From: an uncultured virus (IMG/VR IMGVR_UViG_3300035135_002447)
Lineage: Duplodnaviria > Heunggongvirae > Uroviricota > Caudoviricetes
IMG/VR virus record: IMGVR_UViG_3300035135_002447
DNA length: 64,000 nt
Strand: one strand, 5' to 3'
The translations under genes were made by a program, and so were the position numbers. The stretch's first letter is position 1; the number at the start of each line of letters is the position of its first letter. This document shows, in pieces, positions 1-64,000 of the stretch. The notes beneath the pieces are model-generated. The model searched no databases. It worked only from the letters and a program-made list of their open reading frames with translations, and was not told the DNA's origin.

Positions 1-1082
1 GCCCAATTTCCTTGGTCTTCTTCTAATCCTTCTGATACAGAAAGGGCTGAAGTATGTGCTGTAGTACATATGTAAACTATTCCGCCGTACTTAACAACAT
101 CACCTAACTTATATCTAGTTGTAGGAGCCCAATCTCCTGTCCAGTCAAACGATTCGCTAACAAAAGTCCAATATGATTGGTCTATTTCTAAACCATTTGC
201 TACGGTTGAGTTTGAAGTGTGTTGTGTGTTTGCTTGATATACTTTTCCGCCATATCTAACAACATCACCTATTCTGTAGTCGGTTGCAACAGTCCATTCA
301 TCTAGCCAGTTGGACCCTTTGTAAAAGATTTCCCAATATGCAATATCTGCAATCAATCCATTAACTTGTAAACTTGTACTTGTATGATCTTCAATGCACT
401 TGTAAATGTAACCGTTATATTTTACAAATTGACCTACAGAATATTTTGTTTGTGTTGTCCAATTTTTTGACCAAAGCTGGCCGTCGGACATTTGCTCCCA
501 ATATGAACTATATCTAGTAACTAGCTTCCTTCCCATGTCAGTACTGACTGTACTAAAATAAAATAAATTTTTAGGACTATTTGCATCAGGAGTATAAGTT
601 ATATATCTTACATTTGCTGTAGCAAAATTTACATAATATAATTCTCTTGTTGTTTCTACTTCATCTATGTAATATCTTACGTTAGGATTGAACGTTCCGC
701 CTTGTAGTGTTCCGTTTTCTAGTGTGCTTATTCCTAGTGGTTGCACTAAATTATTTTGATTATAACTAAAGTTAGATGCGTCAGCTTGTATAAATTTGTA
801 TGTGTTTCCTCTGATCATATCAAAATCAGGACGTTCAACGCCATTGAAGTAAAATACCCCACTTCCTGCAGAATTAAAATTATCTACACCAACGCTAACT
901 TGTACGTCAATTGTATAATCGTTATTAAATTCGTTGTAAAAATCTGCTGTAGAAGTATGTCCTAGCAAACAAACATAAGATTTACCTTGATAATATACAA
1001 TATCATCTTTGGTATATGTTATACTTGAACCCCAAGTACCTTTCCAATTAAATTTAAATCTATCTAAGCGAAATTCTGCCAT
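1..1082 (-). CDS. Virion structural protein with carbohydrate-binding-like (CBM5/12-type) repeats; runs off the window's left edge
   Basis: Not in the ORF track. ATG at 1082 gives MAEFRLDRFKFNWKGTWGSSITYTKDDIVYYQGKSYVCLLGHTS, with recurring W-x5-Y-x2-GD-VV-x-YGG-x2-Y-x5-HTS repeats further on. Confidence 0.8.
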   Translation of the reverse strand, partial: MAEFRLDRFKFNWKGTWGSSITYTKDDIVYYQGKSYVCLLGHTSTADFYNEFNNDYTIDVQVSVGVDNFNSAGSGVFYFNGVERPDFDMIRGNTYKFIQADASNFSYNQNNLVQPLGISTLENGTLQGGTFNPNVRYYIDEVETTRELYYVNFATANVRYITYTPDANSPKNLFYFSTVSTDMGRKLVTRYSSYWEQMSDGQLWSKNWTTQTKYSVGQFVKYNGYIYKCIEDHTSTSLQVNGLIADIAYWEIFYKGSNWLDEWTVATDYRIGDVVRYGGKVYQANTQHTSNSTVANGLEIDQSYWTFVSESFDWTGDWAPTTRYKLGDVVKYGGIVYICTTAHTSALSVSEGLEEDQGNW

Positions 1083-1083
1083 T

Positions 1084-1461
1084 TTAACTTCCTAATCCGT
1101 CTGATGAAGAACCATCGTCGTATGTAACTGCTTGCCCAAGTCTAGCAGTAAGAACACCTTCTGCATCTACATAATAAAAAATATTTTTATCATCCCATCT
1201 AAATTGTTCATAATTTAAATTTTCGTACACTAAGTCATGATTAACATTTCTACCTTCAAAAAAGTCTTGTCCTTCTTGGAAGTTGTTGAAGTTGTCTTGC
1301 GGCAAGCCCGGTTTGTTTAATTCAATAGAACCATCATTAGATGCTTGATCTAATTTTCCTACAAATAATTCACCTTGATCAGTTCTTCTTAATCCATACA
1401 TGTAACGAGAACTTATACTATTGTAAACATTTTCTGGTGTATTTCCTATATATCCTGCCAT
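1084..1461 (-). CDS. Hypothetical phage protein, probably virion-associated
   Basis: 125-aa ORF with an AGGAG SD, tightly packed in the structural operon. Confidence 0.7.
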   Translation of the reverse strand: MAGYIGNTPENVYNSISSRYMYGLRRTDQGELFVGKLDQASNDGSIELNKPGLPQDNFNNFQEGQDFFEGRNVNHDLVYENLNYEQFRWDDKNIFYYVDAEGVLTARLGQAVTYDDGSSSDGLGS

Positions 1462-1470
1462 ATCAACTCC

Positions 1471-1800
1471 TTATACAATATCCACATAACTTATTACAGC
1501 ATCATATGCTGCATCCATATCTGCTTGTATTTTTAATGCATTATCACCTGCTAATATTAACTTTTCTCCAGGCGGTATTGCCCTTAAACTACTATTAGGT
1601 GGGATCATAATATCTTTCAAATAAAATCCTTCTACACTTGTATCATCTTGTATTTTTATACTTGCATACACTGTGCCTTCTGTTAAATTATTTAAACTAA
1701 TACCTAGTACAACCGATCTTGTTGCTGCATCTGTCGTAATTGCTGTGATAGGTAAAAGTCCTACCTCTTTAATAACTTTATTTCTAAAAAATGTTGCCAT
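1471..1800 (-). CDS. Small virion structural protein, beta-rich
   Basis: 109 aa; resembles 15830..16186 (GEKLILAGD vs SEKVILSEGD; DAVISYVDI vs AANISFLEV). Confidence 0.7.
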   Translation of the reverse strand: MATFFRNKVIKEVGLLPITAITTDAATRSVVLGISLNNLTEGTVYASIKIQDDTSVEGFYLKDIMIPPNSSLRAIPPGEKLILAGDNALKIQADMDAAYDAVISYVDIV

Positions 1801-1804
1801 GTCT

Positions 1805-4800
1805 TTATCCTAATACTATCACATATTCAATTGCTATATTTTCAGCATCAATAGTACTTATCCCTCCTGCAGTACCTGCAATACTTGTCCAGGTAGTGCC
1901 ATTATAAATTTCTACTCTGCCGTCGCTACTATTGTAACGAATCATTCCTGCTTCTGTACTTAATCCTTGCGGTTTTTGTAAGTTTGTTCCTACAGGAATA
2001 ACAAATCCTTTACTGCCTGGAATTTTAAAATATCCATTACCTGAACTTACAAATTCTGTAATTGAATCTGTAACTGTATTTGTAATTGTTCCTGCGTTGA
2101 AGCTAAAATTTTCAACTTGAACATTGCCAGTGCCATTGCCTGTCAACGTCAAATCTGCATTTGTTGCCTGTGTTTCAATTGTATTTGCAGTAAATGTAAT
2201 CTCAGGTAAGTCTAAATCAGCAACTCTAAATCTATCTGTGTTTACATCAGCAACAACACTGCCTCCTGCATAAAAGCGTATAGTATCATCGTCAGCACCA
2301 GGAGTAAGTTCTGTAGTGATTTTAGTATCGCCATCGGCGTCTTCTAAGCCACTTAAAGATATCCACGTTGTGCCATTGTATCCTTCAAATCTACTTAAAT
2401 CTGAATTGTATCTAATTTGTCCTCCTACGCCTGCTGGTTGTTGTGCAGTTGTACCTACAGGTATTCTTAAAGCACCGTTGCCGCTTATTACAATATTTCC
2501 TGAAGTAGAAGCAAGTGTTAAATCAGTTGCACTACTGATAGTTGTGTTATTGATTTCTATGTCGTCTAGTAAAATGCTTCCTGTGCCATTTGCACGAAGT
2601 TCTAGATTTGAATTAGAAAGTGTAGTGGTAATAAAATTGTCATCAATTAATATATCACCTGTACTATAACTGTTTGCACTAACAACACCTAAATTTGTTA
2701 AATCACTAGCTATTAAGTCACCTGTAATTGTTAGATCATTTGTAATTACAACGTTATTGTTTGGTATTCTTACAACACCAGTACCGTTTGCTCTAAGTTC
2801 GAGATCAGCATTTGATGTTGTTGTAGTAATAAAGTTATCATCAATTAGTATTTCTTCAAACTGTGCTTGACCGCTAATATCTAAATCACCAGTTACACTT
2901 ACATTACCTGTTACAGAAGTATTGCCGGTTTGTACTACATCTCCTACATGGCTAAGTGTGCTTGTTATATTTGTTACACCAAGTGTAGTATTTCCGTCTA
3001 CTGATAAATTCTGACTGAATGCAACATTGCTAGTTGTAGTAACAGTGCCTGAACCATTTGCACGTAATTCCAAATCACTATTTGAAAGAGTAGTTTGAAT
3101 AACATTTCCTGCAATTCTAATATCTTCGGTTTCAATAATTGGAGCACTTATTGAGTTGTTAACTGTTAATGAGTTAAGTGATAAAGATCCGCCGACAGTT
3201 AAGTCGCCTGTAACTTCTAAATCATTGTTTGGTATTCTTACAATACCTGTACCTGCTGCACGAAGCTCTAGATCACTATTTGATTGGGTGGTTTCAATTA
3301 AGTTGCCGCCAATTCTAATATTTTCAAAACTTGCTGTGCCACCAACATCTAATGTACCTGTGCCTGATATATTTCCAGTAACACTTACATTTCCTGTTTG
3401 TGTTGTATTTCCTGTGTGAGTAATATCTCCATTTACAATTAAATTTGCAAGTGTAGTTGATCCTCCAACAGTTAAATTTTGTGTTATGTTTACGTCATTT
3501 AATGGTATTAATATTTCACCAGTACCTGCTGCAACTAATTCTAAATCACTGTTAGATTGTGTGGTTGTTATGACATTATTATCTATTAAAATATCGCCTG
3601 TAGAAAAACTATCTGCCTGTACAGTACCAGTAGCAGATAATGTGTTAAAGGTTGCCGTACCTAATATTTCTAAATCTTGGGAAATAACAACATCGTTTGT
3701 AGGTATAATAACATCACCAGTTCCGTTAGCACGAAGTTCTAAATCACTATTACTTTGTGTTGTTGTAATAAAGTTATCATTGATTAAAATGTTTTCTAAT
3801 TGTGCTTGCCCGTTTACTGTTAAATCTTTGTCAACTGATAAAGTGCCGCCAACTGTAACCTGTCCTGTTGTTGTTAGTGCAGCAAAACTGCCTGTTCCGT
3901 CAACTTGCAAATCATTTTGTACAATTAGGTTGTTATTTGGAATAATAACATCGCCTGTACCAGCTGCTCTTAATTCTAAATCGCTATTGCTATCTAATGT
4001 TGTTATAAAATTGTCATTTATAAGTATATTTTCAAGTTGAGCTTGACTGTTTACTGTAACCTGTCCTGTAGTTGTAATAGTTCCTGTTACTGCTAAATTT
4101 CCAGTTATACTTGTGTCGCCATTGACTGTTAGTTGTTCTACAGTAACAGTATCTAAATCAGTAGTTCCTATAACATTTAAGTCTTGAGTTATTTCTACGT
4201 TGTTAGAAGGTACTATAATTTTACCTGTGCCTGCAGCAACTAGCTCTAAATCTGCATTTGATTCAGTAGTGCTAATTCTGTTGCCACTAACTAAAATTAC
4301 ATTATTACTAAAACTGTTTGCTGTAATTGTGCCTGTAGACACAAGAGAATCTATATTTGCTGTTCCTGCTACATTTAAATCTTTTTCAAAAATTGTGTCG
4401 TCTTCAATTATTACACTAGCATCTGCTGATAAAATCAAATCCGGATTTAAAACAGTATCAGTAGCATTAATTGTACTTCCAGATATAGTAAGTAGATCAA
4501 ATATTGCTTGGTTAAAGTTTACAGTACCAAGCACATTCATATTGTATCCAATATCCATGTTACCACTTACATCTAAATCTCCAGTATGTGTAACACTATC
4601 ATTAACTACCAAACCGTTTAAGTTTGTCTGTCCTTGAACTAGTACGTTTCCTGTGATAGTAGCATCATTTGAATCTATAAGTACTTGACCTAATCCGTTT
4701 GATCGTAGAACTAAATTTGAACCACCGCTTGTTTGCTGTACAATACCTTGGTATATATTAATAGTGCCGGCAGTTAAATTAGTTGTTGTTGTAGTGCCAG

Positions 4801-7732
4801 TTGAAACAATAGTACCTGCATCTAAATTTTGTGTAACAGTAAGATCTGCATCTACTTCAACTACTTCTCCAGTTGTTACTCTACCAGTTCCTGCTGCTCT
4901 TAATTCTAAATCAGTATTAGATGTAGTTGTAGTAATAAAATTATCGTTTATTAATATTTCTTCAAATTGTACATCACCGCTTACTGTCAAACTGTTTAAA
5001 TTAGTTTGTCCTGTTACTGTCAAATTTTCAGTAGTTGTAAGATTTGATACACTTACATTATCTGCATTTATATCCTGTAAAGTACCGTTGCCAGTAACAT
5101 TAAGATCTTGTGTAACAACTAAATCATTGTTAGGTATAACAACATCGCCTGTTCCCGCGGCTCGTAATTCTAAATCAGCATTTGATGTAGTTGTAGAAAT
5201 GTAATTAGTTTTTATTTCTATGTCATCTATGTATGCTTCGTTAATATATAAATTTTTCCAACTTTTTGTTGGTGAACCTAAATTATAAGTGCTAGTGATA
5301 TTAGGTAATAAATTACTATCTATTCCTGCAACAATTTGTACAGTGTCAGTAGTTTGATCACCTATAGTTAAATTACCACCTATTGTAACGTCCCCTGTTA
5401 CACCTAAGTCACCGCTTATGTCAACATTAGATTGTAAATTAATATCACCAGGTGCTGAAAAATTTATATCAGTTGTAGAAGATATAGTATTTCCGCTTAT
5501 ACGCAAATCACCTGTAGTAATCTCTGTACCATCGATAAAGGTTGTATCACTTCCTGTAGTAATTGTAACACCGTTTGTGGTAGAAATGTTAAAGTTGTCT
5601 ACATTAAAACTTGCACTACCTGTATCTTGATCTACGAAGAATAAATCACCTACTCTAAAATCACCTTTGTGGTCTACAGAATTAAATCTTATTTTTGCAT
5701 CGTTTAGTTCTACAACTTCGTTTGCTTGTATTACAGTGCCTGGGTCATTTGTAACTTCTTTTCCGTTTCCGATGTATGCTAAATTTTGACCTATAGCATA
5801 TACTATTACTCCCGGGCCGTCACCGTAAAGACCGTAGTTACCATACACATTGGCACTGCCGATCATACGTATTTCAGCACCAAAATCTTGTAAGTCTAAA
5901 TTTATAATTTCTTGAGCACTTGCTCCGCTAGGTGCAGCTGTAATACTCTGTGGAGTAAAATCAAATCCTACTAGTTGTGTATCTTTTCCGTCTACTGTTA
6001 ATGTTTTTCCACTTACACTTTCTACTGTTACAGTAGCAACCGTTGATGCATCTGCTGATGTAAATGTAACAGTGTCGCCTGCTTGAAATGTTCCTGTAAC
6101 ACTTGCAAGAGCTATTCTTGTTTTACCATCTCCTTTAAGACCATCATTGCTGTCAAATGCATGTAATCCTCTATTAGCAAAATATGTAAATGAATTGAGC
6201 CATTCAATCCTTGCGCCGTTTGTTGCAGAAAGTGCGTCAACCCCAGGTGTAATCATTGTAACTGCATGGAACAGCATAGCTGCTTCTCTAGAATTTGCTG
6301 TGGCATAAGCACCGTCTACATATGCACCTTTACCAGCATCACCGTCATTAAATCCTCTTGGATCATCAATAGTGTTTGTTCCTAGATCAACACTTGAACC
6401 TTTTGTAATTATTGTTACATTTTTTATGTAAGGAGATCTAGATGTGACTTCAAAGTCAGTTGCAAATCTAAAACCATAACCGTTATCAGGAAAGACTCTA
6501 GTTCCTCCATTACAGCTAAATGTTAAATCCTGTATGTAAACTTCTTCGCCTGCTATTGGAGCAGTACCGCTATAAGTAAGTGTAATTTGTCCTGTTATAT
6601 GATCGTAAGATGCATTTGTAATTGCAATATCTATACTTTTATTATCATTTGTAATTCTTCCGCCACTTACATATGTGTGTGCAAAATCAGAAGCGCCTAC
6701 ATTTACAATTAGGCTTCCTGTGGCACCGCCGCCTGATATAACTGTATAATTATTTCTACCGCTATAAAAATCTGTAATAGTAATGTTTTCAACTGTAGTT
6801 TCACCGTTAAGTAAAAATGCATCTTTATATCTTGTTGCTGAAGTTGGTTTAATTGTTACACCACGTATGCTGTCACCACTTACACTTACTCCTGCTGGTA
6901 TTTCTAAAGGAAACTGTTCTTCGTATTCACCTGGGTAAATGTGTATTACATCTCCTGTAGTGGCTTGTGATAGAGCATGTTTTAAAGTTAAATAAGGATC
7001 TTGCGGATGATCACCTGATTGTGCATCATTACCGTTAACCCCGACATAATAAGAATTACCTGGTCTATTAGTAAAGTCAACACCATCTAAAACTAAACTT
7101 TGTGAACTAACTGTATTAGCAATTAAGTTATTAACCCAAACATCATTCCATGATTTACCACCTGTGTTTGGATTAGTACCTAAACTATATGTATTGTTTA
7201 GGTCGGGAACAATATTAGATGCAACTTCTGCCGCAAACACAACATTGTCTGTATCTGCATCACCAAGTGTAATACTTCCATCTGCTGTAATGTTTCCTGT
7301 AGCATGAATGTTTCCTGTTACATTCATATCTCCTATGACTTGTACTACACCAGTGCCATTTGCTGTTAATTCTAAATTAGTGTTAGAAACATTAGTTGTG
7401 ATTTGATTATTTTCTATGTCAATACTGTCTATAGACAACCTATTCTGATAAATTACATTATCAAAAGTTCCTAAATTAATAACTTGTCCTGTGCTTGAAA
7501 TTGTATCTGAGGAAAGTGTTAAGTCGCCGATAGTAGCGACACTTTGTACTAGTAAATCATCTGATCTTATAGTTCCTAGTACATCTAACTCATATTGAGG
7601 ATTAGTTGTTTTTATGCCAACCTTCTGATTTGTAACATCTAGATATAATAAGTTCGTCTCAAAAGCTAAATCCACTCCGTTGCGAAGCAAATTGTGCTTT
7701 AAGAGCGGACCTGATATACGACCAACAGCCAT
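1805..7732 (-). CDS. Large fibre-like virion structural protein, 1975 aa, with a pectin-lyase-like beta-helix region and many IxIDDNFITTTxSNxDLELRAxGTG repeats
   Basis: YYVGVNGND...PYLTLKHAL...IHIYPGEYEE beta-helix start; about 10 spaced repeat motifs; AGGAG SD. Confidence 0.8.
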   Translation of the reverse strand: MAVGRISGPLLKHNLLRNGVDLAFETNLLYLDVTNQKVGIKTTNPQYELDVLGTIRSDDLLVQSVATIGDLTLSSDTISSTGQVINLGTFDNVIYQNRLSIDSIDIENNQITTNVSNTNLELTANGTGVVQVIGDMNVTGNIHATGNITADGSITLGDADTDNVVFAAEVASNIVPDLNNTYSLGTNPNTGGKSWNDVWVNNLIANTVSSQSLVLDGVDFTNRPGNSYYVGVNGNDAQSGDHPQDPYLTLKHALSQATTGDVIHIYPGEYEEQFPLEIPAGVSVSGDSIRGVTIKPTSATRYKDAFLLNGETTVENITITDFYSGRNNYTVISGGGATGSLIVNVGASDFAHTYVSGGRITNDNKSIDIAITNASYDHITGQITLTYSGTAPIAGEEVYIQDLTFSCNGGTRVFPDNGYGFRFATDFEVTSRSPYIKNVTIITKGSSVDLGTNTIDDPRGFNDGDAGKGAYVDGAYATANSREAAMLFHAVTMITPGVDALSATNGARIEWLNSFTYFANRGLHAFDSNDGLKGDGKTRIALASVTGTFQAGDTVTFTSADASTVATVTVESVSGKTLTVDGKDTQLVGFDFTPQSITAAPSGASAQEIINLDLQDFGAEIRMIGSANVYGNYGLYGDGPGVIVYAIGQNLAYIGNGKEVTNDPGTVIQANEVVELNDAKIRFNSVDHKGDFRVGDLFFVDQDTGSASFNVDNFNISTTNGVTITTGSDTTFIDGTEITTGDLRISGNTISSTTDINFSAPGDINLQSNVDISGDLGVTGDVTIGGNLTIGDQTTDTVQIVAGIDSNLLPNITSTYNLGSPTKSWKNLYINEAYIDDIEIKTNYISTTTSNADLELRAAGTGDVVIPNNDLVVTQDLNVTGNGTLQDINADNVSVSNLTTTENLTVTGQTNLNSLTVSGDVQFEEILINDNFITTTTSNTDLELRAAGTGRVTTGEVVEVDADLTVTQNLDAGTIVSTGTTTTTNLTAGTINIYQGIVQQTSGGSNLVLRSNGLGQVLIDSNDATITGNVLVQGQTNLNGLVVNDSVTHTGDLDVSGNMDIGYNMNVLGTVNFNQAIFDLLTISGSTINATDTVLNPDLILSADASVIIEDDTIFEKDLNVAGTANIDSLVSTGTITANSFSNNVILVSGNRISTTESNADLELVAAGTGKIIVPSNNVEITQDLNVIGTTDLDTVTVEQLTVNGDTSITGNLAVTGTITTTGQVTVNSQAQLENILINDNFITTLDSNSDLELRAAGTGDVIIPNNNLIVQNDLQVDGTGSFAALTTTGQVTVGGTLSVDKDLTVNGQAQLENILINDNFITTTQSNSDLELRANGTGDVIIPTNDVVISQDLEILGTATFNTLSATGTVQADSFSTGDILIDNNVITTTQSNSDLELVAAGTGEILIPLNDVNITQNLTVGGSTTLANLIVNGDITHTGNTTQTGNVSVTGNISGTGTLDVGGTASFENIRIGGNLIETTQSNSDLELRAAGTGIVRIPNNDLEVTGDLTVGGSLSLNSLTVNNSISAPIIETEDIRIAGNVIQTTLSNSDLELRANGSGTVTTTSNVAFSQNLSVDGNTTLGVTNITSTLSHVGDVVQTGNTSVTGNVSVTGDLDISGQAQFEEILIDDNFITTTTSNADLELRANGTGVVRIPNNNVVITNDLTITGDLIASDLTNLGVVSANSYSTGDILIDDNFITTTLSNSNLELRANGTGSILLDDIEINNTTISSATDLTLASTSGNIVISGNGALRIPVGTTAQQPAGVGGQIRYNSDLSRFEGYNGTTWISLSGLEDADGDTKITTELTPGADDDTIRFYAGGSVVADVNTDRFRVADLDLPEITFTANTIETQATNADLTLTGNGTGNVQVENFSFNAGTITNTVTDSITEFVSSGNGYFKIPGSKGFVIPVGTNLQKPQGLSTEAGMIRYNSSDGRVEIYNGTTWTSIAGTAGGISTIDAENIAIEYVIVLG

Positions 7733-7840
7733 CTCTTCTCCTCAATACGGGGATCCTGTCCCTCTAGCCTAAATTTTCAGCTTTCGCTCTTTGCTGGCTA
7801 ACCACAGTTTGACCCTGCAAGTATGGTCTTACTTGCATTA
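7733..7840 (-). promoter_or_regulatory. Structured 5' leader RNA (candidate cis-regulatory element) of the 1975-aa gene
   Basis: Hairpin TGCAAGTA/TACTTGCA, then nested helices GGGTC/GATCC, CTGT/ACAG, TAGCC/GGCTA, AGC-GAAA-GCT, ending just before the SD. Confidence 0.6.
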
Positions 7841-7844
7841 ATAG

Positions 7845-7850
7845 TATTTA
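7845..7850 (-). promoter_or_regulatory. T4-type late promoter box (TAAATA)
   Basis: gaTAAATAct on the minus strand in the intergenic gap. Confidence 0.7.
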
Positions 7851-7866
7851 TCGTTTTGTGAAATTA

Positions 7867-10800
7867 TTAGGCAAACACCAGTGTATATAGGTCCAAAAGT
7901 GCTTCCATATCTGCTTCGGTAACGTTACCCGTTTGTCCTTCAGCAGATACCCAAGCTGCACCATCGTATACTTCTAATTTACTAAGAGTAGTGTTGTATC
8001 TTGTGTGGCCAATTTGGGGAACTGTTGGTCTATCTTGAGTTCCACCAATTGGAATCCTAAGAGCATTTGAATCAGCAAATTTTACATATCCTGTGCCAGT
8101 GTTTAGCATTTCGATATCAGATGTAGTATTAATATTTGTTCCATCTAACGAAATATCTCCTATAATAACACTACCTGTACCGTTTGCTTGTAAAGAAAAA
8201 TCTGTGTCTGAGGATATAGTAGAATTTTGTAAAACTATATCATTTGTTTGTAAAACTGTAGCAACTAAACTTGTTGGACTAATCTTACTATTAATATTAC
8301 CTTGGGTTACAAACTCTATCTGATTATTGTTGTCTACGAGAACACTTGTATCTTCGTCTTTATCAACTAATCCTGTCAGTGGTATTTTACCTGTTGCTGA
8401 ATAGCCGTTGAATAAATTAGTTGTGCTATCAAATATTAAATCTCCTTCGGAACTTGATGCAACTGCTGGTGCATTAGGTATCTGTAGAGCACCTGTACTA
8501 TCTACTATTAAGTTATCAGTATCTAGAACTAAATCTATAGGCGTAAACAAATTAGGATCTGCTAATCCCGAAATAGTTCCGTCTTTGAAAGTCATATTGC
8601 TTGCTTGAATATGTCCTGCGGGATTGTTATCTGTTCTTAATTCTAAATTACTATTAGATGTAAGTGTAGTAATTACATTATCAAAAATTTCAATATCAAT
8701 CGGTACAAACATATTGTTTATGTCTGCTGTACCTGAAAGAGTTATATTATTAACTGTTACATTTGTTGCTGTTACATTATTTGTAACTTCAACAGATTCT
8801 GAAAATACAACATCGCCTGATCCTGATGCACGTAATTCTAAATCTGCGTTAGATGATGTTGTAGTAATAAAATTGTCCTCTACAAGTATTTCTTCAAATT
8901 GTACTTTGCTTTGTGCGGTTAGATTACCTGTCGCGGTTAGATTACCTGTTAAATTCCTATTACCTGTTTGATTAATATCTTGTGCAGTCAATGTTCCGTC
9001 TATGTTAACTGCATTGCTTAATGTTGTTGATCCTGTTACATTTAAATTTTGTGTCATTTCAACATTATTGTTGGGTACAATAACATCACTTGAACCATTT
9101 GTTGCTAATACTATTGAACCATTTACTGTGGTGGCTTCTATAAGATTTCCATGTACTGCAATATTCTGAGTTTCAAATCTACTATTTTCCAATGGTGTTA
9201 CAACGTCAACATTAAGCGTAGTAAACCCATTTACTGTAACATTGCCTGGTACTTCTGCTTCGTTAAAGATTATACTACCAGTACCATTTGCTCTAAGTTC
9301 TAAATCTGCATTAGACGATGTTGTAGTAATAAAGTTTTCGTCTACAAGTATATCTTCAAACTGTGCTTCTTTGCCGACAACTAGTTCACTAGTTGTACTG
9401 ATATTTCCTGTAATATCTAAATTTCCGGTACGACTTGTGTTTCCGTTTTGTGTAACATCGCCATTAAAGTTAAACAATGCGCCAGAATAAAAATAAACTG
9501 TGCTTTCATTGTATGATCCAACTATTACATTATTACCACTTATACCTACATTATATCCAAAACGGTCGAACTGCTCTGAACCAAAAGTATTTGGGTTATC
9601 TAAGGTATATAACAAATTACCAGTTGTAACATCAAATATGTATGCTACACCTGAATCTAACTGAGATGCCGTAGGATTCCTTTCTTCCCACGCACTTACA
9701 ATAGCATAATTACCACTTATTGCCACTGCAGATCCAAAATTGTCAGAAAAACTTGTCCAATATGCGTTTGGATTATCTAGAGTATGAGCTAGTGTAGTAT
9801 CAGTCCAAGTTCCATCTGTTGTTTTAAAGATGTATGCTTTACCAGAACTAGTACCACCAGCATCATCTTCATTCACAGCACCAACAACAGCATAGTTACC
9901 ACTTATGTCTACGTCATATGCAAAACCATCACCAAAACCGGTACTATAAGCACTTGGATTGTTTAATGTATATACTAGGGATCCAGTAGTTACGTTGTAG
10001 ATATATGCCTTACCTGAAAATGAGCCACTAGCATCGTCTTCACCAGAGGTGCCAACTATTGCATAGTTGCCATCTATTGCTACTGAATTACCAAAATTAT
10101 CAAATTCACTTGTACCAAAAGGATTTGGATTGTCTAGTGTATGTAGTAAATTTCCAGTTGTAACATTAAAGATGTACGCTTTTCCAGAAAACTCCCCGCC
10201 TGCATCATCTTCCCAGGCAGCAGTAACAATGGCATAGTTGCCTGATATTGCAACATGATCACCAAATAAATCAGAAACAGCAGTGTCATAAGCATTAGGA
10301 TTATCTAAGACGTGTAATAAACTACCAGTAGTTATATCAAATATGTATGCTTTACCTGAACTACTAGCACCAGGCTCGTCTTCCTGCCGGGCACCAACAA
10401 TAGCATAGTTACCACTTATTCCTACATCCCACCCAAATCGATCGCCATCGCTAGTGCTATAAGCATTTGGGTTAGTTAGTGTGCGGTATAGAGCTCCATT
10501 TGTTACATTGTAAATTAATGCTTGACCTGAATTGGTATTTACTCCGTCGGCTCCAACAATAGCATAGTTACCATCTATGTCTAAGGACCTACTAAAGCCA
10601 GGCAGGTTCCATCCTGTTATAGAATTAGTTAATTGGAAATTACCTGATAAGGTAGTATCTCCAACAACATTTAAGTTATTATCTATTTGCACATTACTAC
10701 TTGCAACTTTAACTTCGTTACCACTAGTAGCTCTAAGCTCTAAATCTGAATTGCTTAGTGTTGTTGTAATTCTGTTGTCTTGAAAATCTATATCAGGTGA

Positions 10801-13800
10801 ATCAAAAAATTCTGTTGCAATACTAGAGCTAATAGTAATATTGTTAAACACAGTGTTACCAAGAACTGTAAACGAATTAGGAACATTAACACTTTCATCT
10901 ATAATTACTTTGCCTGTTCCGTTTGCTCGTAATTCTAAGTCTGCATTTGAACTTGTAGTAGTGATAAAGTTATCATCGATTAAAATTTCATCAAGTTGTA
11001 GCTGTGATTTAGCATCAAGTGCTCCTGCTGTTATACCAAATGTTGTTGTAAAACCTGAATCAATATTAACATTGTTACCTGTGTAATCAACTGCTGTAAT
11101 ATTATTTGACAAATGAGCAGAATCAAATATAACATCTCCTGTACCCGAAGCTCGCAGTTCTAAATTCTCATTTCCTTTGGTTGTGATAAGATTATCTTGT
11201 ATTGTAATTTTTGTTAGATCAATACCACCTTGGAAATCCACACTGTCTGCACTCAAATTAATGCCTACAGTAACATCTTGAGAATTAACATTACCTGCTG
11301 TAAGAGAAGTATCAATTGTTGTATTTTGAAGTGTAGTTGTTCCTGAAACTACTAAACCTGCAGAAAATTCAACATCATTCAACGGAACAATTACATCACC
11401 TGTTCCTGCAGGTACAAATTCTAAATCACTGTCTGAATCTGTAGTACTAATTCTATTTCCAGAGAAAAGAATATTATCCCCTGCTAATTTAGAGGTAGAA
11501 AGATCTTCATTTAAGATTAGATTGTTTATAGTTGTTAGTCCATAAACATTAAAATTTGGAATTGTAGAATCTTTTTTGATTACAACATCGCCGTCTGCTT
11601 TTAGTATTAAATTACCTGCTGGCTCAGATATTTTGTATCCAACATTAATATCTGTTGCAAATCTTACTTGAACGGAATCTCCTAGAGAAGTTACATAACT
11701 TGTTGGAATATTTGTATAAACAATATCATATTGATATTGATACCATCTCAAGCCGTTATCTTTAGTTTTACTAGTAGTGCGTAATATAGCATACTCATTT
11801 ATCGCACTAGGTCTAAAATATATGTAATCACCAATTTGTACAGAACTTTGATCTACAACATGAGTACCAATTTCAATTGTAGTATCATTTACTTGGTCCC
11901 ATTCATAGTTTGAACCACTAAACCTCCAGTTTATACGACTGGTACCAAAACTATTGTTAATACCAACGTCTCTATAGGTGTTTATATATACTGTGCTTTC
12001 ATCTAATGTTATAGGTGGCGGTCTAAAAAGTAAATTTCCTATATCAACTTGATCACCATTTGATGTAAAATCACCTGAATTCTGTGTTGTAATATTTCCT
12101 TGTATTGCGTAATCATAAGGTTGTATTGTTCCATCACCGTTCCAGTTATTAGTGACATCAAATGTTCCAACATTAGTCATGAACTGATTTAGAGTTGTTG
12201 TAGTGCCTGTTATAGAAAGATCTTGAGTAACTTCAAAATTATCTGTTATCTCTATATCACCGTTGTAGTTCCTAATCTCTAAATCTCTATTACTGTCTGT
12301 TGTTGTTATTACATTACCTATTGCAGATGCACTATCTGTAATCATTCCGCCTTGTGCGTCAATTATATTTGCGTTTATGTTGTCTACGGATAATTGTCCT
12401 GTAACAATTAGTTGTGTATCAACTTCAAAATCATTTAAAATCCTAACTATGCCAGTGCCGTTTGCACGTAGTTCAAGATCAGAATTTGAAATTGTGGTTG
12501 TAATTACATTTGTGTCTATTTGAATATTTTCACTTTGTAGATCATTTAGTTGTAGACTCTGTCCTGTGTAATCACCATTTACTGTAAGAGTATTTGTTGC
12601 AATACTAGTCGATGTAAAGTTTCCTAAAGCAGTTAGGTCAGCTATAGTTGTTGTTCCGTTGACATTCAAATTTTGATTTATTGATAAATCGTTTGAAGGT
12701 AACAATACATTGCCTGCTCCGTTTGCTCTTAATTCTAAGTCTGCATTTGAAGTAGTTGTTGTAATAACATTATCGTAAATGTTTATTTCGCTATTTGTAA
12801 ATTCTGAAAGATATGCTTTATTCCATTGTTTAGTAGGAGAACCTAAATTATATGTACTATCAATATTAGGCTCAACGTTTTGGTCTAATCCCATTGTAAA
12901 TGAAACAGTGTCTGTGCCTTGGTCACCAATAAATAATTGACCACCAATTGTTGTGTCACCTTGTACATTTAGATTCTGCTGTAGTTGTACTTGAGGTGCT
13001 GTTGTAAAATTTATATTTCCAGATGGAGATAAGTCCATATCTCCGCTTACAATGATTATTTGATCATCAACAAATCTATAATTTCCTAATTCTATTTCTC
13101 CTCCAGTAATTGTTGTGGTTCCGCCTGGAGAACTTATTGTAAGATTTGTTAGTGTATTAAAATTAAGTGTGCTTATGTCGACCGCAGTTGTGCCGTCTTC
13201 AAGATTTACAAAAAACTGATCTCCTACTCTAAAGGTTCCTATTTCATCAGTTGAAGTATAATATATTAGTCCATTGTTAAGTTCAACAGTTTCATTTGCT
13301 TTTATAACATCTGATCTATCATTGCTTACAAGTTTGCCTGTTCCTATATATGCAAAATTATGATTGATCAAATACATAAGTGTGCCGGCACCGTCTGCTA
13401 CTGCACCTTGATTACCATAGATATTAGCAGATCCTATTGATCGTAATTCTGCTCCATATATAGTTGTGCTACCATCTGTACTTGTTCTTCCTGTTGTACC
13501 TCTAAGAGCATATAAACCTTTTGTTGCAAAATATGTAAATGAACTTAGCCATTCTACTCTTACACCGTTTGTCATTGTTACAGCATCTACACCTGGCGTA
13601 ATGAAAGTTGCGGCATGGAAAAGCATACTAGCATCAAAACTATTTGAATTTAATTCTGCTCCATCTATCCACGCACCTTTACCTGCATCTCCTTGATCAT
13701 AACCTCTTGGATCGCTTGCACTTGTAACACTACCTTTTGTAATTACTGTAATATTTTGTATGTACGGTGAACGTGCATTTATAATTCCGTTTGGAGCAAA

Positions 13801-15099
13801 ACGGAAAGCATAACCTTTATTGTTTACACTATCATAATAAAAATTTTGTACGGTTAAATTAGCAATAGTACTATCGCCATTAAGATGGAATACATCGTTA
13901 TCTACCGTAGCAACCACAGGTTCTATTATTGTGTTTCTTAGATCTGCACCCATAATTGTAACATTATTAGGTACAACAATAGGTGTGATTTCTTGATATG
14001 TGCCGGGAGATACTAATATAATATTAGGTCCTGCTGAACTTGCATCTACCCTTGAAATTGCTTCTTGTATAGTAGCCAAAGGTGTAAATGGTCTATCGCC
14101 GGGGCTAGTATCATCACCTGTTTCTGTAACATAAAAAATATTTCCGTTAGCAGTTGCAAAATTTATTCCGCCAGCAGTAACACCATTTGCTGCTACAATT
14201 TGACCATTCACTAAATTAGTGTATAAGGTTTGCCATCTTTTTGTTTGTAAACCTAGATTGTATGCTTGATCAGTGTCTGGTACTATATCTGAATTTACAT
14301 CTGCTTCAAAAACTACGCTGTCAGTATCACTGTCACCAAATTGAATAGTACCGTCAGCTGTAATGTTTCCGTCAGCGTGAAGATTACCTTCAACTCTTAG
14401 ATCGCTTAATTGCACAGTAGGAGTTATAGGAACTTCAAACCCGACTCTTTCTATAGACCAATACTCATCTGGATGATCTTGGTCTGGATGTTGTCCAAGA
14501 CTTGTTTGTTGCGTTCCAACTCTATAGGTATATCCGTCAGTGCCAGTGAATGTTTGATTACTGCTTACGGATCCATTGCCAATACTTTGTCCGCTATTAT
14601 AGACGTTAACACCGTCACGATATATATGAATCCTATATCTATTTTGTCCAAATAGTGCATCAAAATTTTCTATCCATAAGTACGTGCTAGTACTATAAAC
14701 AAATCCTTCTAATGCGAACGGTCTAGCTGTTAAGTCAAGATTGCTACTACTTTGTGTAGTTGTAATTTTATTATCTTTAATTAATATATCTTGTGTTTGT
14801 ACATCAGCAGAAATAATATTTGTAACACTGCCGCCGCCAAACTTTAATGGTCCAAATACAGATTTTATTTCATTATTTGATAATTCTAAATTAGCGTCTA
14901 CTAATAACCTATCAGTGTTTGCATTAAGACTTGCTGTAGTACCGTTAATAGATATATTATTGTCAGGTTGTGTGGTACCTTTTATTGAAATAGTATCGTT
15001 TGTAACGTCAAGGTACAATAGATCTGTTTCAAAAGCAAGATCTATACCGTTTCTTAAAAGATTATCTTTTAGTAGCTGACCTGATATTCTACCTGTCAT
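7867..15099 (-). CDS. Large fibre-like virion structural protein, 2410 aa, paralogue of 1805..7732 with an inserted FG-GAP-type beta-propeller
   Basis: Shares the N-terminus GRISGxLLKxNLLRNGxDLAFET and the same repeat motif; about 7 FG-x-x-V-x-ISGNYAIVGA...SGKAYIF repeats. Confidence 0.8.
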   Translation of the reverse strand: MTGRISGQLLKDNLLRNGIDLAFETDLLYLDVTNDTISIKGTTQPDNNISINGTTASLNANTDRLLVDANLELSNNEIKSVFGPLKFGGGSVTNIISADVQTQDILIKDNKITTTQSSSNLDLTARPFALEGFVYSTSTYLWIENFDALFGQNRYRIHIYRDGVNVYNSGQSIGNGSVSSNQTFTGTDGYTYRVGTQQTSLGQHPDQDHPDEYWSIERVGFEVPITPTVQLSDLRVEGNLHADGNITADGTIQFGDSDTDSVVFEADVNSDIVPDTDQAYNLGLQTKRWQTLYTNLVNGQIVAANGVTAGGINFATANGNIFYVTETGDDTSPGDRPFTPLATIQEAISRVDASSAGPNIILVSPGTYQEITPIVVPNNVTIMGADLRNTIIEPVVATVDNDVFHLNGDSTIANLTVQNFYYDSVNNKGYAFRFAPNGIINARSPYIQNITVITKGSVTSASDPRGYDQGDAGKGAWIDGAELNSNSFDASMLFHAATFITPGVDAVTMTNGVRVEWLSSFTYFATKGLYALRGTTGRTSTDGSTTIYGAELRSIGSANIYGNQGAVADGAGTLMYLINHNFAYIGTGKLVSNDRSDVIKANETVELNNGLIYYTSTDEIGTFRVGDQFFVNLEDGTTAVDISTLNFNTLTNLTISSPGGTTTITGGEIELGNYRFVDDQIIIVSGDMDLSPSGNINFTTAPQVQLQQNLNVQGDTTIGGQLFIGDQGTDTVSFTMGLDQNVEPNIDSTYNLGSPTKQWNKAYLSEFTNSEINIYDNVITTTTSNADLELRANGAGNVLLPSNDLSINQNLNVNGTTTIADLTALGNFTSTSIATNTLTVNGDYTGQSLQLNDLQSENIQIDTNVITTTISNSDLELRANGTGIVRILNDFEVDTQLIVTGQLSVDNINANIIDAQGGMITDSASAIGNVITTTDSNRDLEIRNYNGDIEITDNFEVTQDLSITGTTTTLNQFMTNVGTFDVTNNWNGDGTIQPYDYAIQGNITTQNSGDFTSNGDQVDIGNLLFRPPPITLDESTVYINTYRDVGINNSFGTSRINWRFSGSNYEWDQVNDTTIEIGTHVVDQSSVQIGDYIYFRPSAINEYAILRTTSKTKDNGLRWYQYQYDIVYTNIPTSYVTSLGDSVQVRFATDINVGYKISEPAGNLILKADGDVVIKKDSTIPNFNVYGLTTINNLILNEDLSTSKLAGDNILFSGNRISTTDSDSDLEFVPAGTGDVIVPLNDVEFSAGLVVSGTTTLQNTTIDTSLTAGNVNSQDVTVGINLSADSVDFQGGIDLTKITIQDNLITTKGNENLELRASGTGDVIFDSAHLSNNITAVDYTGNNVNIDSGFTTTFGITAGALDAKSQLQLDEILIDDNFITTTSSNADLELRANGTGKVIIDESVNVPNSFTVLGNTVFNNITISSSIATEFFDSPDIDFQDNRITTTLSNSDLELRATSGNEVKVASSNVQIDNNLNVVGDTTLSGNFQLTNSITGWNLPGFSRSLDIDGNYAIVGADGVNTNSGQALIYNVTNGALYRTLTNPNAYSTSDGDRFGWDVGISGNYAIVGARQEDEPGASSSGKAYIFDITTGSLLHVLDNPNAYDTAVSDLFGDHVAISGNYAIVTAAWEDDAGGEFSGKAYIFNVTTGNLLHTLDNPNPFGTSEFDNFGNSVAIDGNYAIVGTSGEDDASGSFSGKAYIYNVTTGSLVYTLNNPSAYSTGFGDGFAYDVDISGNYAVVGAVNEDDAGGTSSGKAYIFKTTDGTWTDTTLAHTLDNPNAYWTSFSDNFGSAVAISGNYAIVSAWEERNPTASQLDSGVAYIFDVTTGNLLYTLDNPNTFGSEQFDRFGYNVGISGNNVIVGSYNESTVYFYSGALFNFNGDVTQNGNTSRTGNLDITGNISTTSELVVGKEAQFEDILVDENFITTTSSNADLELRANGTGSIIFNEAEVPGNVTVNGFTTLNVDVVTPLENSRFETQNIAVHGNLIEATTVNGSIVLATNGSSDVIVPNNNVEMTQNLNVTGSTTLSNAVNIDGTLTAQDINQTGNRNLTGNLTATGNLTAQSKVQFEEILVEDNFITTTSSNADLELRASGSGDVVFSESVEVTNNVTATNVTVNNITLSGTADINNMFVPIDIEIFDNVITTLTSNSNLELRTDNNPAGHIQASNMTFKDGTISGLADPNLFTPIDLVLDTDNLIVDSTGALQIPNAPAVASSSEGDLIFDSTTNLFNGYSATGKIPLTGLVDKDEDTSVLVDNNNQIEFVTQGNINSKISPTSLVATVLQTNDIVLQNSTISSDTDFSLQANGTGSVIIGDISLDGTNINTTSDIEMLNTGTGYVKFADSNALRIPIGGTQDRPTVPQIGHTRYNTTLSKLEVYDGAAWVSAEGQTGNVTEADMEALLDLYTLVFA
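9480..10580 (-). repeat. About 7 tandem FG-GAP-like propeller repeats (~60 aa each) within the CDS
   Basis: Repeated DxFGxxVxISGNYAIVxAxxEDxxxxxxSGKAYIFxVTTGxLLxTLDNPN; nucleotide-level similarity (agcatagttaccacttat). Confidence 0.85.
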
Positions 15100-15118
15100 A
15101 TTATTCTCCTGACAGTAG

Positions 15119-15124
15119 TATTTA
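15119..15124 (-). promoter_or_regulatory. Late promoter box (TAAATA)
   Basis: gaTAAATAct upstream of the AGGAG SD of the 2410-aa gene. Confidence 0.7.
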
Positions 15125-15129
15125 TCGGC

Positions 15130-15828
15130 TTACTTATCGAAGTTATGTAACACAGTAATTGGAATAGTTTGACCTTGGCCGCCTGCTGCGGGAGGTGCAG
15201 ATGTAAAATCTAAATAAAATCCTGTTATTCTTACCTGTCCTGTACCTACACCTGTATTAGAAGCATTTGCTGTAAAAACTGTTCCTGTATTTGAATCAGC
15301 GGCACCTAGTAGTGTAAAATCTGTATTACCAGGATCTGTAATAATGTATTCAATATCTTGTGTAAGTGCAGTAGCATCTACTTCAGCACCTGTACCTGTT
15401 GCTGTAGGATTTTGTACAGTTGAGTAGTTAGTTGTGGATATTTGGAAAACGTTTTCTAAAAAAACTAAAATATTTTGTGCATTTAATGGATTAGGAAATA
15501 CCGTGTCTTGATTATCTAAAGGACCGTATATTGTAGATGATCCATCAGCGTTACCTAAACTTTGTTGTATAATACCTGGATTTGTACCAGGAGCTGTAGT
15601 TCGTATGGAAGCTATTGTGCCGCCATTTGATACAATTTCAAATTCACTTTTATCTGTATTAAATCTAAGATCTCCGTCTTCAGGAGTTGTAGTATATTGT
15701 GCAGTTGTGCCTTTTGGCACTCTCATCACATTAGCACTATCAACAGTAACCTTATCGTTAGTGTCGTACTTAATACCTTTACCGTAAATATTACGTAAGT
15801 TGGTATTTTGTGCTTTAATTAATCTCAT
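15130..15828 (-). CDS. Virion structural protein
   Basis: 232 aa; VPKGTTAQ...GDLRFNTD motif is shared with the C-termini of the fibre proteins. Confidence 0.7.
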   Translation of the reverse strand: MRLIKAQNTNLRNIYGKGIKYDTNDKVTVDSANVMRVPKGTTAQYTTTPEDGDLRFNTDKSEFEIVSNGGTIASIRTTAPGTNPGIIQQSLGNADGSSTIYGPLDNQDTVFPNPLNAQNILVFLENVFQISTTNYSTVQNPTATGTGAEVDATALTQDIEYIITDPGNTDFTLLGAADSNTGTVFTANASNTGVGTGQVRITGFYLDFTSAPPAAGGQGQTIPITVLHNFDK

Positions 15829-15829
15829 T

Positions 15830-16186
15830 TTAAACTTCCAAGAAACTTATATTAGCTGCTAAATCTGTAGCGTTTGCGGCATATATACCTGGTTGTGCTA
15901 CAAAGGTGATCTTATCACCTTCAGAAAGAATAACTTTTTCACTGTCAAATGTAAAAGTTTCACCTGCAGGTAAATTTAATTCTCTGATAACAGCGGTAAT
16001 TTGATTATCTCTTGCCTGACCATCTTTAATAAAATGCATGTCAAAACTTGCATCATGTGTTTCCGGATTAGGATCATTAGGGCTGTAAGTATTACAAACC
16101 ATTATACTTGTTATAGCATAAGTTTTTCCTGCCGGCACTGTTAATAATTCAGTTAAGTTTGATAGTTGTCCGTTTTCAATTGCCAT
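15830..16186 (-). CDS. Small virion structural protein
   Basis: 118 aa; similar to 1471..1800; lies in the structural operon. Confidence 0.7.
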   Translation of the reverse strand: MAIENGQLSNLTELLTVPAGKTYAITSIMVCNTYSPNDPNPETHDASFDMHFIKDGQARDNQITAVIRELNLPAGETFTFDSEKVILSEGDKITFVAQPGIYAANATDLAANISFLEV

Positions 16187-16195
16187 AGTTATTCC

Positions 16196-17491
16196 TTAAA
16201 AAAGCATTCCATAAAGTAGTGCTCTATTCTTACTTATTAATTCTCCGTTTGTTGAATCTTCGTTTACGAAGTATACACCTGTTCCGCCGGGCCCTTGTTG
16301 TTTACTGTATATTTTTATTCCATCTACCGGTGCTAATGGTCCAATAGGATCTACAGTAACATCGTCGTCTCCGGGTGTTTTTGTTATTTCTAATATATCT
16401 TTAATAACAACAGAACCTGAACCAGCTGCATTTAATTTTATGTCACTATCGCTGACTAAATTAATAATTTCATTGTCTACAATTTGTAGTCCTGCAAGTT
16501 CTACTCTGTTATCAAAAATGCTCATTGCTCTTGTATTAGAAACATCAACAGTAATAACAGGTTCGTCGTCTATTGTTCTGCCAGACAATGATATGTATGA
16601 TGCATCGTTAGCACCTGTTGTATTTGCATTAATTTGCAAACTTGTTGAGTTAGGAACGTCAGTAACTTGATATGTTCCATTCAACCCGTCTATTAGAGCA
16701 TCAACGGGCGAAGAAGTAACACCTGTAATAGTAATAGAATCACCTACTTCAAATCCATGATTTCTTGAAAATCCTAATGTTGTACTAGATCCTACTGCAA
16801 TAATATTTAAAATTATATTGTTTTTATCTGATGCTACAATTCTAGTATCGTCTGTACCTAAAGCTGCAATTTCGATAGTTGTACTTCTAAAATCTACGAA
16901 GTCTCTTACTGCTTTAGCATTAGGTATAATATTATCTTCTAAAAAGACACTGTTTGTAACTGGGTCTGGAGTAATCAATCCGTTTTCATATCTCCAAACA
17001 TTTTCTTCGTATGCAGAAGTATCAACAACTTTTAATGAACTACCACCTAAAGCAAAAACTAAATCATTTCCGCCTGACAGCATTTTATCAGTATAAATTG
17101 GAAGTATTGATGCGGCTCCTATATTTCCTTGTTCGCCGAGCCACGCTCCGTTACCTGTAACTCCGTTAAAGTCCCAAGTTAAACTGTCATCGTATACCCA
17201 TCGAACATTACCTATAGAACCTCTATCAATTTCAATACCTGAACTGTAAGGTCTATCAAGCGAAGCTGGAAGTATTCCGTCATTACCTTCACTTAACAAT
17301 ATGATATTGTCTTGTACTTCTAAGCGAGTTGAATCAACCGTTATAGTTGCGCCTTTTACTTCAAGGTCGCCTAAAACAACAACAGTACCTGTACCATCAG
17401 AACTAGCGTTTGTAGTATCTAATGTAATAATACCATTTGCCGCTGTTATAATTTTGTAATCAGTATCAGTTGTTCTTACTATTTTAGCCAT
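16196..17491 (-). CDS. Virion structural protein (fibre/baseplate-associated)
   Basis: 431 aa; VLGDLEVKG...DNIILL...GIEIDRG and HGFEVGDSITITGV motifs typical of T4-like structural proteins. Confidence 0.7.
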   Translation of the reverse strand: MAKIVRTTDTDYKIITAANGIITLDTTNASSDGTGTVVVLGDLEVKGATITVDSTRLEVQDNIILLSEGNDGILPASLDRPYSSGIEIDRGSIGNVRWVYDDSLTWDFNGVTGNGAWLGEQGNIGAASILPIYTDKMLSGGNDLVFALGGSSLKVVDTSAYEENVWRYENGLITPDPVTNSVFLEDNIIPNAKAVRDFVDFRSTTIEIAALGTDDTRIVASDKNNIILNIIAVGSSTTLGFSRNHGFEVGDSITITGVTSSPVDALIDGLNGTYQVTDVPNSTSLQINANTTGANDASYISLSGRTIDDEPVITVDVSNTRAMSIFDNRVELAGLQIVDNEIINLVSDSDIKLNAAGSGSVVIKDILEITKTPGDDDVTVDPIGPLAPVDGIKIYSKQQGPGGTGVYFVNEDSTNGELISKNRALLYGMLF

Positions 17492-17503
17492 TCTGCATTC
17501 CTA

Positions 17504-17534
17504 AAAATATGTGGGAGAAATTAATCTCCCACAT
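17504..17534 (-). terminator. Intrinsic terminator
   Basis: ATGTGGGAGA-N6-TCTCCCACAT stem followed by ATTTTT on the minus strand. Confidence 0.75.
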
Positions 17535-17542
17535 TATCTATT

Positions 17543-17938
17543 TTAGCCGTCGCCTTCGATATCGTCAGCGCCTGTTAATGATGTGTCAGTACCTGCTTCT
17601 TCAATTTCAGCTACATCGCCTGTACCTGTAAAGTCCCAAGTTACTGTTGAACCATTATCCATAGTTGCTTTGCGTCCTGCAATCTTTGTAAGTTGACGTG
17701 CTACTCCGCCGTCATCTACTGTGATAGTCATTTCACCCGCCGCAATAGCCGCTGATGCTTTATCAACTAATGTACATACTTCTTCGTTTGATCCGTCTGA
17801 ACATAAAAATCTTTTTGCAGATTTTTGTTTTACAATCCAACCAGGTGCACTTGCTGTTCCGTTGTGAAATTGTACTTTGATTTCATTTCCACCAGCTGTT
17901 GGTGGTCCAAAAAATCTTTTATTAAGTGGTCTTCCCAT
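17543..17938 (-). CDS. Small virion protein, possibly head decoration; true start MGRPLNKRFFG (131 aa)
   Basis: AGGAG SD precedes the ATG at 17938; the gene has its own late promoter and terminator. The 31-aa extension in the ORF track is the structured leader. Confidence 0.75.
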   Translation of the reverse strand: MGRPLNKRFFGPPTAGGNEIKVQFHNGTASAPGWIVKQKSAKRFLCSDGSNEEVCTLVDKASAAIAAGEMTITVDDGGVARQLTKIAGRKATMDNGSTVTWDFTGTGDVAEIEEAGTDTSLTGADDIEGDG

Positions 17939-17950
17939 TTGTTTTCTCCT

Positions 17951-18029
17951 TGTTAGAAGTCCGATGCGGGTTCTAGCCGCTACGCTGTGGGTACAGCATA
18001 AGTCCGCCTTGCGGCACACTATCTGACAC
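17951..18029 (-). promoter_or_regulatory. Four-way-junction structured 5' leader RNA
   Basis: Closing helix GTCAGAT/ATCGGAC enclosing three hairpins: CCGC-AAG-GCGG, TATGCTGT-ACCC-ACAGCGTA, GCGG-N7-CCGC. Confidence 0.65.
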
Positions 18030-18032
18030 AAG

Positions 18033-18038
18033 TATTTA
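18033..18038 (-). promoter_or_regulatory. Late promoter box (TAAATA)
   Basis: gaTAAATAct directly upstream of the structured leader. Confidence 0.7.
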
Positions 18039-18049
18039 TCAAATAAGAG

Positions 18050-18080
18050 AAAAGCCCGACACAGTTAAGTATCGGGCTTT
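18050..18080 (-). terminator. Intrinsic terminator closing the riboswitch/pqqA/ncRNA cassette
   Basis: AAAGCCCGA...TCGGGCTTTT stem with a T-tract on the minus strand. Confidence 0.8.
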
Positions 18081-18258
18081 AAATTAAAGTGGGTAAAGGA
18101 GACCATCCTTCAATGTGCCGCTGTCAACACTAGGTTTCTAGTCTGGACACATACCTGCCTGCACCTGCTAAGGCGAACCGCTAAGTTCCTTCGACATTGC
18201 CTTAATCCCGTATTGCGAGGATTTATTCAGCCAACCCTTATAACAACGTCTTGTTATA
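18081..18258 (-). ncRNA. Candidate small ncRNA (~180-200 nt) of unknown family
   Basis: No credible ORF; GC-richer than its flanks; bounded by a sigma70-type promoter and a terminator; several hairpins (ATAACAA/TTGTTAT, AATCCtCG/CGGGATT, AAGGA/TCCTT, CAATGT/ACATTG). Confidence 0.55.
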
Positions 18259-18263
18259 TTATT

Positions 18264-18291
18264 AATATAACATCTTACAAATAAATGTCAA
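18264..18291 (-). promoter_or_regulatory. Host sigma70-type promoter
   Basis: TTGACA-16 nt-TATATT with an extended -10 TG and an A-rich UP tract. Confidence 0.65.
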
Positions 18292-18317
18292 CCATTTTTT
18301 TGTATTTTTTTAAGAAT

Positions 18318-18389
18318 TTACTTATTCATTACGTACATAGTAACTTCAAAGCCAAATCTCATTTCTGTAAAAGTTGGTTTAGTCCACAT
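18318..18389 (-). CDS. pqqA: Pyrroloquinoline quinone precursor peptide PqqA (23 aa)
   Basis: Hand translation MWTKPTFTEMRFGFEVTMYVMNK has the W-x-K-P leader and the invariant E-x3-Y core; SD GAAAGGAG upstream. Confidence 0.93.
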   Translation of the reverse strand: MWTKPTFTEMRFGFEVTMYVMNK

Positions 18390-18409
18390 AATGTTCTCCT
18401 TTCACTTAA

Positions 18410-18415
18410 TATTTA
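18410..18415 (-). promoter_or_regulatory. Possible late promoter box (TAAATA) for pqqA
   Basis: ttTAAATAtt ~10 nt upstream of the pqqA SD; the AT-rich context lowers certainty. Confidence 0.5.
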
Positions 18416-18450
18416 AACACAGTACTAAGCAAAAGTCATACGTAAAATCA

Positions 18451-18537
18451 TTAAAATCTAGCAATTATTAGATTAATTTTGTTTATTCGGTGCTGTCTGA
18501 AAAGTCTTTTGTAGCACCAAAGTGTGAAGTTATCCAT
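18451..18537 (-). CDS. 28-aa basic peptide downstream of the glutamine riboswitch
   Basis: MDNFTLWCYKRLFRQHRINKINLIIARF*, with a TAGGAG SD 7 nt before the ATG. Confidence 0.65.
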   Translation of the reverse strand: MDNFTLWCYKRLFRQHRINKINLIIARF

Positions 18538-18560
18538 TACACTTCTCCTATTAAGGTTAA

Positions 18561-18607
18561 GTGCGTTCCTTCGCCTTATGCTACTTCCGTCCCGTAGGAT
18601 GAACGTA
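18561..18607 (-). ncRNA. Glutamine riboswitch (glnA motif / glutamine-I)
   Basis: ACGTTCA-TCC-TACG-GGA-CGGAAGTA-GCATAAGGC-GAAGGAACGCAC matches the recalled consensus CGUUCA..GACGGAAGUAG..CGAAGGAACGC: P1 CGTTC/GAACG, P2 with a cUACGg loop, E-loop GUA/GAA. Confidence 0.88.
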
Positions 18608-18611
18608 TAAT

Positions 18612-18619
18612 TATTTATA
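18612..18619 (-). promoter_or_regulatory. Full T4 late promoter consensus TATAAATA driving the riboswitch transcript
   Basis: TATAAATA 5 nt upstream of the riboswitch 5' end. Confidence 0.75.
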
Positions 18620-18624
18620 AAAAA

Positions 18625-19161
18625 TTAATTAACTTTTAATGCTCGTCTAATATCAATTGCTTTTGACGACCTATAAAATTCAATTGAAACTTTATTCTTT
18701 TGATTGCCGCCTAAAATTACGTAATATTCAATGTTGTTTTTTGTAACACTACTTAGATAAAACCCCACGTGTCCTTGCCATTCTACATCTCCTCTAGGAA
18801 AAACAACTAAGTCTCCAGGTTCAATGTTTTCTTTTTTTACACTCTGCCCCCAATCAAGAAAGGCTTTTGCTGTAAGAGGATATTCATGATCTTTATTACT
18901 TTTAATTCCACTTTCTTCAAGTACACTGTTTACAAATGCCGCACACCATTCTGTTTGTACAGGATCTATTCCAGTTAAATCTTTTAATTCTGATCTATTA
19001 TATCTTTCATGCATTCCGTAATAATTGTATGCAGTAAGAGCCGGATTGTCTTGACTTACAACTACTGGTACAGGACCTCGTTCACTTGGTATAGGAACTT
19101 CTCCTTCTGAACATGCTGTTATTACAAATATTCCAATTAACACAAGTATAAAATATTTCAT
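18625..19161 (-). CDS. TIGR02594-family (NlpC/P60-CHAP-like) cysteine peptidase with a lipoprotein signal
   Basis: WCAAFVN, GDLVVFPRG, GHVGFY and ILGGNQ motifs; N-terminus MKYFILVLIGIFVITA-C. The GTG start at 19197 in the ORF track lies inside the terminator hairpin. Confidence 0.8.
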   Translation of the reverse strand: MKYFILVLIGIFVITACSEGEVPIPSERGPVPVVVSQDNPALTAYNYYGMHERYNRSELKDLTGIDPVQTEWCAAFVNSVLEESGIKSNKDHEYPLTAKAFLDWGQSVKKENIEPGDLVVFPRGDVEWQGHVGFYLSSVTKNNIEYYVILGGNQKNKVSIEFYRSSKAIDIRRALKVN

Positions 19162-19185
19162 AAATTTTTCTTTCTCTGCACTCAT

Positions 19186-19212
19186 AAAAATAGGCACCGA
19201 AGTGCCTATTTT
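19186..19212 (-). terminator. Terminator after the major capsid gene (cUUCGg loop)
   Basis: ATAGGCAC-TTCG-GTGCCTAT-TTTT. Confidence 0.85.
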
Positions 19213-19237
19213 CGTTTTTTACTAAAGTACCTAGGAC

Positions 19238-20413
19238 TTAGCTGAATGAAACGTTTGCGTTTGTAATATCAACTTTACCTAAGTAGTCAGCTGCGTTACC
19301 AAGTGATGACGCAGTGTTGTTTAGCTCAACATAACCATAACGTGTCATAAATGATACTGTTGGTTCGAATGTTGATGGATCTAGTACAACACCTGAGCTC
19401 ATTAGCGGGATGTATGGGCAGTAGAATGCCGCTGCATCTGACTCGCTTGAGCCTTTGTAACCAATTAATACTGCTGCATCATCGCCAGCATATGTGTTTA
19501 CATATACTTTCATTGCGTTGTTTAGTGTACCAACCATTTTTGTGTTAGTTGGTGCTTCAAACGCACCTTCAGTTGTTCTTGCGAACGCTGAAGTTGTTGC
19601 AGACTGAAGAATTGTAAGTGCAAATGGGCTAACAACTGCCCAGTTACCAGCGCCTCTTCTTGTACGCTGAGCGATTAGGTTTGATACTCTGTTGATTTGA
19701 ACAGCAAGTGCTGCATGTTCGTCACCAACAAAAGTAGCTGTACCTGAAACGCCTGCTTGGTCGTAAGTTTCAGCAGCTGAACCAGCTAATGTACCTAATG
19801 AAGCAAGTACTTCTTGGTCGATCTCAGCTGTAATTTCTTGTGCTAAAGCAGCCATGATCTCTGCTTCTACGTCGATGCCGTGCTGTGACTGTGCGTCTTG
19901 TGCGGCTTCAAAAGTCCAGCGAGCTGATAGCTTTCTGGTTTTTGCTTCGACTGTTTGCTTTAAGATCTGAATGCTTAGTTTGTTACCACCATCACCTTCA
20001 AGTACTGCTGTATTGTCGGCTCTGCCTGTTGTAGCATTACCTGAATATGCTTCAGCAATTTTGAATGGTGATAGAGCTTCTTCACCAGCAGTTGCGCCTG
20101 ACCCGCCTGAGCCAATTGTTTCTGCATAGCGTACTCTAAGTGTGTGGATTTGACCCACTGGTCCAGTCATAGGCTGAACACCAACAAGTTCATTTGCAAT
20201 CACTGTTGGCATCACACGTCTGATAACTGGTAGGATAACTCTATTAAGAGTTGCGACATTACCGGCAGAAGTTGCACCAGCTGTAGCAGTCTCTGACAAA
20301 TACTGTCTAGTATTTTCCAAAGTTGTTGCCATTACAGCCTTTTTAGTGCCTTGTAGGCCCTCTAGTAGTGCAGTTTTAGTATCCTGCCAGCGACTTTCTA
20401 GTAGTTCTGACAT
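19238..20413 (-). CDS. gp23: Major capsid protein (T4 gp23 family)
   Basis: GVQPMTGP, VEAKTRKLSARWTFEAAQD, FYCPYIPL and MTRYG motifs. Confidence 0.95.
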   Translation of the reverse strand: MSELLESRWQDTKTALLEGLQGTKKAVMATTLENTRQYLSETATAGATSAGNVATLNRVILPVIRRVMPTVIANELVGVQPMTGPVGQIHTLRVRYAETIGSGGSGATAGEEALSPFKIAEAYSGNATTGRADNTAVLEGDGGNKLSIQILKQTVEAKTRKLSARWTFEAAQDAQSQHGIDVEAEIMAALAQEITAEIDQEVLASLGTLAGSAAETYDQAGVSGTATFVGDEHAALAVQINRVSNLIAQRTRRGAGNWAVVSPFALTILQSATTSAFARTTEGAFEAPTNTKMVGTLNNAMKVYVNTYAGDDAAVLIGYKGSSESDAAAFYCPYIPLMSSGVVLDPSTFEPTVSFMTRYGYVELNNTASSLGNAADYLGKVDITNANVSFS

Positions 20414-20424
20414 TTGGTTTCTCC

Positions 20425-21528
20425 TTAATTTAATCCAGCTAGACGACGGATTGCTACAACATTCTCATCATCTGCTTTACTACTAACGTTAGTTAATGAC
20501 TTTTCGTCACGGTTGCCTGTTACTTCTTTTGCCTCTGCTAATACTGCCTTCTGCTTTGCTGGACTGTTACCATCAATTACTGACGGTAGATACTTATCAA
20601 ACGCAGAACTTAATCTATCTGTTTGAACTGATTCCAGTAAGTCTGTCATAATTTCTTTTTGATCTTTACCCAAAGGTGCTACAAGATCATTTAAGATTTT
20701 ATCTCTACGAGCTGATTCAGCAAGTTTTGTTTTTTCTTCTGCAGCTGTTTCAGCAAGTTTCTTAGCCTTAGCGGCTAGTGTTTTTGCTTCTACAATTTGT
20801 TTCTCTTTTGTGTCAATGACCTTCAAGAGTTTTGCAGTTTCTGACTTTTCGTTAAGATAGCTGTTAGCGTATTCTGATGCGAATGCTTCGAATAGCTTAC
20901 GGCCAAAGTCATTTCTACGTGCAGACTCAATATCTTCTTTCAGTTGACCAATTTCACCTTTCAGTGATTTTGAAACTGTTTCTGATACTGCTTTTGCACT
21001 TTTTGCGACAAAGTCTTTTTTGACTTCTGCAAATTTTTCTTTAGCTTCACGTACTAAACGTACTTTTGTTTCTGCTAAGTCTTTCTTATCTTCGTAAAAC
21101 TCTGCAAGTTCTTTTGCTAGTGATTCTACAACAAATTCCTCAAGCTGAACAAATTTCTTTGCCATTGTCTTTTGGTCTTCATGTAGCTCGCCTACCTCTT
21201 TGCCTAGTTGAGTCATTACAAACTCTTTCATTAGCTTTGCATTTTCACGCTGTGCAATAGCAAATTTTGCTTTTGCTTCTGCTAGTTGCTTTCTGTCCTC
21301 TTGGAATTCAGCAACTTCAGCACTTAGACGCTCTTCTAATAATGAATCAATAGATTCAATCATAGTTGTTTTGTCATGCTCATACTTTTTAGCAAATTCT
21401 TCACGAAGCTCTGCAGTGGCCGCCTGGCGATTTTCTTTCACCTTTGCTTCCCATGCTTCTTCGATCTCACGGCGCACGTCTTCAGAAACTACGTCATTTT
21501 CGAATAATGTTTTTAGTGCATCCAACAT
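20425..21528 (-). CDS. gp22: Prohead scaffold/core protein (gp22-like)
   Basis: Charged coiled-coil between the protease and capsid genes; C-terminal IRRLAGL. Confidence 0.8.
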   Translation of the reverse strand: MLDALKTLFENDVVSEDVRREIEEAWEAKVKENRQAATAELREEFAKKYEHDKTTMIESIDSLLEERLSAEVAEFQEDRKQLAEAKAKFAIAQRENAKLMKEFVMTQLGKEVGELHEDQKTMAKKFVQLEEFVVESLAKELAEFYEDKKDLAETKVRLVREAKEKFAEVKKDFVAKSAKAVSETVSKSLKGEIGQLKEDIESARRNDFGRKLFEAFASEYANSYLNEKSETAKLLKVIDTKEKQIVEAKTLAAKAKKLAETAAEEKTKLAESARRDKILNDLVAPLGKDQKEIMTDLLESVQTDRLSSAFDKYLPSVIDGNSPAKQKAVLAEAKEVTGNRDEKSLTNVSSKADDENVVAIRRLAGLN

Positions 21529-21543
21529 GTTTATTTTCTCCTT

Positions 21544-22167
21544 TTATTGGAGTCGGTTGATTATATTAACCAACGATTCTTTTAAAAACTTTTGTGCCTT
21601 GTTATCATGTCTAGTTGCCTGTGCTAATTCGTATGCCTTATATCCGCCGCGAGCATTCATAAGGTGCTCGTAAATTGGTGTAGGATATGCACCAGGGGCG
21701 CTGGGCTGAGCCACAACGTCCACGGTGATAATTTCAAAATCTGATACTGTATTGCTACCATCTTCAGAAACATTACCGCTACCTCTGCTTGAAACTCCTA
21801 ATTTTACGCCGCTTTCTAGCATTGTTCTAACTAATTGTCCCATTGGTGTTGGTAATATTTTTAGTTTTCCATAACCGTTAGCATCATCCATCCACATTTC
21901 TGTAATCATGTGTGATACGCGGTCAAGGTTAATATTGAGGCCTTCTGGATGATCAACTTCGCCGAGAACACTGTATCCTCCTGCTATCTGATCGTTGAGA
22001 GTTTTGACAGCCCTGCCAATTTCATTTACAGGATACACACGCTGATTAGCATTGCGTACTCCGCCCTGTATACAAATGCCCTTCATATACAGGTCTTTTC
22101 CTTCGTTGGCATCTTCGACAACCATTCTAGCTTGATCGAATGTCAAATGCTCTCGTAAGTTTTTCAT
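21544..22167 (-). CDS. gp21: Prohead maturation protease
   Basis: NANQRVYP, GEVDHP, LGVSSRGSG and DVVAQPSAPGA motifs. Confidence 0.93.
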   Translation of the reverse strand: MKNLREHLTFDQARMVVEDANEGKDLYMKGICIQGGVRNANQRVYPVNEIGRAVKTLNDQIAGGYSVLGEVDHPEGLNINLDRVSHMITEMWMDDANGYGKLKILPTPMGQLVRTMLESGVKLGVSSRGSGNVSEDGSNTVSDFEIITVDVVAQPSAPGAYPTPIYEHLMNARGGYKAYELAQATRHDNKAQKFLKESLVNIINRLQ

Positions 22168-22189
22168 CTACTCTCCCCAACCTTGCTGA

Positions 22190-23164
22190 TTAAGAGCCAA
22201 TAGTGGCTTTTTTGTTATCAGCAGATTCTGGCTTCGACTTCTTTTCAGCGCCGTGGCCAGGTTCGTTTTTAGTGCCTGATTTAGCACTAGTACCGCCTGG
22301 AACATTTCTATTCCCTGCGTTATCTTCTGTAGGCTTTGCAGGAGTCATACCTTTTTCTTCTGCACCTTGTGCAATATTTCCTGCGTCACCGCCCATATCA
22401 TTTGCGCCTGCAACAGTTGACTTAGTGTTTGCACCATTGTCACCCATTGAAGCTGTAACTTTGTTTGTATACTCACGCATGATTTCACCGGCAGTCATTG
22501 TTGATTCATCAACTTCTTCTTCAGTTGCTTCTTCAACTTCTTCATCTGATGCTTCTTCAACTTCTTCGTCATCTGATTCAAAAGCTACTGCTTCTTCTTC
22601 TGGCTCTTCTTCATCAGCGTCCGTATCCATGTCGCCTTCGTCATCGCCTTCGTCACCAGCTTCTTCGCCGTCCATCATTGCGTCAAATTCTGCTTTAAGC
22701 TCGTCTAGTGCATCTTCTAGATCCATTACACGATCTTCTAATTCTTCGTCACCAGCTTCATCGCCCATGTCCATTTCTGGCTCTTCGTCACCTTCTGGTT
22801 CCATGTCGCCCATCATGTCGTCTGCTGGATCGCCGCCCATGTCCATTGGATCAGCTTCAACTTCAAATTCGTCTAAGTCAAAGTCTTCTTTAACTTCTTC
22901 GTCTTTGTCGTCATCTGATTCTTCAACTTCTTCATCAGCTGCTTCGTTTGTTTCTTCGTCATCATCTTTTGATGCTTCATCTACTTCTTCATCAGTAGCT
23001 TCTTCAACTTCTTCGTCGTTTTCTGCTAAATCATTTTCAAGTAGGTTTTCATAAATTTCACGTGATTTTTCAACCACAATCTCGTGGAAAAGCTCTTCCG
23101 CACCTTCTTTGTCTTCGTTAACAAGGCGCTCAAGCATTTCTTCAAATTTGTTAAGATCTGCCAT
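22190..23164 (-). CDS. Highly acidic prohead core protein (gp67/68-like position)
   Basis: Asp/Glu-rich with DEEVEEA repeats; lies between portal and protease. Confidence 0.7.
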   Translation of the reverse strand: MADLNKFEEMLERLVNEDKEGAEELFHEIVVEKSREIYENLLENDLAENDEEVEEATDEEVDEASKDDDEETNEAADEEVEESDDDKDEEVKEDFDLDEFEVEADPMDMGGDPADDMMGDMEPEGDEEPEMDMGDEAGDEELEDRVMDLEDALDELKAEFDAMMDGEEAGDEGDDEGDMDTDADEEEPEEEAVAFESDDEEVEEASDEEVEEATEEEVDESTMTAGEIMREYTNKVTASMGDNGANTKSTVAGANDMGGDAGNIAQGAEEKGMTPAKPTEDNAGNRNVPGGTSAKSGTKNEPGHGAEKKSKPESADNKKATIGS

Positions 23165-23209
23165 TTTTTTCTCCTATAAATGTTTTACCTATGGTAAGGC
23201 TGTCATTAT

Positions 23210-23215
23210 TATTTA
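23210..23215 (-). promoter_or_regulatory. Late promoter box (TAAATA) for the head operon
   Basis: acTAAATAat upstream of the core-protein SD. Confidence 0.65.
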
Positions 23216-23282
23216 GTATTAGGGAGAAAATATACGTAGATATAGGCTCAAAACGAGCCATTTTAGGAAAATTGGGTCGTTT

Positions 23283-23861
23283 TTACATATTTTTGTAAAA
23301 AATGTCATATGATATTGTTTTTAAATTATCAACAGTATTTAGTTCCGGTGGACAAAAATTATCTGGCTGTATAACCCTAAAATACTTTATTTTTGGATTT
23401 TCTATTAGTACTGTTCTTGTTTGTCTAAGCCAATTACCAAAATATGTAGCACGTTCATTTGCTTTTTTATAGTTCCTAGTATCAGCATATAAGTTGTTTA
23501 ATACTTTTCCATTGTCAAGTCCTTGAAAATCAAATCCTATAATGTATATTTCATCATATTTGTGCTGACTTGCTAACCATAATGCTGTAGGACCACTGCT
23601 CCAACCTTTTGAAGGATTGAAGAAGTTTAAATGTCTCATTTTGTTGTATGCTTTGTTTGGATTAGTGTATACTGTGTTATCGTATTGCCATTTGTATTGA
23701 TTTATTTCCAAAATCATTTTTACATCTACAGCAATTAGATAATCTGGAGTGAATTCTCTGTATAGTGCATTACAGCCGTAGATCTTGCCTTTAGATTTAA
23801 GTTTTTCTAAATCTAAATTTTTTCTACTTGTGCCGTTTCCTAGTACAAATGCCCTGTTCAT
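23283..23861 (-). CDS. DUF115/MptE/Maf-like (GT29-like fold) protein, possible glycosyltransferase
   Basis: AFVLGNGTSR, IYGCNALYR, PDYLIAVD, SSGPTALWLA and IYIIGFDF motifs. Confidence 0.6.
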   Translation of the reverse strand: MNRAFVLGNGTSRKNLDLEKLKSKGKIYGCNALYREFTPDYLIAVDVKMILEINQYKWQYDNTVYTNPNKAYNKMRHLNFFNPSKGWSSGPTALWLASQHKYDEIYIIGFDFQGLDNGKVLNNLYADTRNYKKANERATYFGNWLRQTRTVLIENPKIKYFRVIQPDNFCPPELNTVDNLKTISYDIFYKNM

Positions 23862-24115
23862 TAAATACCGTCACCGGACATAGCCGCTTGCGAAGCTAGT
23901 CCATACATCTGTCTTACAAATTCAAGCTCATTAGCTTGTTCTTTAGTATGTAGTTCAGATGCTTTACGTGAACGGTTTATTTGGCGTAAGGTGAGTCGTG
24001 TTTTACGTGTGTCAGAACTTTTTAGAATAGAAGTATCAAACTCTGGCTCGTATGAGTCATCGTCGGACATTTCAAATGTTTCTTTGTCGTAATAAAAAAG
24101 TTCTCTTAGTATCAT
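23861..24115 (-). CDS. Conserved head-module hypothetical protein
   Basis: 84 aa with DTRKTRLTLRQIN...VRQMYG; TATAAATA lies 5 nt upstream of the ATG. Confidence 0.7.
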   Translation of the reverse strand: MILRELFYYDKETFEMSDDDSYEPEFDTSILKSSDTRKTRLTLRQINRSRKASELHTKEQANELEFVRQMYGLASQAAMSGDGI

Positions 24116-24120
24116 AGTAT

Positions 24121-24128
24121 TATTTATA
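24121..24128 (-). promoter_or_regulatory. Late promoter TATAAATA, probably giving a leaderless mRNA
   Basis: TATAAATA-atact-ATG with no SD. Confidence 0.65.
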
Positions 24129-24130
24129 CT

Positions 24131-25888
24131 TTATATTGTCTGATCGCCTGCTGGTGCAGCAGCTCCTGCTCCAACATCTTGTGTAGTAGCAGTTTCTGGT
24201 GGAGTATCTGTGCCGCCATCTTCAGGGGCAGGTTCTTCTCCGCCAACATCTTCCATATCTCCCATGTCAGTTGCCATTCCTGCTGAACTAATACCAGTTG
24301 ATCTCATCTCTCCTGCACTATCAGTTTGTGGTGCACCAAGAGCTTCGTCATTTTCTTCTCTCCACATACGTTCATTTTCTGCTATTTCTTCGTCACTCAT
24401 TCCTAAGAAACGTTTAAGTGCAAAACGATTTGACATATATGGGATAGCACTCATTTGTGTAAATGTAGGTACTCTTGCATTATCAAGTTCACTTTGTCTA
24501 TATGCAGCAAAGTTTTGTGGTTCTTGGAACTCAAGGTCAAACATTGATGTATCAACATTTACACCTTTGTCTAACAAGTACCTCTTAAAGTCTTGATTAA
24601 ATTCTTCAATAATCAATCCTTGTAGTCGTTCGCAATAATTATTAAATCTTAACTCTTGAATGTATGCAGTTCCAACTCTTCCATCCTGGAATGAAGTTGC
24701 TCCGTCATCAGCACCCGTAGGCAAATAGCTGGAAGGAATTCGTAAGCCGCGTACGAGCTTATTAGTAAAGTATCTAAGATCATCAATCTCTCCTAGGTTA
24801 GTTCCTCCTGGTAGTGTTTCAACTTTTGAGCCGCGGCCTTCAGCTGTCTGTGGGAAAAAGTAATCTTCGTTGATTGATAGAGGATTGTATGATGAGTCTA
24901 TGACATTCTGGCCGCCCCCTGTTGACGATGGGATACGTCTTTGATGTATTTCCGTCTTAACACGTTCTACAAATTGCATCGCTAAGTGCGATGGCATGTT
25001 ACCCACATCAACGTAGAAAACTCTTCTTTCAGGTGCTCTCTGCACTCTGTAAATAATAATTGCATCTTCTAATAATTCTTTTTGTTTGTATACTTTGAAT
25101 ATACTTTCAAGTAGTGAATTACCAAATGGAAAGTTTTGGTCAAGTCCTTCACTTAAACTAAGGTGTATAATATGTTTTGCATCAATTGCTGTTTCACCAT
25201 CTTCTATATTAAATCTTGAACCGGCTTGTTGTTGCGGATTACCAACCATTCCTCTACCACTACCAGTGAAATATCCAGTATTAGGATTGCCTCCGCCTGT
25301 AATGTTACCCGATGTTTGGAAAGGTGTAGTAGCAACTAAATTTTTACAATTCAAATTAAAATCTTTTATAATATATTGTTCAGGTATTTTACCTTCTGAT
25401 TCGTTAACAATAATACGTGTAAGTTTTGCAGGATCTATATGATACCATTTGTTTGTTTCTGGATCTCTTATAAAAATACCATCGCCGTATTTGAAAACAT
25501 TACGGAAAATTCTAAACATTCGTGTTTCAAATTTTTGTATTTTACACCACTGTTTTAAATATTGTCCAAGAATAGTTACTTCAGAATTTGTAGCACTCTT
25601 AAAGAAATTAAATTTGAAATTAGTTCCGTTTTCGTCATTTATTTGTGAGCAAAATTCTGCAAGAATATCAAGTGCCGCATTAACTTCACTGTCGTTATCC
25701 ATAGTGTTGTATTGACCGTAACGTTCAACACGATTAGGTGAACCTACATACACATCTGGAAGATATGACGAATAGTTTGACCGTGCAGGACCTGCTAATC
25801 CTGAACTGGCTCTGCCAGCAATAGGACTGTATACTCCGTTTGGATTATCTCCCGTCTTAACAGGTGTAAAATATTTTTTCCAACTCAT
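24131..25888 (-). CDS. gp20: Portal vertex protein
   Basis: LLEDAIIIYRVQRAPERRVFYVDVGNMP, EDYFFP, GRGSKVETLPGG motifs. Confidence 0.95.
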   Translation of the reverse strand: MSWKKYFTPVKTGDNPNGVYSPIAGRASSGLAGPARSNYSSYLPDVYVGSPNRVERYGQYNTMDNDSEVNAALDILAEFCSQINDENGTNFKFNFFKSATNSEVTILGQYLKQWCKIQKFETRMFRIFRNVFKYGDGIFIRDPETNKWYHIDPAKLTRIIVNESEGKIPEQYIIKDFNLNCKNLVATTPFQTSGNITGGGNPNTGYFTGSGRGMVGNPQQQAGSRFNIEDGETAIDAKHIIHLSLSEGLDQNFPFGNSLLESIFKVYKQKELLEDAIIIYRVQRAPERRVFYVDVGNMPSHLAMQFVERVKTEIHQRRIPSSTGGGQNVIDSSYNPLSINEDYFFPQTAEGRGSKVETLPGGTNLGEIDDLRYFTNKLVRGLRIPSSYLPTGADDGATSFQDGRVGTAYIQELRFNNYCERLQGLIIEEFNQDFKRYLLDKGVNVDTSMFDLEFQEPQNFAAYRQSELDNARVPTFTQMSAIPYMSNRFALKRFLGMSDEEIAENERMWREENDEALGAPQTDSAGEMRSTGISSAGMATDMGDMEDVGGEEPAPEDGGTDTPPETATTQDVGAGAAAPAGDQTI

Positions 25889-25889
25889 T

Positions 25890-28115
25890 CTACGCTCCTC
25901 TCATGTAGTCACCGGATAGCGTAGTAAAACCTTTTCTTATTCTATCGCTCATATCTACGTTTTGTTTACTTGTATCAACTAGTTGTGTTAATGGTTGTGA
26001 AAGTGTGTTATTTAATGCTTCTTCCATAGGTCCTCGCATGTTACCAGGTAAATTCATTATAGCAGTCTTTAGAGCTTCTAAAGAAGCATTTGCCTGATTG
26101 TTATTTGCACCACCATCTCCGATAGTTGTCTTAATTGTATTTAACATTCCATTCAGCATTGCGGTTCCGTTATTGGCAACTCCTTGATCGGCATACGATG
26201 CTTGGGCCGCTTGTAGAGCCCCCATTGCACTATTTCTTACTATATCTTGCATCTGACTAGGAGTAACAACTGCTTCTATACCATGCAATGCTGCAAAAGT
26301 TTCTTTTCCAAAATTCTTAAATAGTTGTCCTGTTGCACCCATTGTTCCTGTGCTAAACACATTTTTATTTTTTAGCTGTTCTATAATTTTTTTAATAATC
26401 TCATCGTTCATCTCGCCGTCTATAATAACATTTTCTGCATTTAGTGTAACAAGATTTGCTTCTATAGCACTTGCAATACTTTGATTTGCACTGCTTATTA
26501 ATTCTTTAATAGCTGACGCAGTTGTATCTGGTAAATCTATTGCTTTCAATATTTCCTGTGCTTGGTTTGTTAATTTGTCGGCTTCCTCTTTATTGTTGTT
26601 GGCTAATGCTGATTCTGCTGCTAATTCTAATTCATTTGCTTTTATAATAGCATTTCTTTGTGCAATGAACAACTCTTTTTCTTCGTCACTCATTCCTACT
26701 GTAGGAGCTAGATTCATTAATGCACCTTCGCTTGTGTTAATAGCCATTTTGACCATTTCACTAACGTCTACTCCTTCTACTTGTTTTGCAACTAACTCTG
26801 ATATATCGCCTATGTTTGTAAAAATTCTTTTAAGTGTTTCTGTTTGCAAGGTTGCCGCAGTAAATTGAAGGGTTCTTAAACCATCTATATATGCATTAAG
26901 TGCCTTTTCGCCTCCAGTAGTTCCCGGAGTTAACTGCATATCTTTTTCAGCTTTTATCAATTCATTTCTAAATTTTGCAAGTGCATCAGCAGTTGCTTCT
27001 TGTCCTGGATTTTGTTGTTTAAATTTTTCAATTAATTCATCTGTTGTTAATGCTTCTGCTGACTTGTTTAAATCTCCTACTATGTTCATTAAACCTTGTG
27101 TATATTCATTTACTCCGCCAAGAATAGCCATGTTTAAAACATCTGTATTAGTTCTTAAAGCGGCTGCCTGTTGTACTGCAACATCTTGTAATCGTTTTGC
27201 TTCAGCTTCGTTTCCTGCTTGTGCGGCTGCTCTAATACCGTGCAGTGTTTGAACTAATTCTGGTGCAAAACTATGAAGTGCCATTACTGCCGGGTCATCT
27301 GGATTTGGAAATCCTCTAGTAATAATATCAGTAGCAAGATTTCCTATTGTACCGCCCATTTTTCCTAGTCGTTGTACTGTTCCTGCAACTTCGTCTCTAA
27401 CTTGCTCGTCAACAGATTGTGCAAACGCAAAAATATTTCCTTGACGGCTTATATCTGCTCTTTCCGCTGCAAGAGCGTCAGCTTGTTCTCCAGTTAACCT
27501 TGATAGTTTATCCATTTCTTCTGCAAACTCTGCGGCCCGCATATTTCTTATCCTATCATTTTTATTGCTTCTTATATTATTAACATTAGCGATAGCATCA
27601 TACTGTAGGAATCTTTCATTTATAGTATCAGTTGTCATACCAAGCAATTCTAATCTTTCACGTAATTTTAAAAAATCACCGTTAGTGGCTTGTAAAAAAA
27701 CACTTTGTCTTGACAAGAATGTATTAATGCCTTGATTAGCTGTGTTACCAAGTTGTGCAAATACTTGTGCGTTTTCTCCTGCTAAAGTAGCTAAATCTTC
27801 TAAACGTAAATTTGCTCTTCCTGCTGTGATTGACATTGTATCAAGTTCGTTACCAAAATTGATACCTCTTGTAGTCAAATCACGCCAAACTCCTACGTAT
27901 GCTTCTGCTCCTGCCATAACAGATGCAATAGTATCACCTGCTCCACCAAATGCTTTTAGAACCGGTCCGGCTGCATCAGAAAAACTTTTTGGGGCACCTT
28001 GTAAGATGCCAGTTACTGTTTTACCAAACGCTGTTGTAAGTTTATCAACAGCAGCTCTGTTCTTATTAAACGCATCCGTGTTCTTGTTTACTGATTCTGT
28101 ATTTTCTGTTACCAT
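25890..28115 (-). CDS. Tape-measure-like protein
   Basis: Ala/Gln-rich helical 741 aa with a C-terminal NFGKETFAALHGIEAVVTP motif; divergent from gp26. Confidence 0.65.
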   Translation of the reverse strand: MVTENTESVNKNTDAFNKNRAAVDKLTTAFGKTVTGILQGAPKSFSDAAGPVLKAFGGAGDTIASVMAGAEAYVGVWRDLTTRGINFGNELDTMSITAGRANLRLEDLATLAGENAQVFAQLGNTANQGINTFLSRQSVFLQATNGDFLKLRERLELLGMTTDTINERFLQYDAIANVNNIRSNKNDRIRNMRAAEFAEEMDKLSRLTGEQADALAAERADISRQGNIFAFAQSVDEQVRDEVAGTVQRLGKMGGTIGNLATDIITRGFPNPDDPAVMALHSFAPELVQTLHGIRAAAQAGNEAEAKRLQDVAVQQAAALRTNTDVLNMAILGGVNEYTQGLMNIVGDLNKSAEALTTDELIEKFKQQNPGQEATADALAKFRNELIKAEKDMQLTPGTTGGEKALNAYIDGLRTLQFTAATLQTETLKRIFTNIGDISELVAKQVEGVDVSEMVKMAINTSEGALMNLAPTVGMSDEEKELFIAQRNAIIKANELELAAESALANNNKEEADKLTNQAQEILKAIDLPDTTASAIKELISSANQSIASAIEANLVTLNAENVIIDGEMNDEIIKKIIEQLKNKNVFSTGTMGATGQLFKNFGKETFAALHGIEAVVTPSQMQDIVRNSAMGALQAAQASYADQGVANNGTAMLNGMLNTIKTTIGDGGANNNQANASLEALKTAIMNLPGNMRGPMEEALNNTLSQPLTQLVDTSKQNVDMSDRIRKGFTTLSGDYMRGA

Positions 28116-28148
28116 TTCAGAATTGTTCTCCAGGCGATTTTTTACTCA

Positions 28149-28170
28149 TAAATAGTTTATAATATATTTA
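28149..28170. promoter_or_regulatory. Pair of face-to-face late promoters: TAAATA on + at 28149-28154 and on - at 28165-28170
   Basis: caTAAATAgtttataataTATTTAtc between the tape-measure-like gene and gp26. Confidence 0.65.
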
Positions 28171-28187
28171 TCCGTAGGATACAATGC

Positions 28188-29027
28188 ATGGAAAACAATA
28201 CAAGTCCACTACAAAAATACCAAAGACAACCTAAACTGTATATTGATTTACCCAGTCAAGGTGTGTGGTATAATGAAAATGTAGTAACAAAATACAAAGA
28301 TCTTGAAGTTTATAGCATGACTGCTAATGACGAAATATCTATAAAAACACCTGACGCATTATTTTCAGGTATGACAGTTAAAACAATTATAGAAAATTGT
28401 GTTCCTAGTATTAAAGATGCATGGCATATTAATAGTATAGATCTTGACTACATACTTGCGGCAATTAGATTAGCAAGTTATGGCGACTCTATAACAATTG
28501 AAAAGAAATGCACTAAATGTGATAATGAAGATCAATACGCTATACCTGTACAACCTATGCTAGATCATTTACAAAACACAAAACCTATATTTGACATTGA
28601 GGTTGAAGGGTTTAAAATACACATTCGTCCTCTTACATACAAAGAAATTGTTGAAAACAATCAATCAAATATGCATGTGAGTAGATCTTTACGTCAAGTT
28701 TTAAAAAGTTTTGCTGATGATGATCCAAAACAAGGCGAACATGTTGAAAAAATGTACGATGAGCTCAATCAAAGAACTAAAGAAGTTGTTTGTAGAGTGA
28801 TTACTATGATTACTACTCCAGACGGAGATAACGAACAAAATCAGCAATTTATAAGAGATTTTATTTTAAACGGCGAACCTGTGTTTTATAATACAATACA
28901 AGAAAGGTTTATAAACAATAATGATTTGCTAACTTTACCTCCAACAAAGGTAGAGTGTAGTGAATGCGGTGCTGAATCGGATATCAAAACCGAACTGGAT
29001 TATTCAAATTTTTTCTCCAAAACCTAA
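28188..29027 (+). CDS. gp26: Baseplate hub assembly protein (gp26-like)
   Basis: RQPKLYIDLPSQG, MTANDEI, DLDYILAAIRLASYG, two CxxC pairs, C-terminal NFF. Confidence 0.8.
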   Translation: MENNTSPLQKYQRQPKLYIDLPSQGVWYNENVVTKYKDLEVYSMTANDEISIKTPDALFSGMTVKTIIENCVPSIKDAWHINSIDLDYILAAIRLASYGDSITIEKKCTKCDNEDQYAIPVQPMLDHLQNTKPIFDIEVEGFKIHIRPLTYKEIVENNQSNMHVSRSLRQVLKSFADDDPKQGEHVEKMYDELNQRTKEVVCRVITMITTPDGDNEQNQQFIRDFILNGEPVFYNTIQERFINNNDLLTLPPTKVECSECGAESDIKTELDYSNFFSKT

Positions 29028-29248
29028 TCCCACTCGAGGACTCTGACATACTTGAGTTTTCTAATAAACTAGACAACGAAGTAAAACAACTCAAACACGA
29101 AGTATACAAGCTGTCTTGGTATATGCGAGGTGGTGTTAGTGCTACTGTGCTGTTCAATGACACTGACGTAGAAGATTTAAAAATTCTAGGTAAAATTATT
29201 ACTGAAAATATTGAATCTACAAAGAAAAGTGGACTAAACTTAATTTAA
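29006..29248 (+). CDS. gp51-like ORF in the -1 frame, probably reached by frameshift from gp26
   Basis: Open frame 28976-29248 reads ...LEFSNKLDNEVKQLKHEVYKLSWYMRGGVS...IITENIESTKKSGLNLI*, with no ATG/GTG/TTG before 29123. Confidence 0.65.
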   Translation, partial: KFFLQNLIPLEDSDILEFSNKLDNEVKQLKHEVYKLSWYMRGGVSATVLFNDTDVEDLKILGKIITENIESTKKSGLNLI

Positions 29249-30651
29249 TCAAACTTTACATTACTCGGATTCGGCGGCAACACATCTTGTGATTGATCTG
29301 GCGGTTCTATAGTTACATCTGCTGAATTAATATTATTCCAAGCATCTTGTGTTGAACGTGTAATGTCATCTCCGTCTAGTTTTACGTGATCATCTACTGC
29401 GTCTATTGCAGTTTTGAGTACCGGAGCAGTGATGTTTTCTCTATACTTATCAGCAAGTTCTTGAGCAATAGTACCTTCAATCCTGTCATGTGCCATCATT
29501 GCCCACGGAGCCATCCATTCTTTAGCTGTTTGCATCCACATACTGCTTAAAATTGTTACTGTGGCTTGCTTTCCTACTTCTGTGTTCATTAACCATCTTA
29601 CGCCAAAGTAAATAGCTAGTTCGGTCAAAACAAATATAACTACATTTACCGCTGCGGCACCAAGTAGCCCAACACCGAGCCCAGCGGATCCTGCTCCAAA
29701 AATAACAGCGGCGCCAACAGCTCTTACGTACCTTATTAGTGCCGCGGCAGCTTTTGCAGATGATATTGCAGCATTTGTCAAAACTAACATAATAGGAGCT
29801 GTCTGCATAGCAAATATATTAACTTCCAGTACTTCGTGTGCAGCTAGCCTTTGGTTTAGTAGTCTCTGCTGTTCGGCAAAATCTATTTCACCTTCGCTGT
29901 ATCTCTTAATAACTTCTTGTTCATAAAGAAAAAGTTTTGCTCTTTCGTCTCTAAGTTTATTACGTAATTCTTCGTATGCTGGAATACTTGCTAGTCCTAG
30001 TATTCCTAAAAGTTTACCAAATGGTCCACGAGGTTTAAAAATTTGTTTTTTACCAACGTCTTGATCTTTCATTGCCTGAAGGCGTTTTTTAGGATCGTTG
30101 TCGGCATTCCGTTCTGCTCTACGTGATCGTAGAGTTTTAAGACGACCTTCCATTTGATCTATGTCATCTTGTGTAAAGTAAACTCCGTTGCGTTTTACAG
30201 GAATGCCTCTTCTAAGATCTCTTCTTTCTTTTCTTCTAAGATTCATTTCCTTTTTGGTCATTAATTCGTCAGGATCCATTTTAGCTACGTCTGCTCTAGG
30301 CTCATAACGTCCTATAGGAGTATTGCTAGTATCCGGTTTTTGAATAATAGGATCTTTACTTCCAGCCGAAGTTGGTACGGTGCCAGATCTAAGATTTCCT
30401 CCACCGTCAAAATCTAAACGTGGCATTCCTTTTGCAGTTCTAGCTGAATTTACAAAGCCACCTCTATATTTTTTTGGAATAGGTCCTTTTCTAATATCAG
30501 GAAACTCTTTTTTTGCTTGAGGAGAAATATCAGTAACAACAAAAGTATTACCAGCCCATCTAGCAGTGATTCCTTTCCACTTGGCGATATCGCCAGTGTC
30601 TAATTCGAAAGCACCTACATTTTCAACGAGTATTTCATTTATTGCTACCAT
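29245..30651 (-). CDS. Hypothetical late protein with a basic region and a Gly/Ala-rich hydrophobic hairpin; possible internal/ejected virion protein
   Basis: 468 aa; TAAATA at 30676-30681; N-terminal INEILVE; segment AVGAAVIFGAGSAGLGVGLLGAAAVNVVIFVL. Confidence 0.6.
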   Translation of the reverse strand: MVAINEILVENVGAFELDTGDIAKWKGITARWAGNTFVVTDISPQAKKEFPDIRKGPIPKKYRGGFVNSARTAKGMPRLDFDGGGNLRSGTVPTSAGSKDPIIQKPDTSNTPIGRYEPRADVAKMDPDELMTKKEMNLRRKERRDLRRGIPVKRNGVYFTQDDIDQMEGRLKTLRSRRAERNADNDPKKRLQAMKDQDVGKKQIFKPRGPFGKLLGILGLASIPAYEELRNKLRDERAKLFLYEQEVIKRYSEGEIDFAEQQRLLNQRLAAHEVLEVNIFAMQTAPIMLVLTNAAISSAKAAAALIRYVRAVGAAVIFGAGSAGLGVGLLGAAAVNVVIFVLTELAIYFGVRWLMNTEVGKQATVTILSSMWMQTAKEWMAPWAMMAHDRIEGTIAQELADKYRENITAPVLKTAIDAVDDHVKLDGDDITRSTQDAWNNINSADVTIEPPDQSQDVLPPNPSNVKFD

Positions 30652-30688
30652 CTGAATATTCCTTTGTAATAAGTGTATTTATTATTTA

Positions 30689-30790
30689 TTGTTTCGTTTC
30701 ACGAAACAAGTTTTCGCTAACGCTCAAACTAAACACTTCGTTTGTTTGATATAATTTATGAAGAAACACATTAACACGAAGTGTTAATGT
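30689..30790. repeat. Cluster of three AT-rich inverted repeats
   Basis: TTGTTTCGT-TTC-ACGAAACAA; TCAAACtAAAC-ACTTC-GTTTGTTTGA; ACATTAACAC-GAA-GTGTTAATGT. Confidence 0.75.
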
Positions 30791-30794
30791 TTAA

Positions 30795-31172
30795 GTTTCA
30801 TGTAGATTGTTTCAGTCAGACGGAACCTGTTACGGTTCCATCAAACTCAAGAAAATGCTTCATGTGAGTCCGCTCCAGCCGAGACTTGGAAGTAGGTGTT
30901 TTCTGCTGTACAATGGGCTCTGACCTTTCCCAACCTACGTCGACATATGTAACATATAGAGTGCATAAGACGGTCTTATGCTTTCTGTATAATACATTAC
31001 CCGTTGCTTCGTTCCTGTGCATACGGTTTTTATGTACATTGCAGTTTTTCGACAGCCAACATTCCATCTATGCCAATCAAACACCCTACTACCGGATGCC
31101 GCTCAGCATGTTACGTGTGCTCCTATACGGATGCTTTTTCCACAGCGGTATTTCTAGTCTGGCCCGCTAACC
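30795..31172 (-). ncRNA. Candidate large structured ncRNA (~370 nt)
   Basis: Begins at the GIY-YIG stop codon; GC-richer than its flanks; at least 10 helices seen by eye, including a long-range pseudoknot; overlapping ORFs look spurious. Confidence 0.6.
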
Positions 31173-31622
31173 TTATGTGTTGGATTGTTTTGCCTGTATG
31201 GTGTGTTCTAGCAATGCCTTACGCAATTTATCGGAACCGCCAACTCTAACATTAATAATTCCATTGTAATACTCATCCGTCTCTAACACACGGCGGTCAA
31301 ATTGCTCTCTAGCCTCAATATATGACATTTCACCTCTGCCTTTGCAAAGGTAAAGTATTTCTCTTGTAAAATTTTCTGCGCCTAGTGCTTCAACATCAGC
31401 TTGTAGTCTATCAGATGAACCCCAATAGTCTCGCCAATCACTTTCTTTGTAGCCTCTGCGTTTATTTTTCTTGCCTTTGAGAGGTGGCTTTGTGGTTTTA
31501 AACTTTGCTAGTTTCTTGCCTATATACTTTTGCTCTGTTTTTTTATTAGTAATAAGGTAAACAAATCCTTCATACTCTTCAGGTATCACATCAATTTGTT
31601 TTCCTTTGTAAGTCCAGTGCAT
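31173..31622 (-). CDS. Minimal GIY-YIG (Seg/EndoII-like) nuclease-family protein
   Basis: GFVYLITN...KYIGKK, YWGSS, FTREIL, E(AREQ) and YYNG motifs; 149 aa with no extra DNA-binding domain. Confidence 0.8.
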   Translation of the reverse strand: MHWTYKGKQIDVIPEEYEGFVYLITNKKTEQKYIGKKLAKFKTTKPPLKGKKNKRRGYKESDWRDYWGSSDRLQADVEALGAENFTREILYLCKGRGEMSYIEAREQFDRRVLETDEYYNGIINVRVGGSDKLRKALLEHTIQAKQSNT

Positions 31623-31648
31623 GAACTTACTTACCGATGCCTTTTATT

Positions 31649-31849
31649 TTATTTTTCTTTTCTGGTTTCTCGTGTAGTTTGATGCTTGTTGTGTATCTCG
31701 TCAGCACGTTCTTTTGCTAATGCTCGTATGTCTCGTAGACATTTTCTAACATAGCGATGTGTTCGTACTGAATTACGTTGCTCAAACTTTTCGTTTGCTT
31801 TAAAATATTCTAAGTATGCCTGTACTAGTTGATCGTGTGTATCATCCAT
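31649..31849 (-). CDS. Hypothetical protein
   Basis: 66-aa helical ORF abutting gp46. Confidence 0.65.
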   Translation of the reverse strand: MDDTHDQLVQAYLEYFKANEKFEQRNSVRTHRYVRKCLRDIRALAKERADEIHNKHQTTRETRKEK

Positions 31850-31850
31850 T

Positions 31851-33623
31851 TTATTCTACTATATCAATATCATTTGCGTAACTTGTAAATCCGTTTTCTT
31901 TTACTACTTTGAGTACATGATTAACTCTACCTACTAATTCGTCTTTGTGACTAATCAAATATATGTTTTTATCACGTTCTCTACCCATTTTCTTTAGTAC
32001 TCCTAAAGAGTTTTCAACACCAGCAGTATCCATACCACTGTCAATTAACTCATCAATAAACAACAAGTTAATATTTTGATACAAACTTTCCCAAACATCT
32101 CGGAATGCAAAGCTCATACCAAGTATAAGTCTATTTCTTTCACCTCGACTTAAATTATCAAAGTCTAGATCTTGTCCTAGTTGTGTAATTTCAACAACAA
32201 GATCATTTTGGAATACAACTTGATGAGGTAAACCGAGTTTATCTAAGTAATAAGTTAGTCTGTTGTTTAGATATGCTAAATTTTGTTCAATTATTTTCTT
32301 ACGTATAAACGAATCTTTATTTGTTAACAATTTAAATAAGAATTCTTGATGATCTTTGTAATTTGTTAGATCATTAACTGGCATCCAGTCAACTTCTTGT
32401 ATTGCAGATTCATTCAATTCGTCAATTTGTGCCTGGTAAGGATCATCTTCTGCGTTTTTATTCTCTAATGATTGTTTTAGATTGTCTAGATTGCTTCTAT
32501 GATCGTATGCTTCTCTTGCAGTTTCATAAAATGTGTTAGGCCGACCGTTAATATTACCAATATCATCTAGTTGTTTAATAATATCTTCTAGTTTACCTGC
32601 AACTTCGGTTTGATATGCCAGTGCATCGTTTAATTCTTTTGTCTTTCTTGACTCTATTTCGGCCTTTTTCTCCTCGTGAAGCTCTTGCCCACAAGCATAA
32701 CATGTTGCATCTTCAAGATTTGCGATGTCTTTTTCTGCCTTTTCAACAGAACCGGTGGCACGTAATAGTGCAGAGTCTAATGTGCTTTTTTCTTTATTAA
32801 GAGCCAAAATAGCATTGTTCATTTCTGTCCAGTTTGCTAATTTTTCATGTGAATCAAGCTCTTGATCAATGTCAACTTTCTCTAGTTCTTCTATTGCTTT
32901 TACTAAATTTTCTAAGTCTTTTTGTTTTTTAGCCAGCCATGCTTTTTGATTACTTTTTAAACTAGTAATAGTTGTTTCAATTTTACTATTTGCAGCTTGT
33001 ATGGCTTCAATTTTAAGTGTTTCTTGTGTGATTGCTTCTTTTGTATTTCGAATACCTTCTTTTAATGCCTCTGCTTTTTCAGAAAGTATAGTTATACCTA
33101 ATAGTTGTTCAATAATAGCACGTTGATCGTTTGTACGCATACTCAAAAATGGTTCTGAGTATGTGTTGAGTGCTAAAATATGTTTGAACATGTCATGACT
33201 CATACCTAACAAGTCGTTGATAGACTCCTGTGTCTTACGACTATCTCCTTGACTTTCGTCTTTTATGTCCTGCTCTTGATCGTTAATGAAAAATTTAAGT
33301 ACATTAGGAGAGCGACCTCGCTCAATCCTATAATCTACTCCATCTTTTTCAAAATGTAAAGTGACTAACATACCTTTAGAATTAGTCTTGTTAATAAGAT
33401 TATTCCTTTTGATGTTAGTCAGTGCTTGGCCGTACAGTGCATACGACAATGCATTGATTATTGTCGTTTTACCTGTACCGTTACGACTACCAGAATCGTC
33501 ACCTCCTTGATCTAAGTTTTCGCCAAGCACAAGTGTGAGCTGTTCACTATTAAAATCAACAGCTTGTGTTTGATTTCCTACACTCATAAAGTTTTTTACT
33601 GTAAGATCTTTTATTTTTATCAT
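31851..33623 (-). CDS. gp46: Recombination endonuclease ATPase subunit (Rad50/SbcC-like)
   Basis: KNFMS, Walker A NGTGKT, CYAC zinc hook, LSRGE signature, LFIDE, ISH. Confidence 0.93.
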   Translation of the reverse strand: MIKIKDLTVKNFMSVGNQTQAVDFNSEQLTLVLGENLDQGGDDSGSRNGTGKTTIINALSYALYGQALTNIKRNNLINKTNSKGMLVTLHFEKDGVDYRIERGRSPNVLKFFINDQEQDIKDESQGDSRKTQESINDLLGMSHDMFKHILALNTYSEPFLSMRTNDQRAIIEQLLGITILSEKAEALKEGIRNTKEAITQETLKIEAIQAANSKIETTITSLKSNQKAWLAKKQKDLENLVKAIEELEKVDIDQELDSHEKLANWTEMNNAILALNKEKSTLDSALLRATGSVEKAEKDIANLEDATCYACGQELHEEKKAEIESRKTKELNDALAYQTEVAGKLEDIIKQLDDIGNINGRPNTFYETAREAYDHRSNLDNLKQSLENKNAEDDPYQAQIDELNESAIQEVDWMPVNDLTNYKDHQEFLFKLLTNKDSFIRKKIIEQNLAYLNNRLTYYLDKLGLPHQVVFQNDLVVEITQLGQDLDFDNLSRGERNRLILGMSFAFRDVWESLYQNINLLFIDELIDSGMDTAGVENSLGVLKKMGRERDKNIYLISHKDELVGRVNHVLKVVKENGFTSYANDIDIVE

Positions 33624-34634
33624 TTATAACTCGTTGTATATGTCCAGTAACAATTTTTTGTCAAAGTTGTCACTATCTATTGCAGTAATTTCGTTGCTTA
33701 CTATTTGATCTACACTTTCAAATTGCGTAATATCTAAATCGGTAGTAATTTCTTCAATTTGTTTTTGTGGTATTAGAGTGATTTCTCTACAGTTATTCTG
33801 AGCAATGTAAGTTTCTTTTATGAATTGTGCTTCTTCGTAACTAATTGGCACATCAATAGTTACACGTAAGTACATTTTAGGTTTAATAATATTAGCATCA
33901 GGATCTAATAGTTGAGAAAGTTTTACCGTACGGTATTTTGGACAGTTCCACCAATTGATATACTCTGGTTCTTTGCCGTTTTCGCGATCTAGAATCATCA
34001 TACCACGTTCGTCATCGCCGGCATCTGCATAGTTGTGTGGAAATGCATTACCTATGTAATGAATTTTGCCTTTTACTTGACGTTTATGAAAGTGTCCAGA
34101 GAATACATAGTCCTGGTGTTTAAAATGTTCGGCACGTAAATCGCCATGTTCTGGCATCTGTACCATTGCATTCATATAAAAGTGAGGTAATTCAAAATGA
34201 CCAAACATATATTTGGATTTAATTTTTTCTATCTTTTGCCATTCATCGCCTACTAACCACGGAACCATTGCAACGTCATCGTTTTCGATAATTTTGTCAA
34301 CAACAGTTACGCCAGGGATATGCCTTGCAAATTCTGTTGAAGTAACATCACGTTTATCTTTGTAGTACAAGTCATGATTGCCTGCAAACATATAAAATTG
34401 TTCAAATGAACTACCTAGTTTTTCTAAACTACGTATGGTTGCATCCATTGTGGTAAGATTAAGACTGTTACGATTATGGTGCCAGTCACCACAAAAGATT
34501 GCAGTTTCGCAATTATTTTCTTTTGCTTGTTCAATAAACCAATCTACAAATTCTTCACAATCATCGTTATGTACTCTACTATTTCCTTTTAATCCAAAGT
34601 GGATATCTGTAAAGACTGCTGCTTTTTTAAACAA
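33624..34634 (-). CDS. gp47: Recombination endonuclease nuclease subunit (Mre11/SbcD-like), TTG start
   Basis: TDIHFG, GDWHH, GNHD, GHFE and SGHFH phosphoesterase motifs. Confidence 0.93.
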   Translation of the reverse strand: MFKKAAVFTDIHFGLKGNSRVHNDDCEEFVDWFIEQAKENNCETAIFCGDWHHNRNSLNLTTMDATIRSLEKLGSSFEQFYMFAGNHDLYYKDKRDVTSTEFARHIPGVTVVDKIIENDDVAMVPWLVGDEWQKIEKIKSKYMFGHFELPHFYMNAMVQMPEHGDLRAEHFKHQDYVFSGHFHKRQVKGKIHYIGNAFPHNYADAGDDERGMMILDRENGKEPEYINWWNCPKYRTVKLSQLLDPDANIIKPKMYLRVTIDVPISYEEAQFIKETYIAQNNCREITLIPQKQIEEITTDLDITQFESVDQIVSNEITAIDSDNFDKKLLLDIYNEL

Positions 34635-34662
34635 ATTGTTTATCCTCTAATTTGACTGTAGT

Positions 34663-34691
34663 ATTATAACAAAGTTTTTTACATAGAGCAA
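34663..34691 (-). promoter_or_regulatory. Sigma70-type promoter for gp47/gp46
   Basis: TTGCTC-17 nt-TATAAT with a TG extension. Confidence 0.65.
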
Positions 34692-34699
34692 GAGATTTT

Positions 34700-35521
34700 T
34701 TATGTTTTTTCTTTCTCTCTACGCAATGCCGCTTCCCATTCACCTGCATGTTGCCTTGTATAGCTAGGATTCATATCATTCATCTCTAAAATATCATCTC
34801 TAATGTTTTGATTACGTTTTTCTAAGTTAATAACACGAACAAATGAATTTGTAACTGCGGCAGTGTAGTATGCAAATGGATTATTTGATTTAGATTCATC
34901 AAACTGTAACCCAATCTGTGAAAGTTGCAGTATAGCCTGGCCCTTCATTTCGTCATTGTAGGTATAACCACGCACATTTCCTCTTGTAGCATATCTACCT
35001 ACTAGTTTCATCCACATCATAGCAAGTTTATCTGTAGCTCTTGCATGTTTCATGCTAAAGTTACCGTTTTCCATACCGCCTTCCCAATGACTTTTACCTA
35101 CACACACTAACTCACCTTCTTCGTTAAATTTGTAGTGTTGAAAAGGGGGAAAATTTACTTTAACTTTTGTGTCTGCAATAGTTTTTGGATTTTTCTTTCG
35201 ACCAGGTTCTTCTGGAATGTGGTCAAATGTCATTATTCTAAAAATAAGTTCTTCTTTAGTAATGGTTCTGTAGTCAATTTCGCAGTCTGCTTGTTTAACT
35301 TTTTCTCCTGCCATCTTTCTTTGTTCGTAATCTGCTTGAGATAGTCTTTTTGCTTTGTTTCTTTTGGCTTCTGCAACAGTTCTTATGTTAATTTTGTCTA
35401 TACTTGGTAAAATAATATCAAATTGATGGTAATCTTGGTCTATAAAACTGCAAAATCTGCTTTTTGACTTGTGTATTTCCTTTAAAAGGTCTTTGTTGTT
35501 AAGATAATTTTGTTTCCTCAT
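34700..35521 (-). CDS. gp55: Late-transcription sigma factor
   Basis: NYLNNKDLL, GYTYNDEM, FDESKSNNPFAYYT and NSFVRVINLEKR motifs. Confidence 0.9.
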   Translation of the reverse strand: MRKQNYLNNKDLLKEIHKSKSRFCSFIDQDYHQFDIILPSIDKINIRTVAEAKRNKAKRLSQADYEQRKMAGEKVKQADCEIDYRTITKEELIFRIMTFDHIPEEPGRKKNPKTIADTKVKVNFPPFQHYKFNEEGELVCVGKSHWEGGMENGNFSMKHARATDKLAMMWMKLVGRYATRGNVRGYTYNDEMKGQAILQLSQIGLQFDESKSNNPFAYYTAAVTNSFVRVINLEKRNQNIRDDILEMNDMNPSYTRQHAGEWEAALRREKEKT

Positions 35522-35544
35522 CGGATCTCCTGAATTTATATAAC

Positions 35545-35573
35545 ATTATAATATACGTAGATAATTTTGTCAA
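35545..35573 (-). promoter_or_regulatory. Perfect-consensus sigma70 promoter for gp55
   Basis: TTGACA-17 nt-TATAAT. Confidence 0.85.
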
Positions 35574-35574
35574 C

Positions 35575-35580
35575 TAAATA
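35575..35580 (+). promoter_or_regulatory. Late promoter box (TAAATA) for the baseplate operon
   Basis: acTAAATAct upstream of the GGAGA SD. Confidence 0.7.
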
Positions 35581-35598
35581 CTAGTGGAGAATATAAAT

Positions 35599-36378
35599 AT
35601 GGCTGTAAACAATCCAAAAGCAAGTTTAGAAAATTTAATTGGTAGTTCTGTACCCGATGGATCAGGAGTCAATAACGCATCTCCTAATTCACCTACAGAT
35701 GCTAGATCAAGAAGATTAGGAAATCTTCCTGAAAATGCTGTTCCTACTAATGACTTAAATTTTGTTGAAGCAAATTGGCAAACTAAACAAAATCTCGATT
35801 GGAGAGTACGTTTATCTTTACCAAATAACTTTAGAAACAGCAATTTAATGACACCTTTGTTAGAAACAGACGGTTTAATGTTTCCTTATACACCTCAAAT
35901 AGTTTTGGAACACCAAGCAAACTACAACGCTTTACATCCTACACATAGTAATTATCCTTTTCCTGCTTATCAGAACTCAGCTGTGAGTTCGATGACAATT
36001 ATTGGAGAATTTTTAGTAGAAAATGCACAAGAGGCAGCTTACTGGGTTGCAGCTGTACACTATTTGCGTAGTGTAACAAAAATGGCCTATGGTAAAACAA
36101 GTAATCAAGGGTCGCCGCCTCCAGTAGTTAAATTAAACGGATATGGTGATTATGTTTTTAATAATGTTCCTGTAACAATTACTTACTTTTCGGTTGATTT
36201 ACCTAGTGATGTTGATTACATGCAAGTGCAAGTTGGACAAAATGGAACTTGGGTACCAACAAGAAGTCAGATAAATGTTCAGGCACAACCTACTTACAGC
36301 AGATCCAGTGTAACTAAATTTAGTTTAGATAAATTTATCAGTGGCGAATACGTAATAAACAAAAAAGGGTTTATCTAA
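35599..36378 (+). CDS. Baseplate/tail-tube junction protein (gp48/gp54-like)
   Basis: FPYTPQI, GSPPPVVKLNGYG and NVPVTITYFSVDLP motifs; ATG at 35599 follows the GGAGA SD. Confidence 0.7.
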   Translation: MAVNNPKASLENLIGSSVPDGSGVNNASPNSPTDARSRRLGNLPENAVPTNDLNFVEANWQTKQNLDWRVRLSLPNNFRNSNLMTPLLETDGLMFPYTPQIVLEHQANYNALHPTHSNYPFPAYQNSAVSSMTIIGEFLVENAQEAAYWVAAVHYLRSVTKMAYGKTSNQGSPPPVVKLNGYGDYVFNNVPVTITYFSVDLPSDVDYMQVQVGQNGTWVPTRSQINVQAQPTYSRSSVTKFSLDKFISGEYVINKKGFI

Positions 36379-36680
36379 TGGCAGAGTACGGAACTTCAAG
36401 TCCATATGCAAAGACACCAATATTCCAAGAAAATTATTTAGATATTTTGGAAATTAGACCAGTGCCTGCATCTGACGATGACATACTTTATGAAATTAAA
36501 CCTCAATATGCTTACAGACCAGATCTACTTGCTCACGATTTATATGGCGACAAAAATTTGTGGTGGATATTTGCCCAAAGGAATATGGATATACTAAAAG
36601 ATCCTGTAAATGATTTTGCACCAGGTACTAGAATTTATCTACCTAGGGGAGATGAGCTTACTAAAAGCATAGGATTTTAA
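36378..36680 (+). CDS. gp53: Baseplate wedge protein, LysM-like
   Basis: YRPDLLAHDLYGDKNLWWIFAQRN...GTRIYLP. Confidence 0.8.
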   Translation: MAEYGTSSPYAKTPIFQENYLDILEIRPVPASDDDILYEIKPQYAYRPDLLAHDLYGDKNLWWIFAQRNMDILKDPVNDFAPGTRIYLPRGDELTKSIGF

Positions 36681-36683
36681 TTT

Positions 36684-39014
36684 ATGGCTTTTGTATCAAA
36701 TAGTAATAATATTTTTGTAGGAAATGCAACCGGAAGCGGAACAGTAAACAATTCTTTCGGTGCTACATCTTCTACAGGCACACAAAATTTAGCTACTAGT
36801 GTAAATTTCCTAATGAATCCAAGTCTTGCAGGAGCCGCAGCACTGTATGGAAAAGACATTCCGCCATTTAGAAATGAATTAAATCAGTTTGCTAGTTATT
36901 CACCTGTGTTTACACTAGGGTGTTTAACAAATATAGAATTAAACTTTCCTTTATCTTATAGAATATTAGGACCTGCTGTAAAAATTATCAGAAGCGGAGG
37001 CAGAGGCGGACCAACTATTCCTTCTATATACGACATTGGTGGAAAAACTGAATTTTTTATAGAAGACGTAGAAATAAAAAATCATGTTGCACCTAATCCT
37101 GGAACAAGGCATTCTAATGCAACATCTGTTAGATTTAAAGTTATAGAGCCTTACTCAATGGGGCAATTTTTTCATAATTTAAGAACTGCTTCTTTAGTGT
37201 GTGGTCATCCTAATTATATAGATGCACCTTTTTTACTTAGTGTGGCATTTATAGGTTATGATGATGACGGAGATGTTAAATCATCCTTTTTTAGTCAAAG
37301 GCATTTTCCAATTAGGATTATACAAGCAGACATGAGCGTAAGCGAAGCTGGCGCTGTTTATGACTGTGTTGGCGTACCGTATAACGAAATGGCTGCATCA
37401 AATAGAAGTGCAAGTGTAAAAAGAGATATACAAGCAAAAGGAAAAACAGTTGCCGAAGTTTTAGAAACAGGATTGCAGTCTGTTTCTGGAGAATATAATA
37501 AACATGCTATGGATGTAGAAAAAGCTCAACAAGGAAAACAAGACAAGATTGTAATAATGTTTCCTAACACAGGTGGACTCAGCGGAGTTACATCTTTTGT
37601 ATCTAACGTTTTTAATTCTGCTAAATCTGCACTAGGAGGATTGCAAGGACAATTTGAAAGTTTAATAGGTAGTCAGCCAAATGCAAATCCTAAAGGAGGC
37701 CCACAATATTTAGGTAAAAATGTTCAAGTAGTAACTACTGGTTCGATGATGGGAGATAGATTTAAAGCAGAAGCAAAAGGAAATCTTAATGAAATAGGAT
37801 TATCGCCAATAAACAGACCAGGCGGTGGTGCCAATGGAGGAGACACTGCATACACTACTCCTGGATTTGCAGAAAGTATAACTGATCCTGGAAATATAGA
37901 TCCAGGTAAAATGGCCAATGATCCAAATATATTCTCATTTAATTTTGCTGCAGGTACAAGTGTTTTAGATATTATTGAAGAAGTAATTCTAAGTAGTGAT
38001 TATGCACGTAAAATGATGAAAGATAGTCCTGACGCACAAGGTAGATTAAATTGGTTTAGAATTGAAACACAAACATATAATGACGGTGGATTATTAGGAG
38101 GATTGTTTAGTGGTAATTCTCCTAAAGTATATGTTTATAGGGTAGTAAAATATAGGGTAGACGAATCAACAGTTGCAAATCCAGGAGCAAGTTTATCTAG
38201 CACACTTATAAAACAAGCATTTGCAGCTAAAGCATATAGTTACATATACACTGGCCAAAATGATGATATTATTGATTTTGACCTAAAATTTGATATGGCC
38301 TTTTTTACAGGAATTCCAGCAGCAAGGTCACAGCAAAACCTACTAAAAAAATTAGGAGGACAACTAGCAGGATTCCAAACCGATAAAGATGAAACACCTT
38401 CGGGTGGTAGCGGATCAGGAGACACAGGCGGATCTTCCGCTCCAACAAAGGATGACGCATCTGATATAGATACTGTCAACGGTGGAGGCGGTCCAGAAAC
38501 AGCTGGCAATAATGCCGCAAGATATTTTAACAACATGATTATTAATACTGGTAATGATATGTTAAAGGTAGATTTAAAAATACACGGTGATCCTTACTTC
38601 TTATGCGATTCAGGTTTAGGAAATTACGTTGGATTACCCAGCTTAGGATTCTTTCCTATAAATTTAGATGGAACTATGAATCCTATAGACGGAGAAGTTC
38701 ATATTGTATTAAATTTTAGAACACCCGTTGACTATGACGAAGATGATGGTTATGTAAAGTATCCTTTAGGAGGATTTTTACCTATTGCAATGTTTAGTGG
38801 AGTATATCAAGTTATTACAGTAGAAAATAATTTTGATAAAGGACAGTTTAGTCAAACTTTATCTCTTGTAAGGAAACGTAATCAAGACCTCAGTTTAGAA
38901 TCAGTAGCCGGTAAGGTTATAAGTTTCTTAACCGGCGGCGGCAAAAAAGCATTGAATTCAGGAAATATGATGAATGAAATTCAAGGCGGAACAACCGATC
39001 AACAAGGATTTTAA
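36684..39014 (+). CDS. Baseplate hub protein (gp27/late-control-D-like)
   Basis: Lies between gp53 and the spike; LKIHGDPYFL and FSGVYQVITVENNFDKGQFSQTL motifs. Confidence 0.7.
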   Translation: MAFVSNSNNIFVGNATGSGTVNNSFGATSSTGTQNLATSVNFLMNPSLAGAAALYGKDIPPFRNELNQFASYSPVFTLGCLTNIELNFPLSYRILGPAVKIIRSGGRGGPTIPSIYDIGGKTEFFIEDVEIKNHVAPNPGTRHSNATSVRFKVIEPYSMGQFFHNLRTASLVCGHPNYIDAPFLLSVAFIGYDDDGDVKSSFFSQRHFPIRIIQADMSVSEAGAVYDCVGVPYNEMAASNRSASVKRDIQAKGKTVAEVLETGLQSVSGEYNKHAMDVEKAQQGKQDKIVIMFPNTGGLSGVTSFVSNVFNSAKSALGGLQGQFESLIGSQPNANPKGGPQYLGKNVQVVTTGSMMGDRFKAEAKGNLNEIGLSPINRPGGGANGGDTAYTTPGFAESITDPGNIDPGKMANDPNIFSFNFAAGTSVLDIIEEVILSSDYARKMMKDSPDAQGRLNWFRIETQTYNDGGLLGGLFSGNSPKVYVYRVVKYRVDESTVANPGASLSSTLIKQAFAAKAYSYIYTGQNDDIIDFDLKFDMAFFTGIPAARSQQNLLKKLGGQLAGFQTDKDETPSGGSGSGDTGGSSAPTKDDASDIDTVNGGGGPETAGNNAARYFNNMIINTGNDMLKVDLKIHGDPYFLCDSGLGNYVGLPSLGFFPINLDGTMNPIDGEVHIVLNFRTPVDYDEDDGYVKYPLGGFLPIAMFSGVYQVITVENNFDKGQFSQTLSLVRKRNQDLSLESVAGKVISFLTGGGKKALNSGNMMNEIQGGTTDQQGF

Positions 39015-39017
39015 TTA

Positions 39018-40604
39018 ATGGCAACAGAAAAAAGAACCCCTAGACAACATAAAGTTAATCCTGGTATATATTTGGGTAAAGTAATAAGCCATTTAGATAC
39101 ACAATTTATGGGCGGATTGGAAGTAGAACTTCTAAAACGCAAAGGTGCAGCAAACACTAGCGGCACAGTTATTCAATGTAGATATGCTAGTCCTTTTTAC
39201 GGACAATTAAGTTATGAAGGCATGCAAAAAAGTAATAGCTTTTCATCTACACAGCAGTCTTATGGTTTTTGGGCAGTACCTCCTGATGCAGGCACTCTTG
39301 TTATCGTAGTAATGCCAGAAGGTGATTATTCACAAGCCTTTTGGATAGGATGTGTTCCTGATACTGGCATGAATTTTATGACACCAGGACATGCATCAAC
39401 AGAGTTAAACACAGAAGGTAAATTATTACCTACAGGAGAGTATAACAAAAAGTTAGAGTCAGCACAAACTGATTTTACAAAAATAAAAAAACCTGTAGAT
39501 CAAAACAGAAAAACTGTATTAGAACAAAGCGGTCTAGAAACAGATTGGGTAAGAGGGACTAATACATCAAGTGCTAGGAGAGATATGCCTAGTATGGTAT
39601 TTGGAATGAGTACCCCTGGACCATTATCGGATACAGGTCCTTCAGCAAAATATGGAAGATTTGGAATAGAAATAGATCGTAAGTATAGTAGACTAGGCGG
39701 ATCAACTTTTGTAATGGACGACGGTGATCCTACTTTGCTTAGAAAAAAGAAAGCCAAAGATGATAAACCAGAATATGCTAATCCTGTAAAAGGTGATAGA
39801 AGTGGCGATAGAAAAATTCCTGCTAATGAATTGATTCGCCTGCAAACTAGAACAGGCCATCAAATACTATTACACAATTCTGAAGATTTAATTTATATTT
39901 CACACGGAAGTGGTGATAGTTGGATTGAGTTATCTGCAAATGGAAAGATTGATATCTATGCAAAAGATAGCGTAAGTATACATTCTGAGAATGATCTTAA
40001 TATCTTAGCAGAAAGAGACATAAATCTAGAGTCTGGTAGAAATATTAATATAACTTCAAAAGAAAATACTAGTTGGGAAATAGGAAAAAATCATGTAGTT
40101 AGAGTTGGTGAAAATGGTGTGTTAGACATAGGCGGTAAACAAGATACAAAAATAGCTAACAACTATAATGTTGTTGTAGAGAATAGACACGATATGTTTG
40201 TAAAAAATAAAATAGCAATAGAAACTGAAAACTTTTTTGATTTGACGTCTAAGAGAACACGTTTAAAACCAGAAACATCATTTGATGTAAAAACTGACAC
40301 TACAAATATCGAAAGCAAACTTATTAATTATATTGGTAATGATAAAATTAATTTAAACTCAGGAGGATCTGCAGCACAGGCAGAGCAACCAGAAGAGCAA
40401 AAAGAAAACGAAGAGTGGGCATTAGTTCCTGTGCGTATTCCAACTAAAGAACCTTGGTCTGATCACGAAAATTTTAATCCTAAGGAATACGAAAAAGACA
40501 AAACAGAAGCAATTAAACCCGACGAAAGAATAGGTTACTATAAAAATGGTACTATGGAAGAAGCAGAAATACTTCCTATTATACCTGATACATTTAAAAG
40601 GTGA
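39018..40604 (+). CDS. Baseplate central spike (gp5/VgrG-like OB fold plus beta-helix), no lysozyme domain seen
   Basis: YGFWAVPPD...FWIGCV, RLQTRTGHQILLH, SWIELSANGKIDI, then beta-helix repeats. Confidence 0.8.
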   Translation: MATEKRTPRQHKVNPGIYLGKVISHLDTQFMGGLEVELLKRKGAANTSGTVIQCRYASPFYGQLSYEGMQKSNSFSSTQQSYGFWAVPPDAGTLVIVVMPEGDYSQAFWIGCVPDTGMNFMTPGHASTELNTEGKLLPTGEYNKKLESAQTDFTKIKKPVDQNRKTVLEQSGLETDWVRGTNTSSARRDMPSMVFGMSTPGPLSDTGPSAKYGRFGIEIDRKYSRLGGSTFVMDDGDPTLLRKKKAKDDKPEYANPVKGDRSGDRKIPANELIRLQTRTGHQILLHNSEDLIYISHGSGDSWIELSANGKIDIYAKDSVSIHSENDLNILAERDINLESGRNINITSKENTSWEIGKNHVVRVGENGVLDIGGKQDTKIANNYNVVVENRHDMFVKNKIAIETENFFDLTSKRTRLKPETSFDVKTDTTNIESKLINYIGNDKINLNSGGSAAQAEQPEEQKENEEWALVPVRIPTKEPWSDHENFNPKEYEKDKTEAIKPDERIGYYKNGTMEEAEILPIIPDTFKR

Positions 40605-40610
40605 TAGATT

Positions 40611-41063
40611 ATGAGTACATTAGAAAAAAGTTTATATCAACAAGTAAAAGTTAATAGTAAAAACGCATATGACAGGGTAAAAATCGAAAGTCCTACGTAT
40701 AAAGGATTCAGCACTGTAGCTAGTGTTGATAACAAGCATGTGCTTTATGACATTGCACTTATTAAACAAGACATTATTAATCATTTTCACATAAAGCAAG
40801 GAGAAAAATTAAGTGATCCTAACTTTGGGACAATTATATGGGATATATTATTTGAACCTTTGACAGAGCAAAACAGGTCAGCTATTATAGACAATGTTAC
40901 AGAAATTATAAATTATGATCCTAGGGTAAGTGTTAATCAAATTATAGTTGACGATTATGAGCAAGGAATTTTAATTAGTTGTGAACTTATGTACTTACCG
41001 TATTCTGTTGTAGAGAGACTTCAATTACGCTTTGATGAGAATGCAGGATTTTTAGCAGAATAA
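40611..41063 (+). CDS. gp25: Baseplate wedge subunit
   Basis: YKGFST, IKQDIINHF, GEKLSDPNFGTIIWDILFEP and YDPRV motifs. Confidence 0.88.
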   Translation: MSTLEKSLYQQVKVNSKNAYDRVKIESPTYKGFSTVASVDNKHVLYDIALIKQDIINHFHIKQGEKLSDPNFGTIIWDILFEPLTEQNRSAIIDNVTEIINYDPRVSVNQIIVDDYEQGILISCELMYLPYSVVERLQLRFDENAGFLAE

Positions 41064-41086
41064 TATACGCACATTATATAAACTGC

Positions 41087-41092
41087 TAAATA
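41087..41092 (+). promoter_or_regulatory. Late promoter box (TAAATA)
   Basis: gcTAAATAtt upstream of the gp6 SD. Confidence 0.65.
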
Positions 41093-41115
41093 TTATTACA
41101 ATTAAGGAATGAAAA

Positions 41116-44100
41116 ATGTCGTCAACAGATAGACAAAATAGATTGCTGCTTACTGAAGATTGGAAGAAAGTTTATCAGTCTTTTCGTAATGCAGATTTCA
41201 AAAGTTATGATTTTGATAATTTGCGTAGGACAATGATACAATACCTACGTGAAAATTACCCAGAAGATTTTAATGATTATGTAGAGTCAAGTGAATATCT
41301 TGCTTTGGTTGATTTAATTGCTTTTTTAGGTCAAAATATTTCATTCCGTATAGACCTAAATGCAAGAGAAAATTATTTAGAACTTGCAGAGCGTAGAGAA
41401 AGTGTTCTTAGATTAGCTAGACTTTTATCATACAACCCTAAAAGAAATCAAAGCTCAGAAGGAATGTTAAAACTTGATAGTATTAGAACTTCTGAGGATA
41501 TTACAGATTCAAACGGAACTAGTTTGCAAGGACAAACTATACTTTGGAATGATAGCACTAACGAAAATTGGTATGAACAATTTATAAAAATTTTAAATAC
41601 TGCCCTTCCTGTAAATGGAACTTTTGGAAGGCCCATTAAAAAATCAGTCGTGCAAAATGTATCAACTGAAAAGTATAGATTCAACAGTATAAGCACAGAT
41701 GTTCCTGTATTTGGTTTTGATAAAATTATTGACGGCCAGTCATTAAGTTATGAAATAGTTTCAGCTGATATTGAAAATAACGATGTTATAGAAGAAACAC
41801 CGTTGCCTGGTAACAAGTTTAGTATTCTTTATAGAGACGATGGAAAAGGGATATCAAGCACAAACAGCGGATTCTTTGCTATGTTCAAACAAGGAACTTT
41901 AGATCAAGGCGTTTTTACAATAGAAAATCCAAGTACCAATCAATCAGTAGCAATTGAAACACCAAATATTAATAATAATGATTTATGGTTATACAAATTA
42001 GATTCAAATGGAAATGAAGAAGAGCTTTGGACTAAAGTTGAAGCACTTGAAGGTAACAATGTAATTTATAATAACCTTAGCAAAGATATTAGAAATATTT
42101 ACAGTGTTTTGACAAGAGTAGACGACAGAGTAAGTTTAATTTTTAGTGATGGAGTTTTTGGTAATCTGCCTAAAGGACAGTTTAGAGTGTTTTATAGAGT
42201 AGGTGCTAACAGTAAAGTTAGAATTACTCCTGCAGATTTTAGAAGGATCAATATAACACTTCCGTATATTAGTAAAACAGGTAAAGCAGAAACTATAGAA
42301 TTAAGTTTTAGCTTGAAGAGCATTGTAGATAATGCTTCTGTGTCTGAAACAACTGAATCTATAAAAAACAATGCACCTGCAACATACTATACCCAAAATA
42401 GAATGGTTACAGGAGAAGACTACCAAGTTGCTCCGTTAAGTATAAATCAAGAAATTATAAAAGTAAAGTCTGTTAATAGAACATCAAGCGGTATAAGTCG
42501 CTATTTTGACCTTATAGACGCTACCGGAAAATATAGCACTACTAATTTATACGGCAACGATGGTGTTGTGTATAAAGAATTTAATGATTTAAAGCAAACA
42601 TTTTCTTTTGCTACAAAAACTGACATAGAAGGTGTAGTAGAAAACACAATTACGCCAATTCTTAACGACACGAAAGTGAGAAATTTTTATTTAGATAGAG
42701 TTCCAAGAATACTTACTGAAGATCTTGGAATAACCTGGACACAAACAACAAAAGAAACAAATCTAAGTAGTGGTAGTTTTTTAAGTGGCGGTGTCCCTGT
42801 ATTTTTAGGAAGATTTACAGCATCAATTTTAAGTATTTTAAAACCTGGTACACTTATAAAATTTACTGCACCGTCAGGACAACATTTTATGCCTGATGGA
42901 ACATTAATGCAAGGCGGCGCAACTCATTTTGGTGCTTCCTCTTATAAGTGGTGTAAGGTAACAAGTGTTGAAGGGAAAGGTACTGAGCTTAGAGAAAATG
43001 GTCTAGGTGCTGTAGTGTTAAATGACATTATTCCAACAGGCGCTGTACTTGCAGAAATAAAACCGTCTCTTGCAAATAGTTTAACTGAAAGTGTTAAACA
43101 AGAGGTAATTGATCAAATTTTTGCTCAAAAAGTTTTTGGTTTAAGATTTGATCAAAATGACACAGAGTGGAAGTTGGTAACACAAAATAATTTAAATTTT
43201 GCAGATGAATTTTCAACAGGTAAAACAGGCGATACAACTAACCAACAACTTGATGCAAGTTGGTTATTATTATTCCAAACTAATACAGAAACATATACAA
43301 TAACATTTAGAAGTATGCGTTATATTTTTGAAAGTGAAAATGAAATAAGATTTTACTATGACGAAAACAGTAAAATATTTGATAACACAGCAGGTAAAGT
43401 TATTAAGGACAAAGTATCAGTTCTAAATATCAATCCTAAACCTGATACTCCAGAAGCATTTACACAAGATTTTGATTGGGAAATTACAGATGCATATAGA
43501 GATGCAGAAGGTTATATTGATAGTAAAAAAGTTGAGGTGAGTTATTTTGATTCAGACGAAGATGGTGTTGTAGATGATGTTGATATTTTTGAGCAAATCG
43601 TTGCACCTTTAACAAATAGTTCACAAAAATGGATTATATTTAAAAAAGTAGTTTCTAATGACGGTGTAGAAGATTATAACTATTTTCCTAATAACAATAA
43701 AGAAGTAATTATATTGTCAACTAAAGCTGATGTAAGACCTTTTAGTGAGTATAATGACGGACAAATTTTTTATTATATTGATACCGATATATTTGAAGTA
43801 TTAGACCAAGCATCATTACGTTTAAATATTTCGTCAGATTACAAAGCAAGACAAGGTAGAGATAAATTAAAATTCCATTACATACATGCAGTAAACAGTG
43901 ATGTGAGAATTGATCCTAGTGCAAGTAATATCATAGACATGTACTTGTTAACAAGAACATACGATACTAATTTTAGATTATGGATGAACGGTCAACTTTC
44001 TACAAAACCGTTACCACCTAGTTCAGATGCATTATCTATTGCATATAACCCGTCATTAATGAAAATTAAATCACTTACAGATGAAATTATATATCATCCT

Positions 44101-44676
44101 GTAAAATATAAGATATTATTTGGTAATAAAGCAGAAGAAGATCTAAGAGCAGTGTTTAAAATTGTTAAAAATACAGATAAAGTTTTAAATGATAATGAAA
44201 TAAAATCAAAAGTTGTAGATGCTATAAATCAATTTTTTGCATTAGACAACTGGGACTTTGGCGATAAATTTTATTTTAGTGAATTGGCAAATTATGTAAT
44301 GTACGAACTTTCGCCAGATATTAATACTTTTATAATTGTTCCTACTCAAGTTTCTCAAGTATTTGGTTCGCTATACGAGATAAAATCAGAAACAAATGAA
44401 ATTTTTATAAGTGGAGCAACAGTGGACAATATTGAAATTATTGATTCTGTAACTGCAAGTAAATTAAGAGCCGCAGGAGAAGTTGTAACACAAAGTATTA
44501 CATCATCTAATGTAGGTGTACAAAGTTCATCTTTAAATGATACTGCAACAAATGTTACAACATCAACAAGTTCTACGACAAGTTCTACAACTTCGTCATC
44601 CGGCACTACAAGTTCTAGTAGCGGTAGTAGCGGTAGTAGCGGTAGTAATTCTAACAGCGGAGGATATAGTTACTAA
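41116..44676 (+). CDS. gp6: Baseplate wedge subunit
   Basis: DFKSYDFDNLR, ENYLELAERRESVLRLARLLSYNP, FSDGVFGNLP and QNRMVTGEDY motifs. Confidence 0.88.
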   Translation: MSSTDRQNRLLLTEDWKKVYQSFRNADFKSYDFDNLRRTMIQYLRENYPEDFNDYVESSEYLALVDLIAFLGQNISFRIDLNARENYLELAERRESVLRLARLLSYNPKRNQSSEGMLKLDSIRTSEDITDSNGTSLQGQTILWNDSTNENWYEQFIKILNTALPVNGTFGRPIKKSVVQNVSTEKYRFNSISTDVPVFGFDKIIDGQSLSYEIVSADIENNDVIEETPLPGNKFSILYRDDGKGISSTNSGFFAMFKQGTLDQGVFTIENPSTNQSVAIETPNINNNDLWLYKLDSNGNEEELWTKVEALEGNNVIYNNLSKDIRNIYSVLTRVDDRVSLIFSDGVFGNLPKGQFRVFYRVGANSKVRITPADFRRINITLPYISKTGKAETIELSFSLKSIVDNASVSETTESIKNNAPATYYTQNRMVTGEDYQVAPLSINQEIIKVKSVNRTSSGISRYFDLIDATGKYSTTNLYGNDGVVYKEFNDLKQTFSFATKTDIEGVVENTITPILNDTKVRNFYLDRVPRILTEDLGITWTQTTKETNLSSGSFLSGGVPVFLGRFTASILSILKPGTLIKFTAPSGQHFMPDGTLMQGGATHFGASSYKWCKVTSVEGKGTELRENGLGAVVLNDIIPTGAVLAEIKPSLANSLTESVKQEVIDQIFAQKVFGLRFDQNDTEWKLVTQNNLNFADEFSTGKTGDTTNQQLDASWLLLFQTNTETYTITFRSMRYIFESENEIRFYYDENSKIFDNTAGKVIKDKVSVLNINPKPDTPEAFTQDFDWEITDAYRDAEGYIDSKKVEVSYFDSDEDGVVDDVDIFEQIVAPLTNSSQKWIIFKKVVSNDGVEDYNYFPNNNKEVIILSTKADVRPFSEYNDGQIFYYIDTDIFEVLDQASLRLNISSDYKARQGRDKLKFHYIHAVNSDVRIDPSASNIIDMYLLTRTYDTNFRLWMNGQLSTKPLPPSSDALSIAYNPSLMKIKSLTDEIIYHPVKYKILFGNKAEEDLRAVFKIVKNTDKVLNDNEIKSKVVDAINQFFALDNWDFGDKFYFSELANYVMYELSPDINTFIIVPTQVSQVFGSLYEIKSETNEIFISGATVDNIEIIDSVTASKLRAAGEVVTQSITSSNVGVQSSSLNDTATNVTTSTSSTTSSTTSSSGTTSSSSGSSGSSGSNSNSGGYSY

Positions 44677-47600
44677 TGGCTGATCAAAACGAATTTCCAT
44701 TAGATGGAGAAACTCCAGAAAGCCGTAAGAGTGCAAGACACTTACCTAAGTATTTTAGGACTGAGAAGAATAAAAAATTCTTACAAGCCACTCTTGACCA
44801 AATGTTACAACCTGGTGTTACTGAAAAAATTAACAGTTTTGTAGGAAGAAAAACTGCAAAAGCATATGATAGCACAACGGACAATTATCTCAGAGATGTT
44901 AGCGTAGATAGAGAAACATATCAATTAGAACCAGTAAGTTATATAAAAGATAATCTAGATAATATTTTATATTATACTGATTATAGAGATTATTATAATC
45001 AAATAAAAAACCTAGGAGGTGTAAATTCTAATCATAGTGTTAATTCTCAACAAGAATTTTATTCCTGGGATCCGCATGTAGATTGGGATAAGTTAACAAA
45101 CTTTAGAGAATACTATTGGCTACCTAATGGTCCAGAAACAGTTGTTATTCCTGGCGATCAAAAAGAAATAACAAGTACTTTTTCATTAGACTTACAAGAA
45201 GCCGCAGGTGATTTTTCTTATGTGTTTACACCTGATGGATTAACTCCAAACCCTGTCCTTAAATTATATAGGGGCGTAAAGTATAGAATAGATGTAAATG
45301 CAGATGGACTTCCTATTACTTTTAGAACTGCAAGAGATTTAGACCCTGCATTTTTAATAGAAGAAATAACTACCGGAATTGAACAAGGTGTTTTAGAATT
45401 TACACTTGCTCCAGACATCCCAGACGAAATTTTCTATGTAGCTAGTAACAACATTAATGTTGGTGGAATAATAAAAGTAGCTAACCAGGAAGAATCAACC
45501 TTTATAGATGTAGAAGCAGAAATAATAGGAAAGAAGTTTTATACTACTAGGGATAATTGGAGTCTTACAAACGGATTAAAAGTTAGATTTAGCGGAGATG
45601 TTCAGCCTGCAAAATATCAAAATAGTGAATGGTATGTAGAAGGAGTAGGAAAAAGGATACAACTTGTTTCTGAATCAGATGTTGAAATATCGTTTCCTGT
45701 TGGTATTGATAAAACAATGTCATTTGACGAAGGCGGATTCGACAGAAATCCTTTTGGGTCAGCTACAGGATTTCCTGAAGACAAAGACTACATAACCATA
45801 AACAGGGCTAGTTCTGATGGTAACTTTTGGAGCAGATACAACAGATGGTTCCACAAGGATGTTATAGAATTATCTTCACAAATTAACGGTACAGTTTTAG
45901 AAATAGACCAAACGGGTCGTGCCAATAGACCTATCATAGAATTTGATTCTGGATTAAAATTATACAACTTTGGCACAAAAAATAAAAGAGTAGTAGATTT
46001 AATAGATGACTTTACTGAAGATGCATTTAGTACTATTGAAGGTAGTCTAGGATACAATGTTGACGGAGTACAACTACAATCTGGACAACGGGTATTGTTT
46101 TTAAATGATAAAGATCCTTTAGTAAAAGGTAAAATATTTGAAGTAGATTTTATTAATTTTAAAGGTTCAGGAACTACAGGTCAAATCACCCTAAAAGAAA
46201 CAGCAGATAGTAATCCTATAGTAGGAGAGAACGTTCTTGTTGTAAACGGTGATACCCAAGGTGGTAAGTTATATTATTACAATGGTACAGAGTGGGTAAT
46301 AGCACAAACAAAAAGTTCAGTAAACCAAGCTCCTGTTTTTGATGTATTTGATGAAAACGGTAATAGTTATTCTGATCCTGCAATTTATCCCGCTAATAAT
46401 TTTAGGGGAACAAAGATATTTTCTTTTGCTGTAGGTACAGGTTCTAATGATTCAGTTTTAGGATTTCCGTTAAAATATAAAAGTATAGAAAATGTAGGAG
46501 ACATTGTTTTTGATTTTAACTTTACCAAGGACGAAATACATTACCAGATAGATGATATAGAATATGCAAAATCAGTAAATTCTGGATTTTTGCGACAGTA
46601 TGAAAATCTTGGAAATCAATATCAAGATCTTGGAGTTTACATAAAAGCAAATGATTTAAGTAAACAGTATGTAATTCTTCAATATACAAATGATAACACT
46701 ATTACAAAGTTTCCTATAGACTGTTATTCGCAGTCTGGTAGACTTAACAATATAGAAGTAAAAGTTTTTGTTAATAATGTTTTAAAGTATGAAAATGTTG
46801 ACTATACATTTTCTACAAACGGTTCTAATATAAAAGAAGTGGAGTTTACTTACACTCTTCCTGAAAATGCTAATATAGTGCTAAAAACATATTGTAACGA
46901 GCCAAAGATAGACGGCAAAGGCTATTATGAAGTTCCTCATAATTTAGAAAGAAATCCTCTTAACAACAATATTGAATCATTTACTTTAGGCGAGGTTACT
47001 GATCATGTTGCAAGTATTATAGAAAATACAAGCGATTTTACAGGAATTTTTCCTGGGCCTAGCAATATGCGTGACATTGATCAATTAAGTAAAAATGGTA
47101 CAAAGTTTGTAATGCATTCTATGCCGTTAAATCTTCCTATGTATAGTTTAGTAGACAAGGAAACAAGTTTACCTAATAGTATTAGATATTCTAAAAGAGA
47201 ATACAGTAAATTTAAGAGACAATTTATTGAAACAATTGATACATTAGGATTTGAAGGTCCTGTAAAACAACACGTAGACGAAATACTAAAATCAATCAAT
47301 AAAGACAAAAATAAATCAATGCCGTTTTACTTTAGTGATATGATTCCGTATGGTGCATCATTTACTACTAACATTACAATAGAAGACCAAGACGCAGAAT
47401 TTTATTCTTTAAATACACCATTCCAACTTAATAATTTGTCTTCACGTGCTGTTACCATATATCTAAACGGTGTACAGTTGACACATGAAAAAGATTATAT
47501 TTTTAATGACGAAGGTTATGTAAAAATTACTGCAAATAAACAATTTGGAGATGTGTTGCAAATTAATGAATATGAATCAACTAATGGTTCTTATATACCT

Positions 47601-50600
47601 GCAACTCCTACTAAACTAGGTTTATATCCTGCGTATGAACCTAAATTTTATACAGATACTAGTTACACTTCTAAACCGAATATAATTATAGGTCACGACG
47701 GTAGTAAAATACTTGCATATAATGACTTTAGAGATGATTTAATTTTAGAATTAGAACGCAGAATTTATAACAACATAAAAGTAAAGTACAATAAAGATTT
47801 ATTTAATATACATGATTATATCCCAGGCATAGGTAGAACAACCGGATTTTCAAGAGCGGATGTTTATAAACCTATGGTTACTGACTTCTTACAATGGATA
47901 GGCATTATTAATGAGGATTATACAGAGCACAAGTATTTTGTTGAAAATGATTCTTTTACATACAATTATTCAGGAATGCTAGATAAAAATGGAGAAGTTT
48001 TGCCAGGATTTTGGAAAGGCATTTATCAACATTATTACGACACAGAAACACCTCAATTAACACCTTGGGAAATGCTTGGGTTTAGTGTTCAACCAACATG
48101 GTGGGAGACAACATACGGACCGGCTCCGTATACAAAAAATAATGCAATACTTTGGGAAGATTTAGAAAAGGGTATAATTAGAGAACCAGGTGTTCCTTAT
48201 AAAATAGAAAAGAAATATGCAAGGCCAAATCTGACAAAATTTATTCCTGTTGATAGCTTTGGAAATTTACTTGCGCCGAGTAATTGTAATATTACTCAAG
48301 GGTTTGATGACTACGCAATTGATGCATTATTTAAATTTGGAGATTGTGGGCCGGTAGAATCTGCTTGGAAAAATAGTTCAGAGTACGCATTTGCTATACT
48401 TGCAAGTTGGGCAATTAATAATCCAGCAAGACTTCTTGCAACAGGTTTTGATAGATCTAGACAAATAAGGAATCAGCTAGGTAATATTGTTTACACTCCT
48501 AATAACTCATTCTTTAGATTAGAAGACATTGTAGTTCCTAACACAATTGAAGACAGCCAAAGAGTATACACATCGGGTATAATAAACTATATTGCTGATT
48601 ACTTGACAAGCAATATTACAACAAGAATTAAAAGTTATGAATCTAGTTTAAAAAATATAAAAAATTCATTAGGATTTAGATTAGCAGGATTTACTGATAA
48701 AGACAAATTTAAACTGATCCTTGACAGCAGAACTCCTTTAAATAAAGGAAATGTTTTTATTCCAGAAGAAAATTATCAGATTTCTCTTAATACATCTACC
48801 GCTGTAAATGTTTTATCATATAGCGGAGTAATTATAGAAAAACTGTCGTCTGGCTATTCTATTAGAGGATATGACAAAGAATCTCCTGAGTTTAATTATT
48901 ATGAATATTTAGAAAACAACAAAGATATTAGTGTAAATATAGGAGGTGTAGCAGAACCATTCTTAAATTACACTGAAGGGCAAAAATATATCAAAGATAA
49001 TATTGTTGAATTTTCTGACAACTATTACAGAGTTGGGGAAACATTTACTTCTACAGGTTTTGCACTAGATAAAGACAAATTATTTCCATTAGCAAAGTTG
49101 CCTGTAAATGGAGGAACAACAGCATTATTTAGAAATAAGTTTGATAAGTCAGAAGTAAAAACATTGTCCTACGGTTCAATTTTACCAGACGTACAAGCAG
49201 TCGCTGACTTCTTATTAGGATATGCAGAATATCTTAAAGACATAGGATTTGTGTTCGATAACTTTGATACTGAAAATGAAATTATAGTTGACTGGAAAAC
49301 AAGCACAAAAGAATTTATGTTTTGGTCATTACAAAATTGGCAGTCTGGTTCTTTGATAGCATTAAGTCCAGCCGCAGATGTATTGAAAATCAATACAAAT
49401 TATGCGTGTGTTGATAACGTATATAATAACTTTTATAATTACAGCATATTAAAAGCTGACGGAAGAAAAATTACTAATGAAGATCTTTCAATAAGCAGAA
49501 CTAATAAAAATGAATTTAGAATAGAGACAAGGAATAATGTAGGGTTATATTCAATTAAAATACCATTAGTTCAAAAAGAACATGTAGTATTGATAGACAA
49601 TCTTTCAGTATTTGGTGATGTCATATATGAACCTGCAACAGGTTATAGACAAGACAGAATTAAGGTATTTGGATACAGAAGCACAGAATGGGATGGAACA
49701 TTTAATATTCCAGGATTTATCTATACCCAATCTAATGCTACTGAATGGGAGCAATGGAAAGATTATTTCTTAGGTGAAATAGTAAAATTTAAAGAATTTT
49801 ATTACGTGGCTAATTCTAAAGTTAGTGGCAAAGCAACATTTGATTTTAGTGATTGGACAAGGCTTACTCAAACACCGGAAAGTGGATTACTTACTAACTT
49901 TGAATACAAGACAAATCAATTTGCAGATTATTATGATCTAGACACTGATAATTTTGACATCGAACAGCAAAAATTTGCACAGCATTTAATCGGATATCAA
50001 AACAGACAGTACCTTGAAAACATTATTAACGATGATGTAAGTCAATATAAATTTTATCAAGGAATGATACAAGAAAAAGGATCAAAAAATGCATTGAATA
50101 AATTATTTGATGTTTTGAGCAGTGCTGACAAAGAAAGTTTAGAATTTTTTGAAGAATGGGCGATTAAACAAGGCCAATATGGTGCTTCGGAGTCATTTGA
50201 CGAAATAGAATTAGAATTAGATGAACTTAAATATATGTCTGAACCGCAAGCGTTTAAACTAGGAAATAGTGATGTGCTTGATAGCAGTATCTATGGTGTA
50301 AAAAATCACGAAGTATATAGAAAACCAAAAAATTATACAGGTAATCCGTTCCCTACATTAAACAATGATGTAAATTATTTAAGAAGTGCAGGATATGTTA
50401 ATCTAGAAGATGTCAAAATTAGTGTTGATAATTATTATGATATCACAAATCTTGATATTACTTCCTTATCAAAAGATGATTATGTATGGGTAGGATTTAG
50501 AAATTTTGATTGGGATGTTCTTAGATATGATATCACAGGCTCTAAAATAACAAATATAAAAACAGCTTCATCAGATCTTGATATAGGAGAACAGTCTGCT

Positions 50601-53600
50601 GTTTTGGAAGTAACTTGTACCGATTCAGTAACTGATGTATCAGTAGGAGATATTATTGGTATTGATACGGTTACACAAGAATTACCATTAGCTGATGACT
50701 CTTCATATCCAATTTCGCAACAAGTTACAATTAATACTGCTGATGGTTTTTGGAAGGTAATTCAAAAAGATAATAATAAATTATTCCTTGAAAGCAATAG
50801 AGCAATTGAAGAGATATCCAATTGCGATGGATTGATTAAGAAGTTTGTTTCTGTACGTGCAAAAGACTTTTTAGAAGCAAATAAAATTACGCAATCTGAA
50901 CTTGCATTAAAGACATCTATTTGGATTGATAATAATAATGATTACAAGGTGTTAAAAAATAATAATCCATATAATTTATTATCTACTTTAGAAAATGTTG
51001 AAACAGAAACAGATCAGGAATTTGGATTTAGTATAACAACTGATAATGACAATAGAAACTTGATTGTTTCTAATCCTAGTTCCGGCATTGATGGCAAAGT
51101 ATTTTTGTTTAGTAGAGGAAGCGATAATACAGACTTACTTTATTCACAAGTTATTGAACCTTCAAGATTTACAGCTTCAGACAACAAAAGATTTGGAGAA
51201 GGACTTGCTTTAACAAGAGATGGAAAATACTTAATTGTAGGTGCCCCTGGTGCATCTAATGTGCGTTCAAGATTTTTAGGTAATTATGATCCTACAGCAG
51301 ATTATCAAAATGGAGATATCATTCAATATGCTGATCAATTGTGGGAAGTTCTTGTAGATATTATTGGTGCAAGAGAGTCTCAAGAGTTTACAAGTTTTGG
51401 ATCTATAATAGAAGTTTTACAAAAAAATAATATTCTTGCATTTGAAGAAACTTTTAACAATTTACTAATGGGTAATTACCCCTTTGAAGGCGAAGATTTA
51501 GAAGAAGGCGTAGATCACATATTAGTTAGAGCACCTGCTGATCAATATGTTGCTACAGGACCTGGCGATGTTGTTTACTTAGACTGGTATTTAACCTCAA
51601 CAGTAAACCAATTTGATCCACTAACTCCTAGACAACCTTTTAATGGTCAAAATCCTGGTTTCACAGAAAGCACGTTAGAAGGCGGATTACCTATTGTTAG
51701 AAAAGTTGATGCTGTAATATACATTGACAGCGTATTTACTATTCCTGAAGTAGGAGCCCAAATTGACTTTACAGGCACTGATGGTGGAGAAGCATTTGGT
51801 TATGTTGCATATTATTACTATAAAGATGGAAAAGCAACTATCTATGTAGAAAATAAGTCAGGCACTATCCCACGTTCTGGATCGTGTGTATTAGAAACAG
51901 GTCAAAGTGTTGGTTCGTACAATCTTGTTGCTCCTAGAGAAAGTTTAGATACCACTGACGATTTAGGCGGATTTTGGCAATTTAATATTCCAAACACACA
52001 AGTTGTTGAAAATGAGGATCAAGGCAGACAACTAGCAGTATATAATATTGTTCCCGCAGGACAAGCAAATTCAAATTCAGCTGGAAGTAATATTTGGGAT
52101 CTTAATAACACTAATGCAACTATAGGTGCAAATGCAGTAAACAGTTTTTATTCAATACTTACATACCAAGGTGTTCCAGGACCTGCAGGCGCAACTGGAA
52201 TACAAAAAAGTAATAAATTTGTTGTACGTGCTCCAAAGACATTAACAGACATACTTACTGTAGGAGAAACAGTTAATTTAGAATTTTTAAAATTTAGGCA
52301 AATAGATCCTAATAATCCGGGCAGTCAAGTAAATAACGATCCTTATGTAGATGTTGAAGAAACTGGATTGTTCTATAGTGAACTTAATAAAGGGCACACA
52401 CTTGTTGATTTATGGGACGGGTACATTGAATTTTCTTTAGACGCAACTGACAGTGTTTCGGGTAGACCATTTGAACCTAAAGTAGGACAATTATTAGAAG
52501 AAGTAAATGGTACAGGCGCTACAGCTCAAGTAGCGTTTTGGCAAAAATACAACAATGCCTACGGTAGAGCATATTTAAAAAATGTAAATGGTACATGGGG
52601 CATCGGAAATGATGGTAGATCAGTAAGATGGCTTGCAATACCGGATGATCCTGATCCTAATTATAGAGGACCTTTAGAGTTAGGCCCTATACTAGAAGTT
52701 TCACTAGGCTCTCAAAATTATGATCCTACACTTAACATAGGCAAGTTGTGTGTTTTTGAAGCAGATAGAGAAATATTCAATGTAGAAATTGATGTGGAAG
52801 TAGTGCCGCCTGTAACACAAATTGTAGGAAGTGAGTACTTAGTATACAAAGATAGCACATTGTTTGGTATTCCTACACAGCCTAATATTCCATCAGCTAA
52901 TAACTTTAACTATAAACAAGTTTTCAAAATTCCTGTAGATTTAGATGGTCCCGAAATTGCACTAAACAATTTTGGATATTTTACAATTTATCAAAGAAGA
53001 AATATAGGCAATTTAGTAGAAATAGGTTCGTTCTTAGTTCCAGATAGAATAGATGGATTACGTATCGGATCGAATGTTAAATTTGCACAAAACGGTGATT
53101 TCTACAAAGCATTTATTGGATGTGAAGGTAACGGTACTATAAATAACCCTGGAAAAATTTACTTTATCAATAAAGGTACTGATGAAGAAGGAATTGAGTA
53201 CGATTGGGAACTTGCTAGAGATAAAAGGTATAAAGGTGTATTTGCTTCAGATCGTCCTTATTTTGTAGGCGACTTAATTTTTTATGAAGGATACTTTTAT
53301 AGATCTTTAACAAATGTTGCAGGCGACGGTACTGACTTTATTCCTACAGAATGGGAAGTATCAACTAACGATGAAGTAAGAAGTATTGACTACTTAGGAT
53401 ATGTTCCAAATAGTACAGGTTATGTTCCTGAAGACTTTGATTACAAAGGTTTGTATGATAGTAGTCAAAACTATATTGCGGACAACATAGTACAATATCT
53501 AGATGGTAATTTTTATAAAGCACTTCGTCCTATACCAAGACTTTACACAGGATTTGTTGATGTAAACGGAACTATAGAATATCCTGAATTAGATTGGGAA

Positions 53601-56600
53601 CAGATTAATTTTATTCCAGGAGGTGATTCTAGTCTAGCACTTGATCAGAAAAATTTAATTAAATTTGCAAGAGACTTTGACGTAAGTGATAATGCAGAAG
53701 TATTAATAGCAACAGCAGATTACGGTAATACAGCTATACTTAATGCTACTTTAAATGCAGGACAAATTGCACAAGTAGAAATTACTAACGGAGGTAGGGG
53801 TTACAGAACAGCACCTAAAGTAACTGTCTTAAGAAAAGGAGTTACTCATATAGATTACACAGATGCTGAAGTTTCTGTTACTATCGATGCAAATGGTACT
53901 ATTAATAGTGTTTCTATAGATAATGCTGGAAGTGACTATACAGATTTAGAACTTGTAGTAGAACCAGTAGAAGTAAAAACTAAAGTTGTAATTTATAGAA
54001 ATACTAATGGAAATTATCTTAAAACACAAGAATTAGTTTCTACAGAAGCCGGCATAGATTTTGGTTATGCAATTAGTATAAGCCAAGATGGAAAATCTAT
54101 AGCAGTTGGTGCGCCTAATGGCGATACTGATTTTGGAGAGGAAAGAGGCTGTGTTTATGTTTATAAACAGATAAACGGTGTGTTTGAACTGTCCCAAAAA
54201 TTACAAAGCACTAATCCTATCAGAGGTGAAGGCTTTGGATATAATATAGATTTTGATGGACAAACTCTTTATGTGACTGCATCAAATGGCAATAGTGACG
54301 ATTTTAGTATATTTGATAAAGGTACAACTACTTTTGACAAAGGCTTTACATATTTTAAAAATTATATTGGACAAAATGGTGTTGTATATGCTTATGACAA
54401 CATAAATGATACATTTGTATTTGGACAGACTATTGATTATCACACCTATCTTGATAGAGATAATATTAATGAAGCAGATTATTTTGGAAGACAAATTGTA
54501 GGTTCTAATAACCACCTATTTGTCGTCATGCAAAATTATGTGACTGCAAGTAATAAAAAAGGTATGCTTTTAGATTATAGACGTAATAAATCTCAGAGAT
54601 TGTTTGATACTGCAAGAGAAAAAACTCCTACAGTTGATCTAAGCAGAATAAAACAAGTTATGCTTTATGACAAAGAGAAAAATGTTATTGTAAACAATTT
54701 AGATTACATAGATCCTAATCAAGGAAAAATAGCAGGAATAGCTGAACAGGAAATTAGATATAAAAGTCCAATAGATCCAGCTATGTATACAAATGGTACA
54801 GTCAATCAAAGTATTAATAACAATTGGGGTCAAGAACACGTTGGTGAAGTTTGGTGGGATCTTACTAACGCTAAATTCTTAGATGTTTACCAAGGTAATT
54901 TGATCTACAAAACAAATAATTTCAATCAATTAGCACCAGGCGGTGCAATCAATGTATATGAGTGGGTGGAAAGCGAATATTCTCCAGAACAGTATGATGA
55001 ACTATCAAACTCTGCAGACGGTGATGTCTTAGGAATATCGGGAAACACAAAATATGGTGCATCAGTTTATAGTGTAAGACGTTACTTTGACAGTGTATCT
55101 CAAACATTTACTACAAAATATTATTATTGGGTTGAAAATAAAATCACAATACCTAATAATACATATAGAACTACAAGTATTGCTACTGTAAAATCTTTAA
55201 TAGAAGATCCAGTTGGACAAAAATATAAATTTATTGCCCTATTTGATGATAGTTCTTTTGCAGTTTATAATTGTCAAAATATTATCAATGATAAAGATAT
55301 AATATTAAACATTCAATATTGGTTGAATTCAAATACAAAACAAAATATACATAACCAATATAAAATTATGACCGAAGGTTTTGCATCCAGTTCTGCAGGT
55401 GCAGATATTGAAGCAAAATGGTATGATAGTTTAATAGGTTACGATATCAAAACAAGGTCAGTGCCTGATCTTAGACTTTCACCTAAGGATCGTTATGGCA
55501 TCTTTAACAATCCAAGACAAAGTATGTTCGTTAATAGAACAGAAGCACTGAAGCAAGTAGTGGAGAGAGTTAATAATATATTCTCAGAAAATCTTATCAC
55601 TCAAGAGAAAAATATTTCTAAGTTACAAACTAATGAACCTAAACCTTCGTTAGTATCAGGTGAATATGATTTTGTAGTGAATGGAGCTGTTGATTTAGAA
55701 TTTGTAAATGTTGTTCAAGTGCGTCAACCTATTTTAAATCCTATTGTAGAAGAAGGCAAAATAGTTAGAGTTGATATTGTAGATGCTGGCAGAGGCTATC
55801 AAGTTTCTCCTACATATACAATTCAAGGTCAGGGAAGCGATGCAGAAATATCTATCGAGTTAGATTCTTTAGGTAGTATATCTAATGTTAGCATTATCAA
55901 CGGTGGATATAATTACAATGAATCTACAACTATAGAAATAAGAAAATTTAGTGTTCTAGTAGATGCTGATGAACAAATTAACGGACGCTGGGCAATATAC
56001 GAGAGAAATAACAACCAGTGGCAAAGGATTAAAAGCCAGTCATATAATACAACCTTGTTTTGGGATTATGTTGATTGGTATGCCGCCGGCTATAGCGAAT
56101 TTACAGAAGTGTCTTTTATAGTTGATTATTCTTATTCTTTACAAGGATTGAATGATTCTATTGGAGATGTTGTTAAAGTTTTAGATATAAGCGGATCAGG
56201 TTGGCTTCTCCTTGAAAAAGTAGATAATCAAGACACAATAGATTATACTGTAAATTATAAGACAATAGGTAAACAAAACGGAACAATTAAACTTAAAGAT
56301 TCATTGTACGATACAATGAATAATAGATTGGGATTTGACACACAGAGTTTTGATACAAGCTTCTTTGATATTCAACCTATTCAAGAAACAAGATTTATAT
56401 TAGAGGCGTTACGTGATGATATTTTAGTAGACAACCTTGCAGACGAATACAATAAACTTTTCTTTAGTTCATTAAAATATGTATTTGCTGAACAAGGATA
56501 TGTAGATTGGGCATTCAAAACAAGTTTTGTAAAAGCTATTCATAATGTTGGAGAACTAAAACAAACTGCAACATTTAAGAATGATAACTTAGAAAGTTAT

Positions 56601-59600
56601 GAAGAATATATCAAGGAAGTAAAACCCTATAAGTCTACAATTAGAGAATATGTTTCAAGTTACGAAAAAACAGATCAATCTTCTAGCGTCATATCAGACT
56701 TTGATAGTCCTCCTAGATTTAATAGCGAAACAGGTACAATTTCTGCAAACGATTCAAAAGTTGTAAACGGTATACTTAGAGTGGGTACTATTGAAAGCAC
56801 TTTAAATACTTTAGACAAATACTGGTTAGAAAATTCTACTTATAGTGTTACAGAAATACGGATTGCTGATGCCGGATCAGGATATTTAGAAGCACCTAAA
56901 ATCATTATAGACGATGATACTACAGCTCTTGCTTCATTAGGTCCAGGCGGAAAAATTAGCAAAGTTAAGGTTGTATCAACTAAACAAAAATATTACATTG
57001 CGCCTACAGTAGTAATACAAGGCACACTTGCTGAAGATGGTAGAGAAGCAAGACTATCTGCAATTTTAGGAAGCAACACTGTTAGAAACTTCCATACAAT
57101 AATGAAGTTTGATAGAACATCTGGCAACTATTATATAATGCAACTTAATGAAACAGAGACATTTACAGGATCTGGATCAAAGACAGAATTTGATTTAAAA
57201 TGGCCTATCGACTTAAGGACAAATACTATAGAGGTTTTTGTAGGCGGAGAGTTAATTCTAAACAGCGGATACAATGTAGAAAACCTTACACATACAGTAA
57301 ACAATGCAACAGAACAGTATGGACACATAGAATTTGTTGATCCTCCTGCAGACGGTAGAGAAATTATTATTAATTATCGAAAGGCTGTAGAATTATTAAG
57401 TGCGTCAGACAGAATTAACTTTTTCTATAATCCTACATCAGGACAGTACGGTAAAGATCTATCTCAACTAATGGACGGTGTTGACTACGGCGGCGTAGAA
57501 GTCAAGAGCTTCGAATTTGGTGCGCCTCCAGGGTGGGATACAGACCAATGGTATCAAGGTGCTTGGGACGTTTTTGACGAAGGATTTGATGACGAATCAT
57601 TTGTACATGATGGAAGTACTTATTCATTCCAACTTGCTAAACCTTTACAAGCCTCAACTACCTATAATGTGTATGTAAATAATCTAAGAATTGATGATGC
57701 AGAATGGGACGGAAGCACAACGGTTCTTGCTAATAAAAATGCAATTATGGCACCAATTGTAGGAGACGGAGTTACAGATACATTTACTATAGATAACGTA
57801 ATAGGCTTTGAAGAATTTTTAGAAAATAATAATTTAACAGCTGGCCAGGGAGCAATGACTTCTGATATTGTTATTACACTACGAAGATCTGCTAGTGACG
57901 GAAGTTTAGAAGTTGACCAAACATCATATGATACTAATATCTCAGGTGGAGACTTAGCTTACTCAACAGCAAAAGGTATAAATGCAGAAGAAATAATTAT
58001 AGATGGCGACGGTTTTGTTACACCTATAACAAGTAAAGGTCCTGAAGAAGTTGTACCCGGACACATTGCAGACACTTTAGACATTACTGTGTACGAAAGA
58101 CCAACCGGCGGAGCAAGCTATATAGAAACAGTCAGTTATAAAGGAGACGGAAGTAGTACAGAGTTTGATTTAAGAAACAGACCATATTCAGAAGAAGCAG
58201 TGATTGTTAGGGTAGATGGAAGTTTCTTAAGAGGACAAGATGTATATAGAATAGATTATAAAAATAGTAAAATTGTATTTTATAATGCTCCTGCACAAGA
58301 CAGTGATATTGTTTTAACAACGTTAGGTGTAAGTGGAAGTAACTTATTAGATTATGGCGAATTCCATACTGATGGTAGTACACAAGAATTTTTGACAAAT
58401 GTAAATTGGGTGGAAAATATACAAGCATACGTAACTATTGATGGCAAAGATGCAAAATATGAATTGTTAGAATCAGATGACACATACGCAATAACAGGTA
58501 AAGCATTGATAAAACTTACTACACCTGTACCGCAAGACCAGATTATACAATTTGCAATGTTTGACAGCCCTGTTAATGTGTACAGTAAAATTAAGATTGA
58601 TGAATTTAACGGCGATGGATCAACTTTAGGATTTACATTATCTCAAGCACCATTTAATCAACAACCTGCATCGTATTATACAATGGTTACAGTAAACGAC
58701 GATGTGTTGAATGCAGGATATGTAGAAACATTTACAGTGCAAGATGGTGCAGATTTTAGTTTAGATTTTAAATTAAAATTATGGCAAGTTCCAATTGGTT
58801 CTATTCAAGCAAATTCTATAGAAGTATTTTTGAATGGAAGACAACTAGAATACTTACAAGAATTTAGTTGGTTAGGGTCTGGTGCAAACAATCCAAATAT
58901 TCCTGTTGATGACCAATTAGGTAGTACACTTTCTATAAACCCGGGTATTGCTAATCCTGGCGATGAAATTAAGGTTTATATTGTATCAGATGGTGATTAC
59001 AGATTTGGTTACTTTGATGCCGACGATGTATTTGTAAACACAAGTGGAAGAACTCAAGCGGCCAGCTTGGTTGCTGTTGTTGAGAATGGAGAAATAACAG
59101 CAGTAGATATTGTTAATCCAGGTTTAGGATATTCAGACGGAGCAGAGATATTTGTTGCTGGTAACGGGAACGGTGCAAGTTTGTTTGCTGTAGTAAATGA
59201 TATAGGACAGATCATTGATGTAACAATATCAGATGCTGGTTCTGATTACGATAGTCTAACAACACTGTCTATTGAAACTCCAACGTCAACGTCTGTAATA
59301 TATTTTGATAAAGTGTATACTGAAAATGATAAAATCAGAGTTTACCAATTTAGTAATCATGATAGCTTAGAGATTGAAAGAGAAAATTATACAGTATTAG
59401 AAAAAACTAAAATGACTGTAGGAACAGAAGGATATTATGACTTTAGAATCTTGAAAAATTCTAGAATAGAATTACAGTCGACAGCAACATCTGTAGATTA
59501 TGTTTGGATAGTGAAAAATAATAAATTATTAGTCCCAACTGCTGATTATATATTACTAGAAAATAGACGATATATTGAATTAATAGACAAATTAGAGGAC

Positions 59601-60767
59601 GGTGATACAATCGAACTTATTAATTTCAGTAATGAAATAATTAACACAAAATATGCTTGGCGTCAATTTAAAGATATAATGAATAAAAACATCTATTACA
59701 GATTATCTAATGATAAAAAAGGAAAATTAGCAAAAGATCTAAATTGGTATGATAGAAGCATAGAGTTAGTAGATGCAGATAACATGCCAACACCGTCACC
59801 TAAAGAACCTGGAGTTATCTTTATTCAAGGTGAAAGATTAGAGTATTTACAAAAAGATGGAAATATTCTAAAACAATTACGCAGAGGAACTGCAGGTACA
59901 GGAATAAAAAATATTTACTCTGCAGGTACTGAATTGTTTAACCAAAATAAAGATAGCATTGTTCCTTACAAAGATAAAGAAGATAGATTTGTTGCTAAGG
60001 CAGGTACATATGTGTCTATGAAAAACTTCTATCCTGAAGATAGTAATTTGATAACATTTACAGGAATAACATATGACTTTAACAATAACACAGTATTTCC
60101 ATTAGGAACGCAAGTTGCAACAGTAACGGGAACAGGCTTTAGAGAAAGTGTTGTCATAGCTATGCAAAACGAAAATGGCGAAGTTCAACTTCTTGATACA
60201 ACATATGTAAGTCCTACAGAATTAACTTTTACAACAGTAGCAATGCCAGTTGGTGCATACGACATGGTCATATTAAATCAGAGAGAAACTACTCCAATTA
60301 ACAGAGAACCTACAAGTATTGTAGTAGAAAAAATATTACCATATGTTCAGGTGTTAATTCCTTTTGAGCCTGAAGCATTTACAGATGTTGTAAAAAATCC
60401 AGTGCAAACCGGAGAATGGTATAAAGAACCTTTTGATCAAGGAGGCATTCCGCAAGATTATTGGGAGGCTCTTGATATTGAAGTTTTCTCAAACGGAAGA
60501 CGTCTTCGCAAAAGCCCACTAACAGTATACGATCAAACTTTAGGACAGTCAAGTCCTGCAGGAGATAAACAGATTGAAGCAGAATATGCTGTAAATCAAA
60601 ATGAAGGAGCATATGTAAGATTAACTACTCCTCCTGAATCAGAATCTTTGTTAGTTATTGTTAGAAAACAAGGAGAAATATGGAACAATGTTGGCGAACC
60701 TTTAGCAAAATCTAGCACTCAAGTTGCTTCGTTCTTGCGTGGAAAGCCAATTGATTTGCCGCGATAA
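44676..60767 (+). CDS. Giant baseplate wedge/structural protein (gp7-like position), 5363 aa
   Basis: Overlaps the gp6 stop; HLPKYFRT N-terminus; VKPYKSTIRE motif; FG-GAP-like, CBM-like and GxGY repeats. Confidence 0.75.
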   Translation: MADQNEFPLDGETPESRKSARHLPKYFRTEKNKKFLQATLDQMLQPGVTEKINSFVGRKTAKAYDSTTDNYLRDVSVDRETYQLEPVSYIKDNLDNILYYTDYRDYYNQIKNLGGVNSNHSVNSQQEFYSWDPHVDWDKLTNFREYYWLPNGPETVVIPGDQKEITSTFSLDLQEAAGDFSYVFTPDGLTPNPVLKLYRGVKYRIDVNADGLPITFRTARDLDPAFLIEEITTGIEQGVLEFTLAPDIPDEIFYVASNNINVGGIIKVANQEESTFIDVEAEIIGKKFYTTRDNWSLTNGLKVRFSGDVQPAKYQNSEWYVEGVGKRIQLVSESDVEISFPVGIDKTMSFDEGGFDRNPFGSATGFPEDKDYITINRASSDGNFWSRYNRWFHKDVIELSSQINGTVLEIDQTGRANRPIIEFDSGLKLYNFGTKNKRVVDLIDDFTEDAFSTIEGSLGYNVDGVQLQSGQRVLFLNDKDPLVKGKIFEVDFINFKGSGTTGQITLKETADSNPIVGENVLVVNGDTQGGKLYYYNGTEWVIAQTKSSVNQAPVFDVFDENGNSYSDPAIYPANNFRGTKIFSFAVGTGSNDSVLGFPLKYKSIENVGDIVFDFNFTKDEIHYQIDDIEYAKSVNSGFLRQYENLGNQYQDLGVYIKANDLSKQYVILQYTNDNTITKFPIDCYSQSGRLNNIEVKVFVNNVLKYENVDYTFSTNGSNIKEVEFTYTLPENANIVLKTYCNEPKIDGKGYYEVPHNLERNPLNNNIESFTLGEVTDHVASIIENTSDFTGIFPGPSNMRDIDQLSKNGTKFVMHSMPLNLPMYSLVDKETSLPNSIRYSKREYSKFKRQFIETIDTLGFEGPVKQHVDEILKSINKDKNKSMPFYFSDMIPYGASFTTNITIEDQDAEFYSLNTPFQLNNLSSRAVTIYLNGVQLTHEKDYIFNDEGYVKITANKQFGDVLQINEYESTNGSYIPATPTKLGLYPAYEPKFYTDTSYTSKPNIIIGHDGSKILAYNDFRDDLILELERRIYNNIKVKYNKDLFNIHDYIPGIGRTTGFSRADVYKPMVTDFLQWIGIINEDYTEHKYFVENDSFTYNYSGMLDKNGEVLPGFWKGIYQHYYDTETPQLTPWEMLGFSVQPTWWETTYGPAPYTKNNAILWEDLEKGIIREPGVPYKIEKKYARPNLTKFIPVDSFGNLLAPSNCNITQGFDDYAIDALFKFGDCGPVESAWKNSSEYAFAILASWAINNPARLLATGFDRSRQIRNQLGNIVYTPNNSFFRLEDIVVPNTIEDSQRVYTSGIINYIADYLTSNITTRIKSYESSLKNIKNSLGFRLAGFTDKDKFKLILDSRTPLNKGNVFIPEENYQISLNTSTAVNVLSYSGVIIEKLSSGYSIRGYDKESPEFNYYEYLENNKDISVNIGGVAEPFLNYTEGQKYIKDNIVEFSDNYYRVGETFTSTGFALDKDKLFPLAKLPVNGGTTALFRNKFDKSEVKTLSYGSILPDVQAVADFLLGYAEYLKDIGFVFDNFDTENEIIVDWKTSTKEFMFWSLQNWQSGSLIALSPAADVLKINTNYACVDNVYNNFYNYSILKADGRKITNEDLSISRTNKNEFRIETRNNVGLYSIKIPLVQKEHVVLIDNLSVFGDVIYEPATGYRQDRIKVFGYRSTEWDGTFNIPGFIYTQSNATEWEQWKDYFLGEIVKFKEFYYVANSKVSGKATFDFSDWTRLTQTPESGLLTNFEYKTNQFADYYDLDTDNFDIEQQKFAQHLIGYQNRQYLENIINDDVSQYKFYQGMIQEKGSKNALNKLFDVLSSADKESLEFFEEWAIKQGQYGASESFDEIELELDELKYMSEPQAFKLGNSDVLDSSIYGVKNHEVYRKPKNYTGNPFPTLNNDVNYLRSAGYVNLEDVKISVDNYYDITNLDITSLSKDDYVWVGFRNFDWDVLRYDITGSKITNIKTASSDLDIGEQSAVLEVTCTDSVTDVSVGDIIGIDTVTQELPLADDSSYPISQQVTINTADGFWKVIQKDNNKLFLESNRAIEEISNCDGLIKKFVSVRAKDFLEANKITQSELALKTSIWIDNNNDYKVLKNNNPYNLLSTLENVETETDQEFGFSITTDNDNRNLIVSNPSSGIDGKVFLFSRGSDNTDLLYSQVIEPSRFTASDNKRFGEGLALTRDGKYLIVGAPGASNVRSRFLGNYDPTADYQNGDIIQYADQLWEVLVDIIGARESQEFTSFGSIIEVLQKNNILAFEETFNNLLMGNYPFEGEDLEEGVDHILVRAPADQYVATGPGDVVYLDWYLTSTVNQFDPLTPRQPFNGQNPGFTESTLEGGLPIVRKVDAVIYIDSVFTIPEVGAQIDFTGTDGGEAFGYVAYYYYKDGKATIYVENKSGTIPRSGSCVLETGQSVGSYNLVAPRESLDTTDDLGGFWQFNIPNTQVVENEDQGRQLAVYNIVPAGQANSNSAGSNIWDLNNTNATIGANAVNSFYSILTYQGVPGPAGATGIQKSNKFVVRAPKTLTDILTVGETVNLEFLKFRQIDPNNPGSQVNNDPYVDVEETGLFYSELNKGHTLVDLWDGYIEFSLDATDSVSGRPFEPKVGQLLEEVNGTGATAQVAFWQKYNNAYGRAYLKNVNGTWGIGNDGRSVRWLAIPDDPDPNYRGPLELGPILEVSLGSQNYDPTLNIGKLCVFEADREIFNVEIDVEVVPPVTQIVGSEYLVYKDSTLFGIPTQPNIPSANNFNYKQVFKIPVDLDGPEIALNNFGYFTIYQRRNIGNLVEIGSFLVPDRIDGLRIGSNVKFAQNGDFYKAFIGCEGNGTINNPGKIYFINKGTDEEGIEYDWELARDKRYKGVFASDRPYFVGDLIFYEGYFYRSLTNVAGDGTDFIPTEWEVSTNDEVRSIDYLGYVPNSTGYVPEDFDYKGLYDSSQNYIADNIVQYLDGNFYKALRPIPRLYTGFVDVNGTIEYPELDWEQINFIPGGDSSLALDQKNLIKFARDFDVSDNAEVLIATADYGNTAILNATLNAGQIAQVEITNGGRGYRTAPKVTVLRKGVTHIDYTDAEVSVTIDANGTINSVSIDNAGSDYTDLELVVEPVEVKTKVVIYRNTNGNYLKTQELVSTEAGIDFGYAISISQDGKSIAVGAPNGDTDFGEERGCVYVYKQINGVFELSQKLQSTNPIRGEGFGYNIDFDGQTLYVTASNGNSDDFSIFDKGTTTFDKGFTYFKNYIGQNGVVYAYDNINDTFVFGQTIDYHTYLDRDNINEADYFGRQIVGSNNHLFVVMQNYVTASNKKGMLLDYRRNKSQRLFDTAREKTPTVDLSRIKQVMLYDKEKNVIVNNLDYIDPNQGKIAGIAEQEIRYKSPIDPAMYTNGTVNQSINNNWGQEHVGEVWWDLTNAKFLDVYQGNLIYKTNNFNQLAPGGAINVYEWVESEYSPEQYDELSNSADGDVLGISGNTKYGASVYSVRRYFDSVSQTFTTKYYYWVENKITIPNNTYRTTSIATVKSLIEDPVGQKYKFIALFDDSSFAVYNCQNIINDKDIILNIQYWLNSNTKQNIHNQYKIMTEGFASSSAGADIEAKWYDSLIGYDIKTRSVPDLRLSPKDRYGIFNNPRQSMFVNRTEALKQVVERVNNIFSENLITQEKNISKLQTNEPKPSLVSGEYDFVVNGAVDLEFVNVVQVRQPILNPIVEEGKIVRVDIVDAGRGYQVSPTYTIQGQGSDAEISIELDSLGSISNVSIINGGYNYNESTTIEIRKFSVLVDADEQINGRWAIYERNNNQWQRIKSQSYNTTLFWDYVDWYAAGYSEFTEVSFIVDYSYSLQGLNDSIGDVVKVLDISGSGWLLLEKVDNQDTIDYTVNYKTIGKQNGTIKLKDSLYDTMNNRLGFDTQSFDTSFFDIQPIQETRFILEALRDDILVDNLADEYNKLFFSSLKYVFAEQGYVDWAFKTSFVKAIHNVGELKQTATFKNDNLESYEEYIKEVKPYKSTIREYVSSYEKTDQSSSVISDFDSPPRFNSETGTISANDSKVVNGILRVGTIESTLNTLDKYWLENSTYSVTEIRIADAGSGYLEAPKIIIDDDTTALASLGPGGKISKVKVVSTKQKYYIAPTVVIQGTLAEDGREARLSAILGSNTVRNFHTIMKFDRTSGNYYIMQLNETETFTGSGSKTEFDLKWPIDLRTNTIEVFVGGELILNSGYNVENLTHTVNNATEQYGHIEFVDPPADGREIIINYRKAVELLSASDRINFFYNPTSGQYGKDLSQLMDGVDYGGVEVKSFEFGAPPGWDTDQWYQGAWDVFDEGFDDESFVHDGSTYSFQLAKPLQASTTYNVYVNNLRIDDAEWDGSTTVLANKNAIMAPIVGDGVTDTFTIDNVIGFEEFLENNNLTAGQGAMTSDIVITLRRSASDGSLEVDQTSYDTNISGGDLAYSTAKGINAEEIIIDGDGFVTPITSKGPEEVVPGHIADTLDITVYERPTGGASYIETVSYKGDGSSTEFDLRNRPYSEEAVIVRVDGSFLRGQDVYRIDYKNSKIVFYNAPAQDSDIVLTTLGVSGSNLLDYGEFHTDGSTQEFLTNVNWVENIQAYVTIDGKDAKYELLESDDTYAITGKALIKLTTPVPQDQIIQFAMFDSPVNVYSKIKIDEFNGDGSTLGFTLSQAPFNQQPASYYTMVTVNDDVLNAGYVETFTVQDGADFSLDFKLKLWQVPIGSIQANSIEVFLNGRQLEYLQEFSWLGSGANNPNIPVDDQLGSTLSINPGIANPGDEIKVYIVSDGDYRFGYFDADDVFVNTSGRTQAASLVAVVENGEITAVDIVNPGLGYSDGAEIFVAGNGNGASLFAVVNDIGQIIDVTISDAGSDYDSLTTLSIETPTSTSVIYFDKVYTENDKIRVYQFSNHDSLEIERENYTVLEKTKMTVGTEGYYDFRILKNSRIELQSTATSVDYVWIVKNNKLLVPTADYILLENRRYIELIDKLEDGDTIELINFSNEIINTKYAWRQFKDIMNKNIYYRLSNDKKGKLAKDLNWYDRSIELVDADNMPTPSPKEPGVIFIQGERLEYLQKDGNILKQLRRGTAGTGIKNIYSAGTELFNQNKDSIVPYKDKEDRFVAKAGTYVSMKNFYPEDSNLITFTGITYDFNNNTVFPLGTQVATVTGTGFRESVVIAMQNENGEVQLLDTTYVSPTELTFTTVAMPVGAYDMVILNQRETTPINREPTSIVVEKILPYVQVLIPFEPEAFTDVVKNPVQTGEWYKEPFDQGGIPQDYWEALDIEVFSNGRRLRKSPLTVYDQTLGQSSPAGDKQIEAEYAVNQNEGAYVRLTTPPESESLLVIVRKQGEIWNNVGEPLAKSSTQVASFLRGKPIDLPR

Positions 60768-60770
60768 ATA
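60765..60770 (+). promoter_or_regulatory. Late promoter box (TAAATA) overlapping the upstream stop codon
   Basis: gaTAAATAca upstream of the AGGA SD. Confidence 0.65.
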
Positions 60771-60789
60771 CATTGACAGGATATAAAAA

Positions 60790-61404
60790 ATGATAGATAA
60801 TTTACATGATACACAGGGCTTGTTGCTACAAGGTCATATTAAAATACACGATCCAGAGTCTGGAGAAATTATTGTCAACAAAAGAAATGCTATTCATTAT
60901 GAAAATATAAGTGTAGCATTAGCTGAAAGTTTAAGTAATGCTGGACAAAGTTGGATACACGAAATGAGTTTCGGAAATGGCGGAACTAGTGTTGATCCTA
61001 CTGGAATAATTACATATCTTACACCTAACAGTACAGGTGTAAATGCAAGTTTATACAATCAAACATTTACAAAAGTTGTAGATGACAGAAGCGTAAACAA
61101 TCTAGATCCTGTCAGAAATAAGATTGAAACACGTCATGTAAGCGGCACTAATTATACAGACATTGTTGTAAGTTGTTTGTTAGATTACGGCGAACCAGAC
61201 GGACAAGACGCTTTTGATACAGCAACTAACGCACAAAACTTATACGTTTTTGATGAATTAGGTCTAAGAGCTTATGATCCAAATGGTACGGGAAAATTAT
61301 TGACACATGTTATTTTCCATCCTGTACAAAAGTCATTAAACAGACTTATACAAATCGATTATACTGTAAGAATTCAAAGTTTAACAGGTTTTAACGAGGG
61401 ATAA
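60790..61404 (+). CDS. Baseplate structural protein
   Basis: GHIKIHD...NAIH, FDELGL and LLTHVIFHPVQKSLNRLIQIDYT motifs. Confidence 0.7.
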   Translation: MIDNLHDTQGLLLQGHIKIHDPESGEIIVNKRNAIHYENISVALAESLSNAGQSWIHEMSFGNGGTSVDPTGIITYLTPNSTGVNASLYNQTFTKVVDDRSVNNLDPVRNKIETRHVSGTNYTDIVVSCLLDYGEPDGQDAFDTATNAQNLYVFDELGLRAYDPNGTGKLLTHVIFHPVQKSLNRLIQIDYTVRIQSLTGFNEG

Positions 61405-61407
61405 TAA

Positions 61408-63525
61408 ATGGCTTATACAATAAATTTTAGAGAAACTAACAACGTTGCTAAACCTGCAATTACAGTTGAAGACGGAACAATTAATGCAACAACTGGATTA
61501 AACTTTCCTGGACGTAATTCAACAGCATATGGTGCTGTTATTGCAGAAAATTTTCTAAGATTGTTGGAAAACTTTGCAGGTAATACTGCACCTGATAAAC
61601 CTGTAGAAGGGCAGATATGGTATGACAACACCTTAGGTGAAGAAAAAGTTATGACATACAATGGTACCAACTGGATACCTGCTGGTGGCATAACAAGATC
61701 TAACTCTGCTCCTGCGTTTGCTCAAATTGGAGATTTATGGGTTGATAAAGATAATCAGCAGTTATATTTGTTTACAGGCGGCGGCTGGATTTTAGTTGGT
61801 CCTACTTTTAGTGAAGGACTTGCAACCGGTGCTCGTGCAGATCAAATTGTAGGTCAAGATAACAATTTATACAATATATTAAGAATAGAAGTTAATGGAG
61901 TTACAGTTGGTATTGTATCAGGTAATGATGTACCATTTACACCTAAATCTACTATTGCAGGATTTGGTGTAATTCAACCAGGTTTTAATGTAATTAATAG
62001 AGATATTGATGCAGACGGATTAAGTAATTTTAAATTTTTTGGTACAGCAGAAAAAGCAGAAAGTTTAATTGTAAATAATGAAGTTGTCGCAGCAGGAGAT
62101 TTTTTAAGAGGCGATGTTACTTCAACGACAACTAATCCAATAAACGTTCAAAATAACCAAGGTATTTCCTATGGTATTAATGGTGAATTAACAGTTGGCG
62201 TTGAAGGACAAGCAGGAATTATTCAACAAAATATCGGTGGCGCGAACATTGATATGAGAGTAAGAAATAACAACATTACTAGAACTGTTGTAAGAGTAGA
62301 TTCAAATTTACGTGTAGGAATAAACACAGAAGCGCCAGACGAAGCATTAGATGTTGTAGGTAATATACAAGCAAGTGGAAACTTAATTGTAAATTCAACG
62401 ACAGATAGCACAAGTATTAACAACGGAGCGGCTATAGTAAGAGGCGGCGCCGCAGTAAAACTAAACCTAAATGTAGGAGGAGAAACTTCATTAGGTGGTC
62501 TTACTACAACAAAAGATATTGTTCCTGATAGTGCTCTTGCAAGAGATATAGGTTCTTCTACAGTTAGGTACAACAATATATATGCTAGTACATTAATAGG
62601 TAATGTTGTAGGAAATGTTCAAGGTACTATAACAGGACAAAGTTCTGAAAGTAATAAACTTACTTCTAGAACAACCTTTATTATGGAAGGTGATGTAACA
62701 ACAGTTGTTCCTGTAGAATTTGACGGACAATTCCAAGACAGCCAATTTGATAACGGCTCAACTATAGACCCTGTAACAGGTGTAGAAACACAATTACCGA
62801 CTGGTGAACAACCTCTACAGAAAAAGTTTAGAACAGAAATTTCCAACTCATTTGTTAATAAAAAACCTATTATAACTGACGTAGAAGATGATGATTTGTT
62901 ATTAATAGATGATGTTGAAGGAGATTCTCCCGGACTAAAAGCAGTAACTAAAGAAAACTTACTTAAAACAATTCCTACTTTACCTGCAGGTGTTTTAATG
63001 CCTTACGGTGGATCAACAGCACCTTTAGGTTGGTATATTTGTGATGGTAGAGAGTTAGAAATTAACGATGGTACTAGAGCTTTATTTGAAGCTATAAGAT
63101 TTAACTTTGGTGCAGAGTCGGAAGTTACAAATGGATTTTTTAGGCTTCCGGATTTAAGAGGTAGGATGCCATTAGGTGCAGATAATATGGGTACGCAAGG
63201 ATCCGGCGGTGTAATTACAGAATCGTATGGTTCAGTAATTGGCGCTACAGGTGGTGCTGAAGAAAAATTAATTGATATTTCTAACCTACCGGAGCACAAG
63301 CACACATTAAAAGATACAAGTAATAACCAATACTATGTTTATCAAGATAGACAAGATCCAACCACTGATCCAACAGCTGAAGTTCAAGGTGGATTGCTTA
63401 CAAGTAATAATGCTCAAAGAATACCAAATAGTGGCGGAGTGTTGTCTAATCAGTTAGGCCAAGAATTTAATGTTATGCCACCGACTATGACAATGAATTA
63501 TATTATCTATGGAGGCAGGCTATGA
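61408..63525 (+). CDS. Baseplate/short tail fibre protein with a tail-collar domain
   Basis: ENFLRLLENFA...GQIWYD N-terminus; PAGVLMPYGGSTAPLGWYICDG...FRLPDLRGRMPLG collar; NVMPPTMTMNYII end. Confidence 0.8.
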   Translation: MAYTINFRETNNVAKPAITVEDGTINATTGLNFPGRNSTAYGAVIAENFLRLLENFAGNTAPDKPVEGQIWYDNTLGEEKVMTYNGTNWIPAGGITRSNSAPAFAQIGDLWVDKDNQQLYLFTGGGWILVGPTFSEGLATGARADQIVGQDNNLYNILRIEVNGVTVGIVSGNDVPFTPKSTIAGFGVIQPGFNVINRDIDADGLSNFKFFGTAEKAESLIVNNEVVAAGDFLRGDVTSTTTNPINVQNNQGISYGINGELTVGVEGQAGIIQQNIGGANIDMRVRNNNITRTVVRVDSNLRVGINTEAPDEALDVVGNIQASGNLIVNSTTDSTSINNGAAIVRGGAAVKLNLNVGGETSLGGLTTTKDIVPDSALARDIGSSTVRYNNIYASTLIGNVVGNVQGTITGQSSESNKLTSRTTFIMEGDVTTVVPVEFDGQFQDSQFDNGSTIDPVTGVETQLPTGEQPLQKKFRTEISNSFVNKKPIITDVEDDDLLLIDDVEGDSPGLKAVTKENLLKTIPTLPAGVLMPYGGSTAPLGWYICDGRELEINDGTRALFEAIRFNFGAESEVTNGFFRLPDLRGRMPLGADNMGTQGSGGVITESYGSVIGATGGAEEKLIDISNLPEHKHTLKDTSNNQYYVYQDRQDPTTDPTAEVQGGLLTSNNAQRIPNSGGVLSNQLGQEFNVMPPTMTMNYIIYGGRL

Positions 63526-64000
63526 GTTATAAAATTAATAAGACTAATGGCGAGTTACTTGTCGAACTTATTGACGGCGAAGTTGATAATACAAGTTCTG
63601 ACTTAACATTAATAGGAAGAAACTACAAAGGTTTTGGTGAATTTATAAATGAAAATAATATTAAATTATTAGAAAACTTTGCATCAACAAGTGCTCCTGG
63701 ATCACCTTTAATTGGACAATTATGGTATGATACAGCAGAAGAAAGATTAAAAATTTATACAGGTGATACATTTAGATCAGCATCTGGAGCAGTAGTTAGT
63801 CAAACACAACCTAATCTTGTTACAGGTGATATTTGGGTAGATAGTCTTAATAATCAAATGTATTTTTATGATGGTGCTGATATTCAATTAGTTGGTCCTT
63901 CATACAATGCAACTCAAAAGAAAACAGGCTTAGAAGCACAAACTATTGTTGATGATAACGGTTCAGACCAAACAGTAATTTATTTGTATGTTGGTGGTAT
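63522..64000 (+). CDS. Paralogous baseplate/fibre protein, truncated by the window end
   Basis: ATGA overlap; MSYKINKTNGELLVELIDGEVDNTSSDLTLIGRNYKGFGEFINENNIKLLENFA...GQLWYD. Confidence 0.8.
   Translation, partial: MSYKINKTNGELLVELIDGEVDNTSSDLTLIGRNYKGFGEFINENNIKLLENFASTSAPGSPLIGQLWYDTAEERLKIYTGDTFRSASGAVVSQTQPNLVTGDIWVDSLNNQMYFYDGADIQLVGPSYNATQKKTGLEAQTIVDDNGSDQTVIYLYVGG

Follow-up and report, generated by a model that had tools for sequence, protein, structure and literature searches.

On its minus strand, the window (the whole stretch of viral DNA analyzed here, 64,000 nucleotides long) carries a type-1 glutamine riboswitch directly followed by a 28-codon gene, and the gating of this real micropeptide by the switch is well supported. 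The favored reading, with a probability of about 0.7, is a late unit of a methylotroph phage in which a phage-borne glutamine switch gates a selected micropeptide acting in trans. The aptamer family and its occurrence in phages are known; the cargo peptide and its repeated tie to pqqA seem to be new.

This unit is very small and lies behind the head genes, comprising the late-promoter-like octamer TATAAATA, the riboswitch, and the 28-codon gene. The bases 3' of helix P1, including a conserved C that is paired in the glutamine-bound aptamer, serve as the 5' arm of a two-tier hairpin, pairing part of the Shine-Dalgarno sequence (SD) and the entire spacer before the AUG. If the switch works like that of the gifB leader, bound glutamine would open the base of this hairpin and allow ribosomes to start, and the peptide would be made when the glutamine level of the infected cell is high. 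The product is a selected micropeptide, strongly basic and folded as one helix, whose near-invariant Cys8 stands between aromatic residues; it would act in trans.

The window comes from a T4-like giant phage, of which it represents the head module. Its ORFs encode a Gp23-type capsid protein (330 bits) along with portal, head protease, and baseplate proteins of the T4 type, and the closest isolates by capsid protein are giant phages (65-70% identity). Among its ORFs are some of 5363, 2410, and 1975 codons. The stretch is contained in metagenomes of 15 studies, and the record closest to it is a 19.8-kb fragment that lacks the switch. According to the Rfam match and the ORF listing, the segment 18451..18607 covers the aptamer, the platform, and the micropeptide ORF (Table 1).

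Table 1. Features of the window considered in the text.
Feature	Position	Strand	Remarks
TATAAATA, T4-type late-promoter-like octamer	18612..18619	-	3' end 6 nt upstream of P1
Type-1 glutamine riboswitch aptamer	18607..18560	-	RF01739, 49.2 bits, E 9.1e-08
Platform hairpin	18539..18564	-	MFE folds and covariation
28-codon ORF, basic helical micropeptide MDNFTLWCYKRLFRQHRINKINLIIARF	18537..18451	-	ATG 18537, stop 18453..18451
ACACUU in codons 5-6	18520..18525	-	Pairs with AAGUGU 18544..18539, encloses the AUG
pqqA, 23 codons, own SD GAAAGGAG (18403..18396)	18389..18318	-	61 nt 3' of the micropeptide gene
2410-codon ORF with FG-GAP repeats	7867-15099	-	
SegE-like GIY-YIG homing endonuclease gene	31176-31622	-	
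5363-codon ORF	44676-60767	+	

Aptamer and expression platform

An Rfam scan of the whole window at the gathering threshold returned two matches in all, RF01739 and freshwater-2 RNA. The former bears out the glutamine riboswitch of the original prediction: on the minus strand, the full-length model (positions 1-53 of 53) is matched well above its cut-off of 35. Three helices, P1-P3, surround the conserved core CGUUCA..GGACGGAAGUAG..CGAAGGAACGC, the arrangement of a type-1 glutamine riboswitch; P1 is formed by CGUUC (18605..18601) and GAACG (18568..18564) of the minus strand. In 76 related sequences among the matches listed, all three helices are 100% paired, with double changes in P2 (CG 69, UA 7) and in P3 (CG 56, GC 17, AU 3). 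Judged from its sequence, the window RNA is a genuine member of the class.

The octamer TATAAATA, the T4 late-promoter core, is rarer in the window than expected, with 4 copies (18612-18619, 24121-24128, 35592-35599, and 53138-53145) against 11.3; three of the four are situated directly ahead of co-oriented genes, as T4-type late promoters would be. The same octamer is used as the late-promoter core in the available text of Buchholz 2022 (PMC9004378). The copy preceding the riboswitch presumably acts as a promoter.

Downstream of the core, the aptamer runs into the two-tier platform hairpin. Its outer helix pairs GCACUU (18564..18559) with AAGUGU (18544..18539) of the minus strand; its first two bases are the last one of P1 (G18564) and C 18563, which is conserved. 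The inner helix joins CCU (18556..18554) to AGG (18549..18547). Since the latter belongs to the SD AGGAG (18549..18545), the SD has three of its five bases paired; the remaining ones lie in the internal loop, and the spacer before the AUG makes up the 3' arm. The hairpin is present in the MFE structure of 18610..18500 (z -3.19). The platform alone folds at a predicted -9.5 kcal/mol and, deprived of G18564 and C18563, at -4.9 kcal/mol. In the MFE structures of all 22 distinct family platforms among the matches listed, at least two of four SD bases are paired.

The comparative evidence comes from an alignment of 76 of the 93 distinct aptamer-to-AUG sequences among the matches listed (the 17 excluded ones being 6 whose cargo is DUF4278-like, 1 from a truncated locus, and 10 that have a GTG start or a platform of another design). 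The outer helix is 98.7% paired across these 76 sequences, with the free evidence confined to the two inner pairs and the 3' arm because GCAC of the 5' arm was fixed by the search pattern. One outer-helix pair appears as UA in 45, CG in 24, UG in 5, and otherwise in 2 of these relatives, and the adjoining pair as UG in 43, UA in 21, CG in 10, otherwise in 1, and as a gap in 1; since the loci are related, these counts are cells rather than independent events. The covariation score was reached by none of 500 shuffles, and slid controls were 28-54% paired. The hairpin burying the SD, predicted from the letters of the window, is present as described, with three of five SD bases paired and the outer helix covarying. 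In its design, the control is translational, as had been predicted.

A second helix had been proposed as an alternative, in which AAGUGU pairs with ACACUU and encloses the AUG. This helix does exist in the window and forms in the fold model once the aptamer is fixed. It is not a conserved element, being complete (6/6 pairs) in only 5 of the 29 distinct family members among the matches listed, with 5/6 pairs in 11 and four or fewer in 13, and it may be incidental.

In nearest-neighbor modeling, which ignores tertiary pairing, the probability that the SD of the window is unpaired amounts to 0.41 in the free RNA vs. 0.34 with the aptamer and C18563 fixed, so that the model shows no clear opening in the window. 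Over the family, the same modeling, likewise ignoring tertiary pairing, gives an unpaired fraction for the SD-to-AUG segment rising from 0.36 to 0.44 (up in 26/31), the SD itself staying at 0.40 throughout. The direction of switching, ON with glutamine, is adopted from gifB and is expected here by analogy. In the gifB model, as given in the available text of Klahn 2018 (PMC6212724), a helix joins the C after P1 and its neighbors to the ribosome-binding site and is melted by glutamine.

The micropeptide gene and its family

Scanning IMG/VR with the conserved aptamer core yielded at least 120 loci; together with the window and Melnitz-1, 122 copies were examined. In nearly all of these copies among the matches listed, an SD-led ORF starts 21-28 nt downstream of the switch, and the SD, the spacing, and the AUG are kept directly 3' of it. 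The first ORFs behind the 122 switches among the matches listed fall into several families: 41 ORFs, encoding 31 distinct peptides, are of the window kind, 29 belong to a GTSGY kind of 64 residues (and 4 more by eye among the unclassified), 20 to an SRPR kind of 50 residues, and 8 are DUF4278-like; 20 are unclassified, 3 are cut by the contig end, and 1 copy is without an ORF. The ~64-residue family, found behind the same switch and platform, is distinguished by an invariant G-T-x-G motif (phrog_32989), and the ~50-residue family in the same setting ends in ..PRLQKI (both in loci L004-L123). Profile comparison of the window family with these two large families gave probabilities of 3.6% and 0.3%, so neither is related to it by this measure. 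Switch and ORF occur as a unit in various settings, downstream of capsid genes, tmRNAs, tRNAs, and other genes, and in many loci a separate promoter comes next; therefore, there is no other cargo in those loci.

The window family consists of basic helical peptides of 28-38 residues with an aromatic-Cys-aromatic signature. An alignment of 30 of its 31 distinct peptides and that of locus L105, from which the in-frame pqqA fusion L075 was excluded, is free of gaps over 27 residues; Cys8 is found in at least 90% of the members, preceded by Trp or Tyr at position 7, and positions 4 and 9 are aromatic. The peptides carry a net charge of +3 to +8 (pI 9.4-11.6) and are not hydrophobic; the structure model predicts a single helix over residues 3-31 (pLDDT 91.7).

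The first 27 codons were compared among 29 distinct DNA sequences, three pqqA-overlapping copies having been dropped. In the frame of the ORF, 1407 of the single-base codon differences are synonymous vs. 1792 non-synonymous, a synonymous fraction of 0.44; in the other five frames, this fraction is 0.12-0.29, and 23-29 of the 29 sequences contain stops. The ORF is a real, conserved gene under coding selection. The basic 28-residue peptide of the original prediction is, accordingly, encoded by a genuine gene with a synonymous excess in its own frame, and its conservation behind homologous riboswitches, the check proposed at the time, was found in the 41 of 122 copies among the matches listed that the family follows.

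A profile search of 1.84 billion representative proteins recovered 12 clusters at E <=0.001, all of 29-72 aa, originating from metagenome contigs only and labeled hypothetical or left without a label. The possibility that the peptide is a detached piece of a larger protein was considered and rejected: none of the 12 clusters is fused to a larger domain. One metagenomic cluster (P0010, 72 aa) holds a tandem double copy of the peptide in one frame. Searches of Pfam, NCBIfam, and PHROGs gave nothing credible for the peptide, and the hits among solved structures were chance matches. Contigs of four RNA-library runs leave the ORF uncovered, which cannot show its absence; aptamers of relatives matched 18548..18607. 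The peptide is undescribed in the main texts of the literature reporting phage copies of the riboswitch.

Linkage to pqqA, host, and possible function

The most concrete clue to the function of the peptide is its link to pqqA. The neighboring gene in the window matches PF08042 (44.6 bits, cut-off 21.1) and TIGR02107 (46.9 bits, cut-off 20), and its product contains ..FEVTMY.., in which Tyr follows Glu at a distance of four residues. Such a Glu-X3-Tyr pair is the one cross-linked to form PQQ. The PqqA core motif occurs in at least 125 genome loci, nearly all of those listed being from Methylophilaceae or close relatives, and the best match among those listed is identical in 21 of 22 residues. 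Judged from the pqqA type, the hosts are probably Methylophilaceae, a family of methanol-using bacteria. Neither radical-SAM nor pqqB-E genes were found among the 26 window ORFs scanned. The same pqqA DNA is also present, without annotation, in the phages P19250A, Venkman, and MEP301. In one RNA-library run, a 40-nt contig over pqqA (18360-18392) reached a depth of ~25000; it may stem from host or phage pqqA.

RF01739 was found in none of 151 sampled Methylophilaceae genomes, and it was equally absent from a phylum-wide sample comprising 151 genomes and from the genome of Candidatus Methylopumilus universalis. The available text of Buchholz 2022 (PMC9004378) agrees with the absence of the riboswitch from the host lineage. 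The glutamine sensor is phage-borne in the Methylophilaceae lineage.

Among the matches listed, 11 of the 122 copies have a pqqA of the same strand no more than 500 nt away (8 downstream, including the window, and 3 upstream), whereas 30 of the 41 window-family copies have none within this distance. Viewed from the other side, the switch precedes pqqA in only 3 and follows it in 1 of the 119 distinct viral pqqA loci. A targeted scan, complete in its listing, returned four contigs with the spacing of the window, all with a 61-nt gap. A compact spacing from switch to pqqA was seen in 74 contigs (complete list), in all of which the small ORF overlaps pqqA (by 4 nt in 2, 11 nt in 50, 31 nt in 11, and 34 nt in 2) or is fused to it in frame (9). 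The ORFs of this compact class are probably homologous to the window peptide, as suggested by profile alignment (hhalign probability 86%, E 5e-06) with the Cys aligned. In the complete genome of Melnitz-1, a PqqA-like ORF (31.6 bits) is located ~30 kb from the switch. The linkage of the family to pqqA is far above chance, though not always present; it may reflect neighborhood alone.

Between 18625 and 18081, no terminator-like site was found, and read-through into pqqA is therefore possible. The motif TTTAAATA is located upstream of pqqA at 18417..18410 and recurs in related loci on reading of their flanks. As a general late-promoter motif before viral pqqA, it was rejected: it occurs in only 5 of 112 loci vs. 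1 in a control region. Because of this low count, an own promoter for the pqqA of the window is backed by few related loci.

Farther downstream on the minus strand, a strong sigma-70-like promoter (18291..18264; TTGACA, 16 nt, TATATT) is followed by a manA-like RNA (18256..18086; 43.9 bits, below the cut-off of 55.2) and an intrinsic terminator (18080..18051). The relatives L054, L018, and L014 score above the cut-off (62-81 bits), and contigs of four RNA libraries span ~18073..18235, over the manA-like RNA, which resembles an independent small RNA more than a leader. The freshwater-2 RNA (18018..17936, 75.2 bits) runs into the start codon of a 131-residue gene (17938..17543).

In 74 phage contigs, probable homologs of the peptide overlap pqqA or are fused to it. 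The leading, though tentative, guess for the target is that the peptide, like the adjoining pqqA, serves the supply of PQQ for methanol oxidation, tuned to the nitrogen status of the cell. Equally tentative is a broader picture of a sensor-effector pair, where the switch absent from the host would drive a helix re-tuning metabolism late in infection, acting either on PQQ and methanol together with pqqA or as a brake on glutamine synthetase (GS) through a fold other than that of IF7/IF17.

The small ORF might instead be mainly a cis-acting leader, its glutamine-gated translation being coupled to pqqA and PqqA being the regulated product. The compact cassettes invite this thought, inasmuch as the ORF overlaps or fuses with pqqA in 74/74 of them, with the SD and start of pqqA sitting within its last codons, and in the window they are not separated by a terminator. 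In the latter and its four closest relatives, however, a 61-nt gap replaces the overlap with the pqqA start and pqqA has a strong SD of its own, while TTTAAATA ahead of it would suit a separate start; moreover, the amino-acid sequence of the ORF is selected even without pqqA downstream, and the fold of 18540..18375 lacks significant long-range pairing (z -1.86). A leader role for the ORF is, on this balance, unlikely.

The original prediction went further in another direction, presenting the peptide as a possible mimic of the glutamine-synthetase inactivators: a functional analog of IF7/IF17 which, made at high glutamine, would bind and shut off the type-I GS of the host. Its background was right, as the riboswitch class activates gifB (IF17) in cyanobacteria according to the available text of Klahn 2018 (PMC6212724), and phage copies are known from that of Buchholz 2022 (PMC9004378). 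The regulatory position is that of gifB in the former source, and the peptide is small and strongly basic, within the range of charge and pI given above. Being placed directly behind a glutamine riboswitch is, however, a position in common with IF17 and not homology. A target exists, too: GS is encoded in 6 of 6 searched genomes with the pqqA type of the window (G002-G007), among them small ones of 1.1-1.3 Mb; in one of the six, the complete genome of Candidatus Methylopumilus universalis, it is a type-I GS of 469 residues. This is at odds with the statement in the available text of Buchholz 2022 (PMC9004378) that the Melnitz host is without glnA, which would count against the idea; the genomes searched are those of relatives, not of the published strain.

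The mimicry itself found no support. No DUF4278 match was obtained in any of the 31 family members at E up to 10, and hhalign gave a probability of 0.04% against the DUF4278-like ORFs that other phages carry downstream of this switch, recognizable in 8 of the 122 copies among the matches listed. The profile search of solved chains returned chance hits only, with neither IF7 nor a GS complex among them. GlnE, three PII-family members, and an NtrB-like kinase beside glnA are encoded in the Methylopumilus genome, so the host is already equipped with a classical GS brake. In the flanks inspected, no nitrogen-metabolism gene stands beside the family; the only genetic association found is with pqqA. 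The role of a GS mimic is unsupported, though not refuted, and we consider it improbable.

It is very improbable that the switch controls something else, whether downstream RNA genes by read-through or an adjacent tmRNA as proposed for Melnitz, or that the ORF is a conserved by-product: the available text of Buchholz 2022 (PMC9004378) does take the Melnitz copy as a part of ssrA controlling it, and the Melnitz-1 record has the aptamer inside the tmRNA feature with the ORF unannotated, but the switch lies 3' of the tmRNA and not ahead of it, most copies among the matches listed have no tmRNA nearby, and both the start signals kept directly behind the switch and the coding selection in the ORF frame argue for the micropeptide gene as the cargo.

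Comparison with known systems

The gated, trans-acting micropeptide favored here has counterparts in several systems. On the side of pqqA, the phages of Lake Baikal methylotrophs (Coutinho 2020, bioRxiv 10.1101/2020.04.02.019802) also bear this gene, read there as an auxiliary gene supporting methanol dehydrogenase; unlike in the window, no riboswitch or partner micropeptide is linked to it in the available text. On the side of the peptide, the downstream-peptide and DUF4278 ORFs of marine picocyanobacteria (available texts of Weinberg 2010, PMC2864571, and Klahn 2018) are likewise short, directly follow a glutamine aptamer, and were recognized by synonymous changes. They differ from the window family in carrying a YRG motif instead of aromatic-Cys-aromatic, in belonging mostly to another aptamer subtype, and in being cellular rather than phage-borne.

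The gifB (IF17) leader of Synechocystis sp. PCC 6803 (available text of PMC6212724) shares with the window the aptamer family and a small protein as the cargo. In both, bases 3' of P1 pair with the ribosome-binding region, and the ON response to glutamine would be expected in the window by this likeness. The cargo of the window is, in contrast, an unrelated 28-residue peptide without DUF4278, carried by a phage of Methylophilaceae-type hosts. In cyanobacteria, the glutamine riboswitch has its one established job, which is to turn on the GS inhibitor IF17; the window has this sensor on a phage of unrelated methanol-using bacteria, which are themselves without it, and there it drives a different micropeptide. 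Were the target of the latter identified, this would show in what way a virus reads the nitrogen state of its host and acts on it with ~250 bases of DNA.

The closest counterpart is the OM43 myophage Melnitz, which infects a methylotrophic host clade (available text of Buchholz 2022, PMC9004378): its aptamer and platform are ~85% identical to those of the window, and the same peptide family (MTLYQQWCY...) follows the switch. The Melnitz-1 record MZ577095.1 (locus L001, 2503-2672; record 74888-74944) leaves the 32-codon family member without annotation and places a CDS on the other strand instead. The available text of Buchholz 2022 reads the element as an ssrA 3' domain controlling tmRNA and leaves the ORF unmentioned; the unit of the window, for its part, is in the head module beside pqqA and not behind a tmRNA. 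The favored reading would correct the published one of the Melnitz riboswitch as tmRNA control, and the question is directly testable, since Melnitz and its OM43 host can be grown.

What the first reader, a model, noticed from the sequence alone, without database searches (positions are those of the whole stretch)
30795..31622. Minimal GIY-YIG nuclease gene immediately followed by a ~370-nt ornate RNA: candidate nuclease-RNA system
Seen on the minus strand from the stop codon onward: TAGCGG/CCGCTG, whose loop GCCAGACT can pair with AGTCT(C)GGC ~270 nt downstream (long-range pseudoknot). Further helices are GCaTCC/GGAGC, ATGCTGA/TTGGCAT enclosing GGCATCC/GGGTGTT, TGGAA/TTCCA, GTCGA/TCGAC, TGTACATA/TATGCACA, GCATAAGA/TCTTATGC, GTAGGT/ACCTAC enclosing TGGG/CCCA, GACTCA/TGAGTT and GATGGAACC/GGTTCCGTC. 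Many G-U pairs on this strand argue for RNA rather than DNA structure. The 149-aa protein has only the catalytic domain plus a basic loop (KPPLKGKKNKRR) and lacks the DNA-binding tail usual in homing endonucleases. Inference: the RNA may be its cofactor or specificity partner, by analogy with OMEGA-type RNPs, or it may be an independent large phage ncRNA or ribozyme. I could not match it to RNase P, tmRNA or group I/II introns by eye.
Basis: partly seen in the sequence, partly recalled or inferred. Interest (0 to 1): 0.82.

Follow-up and report, generated by a model that had tools for sequence, protein, structure and literature searches.

The report
New ornate phage RNA beside nuclease
The stretch after this small nuclease gene encodes a real, heavily folded RNA of about 400 bases that matches no described RNA family, is common in uncultured aquatic phages, and appears to be a unit of its own rather than the nuclease's helper.

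Summary
A 149-aa SegE-type GIY-YIG gene (31173-31622, minus strand) is followed by a conserved, structured RNA (about 31195-30793).

- **Structure:** on 45 homologues, 34 of 74 proposed pairs change on both sides, against 19.7 in shuffles (0 of 500).
- **Novelty:** Rfam 15 gives no match even at E<=10, and three literature searches found nothing.
- **Cofactor reading weakened:** short GIY-YIG proteins of this family stand alone in many phages. Phage Melnitz has a 64.6%-identical copy and no RNA. Three of 75 testable metagenome loci carry the RNA without the nuclease. In 9 of 131 RNAs another ORF lies between them.
- **Odd feature:** two direct copies of one 7-11-nt word, 62 nt apart, change together through at least 15 word versions. 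No complementary word exists in cis.
- **Best guess, about 0.4:** an autonomous RNA module at the end of the early operon that re-pairs with its own template DNA, as an R-loop or primer like ColE1 RNA II.
- **Rivals:** a trans-acting RNP or ribozyme (0.3), a nuclease partner (0.12), and a cis transcription or stability element (0.12).

This scan met the same RNA family earlier on other DNA.

The parts
31173..31622 (-). 149-aa SegE-type GIY-YIG nuclease gene
   Evidence: ORF. Pfam SegE_GIY-YIG E 1e-33; phrog_447 E 2e-38. GIY/YIG/R/E/N positions are invariant in 5 relatives. AF2 model has pLDDT 83; its best fold match is the I-TevI catalytic domain, which is weak (E 0.23, prob 0.87).
30793..31195 (-). 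Structured RNA, whole conserved unit. RNA position 1 is the T of the stop codon at 31175; the 5' module AGGCAAA...CACATAA overlaps the last 7 codons.
   Evidence: Covariation. No Rfam match. The 5' module reappears after inserted ORFs and shows low third-position entropy. Metatranscriptome contigs lie on 30797-31171.
31045..31175 (-). 5' domain of type 1: hairpins H1-H6, RNA positions 1-131. It is replaced by an unrelated domain of about 100 nt in type-2 members.
   Evidence: Helices 1 and 3-7. Type-2 sequences; 22 of 120 loci.
31034..31044 (-). Helix A, 5' strand (positions 132-142)
   Evidence: Pairs with 30903-30911. Covariation at 133/272, 140/267, 141/266 and 142/265. 51 distinct strand combinations, native duplex -11.05 against swapped -6.24 kcal/mol.
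30903..30911 (-). Helix A, 3' strand (positions 265-273)
31001..31026 (-). Hairpin H7 (positions 150-175) with the near-invariant loop AGGAACGAAGC
   Evidence: Pairs UA:28/CG:17 and CG:34/GC:10.
30949..30996 (-). Variable arm H8 (positions 180-227). In other members it ranges from a GNRA-capped mini-hairpin to more than 100 nt.
   Evidence: Alignments. A metatranscriptome variant replaces it with a 9-nt tetraloop hairpin (table 5c).
30933..30938 (-). Helix B, 5' strand (positions 238-243). It crosses helix A, forming a pseudoknot.
   Evidence: Pairs with 30892-30897. UA:82, GC:7, CG:2 at one pair.
30892..30897 (-). Helix B, 3' strand (positions 279-284)
30914..30932 (-). Hairpin H9 (positions 244-262) with the invariant loop AAAGGUCAGAG
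30858..30869 (-). R1, first copy of the repeated word (ACTCACATGAAG, positions 307-318)
30819..30842 (-). Hairpin H11 (positions 334-357), lying between R1 and R2
   Evidence: Three pairs with double changes.
30796..30807 (-). R2, second copy of the repeated word (ATCTACATGAAA, positions 369-380)
   Evidence: Two RNA-library contigs end at 30797 and 30803; this is a weak hint only.
30768..30790 (-). T1, a terminator-like hairpin with a UUCG loop and tail GTTTCTTCAT
   Evidence: The stem sequence varies while pairing is kept. T1 is absent in L336 and L343.
30706..30729 (-). T2, a conserved hairpin (covarying stem, loop GAGCGNUAGCGAA). It occurs once in the 64-kb window.
30689..30709 (-). T3, a stable hairpin with a covarying stem
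30675..30690 (-). AATAAATAATAAATAC, resembling a T4-type late promoter, ahead of the next gene
   Evidence: Sequence. An ATAAATA motif is conserved before the downstream gene. The late-promoter consensus TATAAAT is quoted in PMC9004378 (passage).
29245..30651 (-). Downstream 468-aa ORF, hypervariable between relatives
   Evidence: Only 1 of 80 loci matches it. No Pfam or PHROG family.
31649..31849 (-). Upstream 66-aa basic ORF, syntenic in 80 of 80 loci
   Evidence: The Atlas cluster carries Hc1 (PF07432) in 10-18% of members; this is a lead only.

Best explanation
**Shown.** This is a new family of large structured RNAs, 275-480 nt, or up to 700 nt when an inserted ORF is counted. It occurs in an uncultured clade of aquatic T4-type phages.

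- The RNA lies on the minus strand, at the end of the gp55-gp47-gp46-orf66-GIY gene row.
- The simple scan found no sigma-70-like promoter of its own.
- Its conserved sequence starts about 20 nt inside the nuclease gene tail.
- It has a replaceable 5' domain.
- Its constant 3' core is pseudoknotted (helices A and B cross). The core has near-invariant junctions and a variable arm capped by GNRA loops.
- It is followed by hairpins T1-T3 and a late-promoter-like motif.
- It is one module that usually, but not always, sits behind the GIY-YIG gene.

**Inferred mechanism.** The core carries the same 7-11-nt word twice. R1 lies before hairpin H11, and R2 lies single-stranded at the 3' end. The two copies change together, yet no complementary word exists in the RNA or its flanks.

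The one partner that automatically tracks both copies is the template DNA strand of the RNA's own gene. RNA word R1 can pair with the DNA under R2 only if R1 equals R2.

I therefore propose that the folded RNA re-anchors on its own DNA at R2. That would form a persistent RNA-DNA hybrid that primes replication, or otherwise marks this boundary between early and late genes. This resembles ColE1 RNA II, where an upstream RNA stretch pairs with template DNA near the origin (recalled, not read here).

The nuclease is a neighbour in the same transcription unit, not an obligate partner.
For: **Real RNA.**

**New.** Rfam 15 gives no match at gathering score or at E<=10. There is no blastn match in 50,697 phage records. 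Three literature searches found nothing.

**Autonomous module.**
- The RNA occurs behind non-GIY genes in L336, L343 and L363.
- Inserted ORFs separate it from the GIY gene, and the 5' module AGGCAAA...CACATAA travels with the RNA.
- GIY homologues exist without the RNA in Melnitz, a cyanophage and phrog_447.
- There is a single copy in each of 3 large viral contigs.

**R1 equals R2.**
- Among 128 of 131 unique viral RNAs parsed, the 8-mers agree at 8/8 in 54, 7/8 in 73 and 6/8 in 1.
- In 92 of 92 distinct rows of the model alignment the two segments share a word of at least 6 nt, and in 90 of 92 at least 7 nt. Shuffles give a median of 4 and a 95th percentile of 6.
- There are at least 15 different words, including the unrelated GGCAAT (L305) and ATCATCA (L363).
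- For all five variable R1 columns, the top covarying column is the matching R2 column.
- No complementary 7-mer, G-U pairs allowed, sits at a consistent place within -500 to +300 nt.

**Locus-bound tail.** The T2 motif is unique in the window, and T2-like cores persist in GIY-less loci.

**Presence in RNA libraries.** Contigs from 3 of 4 metatranscriptome runs lie on the RNA region.
Against: - There is no direct evidence of an R-loop, an RNase H cut or a replication start.
- The cumulative GC skew turns at about 36 kb, where gene orientation flips, not at the RNA.
- A compact pseudoknotted core with many invariant unpaired bases and GNRA-capped arms is more typical of trans-acting RNPs or ribozymes than of ColE1 RNA II.
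- R1 is not clearly exposed. In local minimum-energy folds only 57% of its bases are unpaired on average, and the folds are weak.
- A co-evolving trans partner, protein or nucleic acid, would explain R1=R2 equally well.
- T1 looks like a terminator just after R2, which also fits a plain end of transcript.
- The RNA-library contigs cannot show strand, ends or abundance, and DNA carry-over is possible.
My agreement with it is not independent.
Confidence: 0.4

Rival explanations
1. A trans-acting structured RNA, either an RNP scaffold or a new ribozyme. The conserved 3' core folds into a defined three-dimensional body. R1 and R2 are two docking or processing sites for one diffusible partner, such as a dimeric protein, a host RNA, or the RNA's own active site.
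For: - The core is pseudoknotted, with near-invariant junction and loop sequences (CAUAAAAAC, AGGAACGAAGC, AUGUCGAC, AAAGGUCAGAG) and variable arms capped by GNRA loops.
- The 5' domain is swapped while the core is kept.
- Depth in RNA libraries is similar to or above that of the ORF in 3 of 4 runs (contigs, weak).
- RNA-library contigs end at R2 in two runs (weak).
Against: - No partner is known.
- No cis guide complementary to the words was found.
- Rfam has no related ribozyme.
- A trans partner would have to co-evolve through at least 15 word versions.
- The conserved T2/T3 tail beyond a terminator-like hairpin is left unexplained.
Confidence: 0.3
2. The RNA works with the GIY-YIG nuclease. 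It might be a guide or specificity subunit, a regulator or antidote of the nuclease, or the preferred cleavage target that drives gene conversion of this mosaic region during co-infection.
For: - Linkage is close: 95 of 95 testable viral loci and 72 of 75 testable metagenome loci have the gene directly upstream on the same strand.
- The nuclease is better conserved (84-92% aa) than gp46 (57-85%) among the 80 closest loci.
- The RNA gene is a mosaic of swapped modules, and 25 of 80 contigs break inside it. That would fit frequent recombination next to a Seg-type nuclease; Seg biology is recalled, not read.
- Single-domain GIY-YIG enzymes can recognise structured single strands (Ssn, PMC11893778, abstract read).
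Against: - The protein family is widespread without the RNA.
- Melnitz has a 64.6%-identical copy without the RNA, and it keeps the same basic loop.
- The RNA occurs without the gene in 3 loci.
- Other ORFs can lie between the two.
- There is no guide-like variable end matching flanking DNA.
- Synteny alone predicts the linkage, because gp46 and orf66 are equally linked.
Confidence: 0.12
3. A cis-acting transcript element. It could be a 3' end that stabilises the long early mRNA. It could also be a large leader that controls read-through of T1 into the hypervariable late gene, with R1 and R2 competing for one factor.
For: - The position is at the end of the early gene row, just before terminator-like T1 and a late-promoter-like motif.
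- R2 lies 4-6 nt before T1.
- The simple scan found no sigma-70-like promoter for the RNA on the minus strand.
Against: - About 400 nt with a pseudoknotted invariant core is far more than stabilisation needs.
- T1 is missing in L336 and L343.
- The downstream gene has its own late-type promoter motif and is not conserved.
- No alternative pairing that covaries with the words was found.
Confidence: 0.12
4. Not an RNA at all. The region would be a decayed C-terminal part of the nuclease gene, or DNA-level repeats.
For: Some relatives carry an extra 86-aa or 102-aa ORF after the GIY domain. This shows that coding sequence can occupy this position.
Against: - Helices keep pairing through double changes and G-U pairs on one strand only.
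- No frame is open or conserved.
- The extra ORFs are insertions upstream of an intact RNA.
Confidence: 0.02

Closest known systems
ColE1 RNA II preprimer (recalled from the plasmid-replication literature; no paper read here)
   Same: It is a structured RNA several hundred nt long, transcribed towards a fixed site. An upstream RNA stretch pairs with template DNA near the 3' end to hold a persistent hybrid. Hairpins lie downstream. The logic would explain why R1 must equal R2.
   Different: - There is no sequence or structure similarity.
- RNA II lacks a pseudoknotted core.
- No RNA I-type antisense regulator is seen here.
- This is a phage, not a plasmid.
- Hybrid formation, RNase H processing and origin activity are all untested.
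Large ornate RNAs of unknown function often found in phages (GOLLD, ROOL; bioRxiv 10.1101/2024.12.08.627333, search listing and start of abstract only)
   Same: These are big, intricately folded non-coding RNAs found through covariation. They are phage-associated and have no known biochemical role.
   Different: - There is no Rfam match to GOLLD, ROOL, HEARO, raiA or OLE, even at E<=10.
- This RNA is smaller.
- It sits at the end of a protein-coding operon.
- It carries the co-varying direct word pair.
OMEGA systems (IscB/TnpB with omega-RNA; HEARO RNA)
   Same: A nuclease gene lies next to a large structured RNA.
   Different: - The nuclease here is GIY-YIG, not RuvC/HNH.
- Each component occurs without the other.
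- No guide segment matches flanking DNA.
- No transposon ends are present.
Free-standing GIY-YIG homing endonucleases of T4-type phages (SegA-G; I-TevI catalytic domain, PDB 1LN0)
   Same: The catalytic domain is the same (Pfam SegE_GIY-YIG; best fold match I-TevI). There is evidence of horizontal movement: 64.6% identity to Melnitz while gp46 is only 26% identical.
   Different: - In most loci there is only the catalytic domain and no DNA-binding tail.
- The gene is fixed and strongly conserved in this clade.
- Nine loci add a separate small ORF, one kind with an HxxH...CxxC motif and one DUF3820-like.
3'-UTR-derived bacterial small RNAs
   Same: The RNA begins within or just after the last gene of an operon, and it ends at a terminator-like hairpin.
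   Different: It is five to ten times larger, has a complex tertiary-type core, and shows no seed region for mRNA pairing.
Ssn single-domain GIY-YIG nucleases with NTS repeats (PMC11893778, abstract read)
   Same: They are minimal GIY-YIG enzymes tied to a specific structured nucleic-acid sequence.
   Different: - Ssn cuts single-stranded DNA at short repeats present in hundreds of copies.
- Here there is one 400-nt element per genome.
- No test of cleavage was made.

Membership tests
GIY-YIG nuclease, SegE-type (protein) | Match to the family profile above its curated cut-off | tested here: met
   PF19835, 116.6 bits against a cut-off of 25, profile positions 1-123 of 123.
GIY-YIG nuclease, SegE-type (protein) | Catalytic motif residues (GIY, YIG, Arg, Glu, Asn) | tested here: met
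   GFVY, KYIG, K54/R55, E103 and N120 are invariant in 5 relatives and in 8. Their role as catalytic residues is recalled from I-TevI.
GIY-YIG nuclease, SegE-type (protein) | GIY-YIG fold | tested here: inconclusive
   AF2 pLDDT is 83. The top three Foldseek hits are the I-TevI catalytic domain, but at E 0.23-0.51.
Homing endonuclease (mobile Seg-type gene) | C-terminal DNA-binding domain | tested here: not met
   149 aa, catalytic domain only. A separate small ORF is present in 9 of 131 RNAs.
Homing endonuclease (mobile Seg-type gene) | Patchy presence and horizontal transfer | tested here: inconclusive
   The gene is fixed in the 80 closest loci. It is nevertheless 64.6% identical to Melnitz, in another genomic context, where gp46 is only 26% identical.
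OMEGA-type RNA-guided nuclease system | Nuclease and RNA obligately co-occur | tested here: not met
   Nuclease without RNA: Melnitz, a cyanophage and phrog_447. RNA without nuclease: 3 loci.
OMEGA-type RNA-guided nuclease system | Variable guide at one end of a constant scaffold, matching target DNA | tested here: not met
   The only short variable words (R1, R2) are duplicated inside the RNA. No complementary or flank-derived copy was found.
OMEGA-type RNA-guided nuclease system | The protein binds and needs the RNA | not testable with these tools
   The complex predictor takes proteins only.
Known Rfam families (group I/II introns, RNase P, tmRNA, HEARO, GOLLD, ROOL, Polynucleobacter-1 and others) | Covariance-model match | tested here: not met
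   No hit in the region at gathering score. At E<=10 there are only seven chance-level matches, the best being RsaH at 27.3 bits against 50. ARAGORN finds no tmRNA or tRNA.
Group I intron | Order of core helices: P3, the P4-P6 domain, P7, P3', the P8 hairpin, P7' | tested here: not met
   The order here is A, hairpins, B, hairpin, A', B'. No interrupted gene is seen. The group I topology is recalled.
ColE1 RNA II-like preprimer | An upstream RNA stretch able to pair with template DNA near the RNA's 3' end | tested here: met
   R1 is identical to R2 in 92 of 92 rows (>=6 nt) and 90 of 92 (>=7 nt), so R1 is complementary to the template under R2. Actual pairing was not tested.
ColE1 RNA II-like preprimer | Replication starts at the RNA's 3' end, with RNase H processing | not testable with these tools
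   The GC skew gives no sign of an origin here, but skew follows gene orientation in this window.
Structured RNA (general) | Compensatory base changes beyond controls | tested here: met
   On A1: 34 pairs against 19.7 +/- 1.8, 0 of 500 shuffles. On A5: 6 pairs against 1.5 +/- 1.0, 0 of 500. A5 was fitted to the model.

The most novel reading that the evidence does not exclude
The RNA and the minimal GIY-YIG enzyme form a new kind of RNA-directed nuclease. The folded core would be the scaffold. The co-varying words R1 and R2 would be programmable specificity elements that choose the DNA or RNA site to cut, for example in competing phages. This would be a first case of RNA-specified targeting in the GIY-YIG superfamily.
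Probability: 0.07. Interest if true: 0.95.

Novelty: categorically new. Interest (0 to 1): 0.74.

Why it matters
Large, intricately folded RNAs are rare. Most that were understood turned out to be central machines such as ribozymes, RNP scaffolds or guide RNAs.

This one is abundant in aquatic viral metagenomes. It is strongly supported by covariation and matches no described RNA family.

It also carries a feature I know from no other RNA: two direct copies of a short word that evolve in lock-step. That pattern gives a sharp, testable handle on mechanism. Mutating one copy, both copies, or their putative DNA partner would separate the readings.

If the RNA primes replication, it would be the first origin element defined for this uncultured phage clade, and a new kind of origin RNA. 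If it is a ribozyme or an RNP, it is a new class.

The analysis also corrects an appealing but unsupported nuclease-plus-guide reading.

Tried and rejected
- **Known RNA families.** Rfam at gathering score and at E<=10 gave nothing relevant, and ARAGORN found none. Motif resemblances to group I introns and RNase P that I recalled did not survive. There was no model hit, and the helix order differs.
- **Isolated phages.** blastn of the RNA against 50,697 phage records found no match. The core model found nothing in the PA5oct syntenic locus or in Melnitz.
- **R0.** A third look-alike word at the stop codon (CACATAAGG) does not covary with R1 and R2.
- **A cis partner for the words.** No complementary 7-mer sits at a consistent place, and no third covarying column exists.
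- **R2 pairing with the TTCAT after T1.** This is not kept in the ATAAT and GATGAT word groups, judged by eye.
- **R1 and R2 as start codons of small ORFs or as a translational hop.** The helices covary as RNA, and no frame is conserved.
- **AGGCAAA as a genome-wide signal.** It occurs 11 times against 10.4 expected.
- **ACGAAGT.** It is enriched genome-wide, 15 against 5.7 expected, so the T1 and T3 loops are generic hairpin loops, not locus-specific iterons.
- **GC skew as an origin marker.** The turn lies at about 36 kb, not at the RNA.
- **H9-loop to tail pairing (GGUCA/UGACU).** It is 98.5% paired but shows no double change, so it is inconclusive.
- **Local folds of the R1 region.** They are weak and inconsistent.
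- **The window's own assembly.** It is not held.
- **The three GIY-less metagenome records.** They are not held for whole-record searches, so a GIY gene elsewhere on those contigs is not excluded.
- **Metatranscriptome cover outside 30797-31570.** Cover there was near zero. This shows nothing, because the runs were found by shared words and relatives diverge there.
Full report
**What is at the coordinates**

On the minus strand the window carries a T4-type gene row:
- a late sigma factor gp55-like gene,
- gp47 and gp46 recombination nuclease subunits,
- a 66-aa basic ORF (31649-31849),
- the 149-aa ORF at 31173-31622.

The 149-aa protein matches Pfam SegE_GIY-YIG over the whole profile (E 1e-33). 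It also matches PHROG 447, a 148-position family (E 2e-38). The GIY, YIG, Arg, Glu and Asn positions are invariant among relatives. An AlphaFold model has pLDDT 83. Its best solved-fold matches are the I-TevI catalytic domain, but they are weak (E 0.23-0.51).

After the stop codon come about 520 nt without a credible ORF before the next gene (29245-30651). The first 380-400 nt are 42-46% G+C in a genome of roughly 30-35%. The minus strand folds better than shuffles (z -2.71), and the plus strand does less well (z -1.55).

**Is it a structured RNA?**

Yes. The best 80 were kept. Every locus with enough sequence carries the downstream block at 67-98% nt identity.

On a MAFFT alignment of 45 distinct full-length copies (A1), RNAalifold found 53 pairs, 18 of them with compensatory changes.

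My own structure of 74 pairs, pseudoknots included, gave these counts:

| Measure | Observed | Control |
|---|---|---|
| Cells paired | 88.9% | 81.8% in shuffles |
| Pairs changed on both sides | 34 | 19.7 +/- 1.8 (0 of 500 shuffles) |
| Covariation score | 0.246 | 0.135 shuffled; 0.04-0.08 with partners slid |

Frequent G-U pairs, which would be C-A on the other strand, place the RNA on the minus strand.

Helix A (positions 132-142 with 265-273) is replaced wholesale between lineages. There are 51 distinct strand combinations. Their native duplexes average -11.05 kcal/mol, against -6.24 for mismatched partners (only 66 of 132 sequences could be parsed by my anchors).

Helix B (238-243 with 279-284) crosses helix A, so the core is a pseudoknot. 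On 96 distinct core sequences, one B pair reads UA:82, GC:7, CG:2. That alignment was fitted to the model, so it leans towards the model's structure.

**Anatomy** (position 1 = 31175; window coordinate = 31176 minus position)

- The 5' module AGGCAAA...CACATAA overlaps the last seven codons.
- A 5' domain of six hairpins covers positions 1-131.
- Helix A follows, then hairpin H7 with the near-invariant loop AGGAACGAAGC.
- A variable arm, H8, ranges from a GNRA-capped mini-hairpin to more than 100 nt.
- The junction AUGUCGAC comes next.
- Helix B encloses hairpin H9, whose loop is AAAGGUCAGAG.
- Then come UUCCAAGUCUCGGCUG, the word R1 (307-318), hairpin H11 (334-357) and the word R2 (369-380).

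In 22 of 120 loci found with an RNA-only motif, the 5' domain is replaced by an unrelated domain of about 100 nt, while the core is kept.

Downstream lie three hairpins and a promoter-like motif:
- T1 is a terminator-like hairpin (30768-30790).
- T2 is conserved and occurs once in the window.
- T3 is a third hairpin.
- An ATAAATA-type late-promoter-like motif follows (consensus quoted in PMC9004378, passage).

The next gene is hypervariable. Only 1 of 80 loci matches it.

|---|---|
| TAGCGG/CCGCTG | Holds |
| GCaTCC/GGAGC | Holds |
| ATGCTGA/TTGGCAT | Holds |
| GGCATCC/GGGTGTT | Holds |
| GTAGGT/ACCTAC | Holds |
| TGGG/CCCA | Holds |
| GATGGAACC/GGTTCCGTC | Holds |
| GCATAAGA/TCTTATGC | Holds, as the tip of the variable arm |
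| TGTACATA/TATGCACA | Displaced by helix A |
| TGGAA/TTCCA | Conflicts with the covarying hairpin H6 |
| GTCGA/TCGAC | A single palindrome, not a hairpin |
| GACTCA/TGAGTT | Exists in only part of the family |
| Loop GCCAGACT with AGTCTCGGC (pseudoknot) | Inconclusive |

The proposed pseudoknot is conserved but has no double change. It is broken in L207, whose target variant three further loci share.

**Is it known?**

- Rfam 15 gives two unrelated hits elsewhere in the window and nothing here.
- At E<=10 there are only chance-level matches, and none is to introns, RNase P, tmRNA, HEARO, GOLLD or ROOL.
- ARAGORN finds nothing.
- blastn against 50,697 phage records finds nothing.
- Three full-text searches returned no description.
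- This scan's own notes record the same family on other DNA.

**Which phages?**

The nearest isolates by gp46 are PA5oct-like jumbo phages, at 49% identity. Large viral contigs with the RNA are 116-236 kb at 31-66% estimated completeness, and each holds exactly one copy. DNA runs labelled freshwater, wetland and marine hold most of the stretch.

**Link to the nuclease**

With an RNA-only motif, 95 of 95 viral loci with room upstream have the GIY gene directly upstream on the same strand. Another 25 are too short to tell. In metagenome contigs the count is 72 of 75, with 45 too short. The two collections overlap, so these are not independent samples.

Several results argue against an obligate pair:
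- L336 and L343 have the RNA behind an unrelated 255-280-aa ORF, and L363 has it behind other sequence.
- In 9 of 131 unique RNAs, an overlapping 86-aa ORF (HxxH...CxxC) or a 102-aa ORF (weakly DUF3820-like, E 0.006, below the cut-off) lies between gene and RNA. The AGGCAAA...CACATAA module then follows that ORF.
- The module's codons show unusually low third-position entropy in the window-type genes.
- Melnitz carries a 64.6%-identical GIY gene in another context, although its gp46 is only 26% identical. No RNA was found there by nhmmer, by the core model with filters off around the gene, or by the genome-wide search that found the positive controls.
- A cyanophage homologue is followed by another ORF after 47 nt.

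**The repeated word**

R1 and R2 are direct repeats 62 nt apart, flanking H11.

- In the 128 of 131 unique viral RNAs that my pattern parsed, the two 8-mers agree at 8/8 positions in 54, 7/8 in 73 and 6/8 in 1.
- In 92 of 92 distinct rows of the model alignment they share at least 6 identical letters, and in 90 of 92 at least 7. Shuffled controls give a median of 4 and a 95th percentile of 6.
- There are at least 15 different words: ACATGAA, ACGTGAA, ACATAAT, GCATGAA, GTATGAA, ACAGGAA, ACAGAAAG, AGATGATG, and, in the most divergent members, GGCAAT and ATCATCA.
- For all five variable R1 columns, the strongest covarying column in the whole RNA is the matching R2 column.
- No complementary word lies at a consistent place within -500 to +300 nt.

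This is identity covariation, not base-pair covariation.

**Transcription**

The simple scan finds no sigma-70-like promoter on the minus strand between 30400 and 32000, and it finds T1 as terminator-like.

Contigs from three of four metatranscriptome runs lie on 30797-31171 as well as on the ORF. Two of them end at 30797 and 30803, inside R2. Contigs cannot show strand, ends or level, DNA carry-over is possible, and relatives diverge beyond R2. This is only a hint of expression.

**Interpretation**

*Shown:*
- This is a new, abundant structured RNA family.
- Its core is pseudoknotted and its periphery is modular.
- It forms a module distinct from the nuclease gene.
- It carries a lock-step word pair.

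*Inferred:* something complementary must read both words. The partner that needs no separate co-evolution is the template DNA strand of the module itself. RNA R1 can pair with the DNA under R2 only while R1 equals R2.

That points to an RNA that re-anchors on its own gene, forming an R-loop that primes replication or otherwise acts at this boundary between early and late genes. This resembles ColE1 RNA II, which I recall and did not read. An earlier scan note reached the same analogy, so my agreement is not independent.

I put this reading at about 0.4. A trans-acting RNP or ribozyme gets 0.3, which fits the invariant junctions and GNRA arms better. A functional tie to the nuclease gets 0.12, and a cis transcript element gets 0.12.

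The GC skew gives no support for an origin, and R1 is not clearly exposed in local folds.

**Verdict**

- The nuclease-cofactor reading is not supported.
- The RNA is undescribed and carries an unexplained feature that makes its mechanism directly testable.

Noticed in passing
window 18560-18607 (-) and 17936-18018 (-): A glutamine riboswitch (49.2 bits) and a freshwater-2 RNA (75.2 bits) lie about 550 nt apart. In phage Melnitz a glutamine riboswitch is reported next to a two-piece tmRNA (PMC9004378, abstract and passages). ARAGORN finds no tmRNA in this window.
   Followed up: partly
window 31649-31849 (-): A 66-aa highly basic ORF is syntenic between gp46 and the GIY gene in 80 of 80 loci. 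Its Atlas cluster carries the histone-like Hc1 family in 10-18% of members. It may be a small nucleic-acid-binding protein.
   Followed up: partly
L068:3419-3679 (+); L225:1187-1495 (-); also L157, L178, L181, L194, L207, L208, L238: Two unrelated small ORFs overlap the end of the GIY gene and sit before the RNA. One is 86 aa with an HxxH...CxxC motif. The other is 102 aa and weakly DUF3820-like. They could be detached DNA-binding partners of the nuclease.
   Followed up: partly
L081 (Melnitz 30449-30889) compared with window 31173-31622: The GIY protein is 64.6% identical between this phage and Melnitz, while gp46 is only 26% identical, and the gene sits in a different neighbourhood. The nuclease gene has moved between distant phages.
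   Followed up: partly
L001-L080, just downstream of the GIY stop codon: 25 of 80 viral contigs end 40-281 nt after the stop codon, inside the RNA's 5' domain. This probably reflects swapped RNA modules (alternative H3, H5 and H8 arms and 5' domains) breaking assemblies.
   Followed up: partly
window 29245-30651 (-): The 468-aa ORF after the RNA has no Pfam or PHROG family. It is matched in only 1 of 80 otherwise syntenic loci, so this is a hypervariable late gene slot.
   Followed up: no
window, 15 sites, for example 29076, 29097, 30735, 30776: The 7-mer ACGAAGT is enriched: 15 occurrences against 5.7 +/- 2.1 expected, and 0 of 100 shuffles reach this. At this locus (30735, 30776) it lies in or beside the tail hairpins, and in relatives it forms the loops of T1 and T3. 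It looks like a genome-wide hairpin-loop signature.
   Followed up: partly
L336 and L343, about 100 nt upstream of the RNA: Three to four copies of AGGCA(C/T) motifs lie just before the RNA in the GIY-less loci. The same AGGCA core marks the RNA's 5' module in the window (31189-31195). AGGCAAA is not enriched genome-wide.
   Followed up: partly
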